Positions 1 through 64,000 of a stretch of DNA of 64,000 nucleotides are shown in pieces. The number at the start of each line of letters is the position of its first letter. Positions within the stretch are counted from its first letter, which is position 1. The notes beneath the pieces were generated by a model. The model searched no databases. It was not told the DNA's origin and worked only from the letters and a program-made list of their open reading frames with translations. Made by a program: the position numbers and the translations under genes. Location of the stretch: NCBI GenBank assembly GCA_000146465.1, contig CP001952.1. One strand, written 5' to 3'.

Positions 1-10264: not shown

Positions 10265-11092
10265 TTAATGGAGAAATTCTACCACGACATCTTCGTACCG
10301 CTGATTCCCTTCTTTGCTTAGGAACAGGTGTTCAAAGCATTTCCTACAAATAAATTTTTTCTTCTCTGGAAGAATAGGATCATTAGCTATCTTTAGTACC
10401 GCATTATTTTTTAGGCAGCATTTACACAACTGTGCTCTTCCATGGAGATGTTTTACAGACACATATGACCCCATTCTTCTTTGCGAAAAGAACATTCTTG
10501 TGATCCGGATTGAATTCAGAAATCTCCCGTCATGAAAATAGATTTCCTTTGATATATCCTTTATGCATTTATCAGCCTTAAAATCCCATTTTTTAATATC
10601 AAATATCTTCAATTGAAACATCATGGTGGCAAACTTTATAGAACTTTCGTCAATATTTTTCAAGTAAATTGTCTTTTCTATCACAAAAAACACTTTGCTT
10701 GTCAGATTATTACTCCCAGTGAGTAGAGCTGCCAAATCCGAAAGAAGAGCCTCACCAGACATAGTGAATATTGCTATTACCTCTTCACCCAAAAAACATT
10801 GGGCCTCGTAGTAAATATTTTCAGGGTTGTCCGTTTCTGTGAACGAACGATTGCATTCTCCAACTACAGAAGTATCTTCATATACATATTCCTTACCAAA
10901 TCCCTCTATAAACTCTTTAGGATACAATATCTTGTGGTTGGTAGAAAAAGTTCGATCCCATGGAATTGAATATATTCTCTCGGTTACAATCAAATTGTAT
11001 GCTTTCTTACTGGAGATTTTCCCTCGTTCCTTCCATTCTTTTGGAAATACTTCCAGTGCTCTTCGAATTCTATCCATATAATTTTTCTCCAT
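10265..11092 (-). CDS. Hypothetical protein with C-terminal Cys/His-rich zinc-binding region, possibly SNAPC3/SNAP50-like
   Basis: ORF 10265..11131 begins with TTG. The first ATG is at 11092 (MEKNYMDRIRR...). The C-terminus is HLHGRAQLCKCCLKNN...FICRKCFEH. The FFVIEKTIYLKN segment resembles the SNAP50 core. The family assignment is tentative. Confidence 0.45.
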   Translation of the reverse strand: MEKNYMDRIRRALEVFPKEWKERGKISSKKAYNLIVTERIYSIPWDRTFSTNHKILYPKEFIEGFGKEYVYEDTSVVGECNRSFTETDNPENIYYEAQCFLGEEVIAIFTMSGEALLSDLAALLTGSNNLTSKVFFVIEKTIYLKNIDESSIKFATMMFQLKIFDIKKWDFKADKCIKDISKEIYFHDGRFLNSIRITRMFFSQRRMGSYVSVKHLHGRAQLCKCCLKNNAVLKIANDPILPEKKKFICRKCFEHLFLSKEGNQRYEDVVVEFLH

Positions 11093-11111
11093 TAACAGGG
11101 CCTTCCACCGA

Positions 11112-11612
11112 ATGATTGTAAAGGCTGTCAACCACGATGATCTCTATGTAGACGGCCAGTTCCAAAACTTAGAGGATCTAAAATCCAAGATATACCAAAG
11201 ATATGGCATCCCCATAAACTCACAGCACATAATATTTAATGGCAAGTTTTATGTTTTAGGAATATTCAATGCTCCATTGGAAACTTCCTCAGACACATAT
11301 TCTAACCCTCTTGGATACTTTGGACTTCCAGACAGTCTTTTCAACAATCTTGCATCCGACGGTATAACACCCAGTGAAATTAGGGCATTCGCCTTTCCCC
11401 ATAAAGAGGACTTAAATGATGAAGAAAGCCCGAGCCTATCCGAAGTTTTAGATATAAAAACTGTTGCAAAGCGGATTCTTGAAGTTCAATACAATGAAAT
11501 TCATGGAATATCGGAGAGTTTAAACGAAGAAGAAAAGGCTGCAATTGTAAAAAACCCTGGCGAATATGTTGAGCTAGTTTTGAAGCACACTGGTGGTCTC
11601 CCTTTTCTTTAG
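11112..11612 (+). CDS. Ubiquitin-like domain protein
   Basis: The N-terminal ~75 aa have a ubiquitin-fold pattern (MIVKAVNHDDLYVDGQFQNLEDLKSKIYQRYGIPINSQHIIFNGK). ATG at 11112. Confidence 0.5.
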   Translation: MIVKAVNHDDLYVDGQFQNLEDLKSKIYQRYGIPINSQHIIFNGKFYVLGIFNAPLETSSDTYSNPLGYFGLPDSLFNNLASDGITPSEIRAFAFPHKEDLNDEESPSLSEVLDIKTVAKRILEVQYNEIHGISESLNEEEKAAIVKNPGEYVELVLKHTGGLPFL

Positions 11613-11614
11613 TT

Positions 11615-12298
11615 CTAAATACTAGGATTCTCTATTGACAATATTGCAAAAGACACAACTGCATCGTACGATAATCCTCCAGGAATATTAGGCTGTAGAA
11701 AGCCCTCTGGTAAATAAATTTCCTTCATAGACTTTTCTATTATTCTTGGAAGTTCTTCTGGATCAAAGTAATCATTAGCAATACCAGTTTTTTGTGTCTT
11801 GGCCTCGCTTTTCTCGTCCAAGCTCCCGATTTGCCTTTTTCTCGCTGGAAGTATGTTCTTTCCCTTATTAGGGCCAACCTTTGGAACAGGATTGAGAATA
11901 GAATTATGTCCCATTTCTTGAATCTCTCTTATTCTCTCTTTTACAAGAGATTCGGTTTTGAAGCTCAAAATCTCAAACACAAGCTCTTCAAATCTTTCAA
12001 GATAATTGTTATATTTGACAACATCCCCATCAAACTCCTCTTCTTCTCTCCCAAAGACCCTTAGAAGAGTCCTCCTGATCTTGCATTCCTTTTCAACAAT
12101 TATATCCTCAAAAGTTGGCTTAATATAGTTTATCTTTCTTAGTACCGTTCCGCATTCAGGGCAAGGTGCCTGTCCCCTACTAAATATCCTAAGCATACAG
12201 GATTCGCACATCTTATGAAAGCAAGGACCTATGTATATCACTATATCCGGATTCAAATAGATATCGCTCTTACATACAGGACATCTCCTTTCTTCCAT
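11615..12298 (-). CDS. TFB3: CDK-activating kinase assembly factor MAT1 / TFIIH subunit Tfb3
   Basis: RING CPVCKSDIYLNPDIVIYIGPCFHKMCESCMLRIFSRGQAPCPECGTVLRK followed by a MAT1-type helical region (...NNYLERFEELVFEI). Confidence 0.85.
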   Translation of the reverse strand: MEERRCPVCKSDIYLNPDIVIYIGPCFHKMCESCMLRIFSRGQAPCPECGTVLRKINYIKPTFEDIIVEKECKIRRTLLRVFGREEEEFDGDVVKYNNYLERFEELVFEILSFKTESLVKERIREIQEMGHNSILNPVPKVGPNKGKNILPARKRQIGSLDEKSEAKTQKTGIANDYFDPEELPRIIEKSMKEIYLPEGFLQPNIPGGLSYDAVVSFAILSIENPSI

Positions 12299-12367
12299 TC
12301 AGGGTGGAGGAAAGAGAAATTTATTTGATATAAGAATAGACATATTGATAGTGCAATATAATTTTAT

Positions 12368-12580
12368 TCAAGCTCCATATTCCTCAGTTCTTATCTTTTC
12401 AAGGAGAAGATTATCTCCCATCCCAGACCTTCTAACCGCCCCGCTTATGTCGTAAATGGTTGTCTCCCCTGTCACCTGGCCATATTGATCCAGCGTAGCT
12501 AACACAATCTGAACTGATCCCTTGTCGGATGATGGAATCGGCGTCTTTCCTAATGAGCAAATTCTTCGTTCAAAAGCCAT
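12368..12580 (-). CDS. RPS21: 40S ribosomal protein eS21
   Basis: RRICSLGKTPIPSSDKGSVQIVLATLDQYGQVTGETTIYDISGAVRRSGMGDNLLLEKI aligns with eS21 ([33 protein letters not shown]...[22 protein letters not shown]). Confidence 0.6.
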   Translation of the reverse strand: MAFERRICSLGKTPIPSSDKGSVQIVLATLDQYGQVTGETTIYDISGAVRRSGMGDNLLLEKIRTEEYGA

Positions 12581-12652
12581 TTTAGGGTTCGGTATTTTTA
12601 TATTTTAAATAATTCCAAGTAGATAGAACATATTTTACAAGACACTATGTAA

Positions 12653-13381
12653 TCATCTTTTTGTACCCATTTCGCTAGATATCATGCAGAAGTCCATCTT
12701 CAATGAAGTTCCCCCAACCAAAAACCCATCGACCTCCTCAACATCAAGAACGGACTGGCAATTCAACATTGAAACCGAACCTCCATATATTACACGCCCT
12801 TCGAAACCCACGCTTTCTCCCCACTTCTTAACATTGGAAACTACTTCCCTAATTTGGTCATTTGTAGGAATTTTCCCTGTTCCTATGGCCCATACAGGTT
12901 CATATGCAATATCAATTCCATCTCCCTTGACATCCTCTCCTAACGAAAGGAGTTGATCTTTTATCACATCCAAATATTTTCCTTGTTTTCTGCACTTTTC
13001 TTCCTCTCCTATGCATAGAATAACTTTCAGTCCTTGGCTTCGGGCATTTCTGATCTTCTTTGCTATAACTTCAGATGTCTCTCCAAACCATCTACGTCTC
13101 TCGGAGTGTCCAATTATTACATATTCAGCTCCCATTTCTTTTATCATTGAAGCAGAGACTTCCCCCGTATATGGGCCTCCCTCAAACTGACTACAATCTT
13201 GTGCTCCAACCTTTATATATTCAGGAAACATTTTCTTTGCAAAATAAATATAAGGAAAAGGTACGGCAATAAATGTATCGTTACCTGAAAAGAAGTTCTG
13301 CCGGAAGTTCTTGGCTATCTCTAAGGTCTTTAGTGATGGGTTCATCTTCCAATTTCCTCCAAGTAGTTTATTTTTCTTCAT
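12653..13381 (-). CDS. TPI1: Triosephosphate isomerase
   Basis: GGNWKMN, IIGHSERR, AYEPVWAIGTGK and GGSV motifs. The listed ORF start 13405 is TTG and the first ATG is at 13381. Confidence 0.9.
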   Translation of the reverse strand: MKKNKLLGGNWKMNPSLKTLEIAKNFRQNFFSGNDTFIAVPFPYIYFAKKMFPEYIKVGAQDCSQFEGGPYTGEVSASMIKEMGAEYVIIGHSERRRWFGETSEVIAKKIRNARSQGLKVILCIGEEEKCRKQGKYLDVIKDQLLSLGEDVKGDGIDIAYEPVWAIGTGKIPTNDQIREVVSNVKKWGESVGFEGRVIYGGSVSMLNCQSVLDVEEVDGFLVGGTSLKMDFCMISSEMGTKR

Positions 13382-13546
13382 TTCTGGGTCCTGGAGAATA
13401 AACAATTTCGAACAAATTATAAACGTATGTCAATAAGACGTGTATCAAAGAACTTTTTATTTTATACAACAAGCCAATATCAGAATTCTCTTTTTTAGGT
13501 ACAATGTCTTGAGCCAAATATAAAATTTTTAAAACCTAGTCCCAAA

Positions 13547-16500
13547 ATGGAACAGATTCTGGAGTTAGACAAGGATCTCAACATTGACATCTTTGACGAG
13601 GTTGTGATGAATGCAAACTGCCCAGATAACAGAAAGAAGGAGGAGGCCGAGAAGGTACTACTGAAATTCAAGGAACTTCCAAACTCATGGACGAAGGTGG
13701 ATTACATCTTAAACAACAGTAAACACCAGGAAAGTCATTATGTGGCGTTACAGCTTCTAGAAGGAATGGTAAAGACAAAGTGGTCGTTATTTGATGAGGG
13801 GATGAAGCAGGGCCTCAGAATGTATGTATTCCAGCTGGTGGTTGAGAAGTCTAAGACCAAAAGCAAGGAAAACTATGTTTTGCAAGAGCTGAACACCATT
13901 CTTATCGAGATTGCAAAGAAAGATTGGCCCCGACGATGGCCTACCTTTATAACAGATCTTATCAATGTGTCTCAAGGAATAAGTATGGAAGTATGCAGAA
14001 ATAGCCTTAATATTCTCAAACGTCTCAATGAGGAAGTCTTTATATTTTCTGAGGACAGTATTACAACTGTCAGAAAGAGAGTCCTAAGAAATCAGCTAAA
14101 GATTGAGTTCCCGCAAATATTTGGGTTTATAAAGACAATTCTTGAGTACTCTCGGAATTCCGAGATGGACGAGAGTCTCCTTGAAACAACACTTGAATCA
14201 TTCCAGTGTTTCTGTGAGTCCATGCCTCTTAACTTTATCTTTCTCACAGAGATAATCGACTTGGTTCTGGAACACTTAAATTCCATGCACAGCGTTGCAT
14301 GTCTGAGTTGCTTGATTGAAATTGTCGACCTAGGAAGGAACAGAAGCCTTTCTAGGACTCATGACATAGAAAGTGCAGAAAAGGAAAAGATTCTTATTAT
14401 TCATAAGAGATGCATTGAGTTTCTCAAAATGTATTTTAATAAGTTCCAGGAGGAGAGGATTTATGAAGTGTACGGAGGTATGGACAAGTCAGAGAAAGTT
14501 TTTGTCCTTAAATTTGCCCAACTCTTGTCGTCTTTCTATGAAGTCTACATAGACTTACTAGAAGCCAAGGATATTGTAAATGCAAAGGCAGGGCTTGGCT
14601 ATCTTATACAAATATCCAAGATAAACAACACAAACATCTTTTCGATTGCTTTTGAGATGTGGAATAAGTTTGTGTTTGACTTATACTCGGAGTTTCCATT
14701 TACTAGCCAGGATTCCTCGAAGAGATTGAGAAGATCTAATTATACCAGTATTTTGAACCAACTAATGGGAACTCTTGTTGACAAAATGCCCCGGCCAGAA
14801 GAAGTGTTTATTGTGGTTGACGAGTACAACCAGGTAATAAGGAAAAAAATGACTGACACAGACCAAATAGAATTCTACAGAAAGATGAGAGGATGCTTAT
14901 ATCACCTGGCTTTTCTTATTGAGGAAGACATGAAGAAGTATTTTATAAGTAAAGTTGGACTTCAGCTTGATGATAAAGAATGGGACTGTAATTATCTAAA
15001 CAAGCTGTGCTGGGCCATCGGCTCTATATCTGGTGCGTTTTCGGAGGTCAACGAAAGGGAGTTTTTTGTTAACATCCTTAAGCATCTGCTGGCATTGTGC
15101 GAGATGAAGTCCTTTAAAACAGACAAGGCAGTCATAGCTTCTAACATCATGTTTATAATTGGCCAGTATCATCGGTTCCTTCTTCACAACAAAAGCTTTT
15201 TGAAAACCGTGGTAAAGAAGCTTTTTGAGTTTATGGATGAAGACCATGAAGGAATTAAGGACATGGCTTGTGATAATTTCTTTAAAATAGTAGAGAAGTG
15301 CCCTGTAGAGTTTCTCACTCAAAGAGAAAATGACGAGATTTTCATTGTCTACATATTGAAGAATCTTTCAGTAATCACTGGAACCTTGGAGTTTTATCAG
15401 AAGAGAATTGTTTATGAGGCACTTCTTATGGTCATACGGGAGGTTCCCAAAACAAGGGATTATAAGTCTAGAGTCCTAAGCTATGCAGATCTCCTTCTTT
15501 CTTCTCTTCTAAACTTTAATATTCTAGCCGATGAGTATATAAACAGACTCCCCAGCATGATATCCAATGTAGAAGAGGCCAAGATGGTTTCACATGTCCT
15601 AAAGTCGCATGCACTAACTTATAGGCTTCTTCCAGAAACATGCTCTTCCAGTTGCATCCAGATATTTCCAAAGTTCTTTGCAATCTTTGATATCTGCAAC
15701 TCTATAACACTTGAAAGGAAAGAAGGAACAGCATTTAACAATGCCAAGGCAGTGAAAATGGAAATAATCGAGCTGTTTACTACCGTAATCGACTCCAAGT
15801 TTGTACAGGACGGCTTTGTAAATACGGTCTGCGAGAAAATTATTTTTGACTATAAGACTAACTCAGTCTACAAGGAACCTGCAATATTGGCTTTGGGTTC
15901 AAGCATAGTGCGGAATGTAGAGAATGATGGATCTGTTATATACCTGCAAAGAGAAGCATTTATGATTTCATCTTTGATCGAGCCATCCATTCCCTTTGTA
16001 ATGCAGGCAGATGAAAATCTGGAGATCTCTAAAAACTATCTTTATCTTATAGAGAGCATGCTTCAGTTTTCCTTCAGCTCGTTCTTTTCATCTCTGTTTG
16101 GGCAACCCTCTTTTCGCCAAGTATACAATACTCTTCTGTATTCTCTAATCTGTATAAGAGATGTCTCGGATTTGTCTTTGAACTGTCTAACCATCCTCTT
16201 TAAGAAGTGCTATGAGCAGAAGATCTTCCAGTTTTATACGCAGAACTACATGTCCACTCTTGAAAACATCCTGGGAATAATATTTGACAAGGATATGAGA
16301 TACAACTTTGATCAGCAGTGTCTTCTCCTTTCCTTTATGATTCGCATAAGCAAGGACATCCCAAGTCTCGATGGCATTAACTCTAATATCAATATCCTTT
16401 CGGAATACATCGTCGGTCTATTTGTAAAATCGTTTCCAAACATAACTCAAGAGTCTGTAAAGATATTTTCCGTAGGACTATTTGAGTTATGTGGAGACGA

Positions 16501-16621
16501 CGAGGTCTTTAAAGAACATGTGGAGGACTTTAGAGTCAAGGTTTATGAGTTTGGCACAGATGAAGATCTTCAAGAAGAAATTGATCTCAAGGATGAAAGA
16601 ATCAGAAGATGCAGAAATTAA
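13547..16621 (+). CDS. CRM1: Exportin-1 (CRM1)
   Basis: The N-terminus aligns residue by residue with CRM1 (…WTKVDYIL…YVALQLLEGMVKTKW…LNTILIEIAKKDWPRRWPTFITDLINVSQ…LNILKRLNEEVFIFS). Confidence 0.85.
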   Translation: MEQILELDKDLNIDIFDEVVMNANCPDNRKKEEAEKVLLKFKELPNSWTKVDYILNNSKHQESHYVALQLLEGMVKTKWSLFDEGMKQGLRMYVFQLVVEKSKTKSKENYVLQELNTILIEIAKKDWPRRWPTFITDLINVSQGISMEVCRNSLNILKRLNEEVFIFSEDSITTVRKRVLRNQLKIEFPQIFGFIKTILEYSRNSEMDESLLETTLESFQCFCESMPLNFIFLTEIIDLVLEHLNSMHSVACLSCLIEIVDLGRNRSLSRTHDIESAEKEKILIIHKRCIEFLKMYFNKFQEERIYEVYGGMDKSEKVFVLKFAQLLSSFYEVYIDLLEAKDIVNAKAGLGYLIQISKINNTNIFSIAFEMWNKFVFDLYSEFPFTSQDSSKRLRRSNYTSILNQLMGTLVDKMPRPEEVFIVVDEYNQVIRKKMTDTDQIEFYRKMRGCLYHLAFLIEEDMKKYFISKVGLQLDDKEWDCNYLNKLCWAIGSISGAFSEVNEREFFVNILKHLLALCEMKSFKTDKAVIASNIMFIIGQYHRFLLHNKSFLKTVVKKLFEFMDEDHEGIKDMACDNFFKIVEKCPVEFLTQRENDEIFIVYILKNLSVITGTLEFYQKRIVYEALLMVIREVPKTRDYKSRVLSYADLLLSSLLNFNILADEYINRLPSMISNVEEAKMVSHVLKSHALTYRLLPETCSSSCIQIFPKFFAIFDICNSITLERKEGTAFNNAKAVKMEIIELFTTVIDSKFVQDGFVNTVCEKIIFDYKTNSVYKEPAILALGSSIVRNVENDGSVIYLQREAFMISSLIEPSIPFVMQADENLEISKNYLYLIESMLQFSFSSFFSSLFGQPSFRQVYNTLLYSLICIRDVSDLSLNCLTILFKKCYEQKIFQFYTQNYMSTLENILGIIFDKDMRYNFDQQCLLLSFMIRISKDIPSLDGINSNINILSEYIVGLFVKSFPNITQESVKIFSVGLFELCGDDEVFKEHVEDFRVKVYEFGTDEDLQEEIDLKDERIRRCRN

Positions 16622-16667
16622 ACCAGCTTGTTGCTTTTAATACACTGTATCCAAAAGGCTCGGACAT

Positions 16668-17231
16668 CTACTCACAAACTATTAGAAAAATTACAGTTGA
16701 TATAATTAACAAACAACAATAAATGCTAGATCCGCGAAGATCGAGATCTCTGGCTCTTTCTATTAGATCTCCAATATCTCCATTGTTGTGTATAACCTCC
16801 TGGGCGAGCTCGATTTTTTTTTCTATGGGGAGCTGTAGGGCCAACCGCTCTTTCAGATACTTTAATGTTCTTCCCCTTTCTATCTGGAGTTCTTCATCAC
16901 ATGCAATCACTATTGTGTAAAAATAACGGTGAAGATTTAACTCAAACAACAATGGAATCTCGACAAATATGACTCCATGGCCTGCCAACAGCAAATAAAT
17001 TATATTTTTCATTGTCTCTATGTATATCTTTGGCCTTATTCTTTTTTCGTGAGCTTCCTTGAAGCCCGGGTCGGTAAAGAACTTCTGAGATATAGTCTTC
17101 CTGTCTTCGCTCTTCAGCATCTTATGGACTATCCTGTCACAGTTGACAGTCCCATAACCTTGCCCTCTCAAGATGTTTAAAAAAGTCGTTTTTCCAGTTC
17201 CGGTGTTTCCAGTTATAGCAATAATTCTCAT
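16668..17231 (-). CDS. Dephospho-CoA kinase (CoaE) with C-terminal hydrophobic tail
   Basis: P-loop IIAITGNTGTGKTT and DCDRIVH are typical of CoaE. First ATG at 17231. The C-terminal 20 aa (SSIYCCLLIISTVIFLIVCE) are hydrophobic. Confidence 0.75.
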   Translation of the reverse strand: MRIIAITGNTGTGKTTFLNILRGQGYGTVNCDRIVHKMLKSEDRKTISQKFFTDPGFKEAHEKRIRPKIYIETMKNIIYLLLAGHGVIFVEIPLLFELNLHRYFYTIVIACDEELQIERGRTLKYLKERLALQLPIEKKIELAQEVIHNNGDIGDLIERARDLDLRGSSIYCCLLIISTVIFLIVCE

Positions 17232-17324
17232 TCCCAAGGGACATCATCTGCATAAGTAAATAAATAGTAACCCTCAAAGCTTTTAAAAGAAGTTTTTAAG
17301 TTAAATTTAATATACTTCAATTAA

Positions 17325-19421
17325 TCATCTGATTCCTCTTTTGTCCTTAAGTTTGTTTATCTTAAGTCTTTGAAAATCTAGAAGAACTGACAATCCCTTG
17401 GTATCATTGAGTGCAAAGTCCTCAATGTTGTTGATGTATGCCATTAGAATCTCCAGGACTTGGATTTCCTCATCATTTAAGTCATTGGGCTCCAAGCACA
17501 TCATTGCCATGTATGCAAAGTTCTGGTAGACGGGCTTAAATTCGTCTTTAGCCATCACTAGGACTCTTTCAAGAAGAGCAACAAGTATGGAAGATGCGAG
17601 ATGTTCTAAGCAAGATATTTCAACATTGGAAACAAAGGTCTCCAGGTTTGACTCAGATCCCTTGACGGCAATCTCGGCTGCCTCCTCAATCAGCCCTTCA
17701 GAAATAAGCCCTTTGATTTCGTTCTGCTTATTAAAGGAACTATGGAGGCAATCCACGGCTTTTTTAACATTTTTAAGATGATCTTCATTATGAATAAGCC
17801 TTATCTCATTGATCACCTGGATCCTCATTTCATCCATTGCTGCTTCTACTGCTGGCACTAAGGTCCCAAGAATAATCTTCTTAACACAATCCAAAATCTT
17901 AGACTCGTTAGATAAATCACTTTTAAGCTTGGATTCGAGACCGTTCAAAATTCCTATTATCCTTTCCAGTTCCCCTCCAGATAACTCTTGTGATCCTGAA
18001 TTCCTTTGCGATTCCCCAGGCCTAGCTGATATTTCTATCAGTTTTCGGAACCGCTCGCTATTGTCTCTTTCAATCCTATCCATCTTCTTCTCAATTTTCT
18101 CTTGGACCTTCAGGATGGAATCTATCTTTTCACTCAAGAACTTAATCTCCCCACAATCACTCTTATCAGGTATATAAGGACTAAAATGGTCCATAGAAAA
18201 TTCTTCCTTAGTTAGAACGCTTTTTTCTTCCGTTGTCCTGTGTCCATCTTTCCCTTCTTCATGGCTCCCCAAGAATAAGTTTGGACAAGGAGAGCTATCA
18301 AGAAGAGGAAACTTTCCACTAGCCCGAGAATCATTCTTATTTGTTTTTACGTCTCCACCATCAAATGAAATGCTATCCATCATTTCCGGATTGCCCTCCG
18401 GAAGGCTATCTGGAATATTGGCTGAATCTTTTGAGGTTGTGTTAATATCATCAGCTTCTTTAGGAAAAGATGTCTCGTCAGCTATTATTTCAGATATTTT
18501 CACAACATTGTCCTTGAGGCAAAGACTTATATATAATGGAGACGTCTTTAGATCAACCTCTCTCTCCACAAATAGATTTCCATTGCATTCATTAATCAAA
18601 TACAAAACCTCTCCTACAACTACACCTACAGTATTACCTAACGGAAATACATTAGACACACGTTTAGACACTGGGATCTTTAGTTGGCTGATCAAGATAT
18701 ACTCTTCATCCAGCAAGAAAGCCCAGAGTTCTTTCTCCTTTCCATCCAAAACAAGAATCTTTCCTCCTATCTCGCACATTTGGTCTCCTTGAACCGGAAG
18801 TTCTTTTCCGTCTTCTCGGTGGAACCTAGACTCAACATTCATGAATAAAATCGAATTAACATAGAAAATACTGATGTTAAGCTTCGATTTTATTCCAGAG
18901 ACGCACATTCGTCCTCTAAGAGCTCCTCCATCTTCCACAACCATGTTTATGTACAGAAGCTCATTCTTGGTGGAAATGTAGAAGACTTTACCAGACTGCC
19001 TGGTGACTTGAAGTACATTTCTTGAAATCACACTCCTCTCTTCGGCAGGATACCCATTAATAAACAATGAATATTGGAGCTTGTTGGATGTGTCTAAAGT
19101 TATGAAATACATCTTGTCTCCACTTCTGTGGAATATTACTTTACGTAGAGGAAATGGAAGAAAAATATAAGGTGACACCTGCTTAGGGTTAAACATTAAG
19201 TCTCTTCCATCAAAAGTGCAGAAGTAGTAATCATTCCCAGCCTCTATAATAGGGCATGATGCAAACTTAGTGGGATCAACTTTGACTACAAACTCATACT
19301 CGACTTCAATCTTTGAAACGGATTCTTGTCCATCAGGCTTCTTCTGTTTAAACAATGCCTTGAGGTTTTCATTAGACATTCGTGTTTTCCTCCTTACTAC
19401 TTCTTCAATCATCCTGTCCAT
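17325..19421 (-). CDS. Hypothetical 698-aa protein: N-terminal beta-propeller-like region, Ser/Asp-rich linker, C-terminal helical domain
   Basis: Long ORF from an ATG whose composition matches neighbouring genes. No diagnostic motif. Confidence 0.45.
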   Translation of the reverse strand: MDRMIEEVVRRKTRMSNENLKALFKQKKPDGQESVSKIEVEYEFVVKVDPTKFASCPIIEAGNDYYFCTFDGRDLMFNPKQVSPYIFLPFPLRKVIFHRSGDKMYFITLDTSNKLQYSLFINGYPAEERSVISRNVLQVTRQSGKVFYISTKNELLYINMVVEDGGALRGRMCVSGIKSKLNISIFYVNSILFMNVESRFHREDGKELPVQGDQMCEIGGKILVLDGKEKELWAFLLDEEYILISQLKIPVSKRVSNVFPLGNTVGVVVGEVLYLINECNGNLFVEREVDLKTSPLYISLCLKDNVVKISEIIADETSFPKEADDINTTSKDSANIPDSLPEGNPEMMDSISFDGGDVKTNKNDSRASGKFPLLDSSPCPNLFLGSHEEGKDGHRTTEEKSVLTKEEFSMDHFSPYIPDKSDCGEIKFLSEKIDSILKVQEKIEKKMDRIERDNSERFRKLIEISARPGESQRNSGSQELSGGELERIIGILNGLESKLKSDLSNESKILDCVKKIILGTLVPAVEAAMDEMRIQVINEIRLIHNEDHLKNVKKAVDCLHSSFNKQNEIKGLISEGLIEEAAEIAVKGSESNLETFVSNVEISCLEHLASSILVALLERVLVMAKDEFKPVYQNFAYMAMMCLEPNDLNDEEIQVLEILMAYINNIEDFALNDTKGLSVLLDFQRLKINKLKDKRGIR

Positions 19422-19592
19422 GAGGGCTTTTCTTCCTTCAGAAAAAATCTTTTGTATAGAACATTTATTATTAGAAATCCTTCTAAATCTATGATGTAAT
19501 GTAAGGCCGTGGCTTTCCTACAGATCCAGGAAAGATATAAACATAAACAATATCAAACCATAGATCTAAATATTTACTTGGGGCTAATAACA

Positions 19593-21386
19593 ATGTCAAC
19601 AAGAATAGATCCCATACTAGCTGCGTTTATATCTTCCTTTCGTGAACTACCTATTCATGAAAAAGAAGGCAGAATAATAAAAGAGAGACGCAAGATGACT
19701 TCGTCTGCCGAGGCCGAACCACACATAAGGCACTCCAATGTATTGAAGTTCATATATATGAAAATGCTTTCCTATGAAGTAAACGAGATCGACTTCTTAA
19801 ATGCCTGCGAATCAGATATTCTAAGAATAAAGACTGCCGGGTATCTTGGTCTGATGGCCATGGAAAGTGACGAGTATGTTATCATGGCAATAAACACTAT
19901 CATGAAGGACTTGGGAAAAAAGGAAACAAGAAATGACGCATTGACTTCGATTTGCAATCTCAACAATGATGGAATGGCCCTTTCCAATCTCATGGGACAT
20001 GTTTGTCCAAAAGGGAAGGGAGATCCATTCCACAAAAAGGCTCTTGTAGCATTTTTCCGATTGAATCCTGGTGGAAAAATCTCTATTGTAGGTCAAGATC
20101 CATCCGAGGTTTATGTTAAATCCCAGATTCTAATAGATATCTTTGGGAAGACTGGAAAAGTTGATCTGTCTGAAAACGACATATTATTTCTTCTTTCGCT
20201 TTTTATGAAGAGTGATAATCCCTTTCTCCGAATCAAGATTTTACAAGTTTTTGGAATACTCCATTCCAAGAATCAGTTATCTCTGGACAGAGCTTTTCTA
20301 GACACAATCGATGGGGTGATAATCCCTCCTAAAGACAAGGTACGTCCACAGATCGAAATAGCATTGGCCATTGAGGCTGTTGAGTTTCTACTGAAGATTG
20401 GAAAGATCACTCCAAAGGCAGAGGCATTTGTTCTTCGGCTTATAGAGTCACAAAATCCTAACTCAAGATATTTTGGACTCAAGATCGTAAGAAGGTACAA
20501 AATCCATAGAGATATAGCTATAGAATGCTGCATAAAGCTTGGTCTTCACCACGACCAATGCCTTAAAACACTCATCTCTCTTATAACAAGAAACAATCAC
20601 AAAACAATATACAAAAAGAAAGAAGAGATGATATTCTACATGGAGAAGGGAGGAGCAGGCAAAAAAACGGTGAATGATGTATTGGCCACAGTGTTTTCAA
20701 AGCTCTTGCAGTATGTAAAAGACGAACATATGATAAAGATATATCAAGAAGTTCCGGAGATATGCCTGAAAATGCCCTTGGACAAAAACATTCCCAAAGG
20801 TTATATGTTAAAACTATTCAATAGAATCTGTGTGACGGTAAACAGTAGGTATTTTCCTTTGATATACCAACTGCTACAGTCTGGAATGGAAAACGAAGAG
20901 CTTTACACTACAATATTTGAAAGACATCTCAATATTTTATCAGTTAAAAGAAACGGAGGCTGGGAGATCTCCACTTTGATAAGACTACTCGATTGTATGT
21001 TGAACTTCGGATCCTTAACCCATAACCGTAATATACTAATTGCAAAATATAAGGAGATCTTAAAGGAGGAAGATACATCGGATATACTTGACATGTTATT
21101 GAACACAGCATATTTACTCAACACTAAACTTGGAGACTCGATAATCCATGTTGTCTCGGAACATTTTATCTACTTTACTGTTTCCAAGAACTACACCATC
21201 GAGTTTAGGACACCTCCAAGTCTTGAGATAAAACTTCTGGCTGGGAATGGAACGAGCATAGAAAAAGTATATGAAAAGCTTTCTGAAGAAGCTCGGACAA
21301 CCTCTTTTCACATTGAAGAATCCTCCAAGCTGAATCTACAAGTGTTTGTAGGGAATCAGATCCACATATTGAATCTGGAGGTATGA
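19593..21386 (+). CDS. AP complex large subunit (adaptin N-terminal domain protein)
   Basis: IIKERRKMTSSAEAEPHIRHSNVLKFIYMKMLSYEVNEIDFLNACESDILRIKTAGYLGLMAMESDEYVIMAINTIMKDLGKKETRNDALTSICNL fits the adaptin N-terminal consensus (KLxYxxMLGYD...KRIGYL...N.I.KDL). The listed start 19509 is GTG and the first ATG is at 19593. Confidence 0.6.
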   Translation: MSTRIDPILAAFISSFRELPIHEKEGRIIKERRKMTSSAEAEPHIRHSNVLKFIYMKMLSYEVNEIDFLNACESDILRIKTAGYLGLMAMESDEYVIMAINTIMKDLGKKETRNDALTSICNLNNDGMALSNLMGHVCPKGKGDPFHKKALVAFFRLNPGGKISIVGQDPSEVYVKSQILIDIFGKTGKVDLSENDILFLLSLFMKSDNPFLRIKILQVFGILHSKNQLSLDRAFLDTIDGVIIPPKDKVRPQIEIALAIEAVEFLLKIGKITPKAEAFVLRLIESQNPNSRYFGLKIVRRYKIHRDIAIECCIKLGLHHDQCLKTLISLITRNNHKTIYKKKEEMIFYMEKGGAGKKTVNDVLATVFSKLLQYVKDEHMIKIYQEVPEICLKMPLDKNIPKGYMLKLFNRICVTVNSRYFPLIYQLLQSGMENEELYTTIFERHLNILSVKRNGGWEISTLIRLLDCMLNFGSLTHNRNILIAKYKEILKEEDTSDILDMLLNTAYLLNTKLGDSIIHVVSEHFIYFTVSKNYTIEFRTPPSLEIKLLAGNGTSIEKVYEKLSEEARTTSFHIEESSKLNLQVFVGNQIHILNLEV

Positions 21387-21468
21387 GCGGGCATACTAAC
21401 CAAATTTCAAACAAATAGGTTTTCCCAAGATAAAAGGGAAAGATAAGAAACTTTATTAAAGAAAAATA

Positions 21469-22278
21469 CTAATACACGATCCTAAACAGCATCAAAAGCT
21501 CGGAGCCTAGGCTGTGAAGCTCTTCTCCATGAGCATTTTTAATTCTTTCCCTTAAGCTTTGGACTACTTCCTTGGATCTTCTTGGAAGATAGGGACGAAA
21601 CAGATAGTTTTCCTTTATTATCAGGTCCAAAAGGAAATCAAGAGTTATCATTCTTAAATCGTTTGGGAAGAAAAGAGCGTATGGCTTACCTATTCCCTTT
21701 TCCATTATTGTCAGCACTACAGGAAAAAGCTTGTCTCGAATTTGCTCTTTCATCTGTTCATCTTCGTCTGGTCTATTACTGTCTTCGTCAATGTCCATCG
21801 GCTCGACTCCAGTGTAGATCTTTAAAATCTTAAATTTGAGATCTTCATATGCCAGGTCGTGTACAAGAATAGACGCAATGTTGTAGCATTTAGACTTGAG
21901 ATGGAAGGCCTTGTCGTCAGTCAGTATCACAGGATGAACTTGCTTAGATGCAAAGTTCAAAATCTCATCATCGTTGTTCTTTGTGTTCTGTATCAACTTG
22001 GTGGTGTCCACAAGATCCATTGTACTGTCTTTCAATCTTCCCTCTAGCTCGGTTATTGGAGCATTATATACCTTCTCCAGAAATCTTATGGCCTCTCTGG
22101 CCTCCACCTTCTTTTTCTTGTTATAGTCCAACTCTCTTAGGACAACTTTCGATATAGACATAATAACATCTACAGGAAACTCGTCTTCATAGAGTCTCTT
22201 GATTACTTCCAGATGTGATATAAAAACATTTGTGTCTGGAACAATGGAGATCCTCAGCATTAAAGGGTACGGAAACAT
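21469..22278 (-). CDS. PIN-domain protein (putative ribonuclease)
   Basis: N-terminal IVPDTNVFISHLEVIKRL with later acidic residues is PIN-domain-like. Confidence 0.55.
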   Translation of the reverse strand: MFPYPLMLRISIVPDTNVFISHLEVIKRLYEDEFPVDVIMSISKVVLRELDYNKKKKVEAREAIRFLEKVYNAPITELEGRLKDSTMDLVDTTKLIQNTKNNDDEILNFASKQVHPVILTDDKAFHLKSKCYNIASILVHDLAYEDLKFKILKIYTGVEPMDIDEDSNRPDEDEQMKEQIRDKLFPVVLTIMEKGIGKPYALFFPNDLRMITLDFLLDLIIKENYLFRPYLPRRSKEVVQSLRERIKNAHGEELHSLGSELLMLFRIVY

Positions 22279-22315
22279 AAAACAAAGAGTCTTTCGTCTA
22301 TTTTTAAATTATCTT

Positions 22316-23056
22316 TCAAGACTTATCCATAATCTCTTTATATGTTTTTTCTTTGGCTGAGGATGATAGCATACTGTGGAAGCCACAAAAAGGGCATTTC
22401 TCCCATGCAGATCTACACTTCAACATACTGTTGCAATTACTGCATCTAATGACACTCTTGATTTCCTGCCCTGGGTAAAGAAGCTCCATTTCAAGAATAT
22501 GTTCAACCTTCTTGTTAATAGTGGAGGTATCCCCTATTGGCTTTGAGCATATGGGACAAGTGTAAGTCTCTCTTATGAATTCATCAAAGCATCTTTGATG
22601 CAAAGAATGGCCACACCTAAGGAGAACTAGAACCTCCATGCACCCAAGCATATCTTCTGCACATATGGGGCAGTTTCCAGAAGTGGTATTTTCCACGTGA
22701 ATATGGTTTTTTGATCCTGTGGCTATAAGGCATGTCTGACATATATCACAGTGAAAAGCAACTTTAGGATCTCCCTTTCTGCATGCACTACACTTGTCGC
22801 AATGAAATATTTGGTCCCCAGAGCTGTCCCACAGGTTGCACTTGGAGCAGAAGTACTTAGATACGACCGAAAGACACTGCGAACAGGATTGTGTTTTTGG
22901 CTGTAATAGGTTACAGACAGTACATACCATGTGACTAATTTCATATCTGTTCGCCTTATGTTTCTCGGCATTGTCATGGCATAGTCTACATGGATATAGG
23001 TTTAAGCAGCATTCGAATCTAATTAAACAGGCATTTGAATAGTGTTGGCAAGGCAT
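22316..23056 (-). CDS. RCHY1: CHY/RING/zinc-ribbon E3 ubiquitin ligase (Pirh2/RCHY1-like)
   Basis: CHY zinc finger (CQHYSNACLIRFECCLNLYPCRLCHD...), a CTCHY region, RING (CPICAEDM...CGHSLHQRCFDEF...CPICSK) and a C-terminal zinc ribbon. Confidence 0.8.
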   Translation of the reverse strand: MPCQHYSNACLIRFECCLNLYPCRLCHDNAEKHKANRYEISHMVCTVCNLLQPKTQSCSQCLSVVSKYFCSKCNLWDSSGDQIFHCDKCSACRKGDPKVAFHCDICQTCLIATGSKNHIHVENTTSGNCPICAEDMLGCMEVLVLLRCGHSLHQRCFDEFIRETYTCPICSKPIGDTSTINKKVEHILEMELLYPGQEIKSVIRCSNCNSMLKCRSAWEKCPFCGFHSMLSSSAKEKTYKEIMDKS

Positions 23057-23138
23057 AAAAGTTATCTTTTACTCTTTAGATTTATTCCATAGATGAGACA
23101 TGTTTTAGGTAAGAAATGGGAAATTGCTTGGCCCTGCC

Positions 23139-24227
23139 ATGGGAAAGTTTGAACTATTCGATTTAGGATTTGAAGGAACAACAGTTAGAGATTGCCTTCG
23201 GTTTCAAAAAGAAAAGACTAATGACGTAATATTCTTTGATGATAATGGGATCTATGGATCCACATATTCTGGATATTCGGGCTTGAAGAACAGCAAATAT
23301 ATCAAGAATTGTATTCTTAATAAGGGAAGCGGGGAGTCCAAGCTCCTGCTTGAAGCGTTTCCTGCAGTATTTCGTCCTACAGATAAACATATGCCAAAGT
23401 TGAAGGAAACAGGGATGGCAGAATTTCTTACCTTAATAGAGATAAAGAAACATTTCTATATCGATTCTTCTGGAAAAGCACACCAAATACCTTATACTAG
23501 AACAGAGATTGCAGACTCAGATGTCTTAAGTCTTCGAGAAAAGCTTTTGATTGGGAAAACACTTAGGGGTGGAATGGCTCCAAATGAGCTTTATACTTTA
23601 TTATCTGAAAAGTCAAGAGAGATATTAATTAATGGGATTATTGGTGAAGATAGAGATTACCTTGAAAAAATGTACAGGTACATAAGGAACTTTGGGAACA
23701 CACCATTCCTGTATCCTCAGTATGGTTTCAAGGAAATATCAGAGATGTTCTCAAGATCCAATTCAATGTGTGGAGCCGGATATGTCCTTGACAGTGCACT
23801 AAAGGTTACCGGCAGAACTAGAGAATCGCTGGGCATGTTCTCTCCCGAAGAAAATGACGGAGAGGAGATTCCTTCGGAGTACATGCACAGAATCGACACT
23901 ACCTATGGAACAATTTTTACAAAGAGGATCATAAGAGCTAAGAATGAGAAGCTAACAGGATATGTAAGAGTTATTAATACCAGAAGACCAACACTTGGAA
24001 AAACCTTTTTTGCTCTTGCATTAAGAGAAACTCTGATGAAGGTAATTGGGTTAAATTCTGACACTGACTGCTGTCCAGAAGGAACCTATCTTATATACAT
24101 TATCAAAAAGGACAAACCTGTGGATGAAGAAGATCTTAAACTTCTTCATATGGAAGAAAAGGACATAATTGAAGATATCTCATATCAAACAAAATTTTCT
24201 TTTGAATCCGATTCTTTGGATGGATGA
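23139..24227 (+). CDS. GDI1: Rab GDP-dissociation inhibitor (short, divergent)
   Basis: RNFGNTPFLYPQYGFKEISEMFSRSNSMCGAGYVLDSAL aligns with GDI [39 protein letters not shown]. The listed start is TTG and the first ATG is at 23139. Confidence 0.65.
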   Translation: MGKFELFDLGFEGTTVRDCLRFQKEKTNDVIFFDDNGIYGSTYSGYSGLKNSKYIKNCILNKGSGESKLLLEAFPAVFRPTDKHMPKLKETGMAEFLTLIEIKKHFYIDSSGKAHQIPYTRTEIADSDVLSLREKLLIGKTLRGGMAPNELYTLLSEKSREILINGIIGEDRDYLEKMYRYIRNFGNTPFLYPQYGFKEISEMFSRSNSMCGAGYVLDSALKVTGRTRESLGMFSPEENDGEEIPSEYMHRIDTTYGTIFTKRIIRAKNEKLTGYVRVINTRRPTLGKTFFALALRETLMKVIGLNSDTDCCPEGTYLIYIIKKDKPVDEEDLKLLHMEEKDIIEDISYQTKFSFESDSLDG

Positions 24228-24267
24228 TCTTCCTGTACCGGATAAAAACCATAAATTTGAATGTATT

Positions 24268-24582
24268 TTACTGTTTATTCCAATCTTCTTTATGCCTGTT
24301 TAGCCATATAAAATGTTGCTGTTCACCCAAAGTCGAAAAAAAACTTTCATTGTTCAATATACTGTTAACATTTTTGCTGTTTAGATACTCTAAAATCACC
24401 AAACATTGAGGATAAGCCAGAAATCTTGAATATTTTGGTGATTTCCAATATTCTAGATACTTCAGGTAGCTTCTGAACTCTTCAGATTCAAAGTAGCCTT
24501 CTCGAGCTAGCCACCGGAGGTATTCGGGATTACAAAGAAGCTGGACAAATTCCAACTCTCTTTCAAATCTTGAACCTCCCAT
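24268..24582 (-). CDS. MED31: Mediator complex subunit Med31 (Soh1)
   Basis: [62 protein letters not shown] is near-identical in pattern to Med31. First ATG at 24582. Confidence 0.8.
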
Positions 24583-24595
24583 GGGGATAAATGAA

Positions 24596-27500
24596 TCATT
24601 CAATATGAAGTCTAGGAAGAATGTTCATAGATATGAGTTCTTGGAACAGAAGCTTACAAGCATATGGCATCTTTATCTTTGCTGGCTTTGTGTTCTTACA
24701 AGCAACACAGCAGCCCTTGAAGGCTAGTACTCCACACGGTTTGCATACATAGGCTTCAAACATATCCGAAGATATCATTAGTCTTTCTATAATCAGAGAA
24801 GACGCTCCATATCCTATTAAACAATCGCGCTCCATTTCTCCCAGCTTAAGACCTCCGTCTTTGCTTCTACCCTCTGTTGGCTGTCTCGTGAGTATTGCCC
24901 GGGGTCCCCGTGCTCTCATGTGGATCTTGTCTGCTACCATGTGCTTAAGTCTCTGATAAAATACTGGCCCAAAGAATATGTATGCAGTTAAAGGAGCACC
25001 AGTCGTCCCACTTGTAAAACAATCTTTTCCAGAGTAACTGAATCCGTGCTTGGCCAGAAGCTCGCATGTTTGCTCAACTGAGTTTTCTTTGAATGCAGTA
25101 CTATCAAGTATTTGCCCTGACAACACTCCAGCCTTCCCAGAAATAAGCTCTATTATTTTTCCAACAGTCATTCTAGATGGAAATCCATGAGGATTCATAA
25201 TGATATCTGGAGAGATACCCTGATCATTGAACGGCATATCTTCTTGCCCAACAATCAAACCTACAACCCCTTTCTGTCCATGCCTACTGCTGAACTTATC
25301 TCCGATCTCTGGAGGCCTTGTTTGGCGTAGCATAGTTTTTATGAGAATCTGATCCTGAGATTTGGTGATGAGAACCTTATCAATATACGCAGGGTCTCCT
25401 CGATGAACTTTACCTGTGAATTTATACACTCCTTCCACTGGCGACATCTTATTCACATATACAGTCCCATCTCTTATCATCTTTCCAGGCTTTCCCAATC
25501 CATCATCATCTAAGACACTTTCCTTTGGATTTGGCCCGAGGATATCAGACAAACCATTACTGTGCTTTTTCAACAAAGTCGTAATTGTTTTATATACTTC
25601 TACTCTGAAAAGACCTCTTTCAATCGACGTCTTGTTCAAGACAAGAGCATCTTCTATATCGTATCCGGAGTAGCTCATAACAGCGACCATTGCATTTTGT
25701 CCTGCAGGTATTTCATTGTAATTTATAAGATCTAGAATCTTGGTAGACACCATGGGCCGATGAGTGTATGTGAGTTGTAGAATCACAGGATCAAACCTCT
25801 TCTTAACATTCAGGGATATGTGTCCAATGGCCTGCTTTCCCATGGCACATTGGTATGTGTTCCTGGGACTTTGATTGTGATGGGGAAATGGCACTAGACC
25901 AGCTACATATCCTAGAATCGCAAACTCAGAAATCTCAAGATGTGTTGTTTCTTCGACTATGTCTTCAGGCCTAAGCGCCACAAGACAGTCGTTCTCTTCA
26001 TTAACATCAAGGTATTCAACAAAGCCCTCCTCTAAAAGATCAGAAAATGACTTGTACTTGAGATAGCAATCAAAAAAGGATCTCTCGCTTCCCATCTCTA
26101 TTTTCTCTGAAATATTCAAGGCCTCGAGATACTTGTCAACTTGGTTTGAAATTATCATCTGATTTATCCTTCCTTTGTCGATCACAACTAGTGGACGGCA
26201 CACTCGGCCATTATCAGAAGCTACGTGGATAACCTTTTCAGCTGGTACCCTGTAAATGGATACAAACTTTCCAATAAGTCCTTTTCTTCTGTTTAGCCTG
26301 AATTGCTCTATAAGAAAGCCCGCTTTGTTGGTGATCCCAACGATATCCCCGTTTAGAAACACAGAAAACATATCTTTCTGATGTATCTCTCTTGTATAGA
26401 CAGAGTTAATATCAACAACTCCAAGTCTGAACATTAGATCCAGCACTGGTCTTGTATCGGAGTTGGTTGTTATTTCCGCCAGCAAAGCAAGATTCTTCAC
26501 AAGACCACATGACTCTCCTTCGGGTGTGTCAACAGGGCAAAGCATCCCCCAAGATGACGTATGAAGAGATCGAGGACCACTCACCTTCCTTGTTTTTTCA
26601 AAATGAGAGTTTATCTTTGTCATCATCCCCAATGCAGATATGTAGGAATGCCTTGACAAAACGTGCGTTACCCCGCTTCTTTCCATCCTGAACCTCTTTA
26701 GATTCCAGTTTCCTGTTGAAATTGCCCTCGAAAGAGTGGATGTAATCATATTGGCCTGCAGGTTCAGAAATGTCAATGCATCGAACTCTTGTGCTCTGGA
26801 TCTTTTGCTCAATATCTTATCTATCGATTTCTTTAACTCAAAGTTAAATCTTTTGAATGTGTCTTCAAAAAGGATCGATAATAGCTGTCCAGCCAGCTCA
26901 AACCTCTTGTTCCCAACGAAATCTTTATCATCCTCCTTGAGTATGTTGAGTTTTGTTTGTACAAGCCTTCGGATCATTAGTGCTATGTAAATCCCTTTTT
27001 TCCTTAGATTACAACCTTCTGTCTGAACATTTGGCAATACTTTTTCAGACAGTATAGTCAGAACCTCTTCTATTCTATTGTCCTCTGGTTTTAACTTTAT
27101 ATAGTTGCTCATGTAAAGGAGAGCCTGGTCCTTAGTAAACACCTCCTTTGATATACACTCTCCAAAGCTAGGGACTATAATCTCAAAATACTCTTTTCCA
27201 ATGCACTCCGCTATTTCCTTATCCTGTGTCAACCCAAGAGCTTTCATTGCGATTATTGCCGGGATCTCTTCGTTGAACATCGAACTCTTCAAGTAGTAGC
27301 AATCATCCTTGATGGTTACGGACGTCTTGCTCTTGTGTTCATCCGTGGAAGATGTAACAGAAGCAAATAGCCCTTTTGGCCCGGACTCGATAATGATCCT
27401 GTTCTTTGAAAGTTGTTCTTGTATTAATATCACTCTTTCAATTCCTCTAATAATAAAATAGCCTCCAACATCCAACGGACATTCCTGAGATTCTCGGATC

Positions 27501-27928
27501 TTCCTGTCTCTGGTTTTGTTACTTTCTATTATGCCCTTTGCTTCCTTTCTTAGATGGCATCTGCTACTTCGCAGCATCACAGGCATTTTTCCAATGCAAA
27601 TATCCCTTTTAACAATGATTTGTCTGTTTCTGACATACTCTATGTCAACATAGATATTCGCAGAATATGTCATGTCTCTTAGCCTGCACTCTATCGGAAA
27701 CACATCGTAGTTAACCATGTTTTCCTCTATACTTGGCATTCCAACACGAATGTCCAGATATTTGAGATAAAACGTATGATCGATGTCTGAATCGACAATC
27801 TGGTTTGCTCTTACAAGAGCCTTTATTTCATGGTCTACAAAGTAATCGTACGACTCTATATGCTGTCTTACAAGTCCCTTTTCCTTAAAAAAAAGCTTTA
27901 TCAGCTCGAGTCTTTGATCTTCCTTCAT
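24596..27928 (-). CDS. RPC2: DNA-directed RNA polymerase III second-largest subunit (RPC2/Ret1)
   Basis: [64 protein letters not shown] and [15 protein letters not shown]. The GYDIEDA and CAMGKQAIG variants match Pol III Ret1 rather than Rpb2 (GYNQEDS). C-terminal Zn ribbon CKPCG...C..C. Confidence 0.9.
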
Positions 27929-28049
27929 CTAGGATGAACGCCAAAAATTTTACTGGATATAGATTGTGGAGAACACGAATTTACATCCGAGTCATTGCTA
28001 AGACCAAGCCAAATGTCGGATATTTGTTTTGTAAACACAAGCCCAGAAG

Positions 28050-28283
28050 ATGCAAATAAAAGTTAAGACAATAGCTGGAAGAGACTTAGAGCTTACTGTT
28101 GATCCTGAGGACACTGTTCTAGATCTGAAGCAAAAAATAGAGAGCATCGAGTTGATCCCTGTAGAGCAGCAGAGGCTTGTAAGCAATGGGAGGATATTGA
28201 TGAAGGAAAAAGACACACTTGCCAGCTTGAATATAATTTCTGGGAATGTTGTCCACATGGTGTTGGCCCTTAGGGGAGGATAG
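28050..28283 (+). CDS. NEDD8: NEDD8/Rub1 ubiquitin-like modifier
   Basis: MQIKVKTIAGRDLELTVDPEDTV...EQQRLVSNGRILMKEKDTLASLNIISGNVVHMVLALRGG. The terminal LALRGG and the LIK/VKT pattern are NEDD8-like. Confidence 0.8.
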   Translation: MQIKVKTIAGRDLELTVDPEDTVLDLKQKIESIELIPVEQQRLVSNGRILMKEKDTLASLNIISGNVVHMVLALRGG

Positions 28284-28393
28284 AGGATACGCCTGCTCCT
28301 CTATACGGTATTAGGAATGCAAAATAAACTTTAAATTGAGTTTAAAATGTGGAATCTGATAGCATATGCAGTGGGCTGTTTCCGGCAAAACTC

Positions 28394-28474
28394 TGGTGCA
28401 AGAGGGATTTGAACCCCCGCCTCAATGAGACTGGAGCCTAATTCCAGCGCCTTAGACCGCTCGGCCATTGCACC
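28394..28474 (-). tRNA. tRNA-Leu (anticodon UAG), type II with long variable arm
   Basis: Reverse complement reads GGTGCAATGGCCGAGCGGTCTAAGGCGCTGGAATTAGGCTCCAGTCTCATTGAGGCGGGGGTTCAAATCCCTCTTGCACCA. It has a 7-bp acceptor stem, a Leu-type D arm, anticodon loop ATTAGGC, a long extra arm and a GGTTCAAATCC T-arm. Coordinates ±2 nt. Confidence 0.85.
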
Positions 28475-28561
28475 TTCTTAGCAACGAAAACATTCCCAAT
28501 AGACAAAGATAAAATCGGCAGATGGAAGTGTAACATTTGTTTTCTACAGATACCTCCATAA

Positions 28562-28945
28562 ATGGGAGAGAAGATGGCTGAAGGAGCCTGGATTTCTAGA
28601 CTAGATTTTGAGGAGGAGTCCACAAGCAAGCCGTATTTTTCCCTGGACATTATGAGATGTAAGATATGTCTTGAGGTTTTCTATGTGAAGCACCATGAAA
28701 GTCATCCATGTTTTTCAAAGAACACGGTTGAACAGCACCACCAAAAGGAAGAGGACAGAGATCTATTGGAAGAATCTTCCAAAAGTGAGGAGAAAATAGT
28801 AGACATGCCTGACCATATTTTTCAAAATCACGAGGACAGACATCTGGAAGAGGCTCTCAACATAAAACCTGTGGTTAAGAAAGTCTGGAGGTTATCGTAT
28901 GTGATGTTACTCGAAAGGGAAAACCTGTTTTGGATGGACGGATAG
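28562..28945 (+). CDS. Hypothetical His/Cys-rich small protein (127 aa)
   Basis: ATG ORF in the spacer between tRNA-Leu and the next gene. Contains RCKICLEVFYVKHHESHPC. No family recognised. Confidence 0.35.
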   Translation: MGEKMAEGAWISRLDFEEESTSKPYFSLDIMRCKICLEVFYVKHHESHPCFSKNTVEQHHQKEEDRDLLEESSKSEEKIVDMPDHIFQNHEDRHLEEALNIKPVVKKVWRLSYVMLLERENLFWMDG

Positions 28946-29007
28946 AGATGAAGAAGAAAAAAATGTTCATGTGCTCATCTCAAAAAAACAATGTAGTATA
29001 GCCCATT

Positions 29008-31080
29008 ATGGATAAGGCATTGTCTCAGCTATCGGAGACGCTTCGGCATCCAAGTGATCTACAAACAAAGCTAGAGAGTATCGAAAGGTCCACCAGAGAA
29101 ACATACGAACGCCATGACCAGAATCTTACAGGAATGATCTCCAGGTGTTATTCTAGCATACTGAACATATCAAAGAGGATATATGCACTGGAAGAGCACC
29201 TTAAAGACTTTGTAGAAAACAAAGACAGAAATGTACGGGTTCTAGAGGACTTTTTTTCTCTTGTGAAAGACTATAGATCTGTAAAGATGATATGCTTAGC
29301 ACATTCAAACTTATGCCGAGTAATTGAGTTTTCCGACAAGCTAAAGGGCATAGAGGATCCTGTGGAATCAGAGGACATTGTTGCATACCACACCAAAGTA
29401 TATGACTCCGAGGATTTTGGATGCCAATTAGACATGTATAACGCCGGGATATCGCACGACGACTATATCGAAGTCAATAAGGCACTAAACACAATAGAAA
29501 AAAACTCATTAGATTTTACTGCAAAAGTTCTTGAGGTTTGCGAAGAGTTCATTGAAAACCACGAGATTATGGGTAAGATAGTTCAGATTGTCGAGAAGGA
29601 AGAGTCTCGGGACGAATTAACGAGAAAAGTTCAAAAGGGCGAAAAGAGTGACGATCCAGTGCTCAAGGAGCTCTACCGAATGTATAAAATGTATGCAACA
29701 AGAAAGCCAAAAATGTTAAAAGATAAGGTAGTTAAGTCTATTAAGGTATCTGTGAAGACTAAGTTCGATAAGCTAGAAAACGAAGAGATATTTGTGAACA
29801 AGATGGATTTTGTATTGAACGACCTGTCATTTATCAAGGAGAACATAAAGCTAAGCTTCTATCCATTTGATGACATTCTTATGCTGTACCACAATAACCT
29901 GAAGGACTTCCTTGACAGGAATACAGAAAGGCTAGACGCCGGAGAAATACTAGCTATTGTAGAATATGTTGGAAACTACTACGATACTATTGAATCTAAA
30001 TTCAATAAGATAGCCGATGCATTGGGGAAAAGGCTTTTGGGAAACGAGACAGAACTCCTTGAGAAGTATACAAGGACGGCACAGGAAAAGCTGAGGGAAT
30101 GGATTATGAACATAAGCAAGATTGAGGTTGAGAAGTTTTATGCCAGAAGTGAAGAGCTTGCCAGAGACGAAGAAGACAAGCTTGTGAGTCCTGGGTTTGT
30201 CAGCCTCCTTCAAATAATAAGGATGCAGCTTGAGCCTATTGCATTCAACAATAGAATATTCGCACACATAACAAGGACAATTACAAAATATTGTGAAATG
30301 TTTAAGGAACATCTTGTTGAAGCAATGGATAAGGACTTTAAGCCATCTTGTGAAATGAATAGTAAGGTTGGATACGAAGATTTCTGCATTATGTTTGGAA
30401 ACAGTGGTCTTAAGATAGCCCAGTACATCACGTCTTTGCCATCATACCATAACGATGAAGTTAAGGAGCTAGGTGATATATTCATCGATATCTTAAAAGC
30501 TTCCAACACATTTCTGTCTGAGTTTATTATATACTCATGCCAGCCTGCAATCGATAAGATATTCACAGATGAATGGTACAGGGGGAACATTACAAAGATT
30601 GTGGTTTTAACTTTGCAGGATTTTCTTTCCGACTACCAGAACACCATGAGCGAGTACTCCTTTGTTACATTTATTCACGAGCTTTCAACATCTATTGTAT
30701 TAGCTTACATGAAACAATTGGGGAGAAAGCGAGCCACCATAGCTGAGGAATGCAACAAGGTTTTGAAGTCGGATCATACAAAATTGTATGAGCTGCTTAG
30801 TGGGTACGGAGATAAGGAAGATGTAAAGACCTGTCTTTCTCCAATTCTCAAGGTCATTCCGTTGATGGATACAAGAAACGACGATCTCTTCATTGTAGAA
30901 GTGAAATCTTTGAAGCTTATATATCCGGACATCAAAAGGAGTTTTATCAAAACAATTATAAAGAAAAGGCAAGACCTCACCGAGGATCAAAAGAAGACAC
31001 TCACAGACAGACTTAAGGAATGCTTTGTGGAAGAGGCTAGCAAGGAAAAGACGATTTTCTCTCGCTTGCTCAATCTGTAG
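29008..31080 (+). CDS. Large helical protein, possibly CATCHR-family tethering/exocyst subunit (Sec6/Exo70-like)
   Basis: 690-aa all-helical protein with an N-terminal coiled coil. The family assignment is only suggestive. Confidence 0.4.
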   Translation: MDKALSQLSETLRHPSDLQTKLESIERSTRETYERHDQNLTGMISRCYSSILNISKRIYALEEHLKDFVENKDRNVRVLEDFFSLVKDYRSVKMICLAHSNLCRVIEFSDKLKGIEDPVESEDIVAYHTKVYDSEDFGCQLDMYNAGISHDDYIEVNKALNTIEKNSLDFTAKVLEVCEEFIENHEIMGKIVQIVEKEESRDELTRKVQKGEKSDDPVLKELYRMYKMYATRKPKMLKDKVVKSIKVSVKTKFDKLENEEIFVNKMDFVLNDLSFIKENIKLSFYPFDDILMLYHNNLKDFLDRNTERLDAGEILAIVEYVGNYYDTIESKFNKIADALGKRLLGNETELLEKYTRTAQEKLREWIMNISKIEVEKFYARSEELARDEEDKLVSPGFVSLLQIIRMQLEPIAFNNRIFAHITRTITKYCEMFKEHLVEAMDKDFKPSCEMNSKVGYEDFCIMFGNSGLKIAQYITSLPSYHNDEVKELGDIFIDILKASNTFLSEFIIYSCQPAIDKIFTDEWYRGNITKIVVLTLQDFLSDYQNTMSEYSFVTFIHELSTSIVLAYMKQLGRKRATIAEECNKVLKSDHTKLYELLSGYGDKEDVKTCLSPILKVIPLMDTRNDDLFIVEVKSLKLIYPDIKRSFIKTIIKKRQDLTEDQKKTLTDRLKECFVEEASKEKTIFSRLLNL

Positions 31081-31110
31081 ATAAATGAATTTTCCAAGAC
31101 AAAATCCGTT

Positions 31111-31635
31111 TTATTTCTTCTCTTTGTAAAGATACTTCTTTAAAAAGCTTCCAATCATTGTGTTTGAAGACGCTTTCCCTCTAACAAATAAGACCTCATC
31201 ATTTGCACTTAAGCTTAGGAAAAAACAAAATGGAGTTGTCCAGACTAGTGCAAAATAGAGGATTATTTCTGCTCCGTAGATAGAGGGATTAGAAAAAATC
31301 AACCTTATGACAAGGAAATGGTTGAGAAGAGAGGCAATTGTTCCATATATGAAGTATGGATTGTCTAACTTCACAAGAGGATAGATATCCAGGAGACAAT
31401 AAAATGCATATTGTATCGACAGACTGAAAAGAATTTGAAAAATGGAGACGCCTCTCAGTAAAAGAATGAAGTGAAGCCCCGCTGATATCTGTATAATTGT
31501 CTCTATGTGCTTCTTTGCAGCGTATGCTTTATCTTCGATGTAATCTATGGCCTTTACAATACCTATTCCAAGCCCTATGAGGCCTCCTACCGACCCAAGA
31601 ATCAGGAACAAACTTTTCAGAAAGACCAAGAGCAT
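31111..31635 (-). CDS. Hypothetical multi-pass membrane protein
   Basis: Listed ORF start 31713 is TTG and the first ATG is at 31635 (MLLVFLKSLFLILGSVGGLIGLGIG...). Several TM segments. Confidence 0.45.
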   Translation of the reverse strand: MLLVFLKSLFLILGSVGGLIGLGIGIVKAIDYIEDKAYAAKKHIETIIQISAGLHFILLLRGVSIFQILFSLSIQYAFYCLLDIYPLVKLDNPYFIYGTIASLLNHFLVIRLIFSNPSIYGAEIILYFALVWTTPFCFFLSLSANDEVLFVRGKASSNTMIGSFLKKYLYKEKK

Positions 31636-31830
31636 TTGATGGGGATGTTTTTGTAGAAATATAAGAGTTACGAGCTCTTTGTGATACAAGACAAATCCAA
31701 TTGAAAGTTCCAAAACACCATACGATACAATGCTTCAAATCAACCGGCCAAACAACAGTTTGGATTTACTAAAACCTTAAAGGAGGAACATCCGATCTTG
31801 CAGAGGAGATATTTGTTTAATCATGTAATA

Positions 31831-32310
31831 CTAAAAGTTAGCAGGCAAATTCCTTCCAATGAATGTTACATCTTCAATGACTTTCTTATCCTCTTGACTC
31901 TGGATTTCCAATCTGGGGTCATCGTAATTTATAGACGACTCCATTATCTTCATTTGATTTTCAAGCACGCCTTTTAGAAATTGATCAAATTCTTTCCTGC
32001 CATTTCCTTCGATGAGTCTCCTCAGGCGCTCGACTGCTCCGATACTTACACACATATCCACCTCCATGGCCAGTCTGATGCAAGGATCCGAGAGTTCTAA
32101 AGACGTCACGGTTTCAATAGTAGTATAAAAAGTCTTTTTGGAGCCTGTAGACAGATAATAAAGGAGCATATATGCCTTTATAAGAGCGCTGTTGTCTGTA
32201 GAAGGGCTACAGGAAAGATAGGGCCCAAAATACATCTCTACCATTTCCGGATCCCCCTTCTTTATCCCAGTTAGACAGAGTGATTCTACTTCATTCAATT
32301 GTTTATTCAT
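31831..32310 (-). CDS. Small PCI-domain-like protein (Rpn12/CSN8-like?)
   Basis: 159-aa helical protein. YMLLYYLSTGS...IRLAMEVDMCVSIGAVERLRRLI resembles a PCI/winged-helix arrangement. Tentative. Confidence 0.35.
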   Translation of the reverse strand: MNKQLNEVESLCLTGIKKGDPEMVEMYFGPYLSCSPSTDNSALIKAYMLLYYLSTGSKKTFYTTIETVTSLELSDPCIRLAMEVDMCVSIGAVERLRRLIEGNGRKEFDQFLKGVLENQMKIMESSINYDDPRLEIQSQEDKKVIEDVTFIGRNLPANF

Positions 32311-32428
32311 CCAAAAGCCCTCCTTATGAATTTTATTTCAAATAAAGCTAAATAGGATTTTAAGAGGCTTCTTTTAGATGATTCGAAGTAGTTCGGGCCC
32401 ACAAAACCCTTGGTATTCCGCTGTGGTA

Positions 32429-32501
32429 GTGACATTGGCGCAATAGGTAGCGCGCTGGTCTCATAATCCAGAGGTTGCGAGTTCGAGTCTCGCATGTCGC
32501 A
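32429..32501 (+). tRNA. tRNA-Met (anticodon CAU), elongator type
   Basis: GTGACATTGGCGCAATAGGTAGCGCGCTGGTCTCATAATCCAGAGGTTGCGAGTTCGAGTCTCGCATGTCGCA. Acceptor stem with G1:C72 and one G·U pair, D arm GCGC/GCGC, anticodon loop CTCATAA, T-arm GCGAG-TTCGAGT-CTCGC. A U:U pair is predicted at 31:39. Coordinates ±2 nt. Confidence 0.85.
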
Positions 32502-32542
32502 TTTTAAACTTGCAAGCAGCTTTATACTTTATTAGCTTGGTC

Positions 32543-33226
32543 TTATGCAGTTCGGAATGTATTTCCTTCTCTACCTATAAATCTCTTTCTCAGGAGAAGA
32601 TCAACAAATATGTTTATCTTTTCTCTTGGGATTGTAGAAATCTCATTGTAAATCTCCTCCAACGTGATTGGGGCCCTCGAGATAATCTCGTACACTAGAA
32701 AAAGACCCTCTTCGTTCCTGAACAATGGAGGAAGCATGCCAGGATTAAACGGAAATATGTTATCAGATGACTCTGTCTCTTCGTAGGACTCAAAGGCTTT
32801 TTCTTCTACTATTTTGACAAAGCTTGATGATTCGTTTTCAGCGTTACTTGTGTGGAACCTTGCCGAAAGATCTCCGAGAAACGTCTTGTTTAACATCTCC
32901 GACGAGGTACTGTCAACAAATGGATTTCTTGGAGATGAAAGCTTCATCGATATTGGACTTCCTTCGGTAACACATATGTTTTGGAAGCTGGGCTCTTCCA
33001 CCAATCTTGGCTCATTTTCTGTGGTTAGTAACTCGCTTTCTTCGCTTTCGGATGATTCAACTGAAAAAAACCTTATCCATGGACTTAGGCCTTCGCTTAT
33101 TTTTCGGTTGTTCTTACCTATGCTTTCAATAGACCCTCGTATGTTTCTCAATGTTCTGTTGATGGAAGAAAACGTATTGTCTATCTCTTCTATTGTGCGG
33201 ATTATTTCCTCTTCAATCTCAATCAT
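32543..33226 (-). CDS. Hypothetical acidic protein with C-terminal winged-helix-like segment
   Basis: 227-aa ORF from an ATG with a Ser/Glu-rich middle and C-terminal LFLVYEIISRAPITLEEIYNEISTIPREKINIFVDLLLRKRFI. Confidence 0.4.
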   Translation of the reverse strand: MIEIEEEIIRTIEEIDNTFSSINRTLRNIRGSIESIGKNNRKISEGLSPWIRFFSVESSESEESELLTTENEPRLVEEPSFQNICVTEGSPISMKLSSPRNPFVDSTSSEMLNKTFLGDLSARFHTSNAENESSSFVKIVEEKAFESYEETESSDNIFPFNPGMLPPLFRNEEGLFLVYEIISRAPITLEEIYNEISTIPREKINIFVDLLLRKRFIGREGNTFRTA

Positions 33227-33456
33227 CAGGGTGGAATTGCAGAAAGGAAATTAGAATCGAATCAAGCATAACAAAGGCCTGGCCCGATTAACAAATAATG
33301 TCTTGTGTTTCAAAAAAAAGTGAGTTTTTATAGATGGCAAGCTCCAAACTGTTTTGCTGCTTTCCAATAGTTCCTTTTAATTGAGGATAATAAGTGCTAC
33401 AAGCTTCACTCTTCTAGGATTTTATACACAAATGCTTTTGTTAGTAATTCCTGTAG

Positions 33457-35223
33457 ATGGATACGCTTCACTCGTTCTTTGGGAAAAAGATGTCGCGAGA
33501 AGCCGACAGAGTACTTTTAGGAGTGGGAAGAAAAAGAGACGAGAAGCTCGGGCTGAAGATGCACATGGAAAACTCGGCAAGAGATGTGAATTCCCTTGCA
33601 ATTTCTGCATTCTGCCATGAATTTGGAATAGGAACGGCTGTAGATATGAAGAAAGCTGAAATGAGATACAGCAAGGCGGCATTGAGCGACAATGGTCTCG
33701 CATTGATCAGACTAGCATTTATAAGGTGGTTTGGAAGACCTACAGCGACAATAGACAGGGAAGAGGCCAAAAAGATCCTTGACAAACTAAAACGCCTAGG
33801 TAGAAAGAGTGTGGAATGGCTCTTTTATGCAAATAAGTATGGAAATCCCTATGCCAAGTATTGTTTGGGTGTGTGCTACCAAGAGGGTTATGGTGTTCCA
33901 ATAGACCCATTGTTGGCTGTAAAGTATTACAGCGAAGGAGCTTATGAGGCGAACATTTGCTCAATAGGAATACTCGGATATTGTTTTCTAAAGGGCTTTG
34001 GAGTGGAAAGAAATGAGGAAATAGCCGTTGAGCTGTTCAGATATGCATCCGAAAAGAAAGACTCAACAGCCCTATATAACATAGGATTCTGTTATGAAGA
34101 AGGAAAGGGTGTGGTGAGAAATCTTGTTAAGGCCTTTGAGATGTATAGACTGTCGGCGAAGATGGAGAATTCATATGCTCAAAATGCACTAGGAAATTGT
34201 TATGAGGAAGGTAAAGGTGTTAACAAAGATCTTCACAAGGCTTTTGAGTTTTATAAAAAAAGTGCCTTACAAGGATACCCATCTGGCCAGTGCAACTTAG
34301 CATTCTGCTATCAAAAAGGAATTGGAATAAAAAAGGATTTGCAGAAAGCCTTCGAGTGGTATAAGAGAGCTGCAGCTCAAGGGCTCAGTAGAGCGAAACA
34401 TAACATCGGATATTGTTATCAGAATGGGCTGGGAACTCCTCCATGTATGTCCAAGGCTGTCCACTGGTATAAAGAATCTGCATCTGAAAATAACAAATAT
34501 TCAATACATGCACTAGGAGTCTGCTACCAACATGGGTATGGAGTGCCCAAGGACGAGAGATTGGCTGTGAGATACTTTGGAGAAGGTGCTAAGATGGGTT
34601 TTGATGAAGCAATTATAAGCCTTGCGCTATGTTACAGGTCTGGAACTGGAGTCCGGGTATCTCCGGAGAAGTCCTTTGGGCTTATAAAGAGGGCTGCGAA
34701 GATGAACAATTCTTCAGCTCAGAATACCTTGGGATATTATTATGAAGAGGGATACGGAACACCTAAAAATATAAAGGAAGCCATCAAGTGGTATGGAATG
34801 AGTGCTAAACAAGACAATTCGTGGGCATTGTTCAACTTAAGCAACTTATATTTTAATAGGAGTCGCTCTTCTACAGATAAAGAGGTTGGAATGCGGCTTC
34901 TGATTAAGTCAAGAGACTTGGGAAATCCCAAGGCAATGGACACCTTAGGATATTACTTTGAAAAAGGTATTGGGGTCGAAAAGAATCCAATGCTCGCTTT
35001 CGAGCATTACAATCAAGCACTACAGGGCGGATACTTGAAAGCCGGATATAACCTTGGAAGATGCTATGAGAGCGGTATTGGAACAGAAATTGATTTGGAC
35101 AAGGCTTTGTATTATTTCTACAAGGCATCGTCCGCCGGAGAAGAAACCTCCCTACAAAAGCTCAAAAAGATATTGTCTTCCTTGGTCGAGCCAAATCATA
35201 TGCTCATTCCTCCTTACGCCTGA
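33457..35223 (+). CDS. Sel1-repeat (TPR-like) protein
   Basis: At least 12 tandem ~36-aa Sel1 repeats, for example A.NALGNCYEEGKGV.KDL.KAFEFYKKSA.QG. Confidence 0.8.
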   Translation: MDTLHSFFGKKMSREADRVLLGVGRKRDEKLGLKMHMENSARDVNSLAISAFCHEFGIGTAVDMKKAEMRYSKAALSDNGLALIRLAFIRWFGRPTATIDREEAKKILDKLKRLGRKSVEWLFYANKYGNPYAKYCLGVCYQEGYGVPIDPLLAVKYYSEGAYEANICSIGILGYCFLKGFGVERNEEIAVELFRYASEKKDSTALYNIGFCYEEGKGVVRNLVKAFEMYRLSAKMENSYAQNALGNCYEEGKGVNKDLHKAFEFYKKSALQGYPSGQCNLAFCYQKGIGIKKDLQKAFEWYKRAAAQGLSRAKHNIGYCYQNGLGTPPCMSKAVHWYKESASENNKYSIHALGVCYQHGYGVPKDERLAVRYFGEGAKMGFDEAIISLALCYRSGTGVRVSPEKSFGLIKRAAKMNNSSAQNTLGYYYEEGYGTPKNIKEAIKWYGMSAKQDNSWALFNLSNLYFNRSRSSTDKEVGMRLLIKSRDLGNPKAMDTLGYYFEKGIGVEKNPMLAFEHYNQALQGGYLKAGYNLGRCYESGIGTEIDLDKALYYFYKASSAGEETSLQKLKKILSSLVEPNHMLIPPYA

Positions 35224-35235
35224 CCAAAGACAGAT

Positions 35236-35655
35236 TCACTTGAATTTGTTTTTATAGTTATGCCAGAAATTGATCCTATTTTTGAGCCTGTTTGGGATGA
35301 ACTTAGGATCTCCTCCTTTTGCATAGTCAACGTATATTAGATTTCCCCCGATACTGTGGTACTTCCCAGGGACATCATCTATATTTGCATTCTCCTCGAC
35401 TGACACAAAAGCATACCTTTTAAATACCTTTATATCTCTTATTGGGAATCTTTCACAAAAGGCCTCTTTCAGTGCTTCTTTTGCCGTCGCCCCAGCTATA
35501 AACAGCTCATTCTTCTTTCCTCGGGATTTCAGATGCTTTATGAACTTCGATATTCCCTCTACTCTTGGCAACTGCTTTTTCCTCCCCTGGGAGACAAAAG
35601 GTACTAAGGGTGATAGATGTTTGTCAAATGGTGCTTGTCTAATTAGATCCTTCAT
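35236..35655 (-). CDS. Small RRM-like RNA-binding protein
   Basis: ELFIAGATAKEALKEAFCERFPIRDIKVFKRYAFVSVEENAN...GNLIYVDYAKG has an RNP2/RNP1-like pattern. First ATG at 35655. Confidence 0.45.
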   Translation of the reverse strand: MKDLIRQAPFDKHLSPLVPFVSQGRKKQLPRVEGISKFIKHLKSRGKKNELFIAGATAKEALKEAFCERFPIRDIKVFKRYAFVSVEENANIDDVPGKYHSIGGNLIYVDYAKGGDPKFIPNRLKNRINFWHNYKNKFK

Positions 35656-35706
35656 CTTGTGCAGATTCAAGGGTTTTTTATTTGTGGGGAGAAATCGTCT
35701 GAGACT

Positions 35707-38700
35707 CTAGAAGGCAATGTTGTTTGTAATCTTTTGGTACTGGTCATACATCCAAGTTCTAAACTTCTGAGATGATTCCGCTATTAAAGACTGGACAAAT
35801 CTTCTTGCATTTTTGTCTGATAATTCAAGCCTGAATCTTAGAGCAAAATTCTCTACTGCGTTTTTCTTATAGCAAGGAAGCCTGCTATTGGAAAACGAAT
35901 CCACCATCATAACAAGGTCCTTGCTGTGCCTTCTCAAAGCCAAAAATCCCTTGACCATTAACTCTTGATAGATTTCAAAGCCCTTTCCAGATATTCCTCC
36001 AAGAAGCTCCTCGATCTCCTTTGTTAGCTTCAGAGGAGCTTCTATGTTGAGATTTCCTGGAGACATCTCCAATATATATCCAAAGTCAATGTGGATCATT
36101 CGGCCTTTGTCGTCAATCATTATATTTCCGTTATGTCTGTCTTTGATGTTAAGGAAGTAAACAACTAATGAATATCCGGCCAAGCTAGAAGCAAAGTTGC
36201 AAATGGCTGTAAGATACCCCTCACTTTCCTTGAAGCCGAATTTGTATTCAAAGTATTCTGATAGATTGTTGATGTTCTCTTTTCCTATCTGATCCCTTGA
36301 TTTTGAATTTGGAATCACCTCTATAATTCCCGTTCCCGGAGACGTAGCTATGACTCTGTATGGATAGAGAAATATGTCTAGATTTGCCTGCTTGAATATC
36401 GACTCAAACATAGAGATTATTTGAAGAGCTAGCATGTCCTGTCTACAATCATCTCCGGATTTGAATATTAGTTGTTTGATGTTTATCTGCCCGCCTGGAT
36501 CTTGAACCCTAAAGGATGCCATGAAGGGAACCTTGGCATGACTCTGAAGAGCTCTTGCAGACCCTCCCATGATTTCGACAATCTTGAGCTCAGGATAAAA
36601 TGGAATATAAACCCCTGGAGACAGCTTTATCTTTGAAAGATGTTCATTTATGCGTCTTCTCTTTTCATCCTTTGACGATCTGAGATGGGGAATAAGTTCT
36701 GATGAGATTTTGGTAAGGCTACTAATAAATTCTTCTTCCTTAAGCAGAATGTCTCGTTCTTCTTCTGTCATTTCCCCCATGATTTCTTCCATGCATCGTG
36801 TAAATATGTCGTGGCAGTCATCTCTCTCTGTTCTATCTGATCCATATAAGTTTGCTTTCAAGTTCCAAATCAGCTGATGGGCGACGTATTCATCCTTGGC
36901 CAGATCCTTCAATGTGGCAAGTGCCATCTCAGACACTTTTTTATGTCTTATCATTTGAACAAGCTGAGGAACATAGAAAAGCATCTCACCTCTAAAGTCC
37001 TTAAGCCTCTCAAAGGCTTTGGATACCAGAGACGGATCATCTATCCTTCTGATTATTGTGAGGCAGTCAATAATTCCAAGAGATTCCATGTTAAAGAAGT
37101 ATGATCTGTAGGATGGAGTGGAGGATCTTTCAAGTAGCTTTTGAACTATCTTTTGCTTAAATGTGTTCTGTATGTGTATAAGATCTGCTATATCGAATTT
37201 GGAGATTAGCTGGGTCCTCTCTGGGAACGAAAGATCGTCATTACAGGAGAAGTTTGAGACTGCAAAATAAAGTGCCCTGAAAAAGAATCTGTAAAACCCA
37301 TTTGTCTCCATAGATAGTTTATAGCATATAGCAGGATCAGTCTTGAAGTCCAGTCCTCTGTGCAGTGCATGCTTCAGGAATTCTTCGGAGTCGTTTTCCC
37401 TAATCGATAGGATGTTGTAGGCCTTCAGAAGAATGTAAAGATCCTCATATTCAAACATATTTCTAAGTCTAAGCTTTAGAAGATCCAGAACTATTCTTAT
37501 TATCGAGCTCTGGCTTCTTCTTGTGTATATCACATCAATAAGCCATGAAACAGATTTCTCTCTCTTTCTAATGCCTTCATCCAGCATTTCTATCTGTCCA
37601 TTCCGGGAGACCGAGTGCATGGGTGATGAGCTGTGTAACGAAATACTTCCCATCGAACTCTCCAGACTTACAACACTGTCATTGGTTCCCGTATGAATTA
37701 TATTATACATATCGTGCGATTTTTCTTCTTTAGAATTTAGTCCCTCTTCTTTTCCTCTAATTCCATATTTTCTCCTGTTTTCTTTCCATTGAATACTGGA
37801 CATAAATGATTTGGAGGACGTTTCTTCGGTGTTCTCTGCGCTATTCCATCCATGGTCTACCATGAAGATGTCTGGAAACTCTTCTACAACTCCCATTCTG
37901 GATAATGTGTGATTGTATAGGTCATTGAAAGATTTAAAATGGCCTTTGGGAAGCTCTCCGTCAAAAAAAGAAATATCCGCTAAGCAAAGAACAACGTAAT
38001 TGTAGAAGTTTGGTGCACATCTAATCTTCTCCAGCATTTGCCTGTATAATCTGCGGTATGAGTCGGTAACTTCTTCACTCAAAAATCTCTTACTTGTAAG
38101 AAGAACGAAAAGTTTCTGGAACCTTTGATGGATTTCTTTCATGAATATGATCTTTTCTTCTTTCTCGAAAATCTTTCTCAAGATAATCTCAATCATCATT
38201 AACGTTGTTTCAATTGTTTTCGGCTCTAGCGCGATGTTCAAAAGAGCATTTACATACGAAAATGTGAATTCATGGGATTTGTTTATGTATCCATTGTGGA
38301 TAAGCTCTATCACACTGATCAAGCCATCTCGGGCCATTCGAATTCCGTCTTCATCTTGTATATACTCTAGTATTCCTGTATAGTTCGAGTTGTATAGCTT
38401 TCTGGACTCACAGTAGTACACAATCCCTAGAAACACAAGCATCCGTGGCTCAACATTTCTAAGGTTCAGGCCTGCTGCTAATTGGTGTAAGTATTTTACA
38501 TTGTAGTAGATGCTTGAGGATATTCCAACTAGAGCCGGAGTCTTGAGAAGAAACAGGTCTACTTGCTCAATTGCTTCGTTTTCAAAAAGAAAGGAGTATA
38601 TCTCATACAAAACATAAAGCACTTCCCGCTTTGATGGAATGTACGGAACAAGAGGAAGAACACCAATCAGTTCTCTGTTCTTTGTGCTCAGGAAAAACTT

Positions 38701-39969
38701 AAGGAACTCCGAAACAAGCTTATCTACATGGGCCTTGCTATACCTCTTCTCTTGGGCCTTCTTGAACAGGATAGAGTAAAATTCCTTCATAAACCCAAAG
38801 TTAGATATCTCGTGCAGACTGTGTAGAGGAAAGTCAACTTCGTTGATAAGGATGAAGTTTGAATACAGTTCAATGGTTTCTGGATACTTCACAATGAACT
38901 TTAAAAAGATACTGTTGAAGTCCCCCATATCCTTATTTATCCTGAGCTTAGATAGGAAGCTCAAGAAGTTCCATATCATTAAGTCTGTGTTCTTTGACTC
39001 GGAGTCTCGAAGACTATGGAAAATCTTTCGGAATGTATCGGCTATACTTTTGGTCTTTTCAATTTTTCCGTCTTGCTCAACCGCTTCAATTAAAGTTCCA
39101 ATAAACTTATTTTTATAACTTGCATCCAGGTATGTAAAACAATTGGATGTAAACACCAAATATAGCAAGTCGTAAAGTGCACCATCCTCGTACAGACATA
39201 TATTTGCCATCTGGATATGTATTCTAAACATGTTTTTTCCTGAAATAGGGAGGTCTTCAATAATCGGAAACACCTCATTCACTCTTTTTGCCACCTGCCC
39301 AGTTACCAAGGCATCAATAGCCAGTGAAGCCTTGAATACAAAAGTCATATCATCCTCCAGGTCCTTTATCTCTCCAAGAAAAACAAAAGTCTTGTAAAAG
39401 TATTCCTTAGCGAAAGCAAATATGTTTTTTTTCTCTATCTTTCTTTTTTTCTCGATCTTATCTTCCATCACCATTACAATAAGCCTTAGCGATAAAAGTA
39501 AGAAATCCAACTTTATATTTACTATGTCTTCTTTCAGACTCCACGAAGCAATCTCATAAAGAAGACCACTGGTCATTTTCCCACATAATTTTTCAATAAA
39601 CATCTCATATTTGCTTGCCGGCTGTTCTCCTTGCTCAATCTTCCATATTGAGGCTTCAATAAAAGCATTTATAACCCCAGTCGAAGAAAGAGTCTCAGGC
39701 TCTACGATACTTATGTCTGCCATGATTTCTTTACTTACATACTCATTATCCAACATTCTGAGAAACATCACTATATACATTTCATAGAGCTTACTGCTGT
39801 ATTCCAAGCATGTACTAGAGTTCTTTAAAATTGCATATGCATTCAATCCAAATCCCTCTTCATATGCTTCCATCTCAGATAACTTCTTGATATCCTCAAG
39901 AGTCGTTTCTCTAACAAGAGGTATGTAAATATCTTCCGAGCTCCCTTTTATTATCACCTCTATCTTCAT
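35707..39969 (-). CDS. STT4: Phosphatidylinositol 4-kinase alpha (Stt4-type)
   Basis: C-terminal PI3/4-kinase catalytic domain (FKSGDDCRQDMLALQIISMFESIFK...YFLNIKDRHNGNIMIDDKGRMIHIDFGYILE) preceded by a long helical scaffold. Confidence 0.9.
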   Translation of the reverse strand: MKIEVIIKGSSEDIYIPLVRETTLEDIKKLSEMEAYEEGFGLNAYAILKNSSTCLEYSSKLYEMYIVMFLRMLDNEYVSKEIMADISIVEPETLSSTGVINAFIEASIWKIEQGEQPASKYEMFIEKLCGKMTSGLLYEIASWSLKEDIVNIKLDFLLLSLRLIVMVMEDKIEKKRKIEKKNIFAFAKEYFYKTFVFLGEIKDLEDDMTFVFKASLAIDALVTGQVAKRVNEVFPIIEDLPISGKNMFRIHIQMANICLYEDGALYDLLYLVFTSNCFTYLDASYKNKFIGTLIEAVEQDGKIEKTKSIADTFRKIFHSLRDSESKNTDLMIWNFLSFLSKLRINKDMGDFNSIFLKFIVKYPETIELYSNFILINEVDFPLHSLHEISNFGFMKEFYSILFKKAQEKRYSKAHVDKLVSEFLKFFLSTKNRELIGVLPLVPYIPSKREVLYVLYEIYSFLFENEAIEQVDLFLLKTPALVGISSSIYYNVKYLHQLAAGLNLRNVEPRMLVFLGIVYYCESRKLYNSNYTGILEYIQDEDGIRMARDGLISVIELIHNGYINKSHEFTFSYVNALLNIALEPKTIETTLMMIEIILRKIFEKEEKIIFMKEIHQRFQKLFVLLTSKRFLSEEVTDSYRRLYRQMLEKIRCAPNFYNYVVLCLADISFFDGELPKGHFKSFNDLYNHTLSRMGVVEEFPDIFMVDHGWNSAENTEETSSKSFMSSIQWKENRRKYGIRGKEEGLNSKEEKSHDMYNIIHTGTNDSVVSLESSMGSISLHSSSPMHSVSRNGQIEMLDEGIRKREKSVSWLIDVIYTRRSQSSIIRIVLDLLKLRLRNMFEYEDLYILLKAYNILSIRENDSEEFLKHALHRGLDFKTDPAICYKLSMETNGFYRFFFRALYFAVSNFSCNDDLSFPERTQLISKFDIADLIHIQNTFKQKIVQKLLERSSTPSYRSYFFNMESLGIIDCLTIIRRIDDPSLVSKAFERLKDFRGEMLFYVPQLVQMIRHKKVSEMALATLKDLAKDEYVAHQLIWNLKANLYGSDRTERDDCHDIFTRCMEEIMGEMTEEERDILLKEEEFISSLTKISSELIPHLRSSKDEKRRRINEHLSKIKLSPGVYIPFYPELKIVEIMGGSARALQSHAKVPFMASFRVQDPGGQINIKQLIFKSGDDCRQDMLALQIISMFESIFKQANLDIFLYPYRVIATSPGTGIIEVIPNSKSRDQIGKENINNLSEYFEYKFGFKESEGYLTAICNFASSLAGYSLVVYFLNIKDRHNGNIMIDDKGRMIHIDFGYILEMSPGNLNIEAPLKLTKEIEELLGGISGKGFEIYQELMVKGFLALRRHSKDLVMMVDSFSNSRLPCYKKNAVENFALRFRLELSDKNARRFVQSLIAESSQKFRTWMYDQYQKITNNIAF

Positions 39970-40137
39970 GCCAGGAATGTTTGTTGGGGTGTAAGGTATT
40001 TATGCTATATGATCTTAAGCCTAAGTCTAATCCCGTCATCCTTCTATAAGACCGATCCTATGGTTAATGTAGAGCTTATAAGGTAATAACAATCAAAGAA
40101 TGTGATTTATTTCCTTTCAAGTCCTGAAGTTCGACCT

Positions 40138-41337
40138 TTAATGCTCGTATTTAACATCTTCAAACCTATTGATCAGATCTTCTATCTTGTGTCTTCGGGT
40201 TTTTGACATTGTCATAAGATTTTCCTTTGTGATAATGCTGTCTATAGAGGCAAAAGGAGAAACATGTTTAGGTAACTCTTTTCCTACACAATAGTCCTCA
40301 GCAGAAAGTCTTCTTCTCTGGTTCAGACAATCAAACAGATACTGGGGCTGCACATATATTGTATTCTCCATAACTTCATCCACTCCTTCAGAGATGTGGA
40401 TGTCTGCCTTGCACGGGCTTTCCACCACATCTCCTCCACAACTTAAAGCAATGAGTCTTAAACTCCCTTCAATGGTTTTGCTTCCTATATAGAATTTTAC
40501 GTCTTGGAATATTCCCTTTCTGTTGTTATGGGACTCATACACCTTCTCTAGTTTGAAAAGAACCAACTTACAGTGCACCATAAGAAGAGGGACCGAATGA
40601 GACAAAAGAGAAATGTCTATCTTTCCAGGATCGTTGTAAATAATTTCCATCTCTTCAGACTCTGAATCTTCTTCCTCAGAAGACGATACAAAATCTAGGA
40701 AATTGGGTTCGCTCCACTCAAATTTACGGGGCAAATCTTTCTTCTCCTCCACTATGTCCTTCAACTCGGCACCTGGGTACGGAACAAACCAAACCACTCT
40801 TATCTTTCCTAGAGTTGTCTGGTTATAAACCCCTGCCTTGGACATATAGGAGCACTCAAGAAGAGACTTTCTTGCAATGAAATTCTCAAACATTCCAAGA
40901 GTTTCTGATATCCGATCGTCAAGACCCAGCATCCTCGCTAAATACAAATTACCAAGCGTATGATTTAGTTCATCAACTGCTTCTCCCAATCCTTTACATC
41001 TGCTTCTAATCAAATCTACATAGCCGTACTCCTCGTGACGGATATTTTCGATTTTGTATTCCAGTCCAGTTCCAAGATACTTTTTCTTTCTGTCCTCAAG
41101 CTTTCTATTCTTGATCAGTATCTTATAGACGTCGGAGTGGACAAGTTTATTAGCATCTGATATCCTGTAGTAGAATCCATCTCCCTGATCAACTTTCCTA
41201 TTGTTCTTCGGGATGTAGGGATGAACTTGGCACAATGCAACCAGCTTATCAAACTCCTTTTCCTGTAGATCTAGATTCTTCATGACCAATTCTTTTGAAA
41301 TGTATTTCTTTTGTGGCTTTATGTAATTGCTTCCCAT
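40138..41337 (-). CDS. NOP7: Pescadillo (Nop7) ribosome-biogenesis protein
   Basis: Pescadillo N-domain, BRCT domain (IFQDVKFYIGSKTIEGSLRLIALSCGGDV) and YVQPQYLFDCLNQRRRLSAEDY. Confidence 0.85.
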   Translation of the reverse strand: MGSNYIKPQKKYISKELVMKNLDLQEKEFDKLVALCQVHPYIPKNNRKVDQGDGFYYRISDANKLVHSDVYKILIKNRKLEDRKKKYLGTGLEYKIENIRHEEYGYVDLIRSRCKGLGEAVDELNHTLGNLYLARMLGLDDRISETLGMFENFIARKSLLECSYMSKAGVYNQTTLGKIRVVWFVPYPGAELKDIVEEKKDLPRKFEWSEPNFLDFVSSSEEEDSESEEMEIIYNDPGKIDISLLSHSVPLLMVHCKLVLFKLEKVYESHNNRKGIFQDVKFYIGSKTIEGSLRLIALSCGGDVVESPCKADIHISEGVDEVMENTIYVQPQYLFDCLNQRRRLSAEDYCVGKELPKHVSPFASIDSIITKENLMTMSKTRRHKIEDLINRFEDVKYEH

Positions 41338-41445
41338 TGAGGGAGGTAGTTTTTACTCCATCAGAAGAACAGTGGAATAATATTTCTTAGGCCGTTTCTA
41401 ATGGAAGTTCCATGGCCAATAAAATAGCAGGATCAAGCCCTAGGG

Positions 41446-43191
41446 ATGAAGGACCTGAGAACATATCTATCGGAAAGCAAGGTGGAACATCTATATCAAT
41501 TATTTGAGAGGCTTGGAATAGATGAGTCTCAGCTGTTAGCAAAACTTAAATATTCCGATTTGGAAAAAATAGGAATCGAGAATCTCATAGAAAGAAGAAA
41601 AGTTTTCGATATAATCAATGAGATCAACCAAGACATATACAAAGAGGATATAGAGATGAACGAAAATGACTCTTACAGAGATGAACTTCTTTCTTTTCCT
41701 TTTGGGCATAAGGAAGAAAGTAAGTGTGAGCACCAGCCTCTTGCTGGAAATATTGCAGAAAGGAGCAGCCTTTTGTTTGGAAGTGGAGAAACTATAAGCC
41801 AGAGATTATCTTTATGCTCTATGCCAAAAAGAAGTAGTCTTGAAAGATCTTTAATTGGGCTGGACGAGCTCGATCCAGATAGTAGCAGGACAATTTTGGA
41901 ATCACGCAACACAAATGCATCTGTCTTGGAGGATATTGTGGAGTCTGGGACAGGACTAGAAAAGATATCTGTGTGTGTTAGAAAAAGACCTACCACTAGT
42001 CCAAGTCTGGATATTGTTGATGTTGAAGGAAGAGGTGTTGTAGTCAATGAGGAAAAGCTTCGAGTGGATTTAAGGCCGTATATTGAACGTCATCGATTTG
42101 AATTTGATTACTCGTTTGATCTTGACAAGAAAAATATCGATGTATATAGGGAGTGTGTCAAAGGTGTTGTGAATCATGTGATTTCCGGGGGGTTTGGAAC
42201 CATTATAGCGTATGGACAGACTGGAACTGGAAAGACGTACACGATGCTGGAAAAGGACATAGGGATGGTCTATTTAGCAATTAAGGACCTTATGGCTTTC
42301 AAGAATTGTGGAGCCATAACGTTCTGCGAGATATACATGGGGCAGGTCCATGACCTATTGGATGAAGGGAAAATCATACAGCTGAGAGAAGTCAATGGGG
42401 TTGTGCATCTTTCTAACTCAAAAGAAGAGCAGTTCTGTGGATATAAAGAAGTACTTGAAATTATTGCCAAAGGAATGTCACTAAGGAAGACTGGTGTGAC
42501 AGGGGCAAACTCTAAGTCTTCAAGATCCCACGCAGTGATTCTGGTGAACTTTTCTGAAAGGAAAATAGAGAAGAATGATCAAAGAGTTCATTCAGGGTCG
42601 ATTGTATTTGTTGATCTTGCGGGGAGTGAGCGTGGAACAGACAGAAAGGAGATGGGATCAGACGTCAAGAACGAGGGTGCAGAAATTAACAAAAGTCTTC
42701 TGGCTTTGAAAGAGTGCATCAGAGGAATGGAGAAGGACAGGAAACATCTTCCGTTCCGCCAAAGTAAGCTAACACAAATACTTAAGAATTCATTTGTTGG
42801 GAAATCCAGAACCTGTTTGATAGCTACAATATCTCCAACACCTGAGAACGTTGAACATACTCTGAATACATTGAGATATGCAGCCCGAATAAAGGAAAGC
42901 ATTTTACCTCGAGAGAAGAGAAGTAGAGGGCCCTTCTGTGGTAGGACGTCTATAGGGCAAACCAAGTCATCTGATACAGAAACTAGAAAAGAAATCGAAA
43001 AGAGCCATCCTGATTCTCCCAGAACGGAATTGTTTAGTAGTAAAGAAAACCTTGTGTGCGAGATAAGAGAAATATTGCAGAGAGCCGAATCCAGGATTCC
43101 ATTACTAAAGACCTCAAAAGAACTTGAAAGGATGTTAGATCTCTGTAAAAAAATGGAGTATGAGATGGAATCTAATATAATGAAATATTAA
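41446..43191 (+). CDS. Kinesin-13 family motor with N-terminal SAM domain (KIF24/MCAK-like)
   Basis: IIAYGQTGTGKTYTM, SSRSHAV, FVDLAGSERG, NKSLLALKECIRGM and HLPFRQSKLTQILKNSF are kinesin-13 signatures. The N-terminal ~65 aa form a SAM-like helical bundle. Confidence 0.9.
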   Translation: MKDLRTYLSESKVEHLYQLFERLGIDESQLLAKLKYSDLEKIGIENLIERRKVFDIINEINQDIYKEDIEMNENDSYRDELLSFPFGHKEESKCEHQPLAGNIAERSSLLFGSGETISQRLSLCSMPKRSSLERSLIGLDELDPDSSRTILESRNTNASVLEDIVESGTGLEKISVCVRKRPTTSPSLDIVDVEGRGVVVNEEKLRVDLRPYIERHRFEFDYSFDLDKKNIDVYRECVKGVVNHVISGGFGTIIAYGQTGTGKTYTMLEKDIGMVYLAIKDLMAFKNCGAITFCEIYMGQVHDLLDEGKIIQLREVNGVVHLSNSKEEQFCGYKEVLEIIAKGMSLRKTGVTGANSKSSRSHAVILVNFSERKIEKNDQRVHSGSIVFVDLAGSERGTDRKEMGSDVKNEGAEINKSLLALKECIRGMEKDRKHLPFRQSKLTQILKNSFVGKSRTCLIATISPTPENVEHTLNTLRYAARIKESILPREKRSRGPFCGRTSIGQTKSSDTETRKEIEKSHPDSPRTELFSSKENLVCEIREILQRAESRIPLLKTSKELERMLDLCKKMEYEMESNIMKY

Positions 43192-43244
43192 ACTTTATAT
43201 CGAAATTCCGAAAACTTTTATACATTTACATTACTAAACCTAAT

Positions 43245-44852
43245 TTAATTCAATTTCCGGCAGGATGCAGATATTAAACCAGTTATTAGTGGATGCGGCT
43301 GGTTAGGCCTTGCAGTGAACTCAGGATGGAATTGTACTCCGACAAAAAACGGATGCGATGTAAGCTCAAAGATCTTTGCTGCTCTTCTCTCGTCGCTGAA
43401 TCCTACAAACCTCAGGCCATACGAACATAGTGAGGAAACCTCGGATCGAACAACCTCGAACCGATGTCGGTGCCTCTCTCGGATCTTCTCCGCTCCAGAG
43501 TACAACCTCTTCACAAGTCCGTCCTCAAGCTCCACCTCGTATCCCCCAACTCGCAGTTTCTTATCAACCACTCCGTTCTTGTCGCTGATAAACCTGACAA
43601 CAAGGTTCTTCCCAGACGGGTTAAACTCCTCGGAAGATGCATCCTTCATCCCAAGAACGTTCCTGCACATCTCGATAATCGATAGTTGGTATCCAAGACA
43701 GATCCCAAGAAGAGGAATCCTGTTTTCCCGTGCATACCGGATCGCCGAGATCTTCCCCTCGATCCCCCGTGCTCCAAATCCTCCCGGAATGATAATTCCA
43801 TTGCACTTCTCAAGATCCTCTGTGGTGTACGAGTCTGCATTGATCCATTCAATCTCAACATTCACCCCCACAGACGCCCCAGAGAACCTCAATGCATGCA
43901 CAAGAGACGTGTAGCTGTCAAACTCCGGCGAGTACTTCCCCACTATCCCGATCCTTACTGTGTCCTCGTGCTTCTGCACAAGTCGTTCAAACGTCTCAAG
44001 TATCTCCCGATCCCCCTCCTTCGACGAAATCCCAAGCACCTTGTTCAGCGACTCAACCATTCCGTGCTCTTCAAGGAACTTCGGCACAAGATACACCGAC
44101 TCCAGATTCGGAAGCCCAAACACATTCCCAGGCTCCACCCAGCAGTTCTTCGATATCTTCTCCCGCGTCTCCTTGCTGGGGTCCCGCACTCCCCTGCACA
44201 CAATGATGTCGTAGCTGAGCCCGAATCTCCTGAAGTTCCTGCACCCCATCTGGATACTCTTTGTTTTCTGCTCCCCACTCTCTAGCTCTACAAGATGGTC
44301 TACAGACACAAATGCACAGTTGCTCCTTCCAACAATTCTCTGGAACTTTGCAAAGGCGTCTGTGTATATAGACGACTCGCTCTCTCCAACAGTTCCCCCA
44401 AGCTCGATAATCACCACGTCTGGGATGACCCTACGTCCGCTCTTGAAGTCTTCCACAGGAGTCTCCGCCACCATCTTAATTCTTCTGATAACATCGTCTA
44501 TTGCATGTGGATTAATCTGTAATGTCTTTCCAAGAAAATGACCCTCCTTCTCACGCTTAATTAAATCTTCAAATAATCTTCCACTAGATAGACTGTTTTT
44601 TCTAGAAAGATCAGACATATTAAACCTTTCATAGTTTCCAAAATCCATATCGCATGTATGTCCATCGTCAAGTACATAGACCTCACCATGTTCCCGTGGA
44701 TGGATCTCCCCAGCATTGTAGTTCAAATAAGGATCTATCTTAAAATGAGTAGTGTTGTGCCCTCTTGACTTTAGTAAAACGCCAATGCTACTACTTACTA
44801 TACCTTTTCCAATACCAGAGATAACACTTCCACAAACCATAATATATTTCAT
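43245..44852 (-). CDS. CTPS: CTP synthase
   Basis: MKYIMVCGSVISGIGKGIVSSSIGVLLK... and GATase GICLGYQLSIIE. Full length 535 aa. Confidence 0.95.
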   Translation of the reverse strand: MKYIMVCGSVISGIGKGIVSSSIGVLLKSRGHNTTHFKIDPYLNYNAGEIHPREHGEVYVLDDGHTCDMDFGNYERFNMSDLSRKNSLSSGRLFEDLIKREKEGHFLGKTLQINPHAIDDVIRRIKMVAETPVEDFKSGRRVIPDVVIIELGGTVGESESSIYTDAFAKFQRIVGRSNCAFVSVDHLVELESGEQKTKSIQMGCRNFRRFGLSYDIIVCRGVRDPSKETREKISKNCWVEPGNVFGLPNLESVYLVPKFLEEHGMVESLNKVLGISSKEGDREILETFERLVQKHEDTVRIGIVGKYSPEFDSYTSLVHALRFSGASVGVNVEIEWINADSYTTEDLEKCNGIIIPGGFGARGIEGKISAIRYARENRIPLLGICLGYQLSIIEMCRNVLGMKDASSEEFNPSGKNLVVRFISDKNGVVDKKLRVGGYEVELEDGLVKRLYSGAEKIRERHRHRFEVVRSEVSSLCSYGLRFVGFSDERRAAKIFELTSHPFFVGVQFHPEFTARPNQPHPLITGLISASCRKLN

Positions 44853-44926
44853 TTTTAGGGATGCCTGAGAATTAACTTCTTTGAAGGAATCTAGATATTC
44901 GGATAATTTAATTTTAATTACAAACT

Positions 44927-46546
44927 TTACTTATTTTCAATTTCACTCAATAAAAGTTTTTTGTCTTCAGATTCTTGAAAAACCAACGAGCAGAGAGAAA
45001 TAAACTCTTCTGAGGAGATAAAAAGCTTACCATTTCTATATCCTTCAATCACTTCCGCCCTATTTGAAGATAGCACTTGTTTGTAAGATTTCAACTTCCC
45101 TTGGCTTCCTATAGCTCCTGCAGGAAGGTGGAAGGAGAGATCAAGGATGTAATCAATCAATATTGGAAGGTTTTCAATAGTACTTCTCTTTGCCATTTTC
45201 AATTCCTGGATTTTCTTCATCAAGTTTTCACCAAGCATCTCAAAAAATTGGATTTCAAACAGACTCATATTAATTTCAGGTACAAACAACTCCATGTTTT
45301 CAACAAACTCCACATGCTTTTCTTTAAAATAGAGTTTGAGAGTTACTAAGGGCTCGTCAAGGGCTACATTGATCCTTGATGATTCCTTGATGACGTCAAA
45401 GAATAGTTCCTCTTTTCTTTTGGACAACTCGTCGGCAAGGCAATGCCCAGGATAAACCCTCAAGAAATGCGTTATGTCAGCAAACTCAATAAAATAGCTG
45501 TAAATGGAGGGCTCATATCTCTTCGGATCAAATAGCTTCTTTATCGCTCTATTAATAACTCTTACTCCCTTCTCATGTCTCTTTGACTTCAACTTTCTGA
45601 ATACTTCAAAGCATTTTTGAAATCTTTTATAGCTTGCAGAGATGGATTTTGGCATTCGATTGGAAAGTTCAAAGGTTTTGACGGCCTCCATGTCCCTTGG
45701 TCCCTTTGTCATCTCGATAATTTCCTTCATGACAACATCAAGCTTCCACTCGACAACATTGTGAATGTAAAATTCTGTATCTCGGAAGAAGGCATTGCTT
45801 GCTTCTATCGATTCGTCGGAGAGGTCTTCTTCCACAACTGCATTCTTCATATTGTCCCTTAAAACCCCAAATATCACGTGAGACATCATTTCATACTTCG
45901 AAATCTCCTCTAAACCCATTATAGCTTTTCCTACCAACTCACAGTGGGAAAGATCTCCGGATTGGCCTTTAAATACAAAAAACAGCGACAAGTCATCTTG
46001 AAAGACCTTTATGCCAATAGGCACAATGTTTAGCATATTCTTGTGTACTATTGACCTTAATGAAAAGTAGCATTTTTCTTGTATTTCCATGTATCTGGCT
46101 GAAAGCTGGAAAAGGGTTTCCACATCCTTTCCTATCTTGAAAACCATCGGCCCGTCGCCATGCCCGCTCTCTAGGTCCTCCACCTCCCCGGAGCCACAAG
46201 AGTTAATATATTTGAGAGCAATCGAGTGATTAAGAAATTCCAGCGATTTCTTTAGTACCACATCTCCATCAGCAATCTTAGAAAAAATTGCCTCTAGATC
46301 GCTTATACTTCTGCATTCCTTAGAACCCAAGGAGAGCTTTTCTATATCTTCAAGGATGTTTTGGTATTCATCACCAATCTTCTTTATTTCCTTCTCCAGG
46401 CTTATAGAATCAGTTCTCTTGATCTCCTTCTCTATTCGATCTAATTCCTTCTCTCGCCCAACCTTCTCATCTCGGAGTGAAAGATACCTTCCATAACACT
46501 CGTCAACATCCCTGATTTTGTTGAAGAGTTTGTCTATCTTTTCCAT
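44927..46546 (-). CDS. Hypothetical helical protein, possibly a vesicle-tethering complex subunit
   Basis: 539-aa ORF from an ATG with an N-terminal coiled coil. No motif identified. Confidence 0.4.
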   Translation of the reverse strand: MEKIDKLFNKIRDVDECYGRYLSLRDEKVGREKELDRIEKEIKRTDSISLEKEIKKIGDEYQNILEDIEKLSLGSKECRSISDLEAIFSKIADGDVVLKKSLEFLNHSIALKYINSCGSGEVEDLESGHGDGPMVFKIGKDVETLFQLSARYMEIQEKCYFSLRSIVHKNMLNIVPIGIKVFQDDLSLFFVFKGQSGDLSHCELVGKAIMGLEEISKYEMMSHVIFGVLRDNMKNAVVEEDLSDESIEASNAFFRDTEFYIHNVVEWKLDVVMKEIIEMTKGPRDMEAVKTFELSNRMPKSISASYKRFQKCFEVFRKLKSKRHEKGVRVINRAIKKLFDPKRYEPSIYSYFIEFADITHFLRVYPGHCLADELSKRKEELFFDVIKESSRINVALDEPLVTLKLYFKEKHVEFVENMELFVPEINMSLFEIQFFEMLGENLMKKIQELKMAKRSTIENLPILIDYILDLSFHLPAGAIGSQGKLKSYKQVLSSNRAEVIEGYRNGKLFISSEEFISLCSLVFQESEDKKLLLSEIENK

Positions 46547-46597
46547 CGGAGGGATAAAACCACTATTGCATATTCATCAGATATCCTTGAAGAGAAA

Positions 46598-47212
46598 ATG
46601 GATTTGGATGAAGATGTTTTATTTCTTGGAAACATTCCCGAGAGCTTCAACAACGAGCTTCTAATAGAGATGCTGAGTGTTTTTGGAGAGATTAAGGAGT
46701 TCAAGCGTGGTAAGGATCTAGAAGGGACAGACTCAAAGTGGGTGATTGTAAGTTACTATGAGAAATCATCGATCAGCAATCTCTATTGCAGCCTGCTGAA
46801 CAGAGACCTGGGACAGGGAATGGTGGTTGTTTTCCCGCAAAAAAAGGAATTACAAGCTTGGGAGGTCTCGGACGAGATACTCGGAAGAGTTGACGACATT
46901 GCAAAAAGATATAAAGAGAGACTCAAGAAAGAGGATTGCTTAGAGAAGTTTGTTTCCAGCTATGATTTGTTGTATGGTAGTACAGGAGATGGGCAAGTGT
47001 TTTCTGAAGCACTGTCAAAGTGGCTGGATGAAGAATCGGAAATACGCAGAAGATGCAGAAAGGCCGAGAATGACTTTGAAAGAACTGCAGAAAGGAAACG
47101 ACAGGAAGAATATTATTATCTATCAACTTATGACGATGACAGATCTAATGATTTATTTTATACTGATAGAGTTTCTTGGGCACTTAAAAGAAATAAAGAT
47201 GATGTTAAATAA
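46598..47212 (+). CDS. RRM-domain protein with basic/acidic C-terminal tail
   Basis: LFLGNIPESFNNELLIEMLSVFGEIKEF (RNP2-like) and VIVSYYEKSS. The C-terminus is Arg/Glu-rich. Confidence 0.5.
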   Translation: MDLDEDVLFLGNIPESFNNELLIEMLSVFGEIKEFKRGKDLEGTDSKWVIVSYYEKSSISNLYCSLLNRDLGQGMVVVFPQKKELQAWEVSDEILGRVDDIAKRYKERLKKEDCLEKFVSSYDLLYGSTGDGQVFSEALSKWLDEESEIRRRCRKAENDFERTAERKRQEEYYYLSTYDDDRSNDLFYTDRVSWALKRNKDDVK

Positions 47213-47263
47213 ATTCGGAAGAGTCTGTTGGTAAGGAATTTATTTGTCTCCAAAATTTTGTGA

Positions 47264-47574
47264 ATGGAGGGTAATCTTGAGACAAGGATATCTAGGGCCT
47301 TGGAGAATGAGTTCAAACCTGCAGCCTTAGAGGTTAGGAACACTACTGCCAATCATGTGGCCCATAGGAAGCCCGAAGATGGAAAAGTTCTTGAAACACA
47401 TTTTTACGTCAGGGTGAAGTCTTCGGCATTCAACGGAATGGTAAGTTAATGATCGCCGTATAATTTAAGAGATTTGCAGACAGGCATAGGCTTGTATATA
47501 AGGCACTTGAATTTGCTTTTGAAAAAGGCCTTCATGCAATTGAGATGGATTGCGATTCTGACGTCCAAGAGTGA
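47264..47574 (+). CDS. BolA-like protein, two exons (47264..47440 and 47470..47574) joined across a 29-nt intron
   Basis: Exon 1 ends ...VLETHFYVRVKSSAFNGM. The unspliced ORF stops 2 codons later. After removing GTAAGT...AAG, the frame continues RFADRHRLVYKALEFAFEKGLHAIEM..., which completes the BolA consensus (ETHF.V.IVS..F.G...RHRLVY..L...IHAL). Exon 2 end ±3 nt. Confidence 0.65.
47441..47469 (+). other. Spliceosomal intron (29 nt) of the BolA-like gene: GTAAGTTAATGATCGCCGTATAATTTAAG
   Basis: Canonical GTAAGT 5' splice site, TAATTT branch-like motif 3 nt from the 3' AG, and a length within the microsporidian range. Splicing restores the conserved BolA C-terminus in frame. Confidence 0.6.
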
Positions 47575-47719
47575 CTAGGATTATCTTTCTTTAATTTAAA
47601 TTTAATTTGATTTGATTTAATGGTGCCTTTGTCTTAGAAACTTCAATTTATACCTTTTTGGTAAAAAGAATTTATTCTTTTTTTTGTTTTACTTTAAATA
47701 ATGAACAAGGTTTTTGGCC

Positions 47720-48469
47720 ATGCTTCACCTATTATATCTTGCATTTGCCTTGTGCCATGAAGTTCCTGATGTATGCACTAGTTCTGGGATGATAGCAATC
47801 AACTTTGTAGATGGACCAGTCAGGGGAGTGACCGATAAGGTTCTAAACACTCTGGAAGAGCTTGGCGTGAAAGCTACTTTTTCGTTTACGGTGAACCAGA
47901 AAGCCGTCGGAAATGTAGGGCAGTTGTATAGGAGAGCAGTCAACGAAGGACATACTGTAGGATTGAGAGTCGATCCAAGGATGGATGAGGGATACCAAGA
48001 TATGTCTCAAGAGGCCTTGGAAGATAATATTGACCGGGAGATAGATACAATCGACGGACTCAGTGGAACTGAGGTGAGATATGCGTCTGTGCCCATATCC
48101 AATGGAGAGGTTAGCTCTGAGCTATATACCATCCTTACCCAGAGAGGTGTTCTTCCCCTAGGATATACCTTCTGCCCATATGACTACGACGACCCTATAG
48201 CCGAATTCGAAGCCATGATAGAAGGATCAGATCCCAAACACCATTCCTTCATCATCTTAATGCATGACGGACAGGAGGGAGATACTTCACGCTTGGAGAA
48301 GATGGTGGAGATAGGAGAGAAAAAGGGATATACTTTTACTAACATGGATGAATGTCTTCGAGGCTATAAAGGCTCTCCTGGAGATCCGGAGCTCAATCTC
48401 AGAGGAAAGGGTGCTGCAAGCCTCGCTACGTTCCTCCCTTTCTTCATGCTATTGGGGCGACTTCTCTAA
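47720..48469 (+). CDS. Polysaccharide (chitin) deacetylase-like protein with signal peptide and C-terminal GPI-type hydrophobic tail
   Basis: NodB-type region [26 protein letters not shown]...EGHTVGLRV...IILMHD. N-terminal [14 protein letters not shown] and C-terminal [19 protein letters not shown]. The listed start is TTG and the ATG is at 47720. Confidence 0.8.
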
Positions 48470-48657
48470 AGTATAAATAAATATACAAATCTTATGATCA
48501 TGTAATTATTTAATGGGCTCATGAATGCCTTCGGCATAGAAATCCATGTACTGTGTGATCTCTCTATCGTTAGTCCCATATTTCTCGATATGGGAATGTG
48601 TTTATAGAGACAGGACTTAAGCGTTAAGCACGACAATAGGCTTTATATTCTATATTT

Positions 48658-49659
48658 TTAGGATATTTCTTCCTCCTTTTCATCAGAGGTCTCCTGACAG
48701 CGGGAATCAAGCAAACACAGGCTGGGAGGAAGCAGAAGGTTACATTCGGAGCAGAACCGGATGGTGTCTTTGCTTACGTCGTAGTACCCGGGATATGGCT
48801 GGTAAGAAAGATGAAATTTACCATATCGGTTCTCCACAAACCCATATCCCTCGTGTACAGACTGCTTAATGTCAAACCCGTTCACGTGGTTGAAGTCTGG
48901 ACTAAAGAAATATCTATTCATCAAAAACTCCACATCAGAGACCCACCCGCTGTATGGGCCAGGCGACTTCCGGGCGTAGTACTTTGCTCCTTCAATTCCT
49001 AACCAATGAAATGCATCTCTTATCCATTCCAAAGCAAAATTGAAATCTTCGTCTCCATCGGAGATCTCAGTACTCTTGAGACAGTAGTTTGCAATAAGGA
49101 CAAATTTGTCTAGTTCACTAAAAAACTCCTCAAGAAGATGCTTTAACTTGATTTCCTTCTTCAAGCTCTTGGTCTTTTGCTTGAAGTAAAGGTCTTCAAG
49201 AACCACAGTATAGTTATTTCTTCCTTCTGCATTGCATAGGAACTTCGGATTTGGATGGTTCCTTCTATTTTTCTCGATAGCCATATCAGAGATACTTGGA
49301 GTCTTGATATTTTTATATAGATTCTCTGCCTCCTTGAGAGAATATATACTCAAAAGCCCCTCACATTCGTCTGAATCTTTGCAATCAGAACTGCTACTGC
49401 CATCATTGCTTGATAAATCTTCTTTATTTTCCTCATGGAGATCTTTAGAGGTAATAAATGGCCCTACTTTGGAATCCGAGTATCCAAGATTAAGACTTTC
49501 TTCTTCGCAATTTTCAACAGAAGTGCCGTTCTTGAACAACTGTTGTATCTTCATTTTCTCTAAAGAGGACTTTTTCAATCTTGTTGGATCATTGCTTATG
49601 TCTAACTCCACGTCATTCAAGGAGCTCTTAATTCCTTCCTTTCTTCCAGAAACTTCCAT
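48658..49659 (-). CDS. Hypothetical protein (333 aa), Ser/Asp-rich N-terminal half, conserved-looking aromatic C-terminal half
   Basis: ATG at 49659. C-terminal FALEWIRDAFHWLGIEGAKYYARKSPGPYSGWVSDVEFLMNRYFF...CSECNLLLPPSLCLLDSRC. No family recognised. Confidence 0.45.
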   Translation of the reverse strand: MEVSGRKEGIKSSLNDVELDISNDPTRLKKSSLEKMKIQQLFKNGTSVENCEEESLNLGYSDSKVGPFITSKDLHEENKEDLSSNDGSSSSDCKDSDECEGLLSIYSLKEAENLYKNIKTPSISDMAIEKNRRNHPNPKFLCNAEGRNNYTVVLEDLYFKQKTKSLKKEIKLKHLLEEFFSELDKFVLIANYCLKSTEISDGDEDFNFALEWIRDAFHWLGIEGAKYYARKSPGPYSGWVSDVEFLMNRYFFSPDFNHVNGFDIKQSVHEGYGFVENRYGKFHLSYQPYPGYYDVSKDTIRFCSECNLLLPPSLCLLDSRCQETSDEKEEEIS

Positions 49660-49725
49660 CAAGGGTTGAGAAGGGTGGCGCCTGTAAAGACTCAGTTCAA
49701 TTTTAGCCCAAAAGAAAGAACATAC

Positions 49726-49920
49726 ATGAATGTTAGAGAGTCATTCATCAGTACAAGAAAGACAAATGTGTCTAGAGAAGATTCCGAGAAAGATTGCTAT
49801 GAGGAGGAATACTATAAATGGAGGATACGTGATTTGAAGAGAAAGATAAGAGACATTAGGAAAGAAATCATTCGGGCAAAGAACATTGGAACTTCCGGAA
49901 ATGATCCTAAAATTTATTGA
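49726..49920 (+). CDS. Small basic coiled-coil ORF (64 aa), questionable
   Basis: ATG ORF whose 3' end overlaps the TrpRS stop codon by 14 nt in convergent orientation. YYKWRIRDLKRKIRDIRKEI. Confidence 0.2.
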   Translation: MNVRESFISTRKTNVSREDSEKDCYEEEYYKWRIRDLKRKIRDIRKEIIRAKNIGTSGNDPKIY

Positions 49921-51064
49921 TGTCCATAAATACTTTCAAGTCTTCATCGGTAATCTTCTTTCGGGATTCTTGATACCTTAAAACAAATTCTTGAACAATA
50001 GAAATACATTTCTCCTTCATTTCCCTGCTGGTAATCTCTCCCTTAATGTATCCCAACCGATATCTTTCAAGCTCCTGATCATCATCCAAGAAATATCTCA
50101 GATATTCAAATGGGACATCCACATCGATATTTCCTCCCTTTTCCCGATGTTCTTCCAATGTTTCCCTACCCCCAGAATAAGCATGCACTGTAATCTTCTT
50201 TCGTATTGTTTCCGGTGTATCGTCCAAATATATGGAGCTATTTGGATCGCTAGCAGACATCTTTCTATTCACACCTTTGAGATCTGGAAGAAGGGATACG
50301 TATGCAGACGAAGGCTTTCTCTCCCCAAGCGTATTTGCTTTGTCTCTTGCCAACCTGAAGAACGGGTCCTGATCAACTGCTGCAAAAACAAGACACATTG
50401 CATCCTCTTCAATAAATTTAAAAGAGCTTGGAAAGCAGGGTGCTATTTCTTTTGATGGAAATCCCACCTGCCCTATGTTGCTGGATGTGTTGAATCCAAA
50501 GATCTTAGATACCTCATTGAAGTTGATTGTCTTCGATATCTTCAGGACATTTTTTTCGAAGTGATGAGAAGATTCAACATTAGAAAATATATACGTCAGT
50601 TTTGGATCAAAACCTAGTGCTATAATATCCTTCATGTTTTCTTTCCCATACGATATAGCATCCTCGAGTTTCATATTTTTCCACAGGAACTTCTCGTCGT
50701 CAGTTATTTGAATTACAAGATGTACTTTGAAAGTGTCCTGAATGTACTTACAAAGAAGGAAGGGGATGATGTGGCCAATATGCATTGCCTTCGAGCTGGG
50801 GCCTCTTCCTGTGTACAGATAGAATGACTTGTTCTTGGATACTTCATCAAGCAAAAGGTTAAAATCCCTGTGCCCAAAAACTATGCCTCTCCTAAAGAAG
50901 TAGTGTGCTGGCTTGTTTGTAAGTTGTTCTAAACGCTTCACTAGATCCTGATTAAAGCGCTCGCAGCCAAACTGATTAACTACCTTGTCGTAGTCGATGG
51001 CCACAGGCGTCTCGCTTGTAGATACAACTTCCACGTCCCAAGGTGTAATCTTTTGTTCTTCCAT
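49907..51064 (-). CDS. WRS1: Tryptophanyl-tRNA synthetase (cytoplasmic type)
   Basis: YTGRGPSSKAMHIGHIIPF (HIGH-type), KMSAS and the class I Rossmann fold order. Confidence 0.95.
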   Translation of the reverse strand: MEEQKITPWDVEVVSTSETPVAIDYDKVVNQFGCERFNQDLVKRLEQLTNKPAHYFFRRGIVFGHRDFNLLLDEVSKNKSFYLYTGRGPSSKAMHIGHIIPFLLCKYIQDTFKVHLVIQITDDEKFLWKNMKLEDAISYGKENMKDIIALGFDPKLTYIFSNVESSHHFEKNVLKISKTINFNEVSKIFGFNTSSNIGQVGFPSKEIAPCFPSSFKFIEEDAMCLVFAAVDQDPFFRLARDKANTLGERKPSSAYVSLLPDLKGVNRKMSASDPNSSIYLDDTPETIRKKITVHAYSGGRETLEEHREKGGNIDVDVPFEYLRYFLDDDQELERYRLGYIKGEITSREMKEKCISIVQEFVLRYQESRKKITDEDLKVFMDINKF

Positions 51065-51133
51065 TTAGGGGAGGCATGTTCACATTTAATATAGTTGAAA
51101 GACCAAAAATTAAAAAATTAGCTTCCTTTGGAA

Positions 51134-52912
51134 ATGGCGGAAATGAGCTCTCTAAGCAAAAAGCTTTCTTCAAGCATAATAGGAATAGACCTGGGAACAA
51201 CCAACTCCTGTGTGTCTGTAGTTAAGAATGGGGAGCCTTTAATAATAGAAAACCAAGAGGGAGAGCGCACCACACCTTCGGTTGTGTCGATACTTGGAGA
51301 CGAAGTTATTGTAGGCAACCAAGCCAAGAGTAGGATGTTAATGAATCCCAAAAACACAGTGTTTGCATCCAAAAGACTGATAGGCCGGAAACTTGAGGAT
51401 CCAGAGGTGAAGAAGTATGTAAAGGGCCTTCCTTTCGATACAATGTCTCACTGTAACGGAGATGTTTGGATAAAGATTGATGGAAAGAAGTATTCTCCAG
51501 CACAAATAGGTGCGTTTGTACTTTCTAAGCTCAAAAAGAGTGCAGAATCATTCTTAAATCATCCGGTTGCAAAGTCGGTCATAACAGTTCCTGCATATTT
51601 TAATGATAGCCAACGTCAGGCAACAAAAGATGCAGGAAGAATAGCTGGGCTGGAAGTTGTAAGGGTGATCAATGAACCGACAGCTGCAGCACTTGCATAT
51701 GGCCTTGACAAGCTGGCAAAGGGAAATATTGCAGTCTATGATCTCGGAGGGGGAACCTTTGACATTTCTATTCTTGAGCTGAGCAATGGAGTGTTTCATG
51801 TAAAAGCTACTAACGGAGACACATTTCTTGGAGGAGAAGATCTTGACAATGAGCTTGTGAAGTTTATTATTGAAGACTTTAGGTTGAAGGAGGGAGTTAA
51901 CTTGGGTGAAGATATAAATGCACTAACGAGAATCAAGGAGTGTGCAGAAAAGATAAAGAAGGATTTATCTTCGTCTCTTTCCTCAAGAATCAACATACCA
52001 TACATATGTAGTATTGAAGGAAAGCCAAAGCATCTAACCAGAGAAATCACCCGGGACGAGTTGGAGAGAGTGGTTAAGAAGATTGTGGATCGTACTATTG
52101 AGCCATGCAAGAAAGCACTTAGGGATGCAGGGATGGAGGGTTCGGATATCAAACACGTGATACTGGTGGGGGGAATGACCCGGATGCCATATGTCCGAAG
52201 GGTAGTCAAGGAGGTGTTTGGAATTGAACCTTCTACCGGTATCAATCCCGATGAAGCCGTTGCAAAGGGAGCAGCATTGCAGGGAGGAGTTCTTACGGGA
52301 GAGGTTGATAATGTGCTTCTCCTGGATGTTGCACCTCTAAGCCTAGGAATTGAACTCCTTGGAGGAGTGTTTAACAAGATAATAAGAAGGAATACAACAA
52401 TTCCATTTAAAGAAACACAGACGTTTTCTACGTCAGAAGATAATCAAACAGAGGTGGACATCAAGGTATACCAGGGGGAGAGATCCATGGCATTGGATAA
52501 CAAGTATCTAGGACAGATCAAGCTCAAGGATATTCCTCCTCTTCCTCGAGGAGTGCCTAGGATTGAAGTGACGTTTGAGTCCGATGCTAACGGGATGTAC
52601 AAAGTAACTGCACAGGATAGTGTCACAAAGAAGCCGCAGTCTCTAGAGATAATTCCATCTAGTGGATTAACAGAGGAGGAGATAAACAAAATGGTGGAGG
52701 AAGGAGAAAAGCATAGACACTTAGATGAGATAAAAAGGAGGAAAGCTGAGCTTATTGTTTCTTCGGCCGAGTTTCTTCGAAGACCATCCTCAAGCTTGGC
52801 AAAAATCTCCAAGGACTGCTTAGACACGATTAAAAGAGCTGTGTCTGGAGAGGAGTTTGATTTGGAAGAAACAAAGCAAGCACTGGAAAATGCAAAGAAA
52901 GCCATCTCTTGA
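51134..52912 (+). CDS. SSC1: Hsp70, mitochondrial/DnaK type (mitosomal Hsp70)
   Basis: IIGIDLGTTNSCVSV, VITVPAYFNDSQRQATKDAGRIAGLEVVRVINEPTAAALAYG and DLGGGTFDISIL. DnaK-type spacing. First ATG at 51134 and no long presequence. Confidence 0.95.
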   Translation: MAEMSSLSKKLSSSIIGIDLGTTNSCVSVVKNGEPLIIENQEGERTTPSVVSILGDEVIVGNQAKSRMLMNPKNTVFASKRLIGRKLEDPEVKKYVKGLPFDTMSHCNGDVWIKIDGKKYSPAQIGAFVLSKLKKSAESFLNHPVAKSVITVPAYFNDSQRQATKDAGRIAGLEVVRVINEPTAAALAYGLDKLAKGNIAVYDLGGGTFDISILELSNGVFHVKATNGDTFLGGEDLDNELVKFIIEDFRLKEGVNLGEDINALTRIKECAEKIKKDLSSSLSSRINIPYICSIEGKPKHLTREITRDELERVVKKIVDRTIEPCKKALRDAGMEGSDIKHVILVGGMTRMPYVRRVVKEVFGIEPSTGINPDEAVAKGAALQGGVLTGEVDNVLLLDVAPLSLGIELLGGVFNKIIRRNTTIPFKETQTFSTSEDNQTEVDIKVYQGERSMALDNKYLGQIKLKDIPPLPRGVPRIEVTFESDANGMYKVTAQDSVTKKPQSLEIIPSSGLTEEEINKMVEEGEKHRHLDEIKRRKAELIVSSAEFLRRPSSSLAKISKDCLDTIKRAVSGEEFDLEETKQALENAKKAIS

Positions 52913-53039
52913 TAAAGTATCCGTTTGCAACAAAAATATCTATTGCTATTTAATTTCCAAGGGATATAATCTGAAACAAAGCAAGATTAGATGTAATGAA
53001 ACATGTTGATAAACTAAGAGCCCCCGAAAACAAAGACTC

Positions 53040-53795
53040 ATGACTACAAATTTCAACAAAGAAGTTAAAATGCTCCGTGAAACTGAGGAGAACAAAAGAT
53101 GTGCAGACTGCTCTGCACCAAATCCCCCATGGGCGTCTGTGACTTACGGGATATTCATATGCTTTGATTGTGCTAGTATTCATAGATCCCTTGGAGTCAA
53201 AACGAGCTTTGTAAAGAGCGTGAATCTGGACATTTGGGATGAAAAGGAATATTTGTTTATGAAGCATGGATCAAATGAGAAGTTTAAGAAGTTTCTGGAG
53301 CATTGCAAGCTTGTTGGGCGGGAAATGAACGAGATTTACAACAACAACCACATCAGGAAGTATGGTGAAAGCGTTAAGAGCCTTGTTGTGAAGGAGATAG
53401 GAGAAGAGGCATTCAACAGGCCAAGGACTAGTACGGTTCCTAAAGAGCCAAGAGACTCGGAAGACTGGAGAAAGAGGTCTTCTACGGATTGTGTAAATAG
53501 AAGCAAGAGGTCCCATGGTACGCCGGGGCTTGAATCCATTAGTACGGGCTCGCTTCAGAGCTCTATTTCGTCTACTTTGTCTATTGTTGGAAGCGCGATT
53601 TTCTCGGGAGCAAAGGTAATTACCGGAAAGACTGTGGAATATGGAAGCATTGTTGTTAGCTCTACAAAGAGCATTATCAAAGACAACTCTTCTTCATTAT
53701 CATCTATCTTCAAGAAAAAGGATTTAATTCCAAAGGATCACATAAAAGTCCCTGAAAGACAGGAGGTCTATCCAAGGCCAGATAAGTGGGACTAG
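53040..53795 (+). CDS. ADP-ribosylation factor GTPase-activating protein (ArfGAP)
   Basis: [46 protein letters not shown] is the ArfGAP C4 zinc finger with the Arg finger. Confidence 0.85.
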
Positions 53796-53858
53796 AATAC
53801 TAGATATCTAATTAAAACTTTCGAATACCTCCGAAGCTTTTAAACTGTCCAAAAGATC

Positions 53859-54293
53859 TTACATTTTATTTACAACGAGTGCTGTGAAATACTTGTATAC
53901 AAGAAATACATACAGAGAGATCTTACAGAACATTTCAATCTTTATCCGTTTCTTTTGTTTGAAGAAATCCAGAGCACTGATGGAATCTTTGGATCCTTTC
54001 TTCTGGATCTCGTAAACAAATAGTAGGACAACAAGAAACGATGTGTAGCATAAGGAGAGAACCTGGGCAGCCATAATCAAAGTAAGTAACTTGAACTCTA
54101 TGGCTGCAAGCCGAAGTATCCTATCGCATGCATTGTAAGACGATGCTCTTCTACCCTCTGCATCCAGCACCGCCTCTATTTTATAGAGCTCAACAATACA
54201 GAGTATGACACTCAACATAAGGGAAATAAAGAGTCCTATAGGATTCATTGGTAAGGGTAGAATATTCGGACCTTGAAAACTTGATTTATTCAT
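53859..54293 (-). CDS. Hypothetical membrane protein
   Basis: 144-aa ORF from an ATG with 3-4 hydrophobic segments. Confidence 0.4.
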   Translation of the reverse strand: MNKSSFQGPNILPLPMNPIGLFISLMLSVILCIVELYKIEAVLDAEGRRASSYNACDRILRLAAIEFKLLTLIMAAQVLSLCYTSFLVVLLFVYEIQKKGSKDSISALDFFKQKKRIKIEMFCKISLYVFLVYKYFTALVVNKM

Positions 54294-54310
54294 CTCTAAG
54301 CCTCATGGGT

Positions 54311-55195
54311 CTATTGGTTGAAGATGTATCTGTGCATGGAGTACAGAAGGTTGTAGATGGCATTTTCCATGATATTTTCATCGCACTTCTCAAGAAGACG
54401 TCTTCGATAATCAACCTTCCCCACTTTAGCCATTTCAAGATCCTTACCCTTCAGATTCTTTTCTTCTTCCCATGCTTTTCCGTAGCTTTCGATGAGCTTT
54501 AGAACCTCCTCTCTCTTAGTCCTGACATCCCTGAGCTTAAGGTTATCTGCCCATGTTTTCCTGTGAAGATTAAGGAGCATCTTCTGCTCGAGATCGTTTT
54601 TCCGGCATGTTATGTTAAACGAATAATAGTGCTTGTTAAGCCCGTGGATTATGGATATGAGAGTGGGTGTCTTAAGATATCCTATGTTTGATGTCACTTG
54701 TCTTGGCTCTCCTCCAAGCACTCCTAGCTGATTGTCGATGAGTCTGAATGCATCAATCACAACCTTTCCCTTGACACTCTGAATGGGATCGACAACCACT
54801 GCAACAGCTCTTTTACATAATTTTTCGAAGCTCTGCTGGGTACTTATGTCCACTGTACTGAGCCAGCATCCGAAACCCGGGTGGCTGTGATACCATCCAA
54901 CCACTGTCTCGTGTCTCCCCGTAGCCTTTAGTATGCTCATCATCTCCATCTGGAAAATAGGATCCACAGACTCCACAGTGACATTTGTCCCACTCTGAGG
55001 CATGGCAAATACATCGACAACTTTCACTGTGTATTCATCAACAAATTCCCCAAGCATCAGTCCCATGACCTCCAAAGGAATTCCCGCTCTTCCATGTTTG
55101 AGCATTTTCAATAGTGCAAGCGAAGAAATCTGGACTGTCTCAGAGGCGTCTGATGTAGGTTCTCCATCATCTACCCCAACAAATCCATTAAACAT
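54311..55195 (-). CDS. RPN11: 26S proteasome lid deubiquitinase Rpn11 (JAMM/MPN+)
   Basis: [29 protein letters not shown] is the JAMM motif of the Rpn11 type. N-terminal MPN domain. Confidence 0.9.
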
Positions 55196-55244
55196 TTCAG
55201 GGTTTGGATTTCTTTCTTTTAAGCTCTTGGAACTAGCCTAAAGA

Positions 55245-55415
55245 TCACTTATCTTCGAGAAAATCAAATCCAGGATCCTCCAACTGAACCACTAGCTCCT
55301 CAAGAATCGCTTCCAGACTTTCGATGCTCTCCGATATCGATGCCCCGTCTAGCCTTATCCCGCTGTCTAAGCCCCTTATCAGTCTGTTATAAGCTTTCTC
55401 AATATTCTCTTTCAT
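55245..55415 (-). CDS. Unlisted 56-aa acidic helical ORF (MKENIEKAYNRLIRGLDSGIRLDGASISESIESLEAILEELVVQLEDPGFDFLEDK)
   Basis: Found by own translation of the 289-nt spacer between Rpn11 and the next gene. ATG to TGA, 49 nt upstream of the Rpn11 start and on the same strand. It falls below the ORF-track size cut-off. Confidence 0.2.
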   Translation of the reverse strand: MKENIEKAYNRLIRGLDSGIRLDGASISESIESLEAILEELVVQLEDPGFDFLEDK

Positions 55416-55484
55416 TTATTCCAACAAAGTAACAGGGCTCGCCACTACAAGAAAGAAAGAGCTTCACTAGGGTATCTTTCTTTA

Positions 55485-55841
55485 TTACACATTCTTAATA
55501 GGCAGAGAAAACATAATGCCAGAGAGGGTCGTTAATGAAATAATCATCACCCATGCATCTGGTATCAAGCCGTAGTACTTTGTTTCAAAGTCTACTCGAA
55601 ACACCATCTTCTCGGTTTCTCCAAAGTATTGAGTGACATCAACCAATTCGAATCTTCGGGGCTCGTACTCTACAACATCGTATCTGTAGTATCCGGGAAA
55701 GGAGATTTTTAGGGAGTTCCAGGTAGAGGCCCCATGGGAAGCTGATGATATATATGTATTTCCAACCTTAAGTGTGTCGAACGAACTTCTTGATATCTCG
55801 ATGTTGTCTGCAAATACAAAAACTAGAAACAAAAGAAACAT
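55485..55841 (-). CDS. Small secretory-pathway protein: signal peptide, ~80-aa lumenal domain, C-terminal TM
   Basis: The listed ORF runs to 56042 but would overlap the Eaf6 gene. The internal ATG at 55841 gives MFLLFLVFVFADNIEI... (signal peptide) and ...WVMIISLTTLSGIMFSL (TM). Confidence 0.4.
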   Translation of the reverse strand: MFLLFLVFVFADNIEISRSSFDTLKVGNTYISSASHGASTWNSLKISFPGYYRYDVVEYEPRRFELVDVTQYFGETEKMVFRVDFETKYYGLIPDAWVMIISLTTLSGIMFSLPIKNV

Positions 55842-55950
55842 TTTGACTACAGGGCGGGATATTAGCCAAAAATATATTTGCTGTAAAACATTTAGGAAAC
55901 TCCTATGGCAGATTCCCTTGGGCCTTATTCCTTGGATAAACTCCCGGCCC

Positions 55951-56211
55951 ATGAACATCGAGGACACGTCTTTGGATGCGAAGAAAAGATTCAAAGCTCT
56001 TCTTGCAAAAAGAAAGAAACTGAGAAAACAGATTCGAACCATTGAAAGGGAAATGTTTAGGCACGAGACTGTGTATTTGGAAATGACCCAGGGATCTCCC
56101 CTTACAAAGAATGTGGAATATTATGTTTCAAACAGGGCAGAGAAGAAGAAGTATAATGTAGACGACAAAATGAGAATCTTTAATAAAAACTTCCCCAGGA
56201 CCGATCGGTAG
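55951..56211 (+). CDS. EAF6: NuA4 histone acetyltransferase subunit Eaf6 (MEAF6)
   Basis: KKRFKALLAKRKKLRKQIRTIEREMFRHETVYLEMTQGSPL aligns with Eaf6 (L..KR..L...L..LE.QIY..E..YLEDTQ.GNI). First ATG at 55951 within listed ORF 55774..56211. Confidence 0.55.
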   Translation: MNIEDTSLDAKKRFKALLAKRKKLRKQIRTIEREMFRHETVYLEMTQGSPLTKNVEYYVSNRAEKKKYNVDDKMRIFNKNFPRTDR

Positions 56212-56275
56212 AGAAGGCTGTGTTTGCAGAGCTCCCTAGTTTGGTCGAGTAAAAAATTTTCAAGACCCCTTCCAT

Positions 56276-56590
56276 ATGAAAGGAGAGGATCGTATAAGGA
56301 TCTTGAATACCCAGACAATACAAGTGGAGAAGGAAGATCACACCATTATGAATCCGTTAAGGTGGTGTATAAGTAAAAATTTCTATGGAGAGAATGTGGA
56401 GCTCGTGGGGTACACCATCCCACACCCCTCCGACGATGCTTCCAACTTAACCATTCAGTTCTCCAATGAGTCGTCTCAAACACCTCCAAATCTCTTTAAG
56501 AAGATGATGGAGGGCTTGGAGTGTATGGAAGCCATCGGAAGAAAAATGGAAAGTGAGATAGAGAAGTTCGAAGGCAAATTTAATAAATAG
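56276..56590 (+). CDS. RPC19: RNA polymerase I/III shared subunit AC19 (Rpb11-like)
   Basis: EDHTIMNPLRWCISKNFYGENVELVGYTIPHPSDDASNLTIQF matches AC19 (EDHTLGNALRY...VEFCGYSIPHPSE..LNIRIQT). Confidence 0.7.
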   Translation: MKGEDRIRILNTQTIQVEKEDHTIMNPLRWCISKNFYGENVELVGYTIPHPSDDASNLTIQFSNESSQTPPNLFKKMMEGLECMEAIGRKMESEIEKFEGKFNK

Positions 56591-56643
56591 AGGACTTAGG
56601 TGTCATTTGCTTTTAGGCCCAAGGCATGTGCCCTAAGAAAAGC

Positions 56644-57654
56644 CTATTCATTGCATGTGTAGAACAACATTAATGGATATCCACAAACATCTTTCATCTC
56701 CAAAATTTTTTCTACGCCTCCTGCTCCATATCCATGCCAGCCTTCCCCGTCCTTGACATAGCAGTAGCTCATGGTATTTTCTTCTGTTATAAAAGAACAA
56801 AGAGAGAAAGTGTGGCTTCCAAGGCTTATATTCGAACCGTTCAGTATATCGATGCCTCCCTGTTCTTTTACGACAAGTACAAGAACTGGCGGCTTCTTGG
56901 TTATCTTTCTATTTTTAACCTTTAGACTCGAATCAAAGGCCTCTTGGATATTGGAGAATCCTTTTAAAGACACCCTACTCTTTTCAAAAGAGATCTCCTG
57001 AGATTGGCTTCCAGAAACAGCTTTTCCCTGAAATATCTCTACAATTGGAGAATATTCCTTGTAAAGTAGCTTAGGCTTGGCTCCTTGGGTTTTACCCATG
57101 GTACTCCATGTATCCTCCTCAAAGTTGTAGTATTCGCAGAGCTCGTCGTGGATCGCCTGAAGAAGTTCTGAATATATATCTTCGTATACTTTCGAATCTG
57201 ACTCCATTAAAAGATCGCTTGCATTGGTTTTCTTCTCCTCCATCAGCAAGCGAAGAAATTCCGAAATTCTGAACATTATCTGGCATTTTTCTATATCTTC
57301 ACCTTTCTCTCTGAAGTTCAGGATAAAGTTGTAGAAGGGAGGAAGCCTGACAAGACATATCAGTAAGTTGAATATCTTTTCGTCAGACTCCACGTATTCA
57401 AGATCCACAACTCCAATATGCCTTTCCACAAATAGCTTATTTCCTGAGAGTAGGATTTTGTTCCCATTCAGTCTCCCCACAGGCCTCTTTGGAAGCCTAG
57501 GCGGCTGTCTAGTGACAATATTATATTCTTCCTCGGCCGTCATTTCGTTCAAAAAAAAGACACAGGACTCTGGTTTTGTTCTCATTAGTCCGATTCTCAG
57601 GATGTAAATTTTTAAGTTCATTTGAAGAGCTAATGAAATTCTCCCGTAGTACAC
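56644..57654 (-). CDS. Hypothetical protein, weak resemblance to a degenerate ubiquitin C-terminal hydrolase fold
   Basis: 336-aa ORF. The C-terminal PVLVLVVKEQGGIDILNGSNISLGSHTFSLCSFITEENTMSYCYVKDGEGWHGYGAGGVEK loosely resembles the USP His-box region. Uncertain. Confidence 0.4.
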   Translation of the reverse strand: MYYGRISLALQMNLKIYILRIGLMRTKPESCVFFLNEMTAEEEYNIVTRQPPRLPKRPVGRLNGNKILLSGNKLFVERHIGVVDLEYVESDEKIFNLLICLVRLPPFYNFILNFREKGEDIEKCQIMFRISEFLRLLMEEKKTNASDLLMESDSKVYEDIYSELLQAIHDELCEYYNFEEDTWSTMGKTQGAKPKLLYKEYSPIVEIFQGKAVSGSQSQEISFEKSRVSLKGFSNIQEAFDSSLKVKNRKITKKPPVLVLVVKEQGGIDILNGSNISLGSHTFSLCSFITEENTMSYCYVKDGEGWHGYGAGGVEKILEMKDVCGYPLMLFYTCNE

Positions 57655-57687
57655 TTCGATTTAAGAAGGTAAGAGTTTTAATTAGTG

Positions 57688-59493
57688 TTAGGACTGATTC
57701 AAAGATGCAATGATGTCTAGTATTTCTCTTCTGCTCATCACAACAGAAGATGAAATCGACTCCTGGATGCTCAGGTCGAAGTAACTAAACAAGTTCAGGA
57801 TGTGCAGAACTATTGGACTTTTCAATGACAAGCTGTGGAGGTGAATATCAGAGTTCAGATAGTCCCTTGGATTCAATCCAAACACAGCCTTAAAACACCC
57901 CATAATCGACGTCTGTATTCCAAGAAGCTTAAGATAGCTAGAATTGTCGACTCCATTTACATGGACCAGTTGGTTGGACCTTGAATACAGCATAATACTA
58001 TTCTTCCTAAACCCTACTCTGGAAGATGAGAGTCTTCCCAGATTGGTTTTCATCTCCACTCTCTTGACAAGTTTAGCTCCATCCATGCTTATTATGTTAT
58101 TTGGAGAGTAGGTGTATGCATGAATTGTTCCCTTGATGTCGCAACACACCATCGAAAGCTCATTGCCAGTAATAAGAAGTTCTGTAGAGGTTGCATTCTT
58201 AAGAGGCTCGCTAGAGCTTATCAGGTGGAGTCTAATTGGCTTGGACTGGAAGAAAAAGAACGACAAGCCTCTATAAATGTCGGATGCAAGAATGTAGTTT
58301 TTAACCACAGATATAGAGGATGTAAATGTGTGCAAGTCATGGAAACCTATGGGTATTATCCCGCTGCCCCTGTCAATTTTGTAAATCATTATCTTGGTTC
58401 CCAAACATAGTACAATCTTACCACGAACTTCAGAGCATTGGACAATCGATCCCTTAGTCTTTTCAATTCCCAAAACCTTGAGTTTACAGTCTTTGAAAGG
58501 GCTCTCCAACGACGGAACAACAGAAATTATTTCTAGTACATGAAGCCGGCCTTTCGCAGGCCTATCTTCTCCTTCAATGAAGGTTGTGCAAACAAGTAGA
58601 AAAGGGGACTTTCCATAATTTCCCTGCATATCATCCAAAACGAGATACTGGATATCAAAGACATACTCGTTCTCTTCTAATTCATAAGTACTTATATGCT
58701 CGTATTTCTCCGAATACAGGTCGACATAGAACCGATAGGTGTTTACAGGAACTCCACAGTCTTTTCCATTCTTTGGGGAAAACTCAACTTCTTCGCATGA
58801 GGCTACTACCATGTACCGATCTGCATACTCGATGTGCTTTGGTGTTCTAAGAACTGGAATCTTTTTCCCAATAAATCCGCTTCCAAAAACATATCCGTTT
58901 TCAATGCTGGGGACTCTGCAGACCATTAGATAGCCTTTGGAGAGTTGTATCACATCGTCTCCATCCATAGCTATTGAATTTAGAGTGTACTGACTTCTGT
59001 ACAAAAAATGTCCCTTGTCTGTTGGAACCATAAATACGTTGGTTGTTGCTTTTATGAATACCATTGTACCCACATTGTAAAATGCCTTGGTCTCCGGAGA
59101 TAGATTGAAGGCAATGTGTCTTGGAAGATGTATTTTGAAAAAGATTACTTCAGAAGGAAGGGTTTCCCTGAGAAGTGCCTCCAGCCCGAAGGATTCATAT
59201 GCAACCATGTAACCTCCTTTCAATCTGAAGAGCATAAGAATCTTGGTGCCCGTTGCAAGCATGGCCATCTCTATAACGGCTTCATCATCGTTCTTCTCCG
59301 ATAGATCTATAGGTACAGATGTCTCCGATGAAAATCTTATCGCGTATGGAACGCCTCTTATTGAACAAGGAGGAAATTGCCCCATCCGTTTGTCTATGTC
59401 GAAGATGCTCAAAAGATCATCAGAAAGAATAAAAACCTTATTCCCGATATCTGCAAAACATGTAACGTTAGGGATGCAGGTAACCACGGTCAT
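57688..59493 (-). CDS. CFT1: CPSF160/Cft1 (cleavage and polyadenylation specificity factor large subunit), C-terminal part of a split gene
   Basis: C-terminal ...SRREILDIIASLNQS and the preceding helical/beta-propeller region align to the CPSF160 C-terminus. This ORF lies directly downstream of the N-terminal ORF on the same strand. Its reading frame stays open 14 codons upstream of its first ATG. Confidence 0.7.
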   Translation of the reverse strand: MTVVTCIPNVTCFADIGNKVFILSDDLLSIFDIDKRMGQFPPCSIRGVPYAIRFSSETSVPIDLSEKNDDEAVIEMAMLATGTKILMLFRLKGGYMVAYESFGLEALLRETLPSEVIFFKIHLPRHIAFNLSPETKAFYNVGTMVFIKATTNVFMVPTDKGHFLYRSQYTLNSIAMDGDDVIQLSKGYLMVCRVPSIENGYVFGSGFIGKKIPVLRTPKHIEYADRYMVVASCEEVEFSPKNGKDCGVPVNTYRFYVDLYSEKYEHISTYELEENEYVFDIQYLVLDDMQGNYGKSPFLLVCTTFIEGEDRPAKGRLHVLEIISVVPSLESPFKDCKLKVLGIEKTKGSIVQCSEVRGKIVLCLGTKIMIYKIDRGSGIIPIGFHDLHTFTSSISVVKNYILASDIYRGLSFFFFQSKPIRLHLISSSEPLKNATSTELLITGNELSMVCCDIKGTIHAYTYSPNNIISMDGAKLVKRVEMKTNLGRLSSSRVGFRKNSIMLYSRSNQLVHVNGVDNSSYLKLLGIQTSIMGCFKAVFGLNPRDYLNSDIHLHSLSLKSPIVLHILNLFSYFDLSIQESISSSVVMSRREILDIIASLNQS

Positions 59494-59558
59494 CTCCCTA
59501 TCATAAAAAACAAGTCTTTTTTCGGAATCCCTTACTGCAAGAAATAATCCACTACAAA

Positions 59559-61238
59559 TTATTTTTGCCTCTGCCGCTTTGCTAGTAAAGTCTCCTCTAC
59601 CACCTTAAGGTTATGATCCATTCCCAACCAGAAGGTAGGTGTAATCTGAATTATTCCAGTGCCGAACTCCGCAAAAAGTAACGTGTCCATATCTTTAGCA
59701 TATTTTCCATCCACTTCCAAAAGACTCTTTTCAGGCCATTTAAAGACCTTTGTATCCCCTGCTCTACCCAGAATGTAGAAGTCTAAGACCCTTGAACAAT
59801 ACAAATATCTTCTTGTCTTCTGAGACTTCAAGATTTTCAATGGCATAATATTGCTTACAACGCGTACTCCGGGCTCTAGTCCTTCAACAACAAAGACTGC
59901 TTCATTTTCTCTTTTCATCGCCACTTCATTCAAAAATCCGATGTTTGAAATCTCGTCAACTTGATGGAGAGTAAAAGTTTCTCCAGCTCTTGACTCAGAA
60001 CCTTCATTGAAAAGCTTGGCATACTCTTCATCTTGTTTCTGGGTTTCTTGGTCTTTGTTTCCAAACAGTTTAGAATACTCTTCCAGTACACTTCTTTCAG
60101 CCGGGATGACATTTTCTTCTGTCCTTCGCCGGAGGCTCTTTATTTCAAACAACTCCGAGCTGTCGCCTATAGATCCAACAAATAAGAGGTTCTCCACCTC
60201 TCCTATGCAACTGGCTATAGATCCTCTTCTCTCAAACTCCAGAGATGCCCCTATGATTCTTTTTATGTCCATCGATATCTCGAGTCTATATCGATCTCCA
60301 TTTCCATTGAATATCAGGCAGGTGTTTCCTCTCGAAAAGAAATTTACATCAAAAAGAACTACGTCGTTAAGTGCTTTGCCCGCTTCACATGCTTCGGACA
60401 TCCTATTCAAAGGAACCGAGTACGAGCTGCTTGTAGATCTTATTAATATAGAGTTGTGTGATATAAACAGTAGGATGGAACCGGCACATACCACCTTAAA
60501 TGTTTTTGGGGGAACTAGAAACTCGTCGATAGTATGGAATTTTCCTGCACTTAGATCAATCGAAAACACTATGGCATTGTAATTCCTTACAACTGTGTAC
60601 TTCTTAGGAAGCGAATCGTACACCAGACACACAGTGGGAATGGAATAGTTTTCCAGAAAAGTAAAGTCGATTGGATTCTTGATCTTTCCATCGATATCTA
60701 TAAACTTAAAGACCTTTGCGTTGAACATCCCAGGAAACAAAGGAAAGACACTAAAATAACGCTTGTTCATCTGAAACATCCCTAGATCAGTGCCTATTCG
60801 GACATTCCTTATATCTTCGTCTTTGATGTCGAACTCATCCTTTTCGAAAAACTTTAAAGACGTTGTCTTGAATTCGTTTTCCTGAGGATCAAACCTCACA
60901 AGAGAAATCTTTGCCTTATGAAACAGAAAAACTAGACCGTCTTGGTCTGGAGATATCCTATACTTTTCCACCTGGCAAACTCTCTCAAATAGAATATGCT
61001 GCTTCACCAAAACCAGCCCCGAGCCGTACTTCCAGAGTCTTACGATGTTCCCGTTATATGTTAGAAACGAATGTGTCCCGGGTATAAAGAACCCTGCAGA
61101 ACATCCCTCGACGCTGTTCCATGGACTCTCTTGTGAATATAGGTAGTTCATTGGGGTTGCAATTTCCCGGTGCCAAACCCGGTTTTCCCACCGAAGACCA
61201 TATTGCAAGCAAATCTCGCACTGGAAAAAGATGAACAT
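59559..61238 (-). CDS. CFT1: CPSF160/Cft1, N-terminal part of the split gene
   Basis: LVFLFHKAKISLVRFDPQENEFKTTSLKFFEKDEF aligns with CPSF160 [35 protein letters not shown]. The probable true start is MNYLYSQ... The ORF ends at a TAA 65 nt before the next ORF's ATG. Confidence 0.7.
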   Translation of the reverse strand: MFIFFQCEICLQYGLRWENRVWHREIATPMNYLYSQESPWNSVEGCSAGFFIPGTHSFLTYNGNIVRLWKYGSGLVLVKQHILFERVCQVEKYRISPDQDGLVFLFHKAKISLVRFDPQENEFKTTSLKFFEKDEFDIKDEDIRNVRIGTDLGMFQMNKRYFSVFPLFPGMFNAKVFKFIDIDGKIKNPIDFTFLENYSIPTVCLVYDSLPKKYTVVRNYNAIVFSIDLSAGKFHTIDEFLVPPKTFKVVCAGSILLFISHNSILIRSTSSSYSVPLNRMSEACEAGKALNDVVLFDVNFFSRGNTCLIFNGNGDRYRLEISMDIKRIIGASLEFERRGSIASCIGEVENLLFVGSIGDSSELFEIKSLRRRTEENVIPAERSVLEEYSKLFGNKDQETQKQDEEYAKLFNEGSESRAGETFTLHQVDEISNIGFLNEVAMKRENEAVFVVEGLEPGVRVVSNIMPLKILKSQKTRRYLYCSRVLDFYILGRAGDTKVFKWPEKSLLEVDGKYAKDMDTLLFAEFGTGIIQITPTFWLGMDHNLKVVEETLLAKRQRQK

Positions 61239-61265
61239 AGGGGTATAAGTTTAATACAGGCCGGT

Positions 61266-64000: not shown

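Follow-up and report, generated by a model that had tools for sequence, protein, structure and literature searches.

How is the BolA-like gene at nucleotides 47264-47574 (plus strand) read, and what is the short segment that breaks it? The gene lies in a window of 64 kb, the whole stretch of DNA analyzed here, which agrees with Encephalitozoon intestinalis ATCC 50506 chromosome XI (NC_014425) in sequence and coordinates and is read as its first 64 kb. Read without splicing, it gives ...SSAFNGMVS, in which the Val-Ser pair is followed directly by TAA TGA, and the resulting 61-aa ORF (47264-47449) stops two codons into the interruption. The BolA sequence continues downstream in the +2 frame, reading RFADRHRLVYKALEFAFEKGLHAIEMDCDSDVQE up to its stop codon, and deletion of 47441-47469 joins this segment directly to ...NGM in a 93-aa product. 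The original prediction had described the arrangement from the letters, with an ORF that stops after SSAFNGM-VS and a 29-nt segment that begins with GTAAGT, ends with AG, and carries TAATTT, and had attributed it to a microsporidian-type intron in a BolA-like gene. The description proved correct base for base, and the attribution is supported by all of our tests, namely the Pfam match, family spacing, a comparison of seven lineages, selection on exon 2, and the predicted fold.

The product of the neighboring deacetylase gene matches its counterpart in E. intestinalis ATCC 50506 at 100% identity. The region holds one BolA-family gene, whose E. cuniculi orthologue is ECU11_0505; it is preceded by an RRM-protein gene (46598-47212) and followed by a chitooligosaccharide/polysaccharide deacetylase gene (47720-48469). 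This order is shared with E. cuniculi, E. hellem, and Ordospora, and ECU11_0505 adjoins ECU11_0510. The sequence of the BolA gene is identical in two more independent E. intestinalis assemblies (L001 and L011), three in all, and the only Logan contig that bears it has the unspliced, genomic layout. Exon 1, whose last codons are TTC AAC GGA ATG, codes for helix 1, strands 1 and 2, and the His-containing loop (H31 and H34), and it corresponds to positions 1-43 of the Pfam BolA profile. Exon 2 codes for the RHR helix, the last strand, and the invariant His81 (in GLHAIE); there is no in-frame ATG for it upstream within the intron. Between the BolA stop codon and the deacetylase gene runs an A/T-rich repeat of the AATTT type, tttaatttaaatttaatttgatttgatttaat (47590-47621), and a similar tract is found in E. 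cuniculi. AAATTT-like motifs have been reported to accompany high expression in microsporidia; ECU11_0510, beside the E. cuniculi BolA gene, is highly expressed (FPKM 960-2382).

Table 1. Features of the E. intestinalis BolA gene, with the preferred intron very probable, and the intron models deposited for the same DNA
Feature	Coordinates	Strand	Description
BolA exon 1	47264-47440	+	177 nt, 59 codons, Met1 to Met59; ATG at 47264
Phase-0 spliceosomal intron	47441-47469	+	29 nt, GTAAGTTAATGATCGCCGTATAATTTAAG; GTAAGT...TATAATTTAAG
5' splice site GTAAGT	47441-47446	+	Invariant in 7/7 lineages; GT at 47441-47442
Branch-point hexamer TAATTT (TAAYTT class)	47461-47466	+	2 nt ahead of AG; TAATTT or TAACTT in 7/7 lineages
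3' splice-site AG	47468-47469	+	Invariant context TTAAG/A (slash, junction)
BolA exon 2	47470-47574	+	34 codons + TGA; stop at 47572-47574
Deposited intron, 35 nt	47445-47479		91 aa; XP_009161910.1, AHL30165.1, UTX46389.1, KAL7346517.1; Pfam BolA 66.5 bits
Deposited intron, 29 nt	47441-47469		93 aa; KAL7348454.1; Pfam BolA 72.6 bits
Deposited intron, 27 nt	47445-47471		95 aa, wrong frame past the junction; KAL7344541.1; Pfam BolA 36.6 bits, profile 1-47 only

We conclude that the BolA gene is very probably split after codon 59 by a genuine 29-nt, phase-0, U2-type spliceosomal intron of the short Encephalitozoon class. A first line of evidence is the protein that splicing would restore. Searched against Pfam BolA (PF01722), as had been proposed for the 93-aa product, the spliced sequence reaches 72.6 bits (curated gathering cut-off, 25.7 bits) and spans profile positions 1-72 of 76, whereas the unspliced 61-aa ORF scores 35.9 bits and covers positions 1-43 of 76. 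The spliced sequence passes the junction without a gap when it is aligned to the solved chains of Arabidopsis BolA1, the SufE1 BolA domain, Chlamydomonas UVI31+, and mouse and human BOLA1; in one example, AFNGMRFADRHRLVY is aligned to GFEGMNLVKRHRLVY.

An AlphaFold model of the spliced protein, built with a 34-sequence family alignment, has a mean pLDDT of 87.5 and a pTM of 0.78. The predicted elements follow the order helix, strand, strand, helix, strand (H5-17, E21-26, E46-52, H61-71, H73-77, and E82-88), with the junction just ahead of the RHR helix in a region of pLDDT 96. The top PDB fold match of the model is Arabidopsis BolA1 (TM 0.83, rmsd 1.9 Å), and we predict on this basis that the spliced protein folds as BolA1. 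H31, H34, and H81 are invariant columns of the 34-sequence alignment, the last of them contributed by exon 2. Among PDB sequence matches, BolA1-type chains reach E values of 1e-11 to 2e-7 against 7e-3 for BolA2, and the fold ranks agree; as sequence matches and the predicted model place it, the protein is probably nearer to BolA1-type chains than to those of the BolA2 or BolA3 type.

Could the splice signals be a product of chance? The composite motif GTAAGT-N(3-33)-TAATTT-N(0-4)-AG has a single occurrence in the 64-kb window, both strands included, against 0.09 expected from dinucleotide shuffles, and GTAAGT by itself stays at the chance level (21 observed versus 21.9 expected). What lies beyond chance is thus the combined motif, exactly where the BolA homology breaks off. 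Together with the G at 47440, the donor reads GGTAAGT (47440-47446) and is perfectly complementary to ACUUACC, the 5' motif of the Encephalitozoon U1 snRNA (PMC5499648). The accepted E. cuniculi introns have (GT)AAGT as the donor consensus, and 13/13 of them contain the branch hexamer TAAYTT (PMC2483917). The length of the intron (29 nt, and 25-30 nt in the orthologues) falls inside the range of 22-76 nt reported for Encephalitozoon (PMC3629993). One detail counts against the assignment, in that the branch hexamer is preceded by A and not by the commoner C (ATAATTT versus CTAAYTT).

The strict motif yields no intron in the window beyond the one in BolA, and a relaxed scan returned chance-like matches. 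The best-looking of these, a 25-nt GTAGGT...CTAAC...CAG at 41993-41969 on the minus strand, lies antisense in a 581-aa kinesin-like ORF (41446-43191, plus strand) and was set aside as chance. Just two RNA genes were detected in the window by Rfam and ARAGORN, a tRNA-Leu(TAG) at 28394-28474 (minus strand) and a tRNA-Met(CAT) at 32429-32501 (plus strand); the Rfam scan found no snRNA in the window.

Orthologous loci, located through the neighboring deacetylase gene and a profile search, were compared in seven lineages: E. intestinalis, E. cuniculi, E. hellem, the Encephalitozoon-like Logan lineages L007 and L008, O. colligata, and O. pajunii. Comparison of this kind had been suggested by the original prediction, and it returned the same junction site and the same end motifs throughout, with ATG/GTAAGT...TAAYTTAAG/A (slashes, junctions) at the same codon boundary in 7/7 lineages. 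The intervening sequence is 29 nt long in E. intestinalis and L007, 27 nt in E. hellem and E. cuniculi (GTAAGTGCAAGCCTTCTATAATTTAAG in the latter), 25 nt in L008, 26 nt in O. colligata, and 30 nt in O. pajunii. These lengths span all three mod-3 classes, and the interior, the 8-14 nt after GTAAGT, varies among the lineages in both sequence and length. Removal of the segment with its conserved ends always restores [KR]xxDRHRLV...GLHAIEIDC. Exon 2 has no indels among the seven lineages, its dN/dS is 0.06-0.48 where dS is estimable, synonymous sites being saturated in many pairs, and its two other frames hold stops; as judged from the aligned sequences, it is under purifying selection. The conserved ends and position, the variable interior, the restoration of the frame, and the selection on exon 2 together form the hallmark of a conserved intron and effectively rule out a sequencing error, a recent pseudogene, or ribosomal recoding.

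Four further database proteins from relatives have M-VS (ATG GTA AGT) at the junction point and either end or continue there. One of the four, a 103-aa protein from Logan assemblies (P0013), comes from an unspliced ORF that reads through a stop-free, 27-nt homologue of the intron, leaving a nine-residue insert, VSRTFVNLK, at the junction. In this lineage, spliced and unspliced mRNA alike could encode a full-length BolA.

If an intron is present, where do its ends lie? The same E. intestinalis DNA has been deposited with three intron models of 35, 29, and 27 nt, which give proteins of 91, 93, and 95 aa (Table 1), and the three models are carried by three isolates. The annotators state that introns were added manually (PMC10158259; PMC12697097). 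The 95-aa model loses the BolA C-terminus. When all GT..AG pairs that keep this C-terminus were enumerated, only GTAAGT...TTAAG was available in 7/7 lineages. Spacing within the family points to the same pair, as in 31/31 other members of the 34-sequence alignment, which range from bacteria to fungi, F-x-G is separated from RHR by five residues, and the 29-nt model keeps this spacing.

One alternative retains the intron and gives it the ends of the RefSeq and telomere-to-telomere records (GTTAAT...TTGCAG), which would yield ...NGMVN/RHRLVY.... Its 35-nt intron is of the GT-AG type, stays in frame, passes Pfam, and has a geometrically equivalent pair in 6/7 lineages. Compared with the 29-nt model, XP_009161910.1 recognizes the same locus, start, stop, and intron but sets the donor at +4 and the acceptor at +10, so that two residues are lost and MVN replaces MRFAD. 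The donor so chosen, however, is unconserved and does not fit the strict (GT)AAGT consensus (GTTAAT here; GTCTTA, GTCAAA, GTGCAT, and others elsewhere), and the invariant GTAAGT and TAAYTTAAG are left without explanation. In E. cuniculi, the 35-nt model is impossible, as TGG stands at the place of the acceptor CAG. It also forces a two-residue deletion that is unique in the family and lowers the Pfam score from 72.6 to 66.5 bits, and the 10 nt that it counts as intron keep a constant length and change as codons do (K/R, hydrophobic, small). Introns in these records were, moreover, placed by hand (PMC10158259), and one species carries three models in three isolates. We regard these ends as very unlikely to be the true ones. 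Comparative evidence instead selects 47440^47470 among the three junctions deposited for the same DNA, and both the RefSeq 35-nt model and the 27-nt E. intestinalis model are probably wrong.

Similar discrepancies are found in the orthologous records. The deposited E. hellem protein (P0161, 93 aa, ...MVSLSN/RHR...; L003:2052-2357) implies a 24-nt GTTTAT...GCAG intron and needs a one-residue insertion seen in no other sequence of the 34-sequence alignment. It is probably mis-joined; under the conserved model, E. hellem would have a 27-nt intron and a 92-aa product (...GM/KFADRHR...). The E. cuniculi GB-M1 gene ECU11_0505 (L002:2051-2248) and the O. pajunii gene HK407_12g17040 (L009:2013-2216) are deposited as ORFs of 65 and 67 aa, both closed by a stop codon that lies within the intron; with 27 nt (E. 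cuniculi) or 30 nt (O. pajunii) spliced out, full BolA proteins of 94 and 96 aa would result. Table S2 of MicroAnnot lists 47264..47449 as a missed, complete gene of 186 bp (NC_014425), and the BolA intron is absent from its 19 E. intestinalis introns. Users of these proteomes, for BolA and Fe-S reconstructions, intron counts, or splice-motif logos, inherit the mis-joined or truncated models. A second missed gene in the same published table, at 49726..49920 (plus strand), codes for 64 aa, is called in newer assemblies, and has no Pfam match; its ORF overlaps the 3' end of an opposite-strand tRNA-synthetase gene by ~14 nt. Both missed genes of the table coincide exactly with ORFs of the window, which supports its placement on chromosome XI.

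These truncated entries bear on another alternative, in which no productive splicing occurs, the 61-aa ORF encodes the functional product, and the BolA-like stretch downstream is a decaying remnant. The truncated form has been deposited or curated in three places (MicroAnnot Table S2, ECU11_0505, and the O. pajunii entry), and short microsporidian introns are spliced inefficiently, so that the truncated peptide may be the commonest translation product. Yet exon 2 is free of indels and is under purifying selection in exactly the BolA frame, despite saturated synonymous sites, and it bears both the invariant His of the family and the RHR block. The 61-aa fragment, which covers only positions 1-43 of the 76 in the profile, would be unable to form the fold. 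In a decaying remnant, invariant intron ends around a scrambled middle would not be expected. We consider it just as improbable as the 35-nt ends that the fragment is the functional product. A sequencing error, a recent frameshift pseudogene, or ribosomal frameshifting or readthrough in place of splicing is hardly credible, for although the interruption is short and shifts the frame as an indel artefact would (29 nt, remainder 2 mod 3), three independent assemblies agree on the sequence, the insert has a complete set of splice signals, and no single recoding event fits an interruption that is present in every lineage, falls into all three mod-3 length classes, and in most cases contains in-frame stops (TAA TGA here).

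With the 29-nt intron as the preferred reading, its removal would proceed along conventional lines. U1 snRNA, through its 5' ACUUACC, would pair with G/GUAAGU at 47440-47446, and U2 would recognize the TAAYTT hexamer, in which the branch adenosine is probably nucleotide 47463, located 6 nt ahead of the 3' G. The acceptor would be the first AG past the branch hexamer. Splicing is then expected to join ...FNGM to RFADRHRLVY... and to complete a 93-aa BolA domain of the BolA1-like (His-loop) type, whereas unspliced mRNA would encode only a 61-aa fragment with neither the RHR helix nor the invariant His.

How much of the mRNA would be spliced is suggested by E. cuniculi, in which the BolA orthologue is expressed (FPKM 205-323) and short introns are reported to be spliced in <20% of transcripts on average (PMC6349667). 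Given this average, a large unspliced BolA fraction is expected, and most of the mRNA may stay unspliced. Retention of the intron could conceivably throttle or switch BolA output, the spliced fraction giving full-length protein and the remainder the 61-aa fragment. What speaks for such a role is that the intron has survived at one and the same codon throughout the Encephalitozoon-Ordospora clade, in which nearly all others were lost, and that its short class is spliced in a minority of transcripts; we nevertheless think a regulatory role improbable, if a little less so than either the alternative ends or a functional fragment.

The original prediction had raised the possibility that the splice site is un-annotated, and this did not hold. 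The intron is already known: RefSeq and GenBank annotate one in the BolA gene, and KAL7348454.1 (P0003, 93 aa, a 2025 record) has exactly the boundaries favored here and is identical to the spliced product first predicted. The new part is one of curation only, namely that the intron ends in the reference record are probably misplaced, as the comparison of lineages suggests. Accession updates from 2014 give 36 spliceosomal introns each for E. intestinalis and E. hellem; O. colligata has 30 (PMC4313915). The BolA intron is one of the ~36 short introns counted per Encephalitozoon genome, in a housekeeping, Fe-S-related gene, and represents ordinary biology. As to whether ECU11_0505 is among the 37 RNA-validated introns of E. 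cuniculi, a full-text search for the gene gave no match, and the paper supplements examined do not list it as an intron gene; Grisdale et al. (2013) name genes in a figure only. A literature search on BolA in microsporidia returned no relevant paper.

The closest known counterparts are the orthologues of E. romaleae SJ-2008 (P0012, 93 aa) and O. colligata OC4 (P0162, 96 aa), which share the synteny and the phase-0 junction after ...FN[GQ]M and differ only in the length (26-29 nt) and middle sequence of the intron. With the short introns of E. cuniculi (Katinka 2001; Lee et al. 2010; Grisdale et al. 2013: 37 introns of 22-76 nt), the BolA intron has in common the GT-AG ends, the GTAAGT donor, and a TAAYTT hexamer beside the acceptor. 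The original prediction held that the few known introns cluster at the 5' ends of ribosomal-protein genes; this view was superseded in 2010, when ~20 E. cuniculi introns were described that are not 5'-biased and lie mostly outside ribosomal-protein genes (PMC6349667). Like that set, the BolA intron is in a non-ribosomal gene, away from the 5' end, and has a length near 25-30 nt.

At the protein level, the nearest known systems are the BolA1-type proteins. Arabidopsis BolA1 (4pug), the SufE1 BolA domain (4pui), and human and mouse BOLA1 (5lci and 1v60) give both the best sequence matches (E 2e-12 to 2e-7) and, with the predicted model, the best fold matches (TM 0.73-0.83). As a member of this family, the microsporidian protein presumably works with a monothiol glutaredoxin in handling Fe-S clusters, and a mitosomal location is possible. 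It shares with the BolA1-type proteins His residues in the loop between strands 1 and 2 and the invariant C-terminal His. Unlike them, however, the microsporidian BolA is a bare domain, without an N-terminal extension or presequence.

Follow-up and report, generated by a model that had tools for sequence, protein, structure and literature searches.

Two adjacent ORFs on the minus strand of chromosome XI of the microsporidian Encephalitozoon intestinalis ATCC 50506 (NC_014425, 2010 assembly GCA_000146465.1) are annotated as separate proteins, which raises the question of whether they are two genes or one broken gene and, if the latter, where the break lies and what caused it. The window analysed here is a stretch of 64,000 nucleotides of this chromosome. 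In it, the upstream ORF (59559..61238, minus strand; 559 aa, ADM12547.1/XP_003073907.1) encodes the N-terminal part of CPSF160, and the downstream ORF (57688..59493, minus strand; 601 aa, ADM12546.1/XP_003073906.1) encodes the C-terminal part. Our reading, which we hold with good confidence, is that there is one CPSF160/Cft1 gene here, from which 4 nt are missing, most probably through a consensus error of 2010 and less probably through a mutation private to the DNA stock sequenced at that time.

The locus is already flagged in the literature as a frameshift or sequencing error. A re-annotation with MicroAnnot placed NC_014425 57688..61151 under ‘frameshift, sequence error or pseudogene’ (Table S2, PMC10815200), with coordinates that match the CPSF160 locus exactly, and flagged 11 loci in this category across the whole 2010 assembly. 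However, that entry neither chooses among the three causes nor gives the position of the lesion, whereas the present analysis pins the lesion to a TGGT unit. The 2010 assembly was built with Velvet (k = 19) from 31-bp paired Illumina reads at 40x, with finishing by manual PCR and Sanger sequencing (PMC4355639). The telomere-to-telomere paper on E. intestinalis contains no discussion of frameshifts or of corrections to the 2010 assembly.

As judged from homology, the two ORFs represent the N- and C-terminal portions of a single CPSF160/Cft1 homologue, and the gene name proposed in the first-pass annotation of this DNA is borne out by a CPSF_A match and by matches to CPSF1 and Cft1. The CPSF_A domain (Pfam PF03178), in the C-terminal propeller region, lies at 57781..58731 on the minus strand (residues 255-571 of the 601-aa ORF) and scores 204.5 bits (gathering cut-off 27; E 3.3e-60), or 202.8 bits in the repaired protein. 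The closest solved relatives of the C-terminal ORF are yeast Cft1 (9e-20) and human CPSF1 (5.8e-19). A Pfam search with the N-terminal ORF alone gave no domain, and one with the repaired protein gave none beyond CPSF_A; PF23726 (Beta-prop_RSE1_2nd) is among the precomputed matches of several orthologues. The N-terminal ORF weakly matches human CPSF1 at residues 75-137 (E 1.4e-4), a match that an ortholog profile widens to residues 74-137 and 195-477, such that the N- and C-terminal matches are collinear with human CPSF1 (74-137, 195-477, 1052-1419). Against the PDB, this profile finds CPSF1 (1.7e-41) and Cft1 (2.3e-33), with no other match at E<=1e-3. DDB1 and SF3B3/Rse1, two paralogous scaffolds with three propellers, share the superfamily and the overall architecture. 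Searches of solved structures returned no significant DDB1 or SF3B3 match, with the C-terminal region matching CPSF1/Cft1 alone and a weak similarity to DDB1 confined to the N-terminus (E 0.3-0.8).

By analogy with its homologues, the intact product would be one polypeptide of about 1155 aa that folds as three beta-propellers and a helical C-terminal domain. Homology suggests a putative scaffold role within the module of the mRNA 3′-end cleavage/polyadenylation factor that recognises the polyadenylation signal. Genes for the partners expected there, WDR33/Pfs2, CPSF30/Yth1 and Fip1, are absent from the window. Apart from the strong CPSF_A match, the likeness to CPSF1/Cft1 lies in the predicted beta-rich secondary structure and helical C-terminus. 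The E. intestinalis protein is about 20% shorter (1155 vs. 1357-1443 aa), as is usual for Encephalitozoon proteins, and its middle propeller is too divergent from the solved structures for sequence matching. An AF2 model of the repaired protein (mean pLDDT 48.9, pTM 0.36) is beta-rich with a helical tail at 1071-1153, and is confident only at residues about 490-720 (pLDDT 85-91 for residues 520-610) and in parts of the C-terminus.

The two ORFs occupy different reading frames (61238 mod 3 = 2 vs. 59493 mod 3 = 0). The upstream ORF ends in a 12-residue out-of-frame tail, EETLLAKRQRQK, followed by a premature TAA at 59559..59561 (minus strand, context CAAAAATAA). The downstream frame remains open 5′ of its own ATG up to a TAA at 59607..59605 (59605..59607, minus strand, context CCTTAAGGTGG), the bases of which are out of frame in the intact gene (CTT AAG). 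A +1/−2 indel anywhere within the overlap 59562..59604 would mechanically join both ORFs. Between the lesion and the downstream ATG lies an orphan coding stretch (59494..59601, minus strand) of 36 codons, corresponding to G519-E554 of the intact protein and belonging to neither annotated ORF. The ORFs, the stops and the open downstream frame described in the first-pass annotation all hold.

The site of the frameshift was located by comparison with later assemblies of the same species. The window reads AAGG-TGGT-AGAGG where AAGG-TGGT-TGGT-AGAGG stands in two later isolate assemblies of E. intestinalis; that is, at 59599..59602 (minus strand) it has one TGGT, whereas the E. intestinalis assemblies compared have TGGTTGGT, giving AAG GTG GTT GGT AGA (K V V G R). 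In a BLASTN comparison of window positions 54700-64000 with these two assemblies (L001 and L002), this one 4-nt gap is the sole indel in 9.3 kb; there are 0 substitutions across the 3.5-kb gene, and outside the gene there is 1 SNP over the same 9.3 kb, in one of the two isolates. Elsewhere, positions 1-19984 of the window are 100% identical to an isolate. Restoring the 4 nt yields a whole CPSF160/Cft1 gene with a corrected CDS at 57688..61151 (minus strand) and a product of 1155 aa. The first-pass annotation had placed the lesion in an interval of about 45 nt, which is correct, and had suspected an A5 run in it (59562..59566, minus strand), which is not the lesion, as this run is the same in the intact assemblies. 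Loss of one TGGT copy from TGGTTGGT leaves the single TGGT at 59602..59599 and shifts the frame. The shifted upstream frame then hits a TAA after 13 codons, and gene callers resumed 36 codons 3′ of the lesion, where the first in-frame ATG follows.

The first proposal, one frameshifted gene split into these two ORFs, is supported by full-length copies elsewhere in the species and by orthologues that are single genes. The two later isolate assemblies each encode one continuous protein (1155 and 1184 aa), and one isolate protein (P0001, 1155 aa) shows 99% identity over 98% of the conceptual fusion. The 90% cluster that contains both ORFs also holds the full-length KAL7344555.1 (1155 aa), KAL7346530.1, KAL7348467.1 and UTX46403.1 (1184 aa each). 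These full-length models have TGGTTGGT and read through, and across the gene the DNA of the two isolate loci otherwise matches the window exactly. The E. intestinalis sequenced so far are ATCC 50506 and three isolates of 2025 only (PMC12697097). Since the three isolates are covered by the KAL accessions and one strain remains, we infer that UTX46403.1, seen at the protein level only, belongs to the telomere-to-telomere re-sequencing of ATCC 50506. When the 601-aa ORF, P0013 and the 1110-aa ORF at 24596..27928 were looked up as exact proteins in the contig index, no match was obtained.

In ten orthologues from Encephalitozoon (among them E. hellem, E. romaleae and E. cuniculi), Ordospora and relatives, the gene encodes one protein of 1115-1186 aa, and the alignment crosses the junction without a gap; in this check of orthologous genomes for a continuous frame, split orthologues were not found. 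One gene each is present at the corresponding loci of E. hellem and O. colligata, and conserved synteny is confirmed for these two. The 36 orphan residues are identical to E. cuniculi at 25 of 36 positions, again without gaps; for the out-of-frame tail that ends the upstream ORF, the count is just 1-2 in 12. An open stretch of 38 codons by itself has a P of about 0.08. AF2 predicts four beta-strands in the 36-residue stretch, where the model is locally confident, and the indel falls inside a predicted strand.

Could the single TGGT be real and yet the two ORFs functional? Gene fission, with two separately translated polypeptides that reassemble as a functional CPSF160, would agree with the ATG start on both ORFs and with their separate entries in RefSeq. 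However, it is very improbable: the break would fall within a beta-strand of the middle propeller rather than at a domain boundary, 36 conserved residues would be lost, the 65-nt spacer is not promoter-sized and is mostly conserved coding sequence, and no relative has a split gene. Moreover, the downstream ‘start’ codon specifies a Met that lies within the intact 1155-aa protein at residue 555, and M555 is invariant in the ortholog alignment. We regard programmed recoding, in which a −1 ribosomal frameshift or transcriptional slippage within 59562..59604 restores the full length, as equally hard to credit. The overlap between the frames is about 14 codons long, and the last codons of the upstream frame are CAA AAA TAA, which is A-rich beside the stop, but a slippery heptamer (X XXY YYZ) is absent from 59550..59621 on the minus strand, and an A5 run is too short for efficient transcriptional slippage. 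In addition, the product would swap the conserved GRGDFTSKAAEAK for unrelated residues, and recoding is unneeded in the other E. intestinalis assemblies and in every orthologue, all of which have a continuous frame.

Encephalitozoon has a few very short introns, and a GT...AG stretch, GTAGTGGATTATTTCTTGCAG, lies just past the premature stop. A short spliceosomal intron that resolves the frame problem is nevertheless the least credible of these readings, with next to no probability, as the same bases encode conserved protein in the intact assemblies (IICSGLFLAV...), removal of 21 nt leaves the frame unchanged, and the TGGT unit is the sole difference from the intact genes. A decaying pseudogene was also considered and rejected: the window differs from the two isolate assemblies in this gene by the TGGT unit only, and the gene is therefore free of substitutions or other decay. 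Of the three options in the first-pass annotation, an assembly error is accordingly the best fit, with two isolates intact at the DNA level, two further proteins full-length and orthologues that are single genes; programmed frameshifting is unsupported.

What competes with a consensus error is a real, very recent 4-nt deletion in the spore stock of 2010, fixed in a sub-line or carried by one allele or a minority population picked by the assembler, such that the record would be faithful to a null or crippled CPSF160 allele. Loss of one unit from a tandem duplication is also expected from in vivo replication slippage, for which the tandem TGGTTGGT is a natural substrate; 4-nt drops are not typical of Illumina chemistry, such deletions being rare in short reads; and the identity of the remaining gene to the intact copies fits a very young lesion. 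We nonetheless consider a real deletion unlikely, given the full-length protein in UTX46403.1 (assigned above to re-sequenced ATCC 50506) and in all three other isolates, the strong conservation of the gene across two genera, and the 11 loci flagged genome-wide in the 2010 assembly, a number typical of consensus errors. Strands equivalent to about one propeller blade are lost through the lesion, which, if homozygous, should therefore be very deleterious. A single-TGGT allele that was truly in the 2010 stock and was tolerated, via a second intact copy (diploidy or a mixed population) or via low-level frameshifting or reinitiation, is more doubtful still; if true, it would be a natural frameshift in an essential gene carried by a minimal eukaryotic genome.

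Only if the deletion proved real in reads might the locus hold new biology; otherwise its value is for housekeeping alone. The 2010 RefSeq/GenBank record splits a conserved essential gene into XP_003073907.1 and XP_003073906.1, and the split proteins have spread into UniRef, where they can distort ortholog assignments, gene counts and domain analyses for the “smallest eukaryotic genome”; the later full-length models are preferable for users. These models differ at their N-terminus: the 1184-aa models begin at the upstream ATG (window 61238), whereas the 1155-aa model begins at the conserved MNYLY ATG (61151). The orthologues all begin with MNYLYSQE, and translation most likely starts from the ATG at 61151 (MNYLY...) rather than from that at 61238, which gives a repaired protein of 1155 aa.

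In the 2010 record of Encephalitozoon intestinalis ATCC 50506, the CPSF160/Cft1 gene is split into two minus-strand ORFs. The split most likely reflects an error of this record at a TGGT tandem repeat; the locus is already flagged in the literature, and later assemblies have resolved it. The upstream ORF (61238..59559, minus strand; 559 aa) is ADM12547.1/XP_003073907.1, and the downstream ORF (59493..57688, minus strand; 601 aa) is ADM12546.1/XP_003073906.1; by exact look-up, ADM12547.1 and ADM12546.1 both carry the record name "pre-mRNA cleavage and polyadenylation specificity factor". Frame translation places the two in different frames. The upstream ORF ends in ...CGG CAG AGG CAA AAA TAA, with its stop at 59561..59559 and an A5 run nearby (59566..59562, minus strand), and the downstream frame stays open over the 38 codons that precede its own ATG, as far as a TAA at 59607..59605 (context CCTTAAGGTGG). 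The first-pass annotation had described these ORFs, stops and open frame from the sequence, and all of it proved correct when the ORFs and frame translations were re-read.

The locus encodes an ordinary, conserved CPSF160/Cft1. The downstream ORF contains a Pfam CPSF_A region (204.5 bits, E 3.3e-60), and its only significant relatives among solved structures are yeast Cft1 and human CPSF1. A Pfam search of the upstream ORF gave no match; aligned with human CPSF1, this ORF matched residues 75-137 (E 1.4e-4). The orthologue profile matched three collinear stretches of CPSF1 (74-137, 195-477 and 1052-1419; E 1.7e-41) and nothing besides CPSF1/Cft1 among solved structures, whereas the similarity of the E. 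intestinalis protein to DDB1 reaches just E about 0.3. The CPSF_A region, the Cft1/CPSF1 structure matches and the collinear profile thus uphold the original assignment.

The CPSF160 loci of two 2025 isolate assemblies (GCA_051312775.1 and GCA_051312795.1) were aligned to window 54700-64000. The sole difference from GCA_051312795.1 across these 9.3 kb is a 4-nt gap; GCA_051312775.1 has this gap too and, in addition, a single SNP at 57413, which is not in the CPSF160 gene. The isolates read CTT AAG GTG GTT GGT AGA GGA GAC (L K V V G R G D) and the window reads CTTAAGG-TGGT-AGAGGAGAC, i.e., of the two tandem TGGT copies the window has only one, at 59602..59599 (minus strand). An indel had been suspected in the ~45-nt overlap of the two frames, which includes the A5 run; the lesion does lie in this overlap, but the A5 run is the same in isolates and window. 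An isolate contig matches window 1-19984 at 100% identity, and the TGGT indel is one of just two differences across about 29 kb compared, showing that the E. intestinalis assemblies are almost identical to each other. The heptamer TGGTTGG occurs twice in the intact assemblies, 27 nt apart (TTCTGGTTGGGAATGG and AAGGTGGTTGGTAGAGG; window 59625..59631 and 59599..59604, minus strand), and one may speculate that this small local repeat helped mis-assembly or slippage.

A protein search with the joined translation of both ORFs returned 11 clusters, every one microsporidian. Among them is a 1155-aa protein of E. intestinalis, with 99% identity over 98% of the query; the other clusters, from E. hellem, E. 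romaleae, E. cuniculi, Ordospora pajunii, O. colligata and further relatives, hold single proteins, 1115-1186 aa in length. Full-length E. intestinalis proteins co-cluster with both ORF products, namely KAL7344555.1 (1155 aa) and KAL7346530.1, KAL7348467.1 and UTX46403.1 (1184 aa each). The first-pass annotation had proposed looking for a continuous frame in orthologous genomes: the gene is single throughout, and the junction aligns gap-free in 10 orthologues. In both E. hellem and O. colligata, the syntenic locus holds one CPSF160 gene, in the order MSP, LSM, 288 aa, CDP-alcohol phosphatidyltransferase, CPSF160, 313 aa, RNA_pol_L_2, NuA4, ..., Rpn11. Of the 36 residues that separate the indel from the downstream ATG (GRGDFTSKAAEAKIICSGLFLAVRDSEKRLVFYDRE), 25/36 are identical in E. 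cuniculi and 14-19/36 in the compared orthologues of E. hellem, E. romaleae and O. colligata, and the frame-shifted tail EETLLAKRQRQK matches orthologues at just 1-2/12. The gap-free orthologues, the conserved 36 residues and the single-gene syntenic loci show that the continuous frame is the ancestral state and that the window bears a deletion.

An AlphaFold2 model of the repaired protein (1155 aa, TGGT restored), built from an 11-sequence alignment, is of low quality as a whole (mean pLDDT 48.9) and locally confident at residues about 520-610 (pLDDT 85-91). In this model, the indel position (V518/G519) falls within a predicted strand, 517-522, and the orphaned 36 residues correspond to predicted strands 517-522, 527-533, 538-543 and 548-551, which would make up roughly one blade of the middle propeller. 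The "start" Met of the downstream ORF is the internal M555, invariant among orthologues. In the model, the break does not coincide with a domain boundary, which argues against a working two-polypeptide arrangement. Gene fission is contradicted by this structural placement and by every relative. An intron was also rejected: the only candidate GT..AG stretch measures 21 nt, and in intact copies its bases encode conserved protein sequence.

The first-pass annotation had left open assembly error, recent pseudogenisation and real frameshifting. Programmed -1 frameshifting is rejected, since the arrangement is not conserved and the product would lose conserved residues; a search of 59550..59621 for an X XXY YYZ heptamer found none. 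Assembly error emerges as the most likely of the three. For the 2010 genome, 31-bp paired reads from an Illumina GAIIx went into a de novo Velvet assembly (k=19, 40x), with PCR and Sanger sequencing as the finishing step (PMC4355639). The 2025 announcement states that ATCC 50506 was the only strain sequenced before the three new isolates (PMC12697097), and three KAL accessions account for these isolates; from the accessions, at the protein level, we therefore infer that UTX46403.1 comes from the 2023 telomere-to-telomere re-sequencing of ATCC 50506 (PMC10158259). With the same strain apparently intact on re-sequencing, a gene without other change and an early short-read assembly, the missing 4 nt are most likely a consensus error: the 2010 record would have lost one TGGT copy at the tandem repeat, splitting one CPSF160/Cft1 gene in two. 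A private or heterozygous deletion truly present in the 2010 stock is improbable; the tandem repeat could permit replication slippage, but the same strain, judged by UTX46403.1, was intact when re-sequenced. MicroAnnot Table S2 lists "NC_014425 57688 61151" under "Frameshift, sequence error or pseudogene", a class in which 11 loci of the 2010 assembly are flagged (PMC10815200). In the window, these coordinates are the downstream-ORF stop and the conserved MNYLY start codon, which identifies the window as NC_014425 positions 1-64000, on chromosome XI of the 2010 assembly.

This MNYLYSQE start (ATG 61151) is invariant in 11 sequences and is also the MicroAnnot start (PMC10815200). The 559-aa RefSeq model and the 1184-aa models use 61238, adding 29 residues (61151..61238, minus strand; MFIFFQCEICLQYG...) that are missing from most orthologues and are probably not translated, judging from the sequences. 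A start at 61238 would leave only 27 nt between this gene and the CDP-alcohol phosphatidyltransferase gene upstream of it.

The SNP at 57413 (minus-strand G in the window and GCA_051312795.1, A in GCA_051312775.1) lies in the next gene downstream of CPSF160, uncharacterised and 313 aa long, where it turns HIGVV into HIEVV. The exact product of a 1110-aa ORF (24596..27928, minus strand) is absent from the contig index, unlike its neighbours' products, probably because its start was annotated differently and not because the sequence differs; this ORF could mark a further discrepancy between the 2010 record and later assemblies. Rfam gathering-level matches in the window are tRNA-Leu (anticodon tag; 28394..28474, minus strand) and tRNA-Met (cat; 32429..32501, plus strand) only. 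DUF2463 and HD-domain genes lie at 774..3081, and the isolate contig matching the window start runs 2.6 kb beyond it (contig positions 19985..22631) into subtelomeric DUF2463/DUF1609 family genes, indicating that the window begins at a truncated end of the 2010 chromosome XI. A 3.2-kb Logan contig from the unrelated public run ERR13302946 is 100% identical to window 44529..47750, showing that this run contains E. intestinalis DNA; it could give independent reads over the TGGT site.
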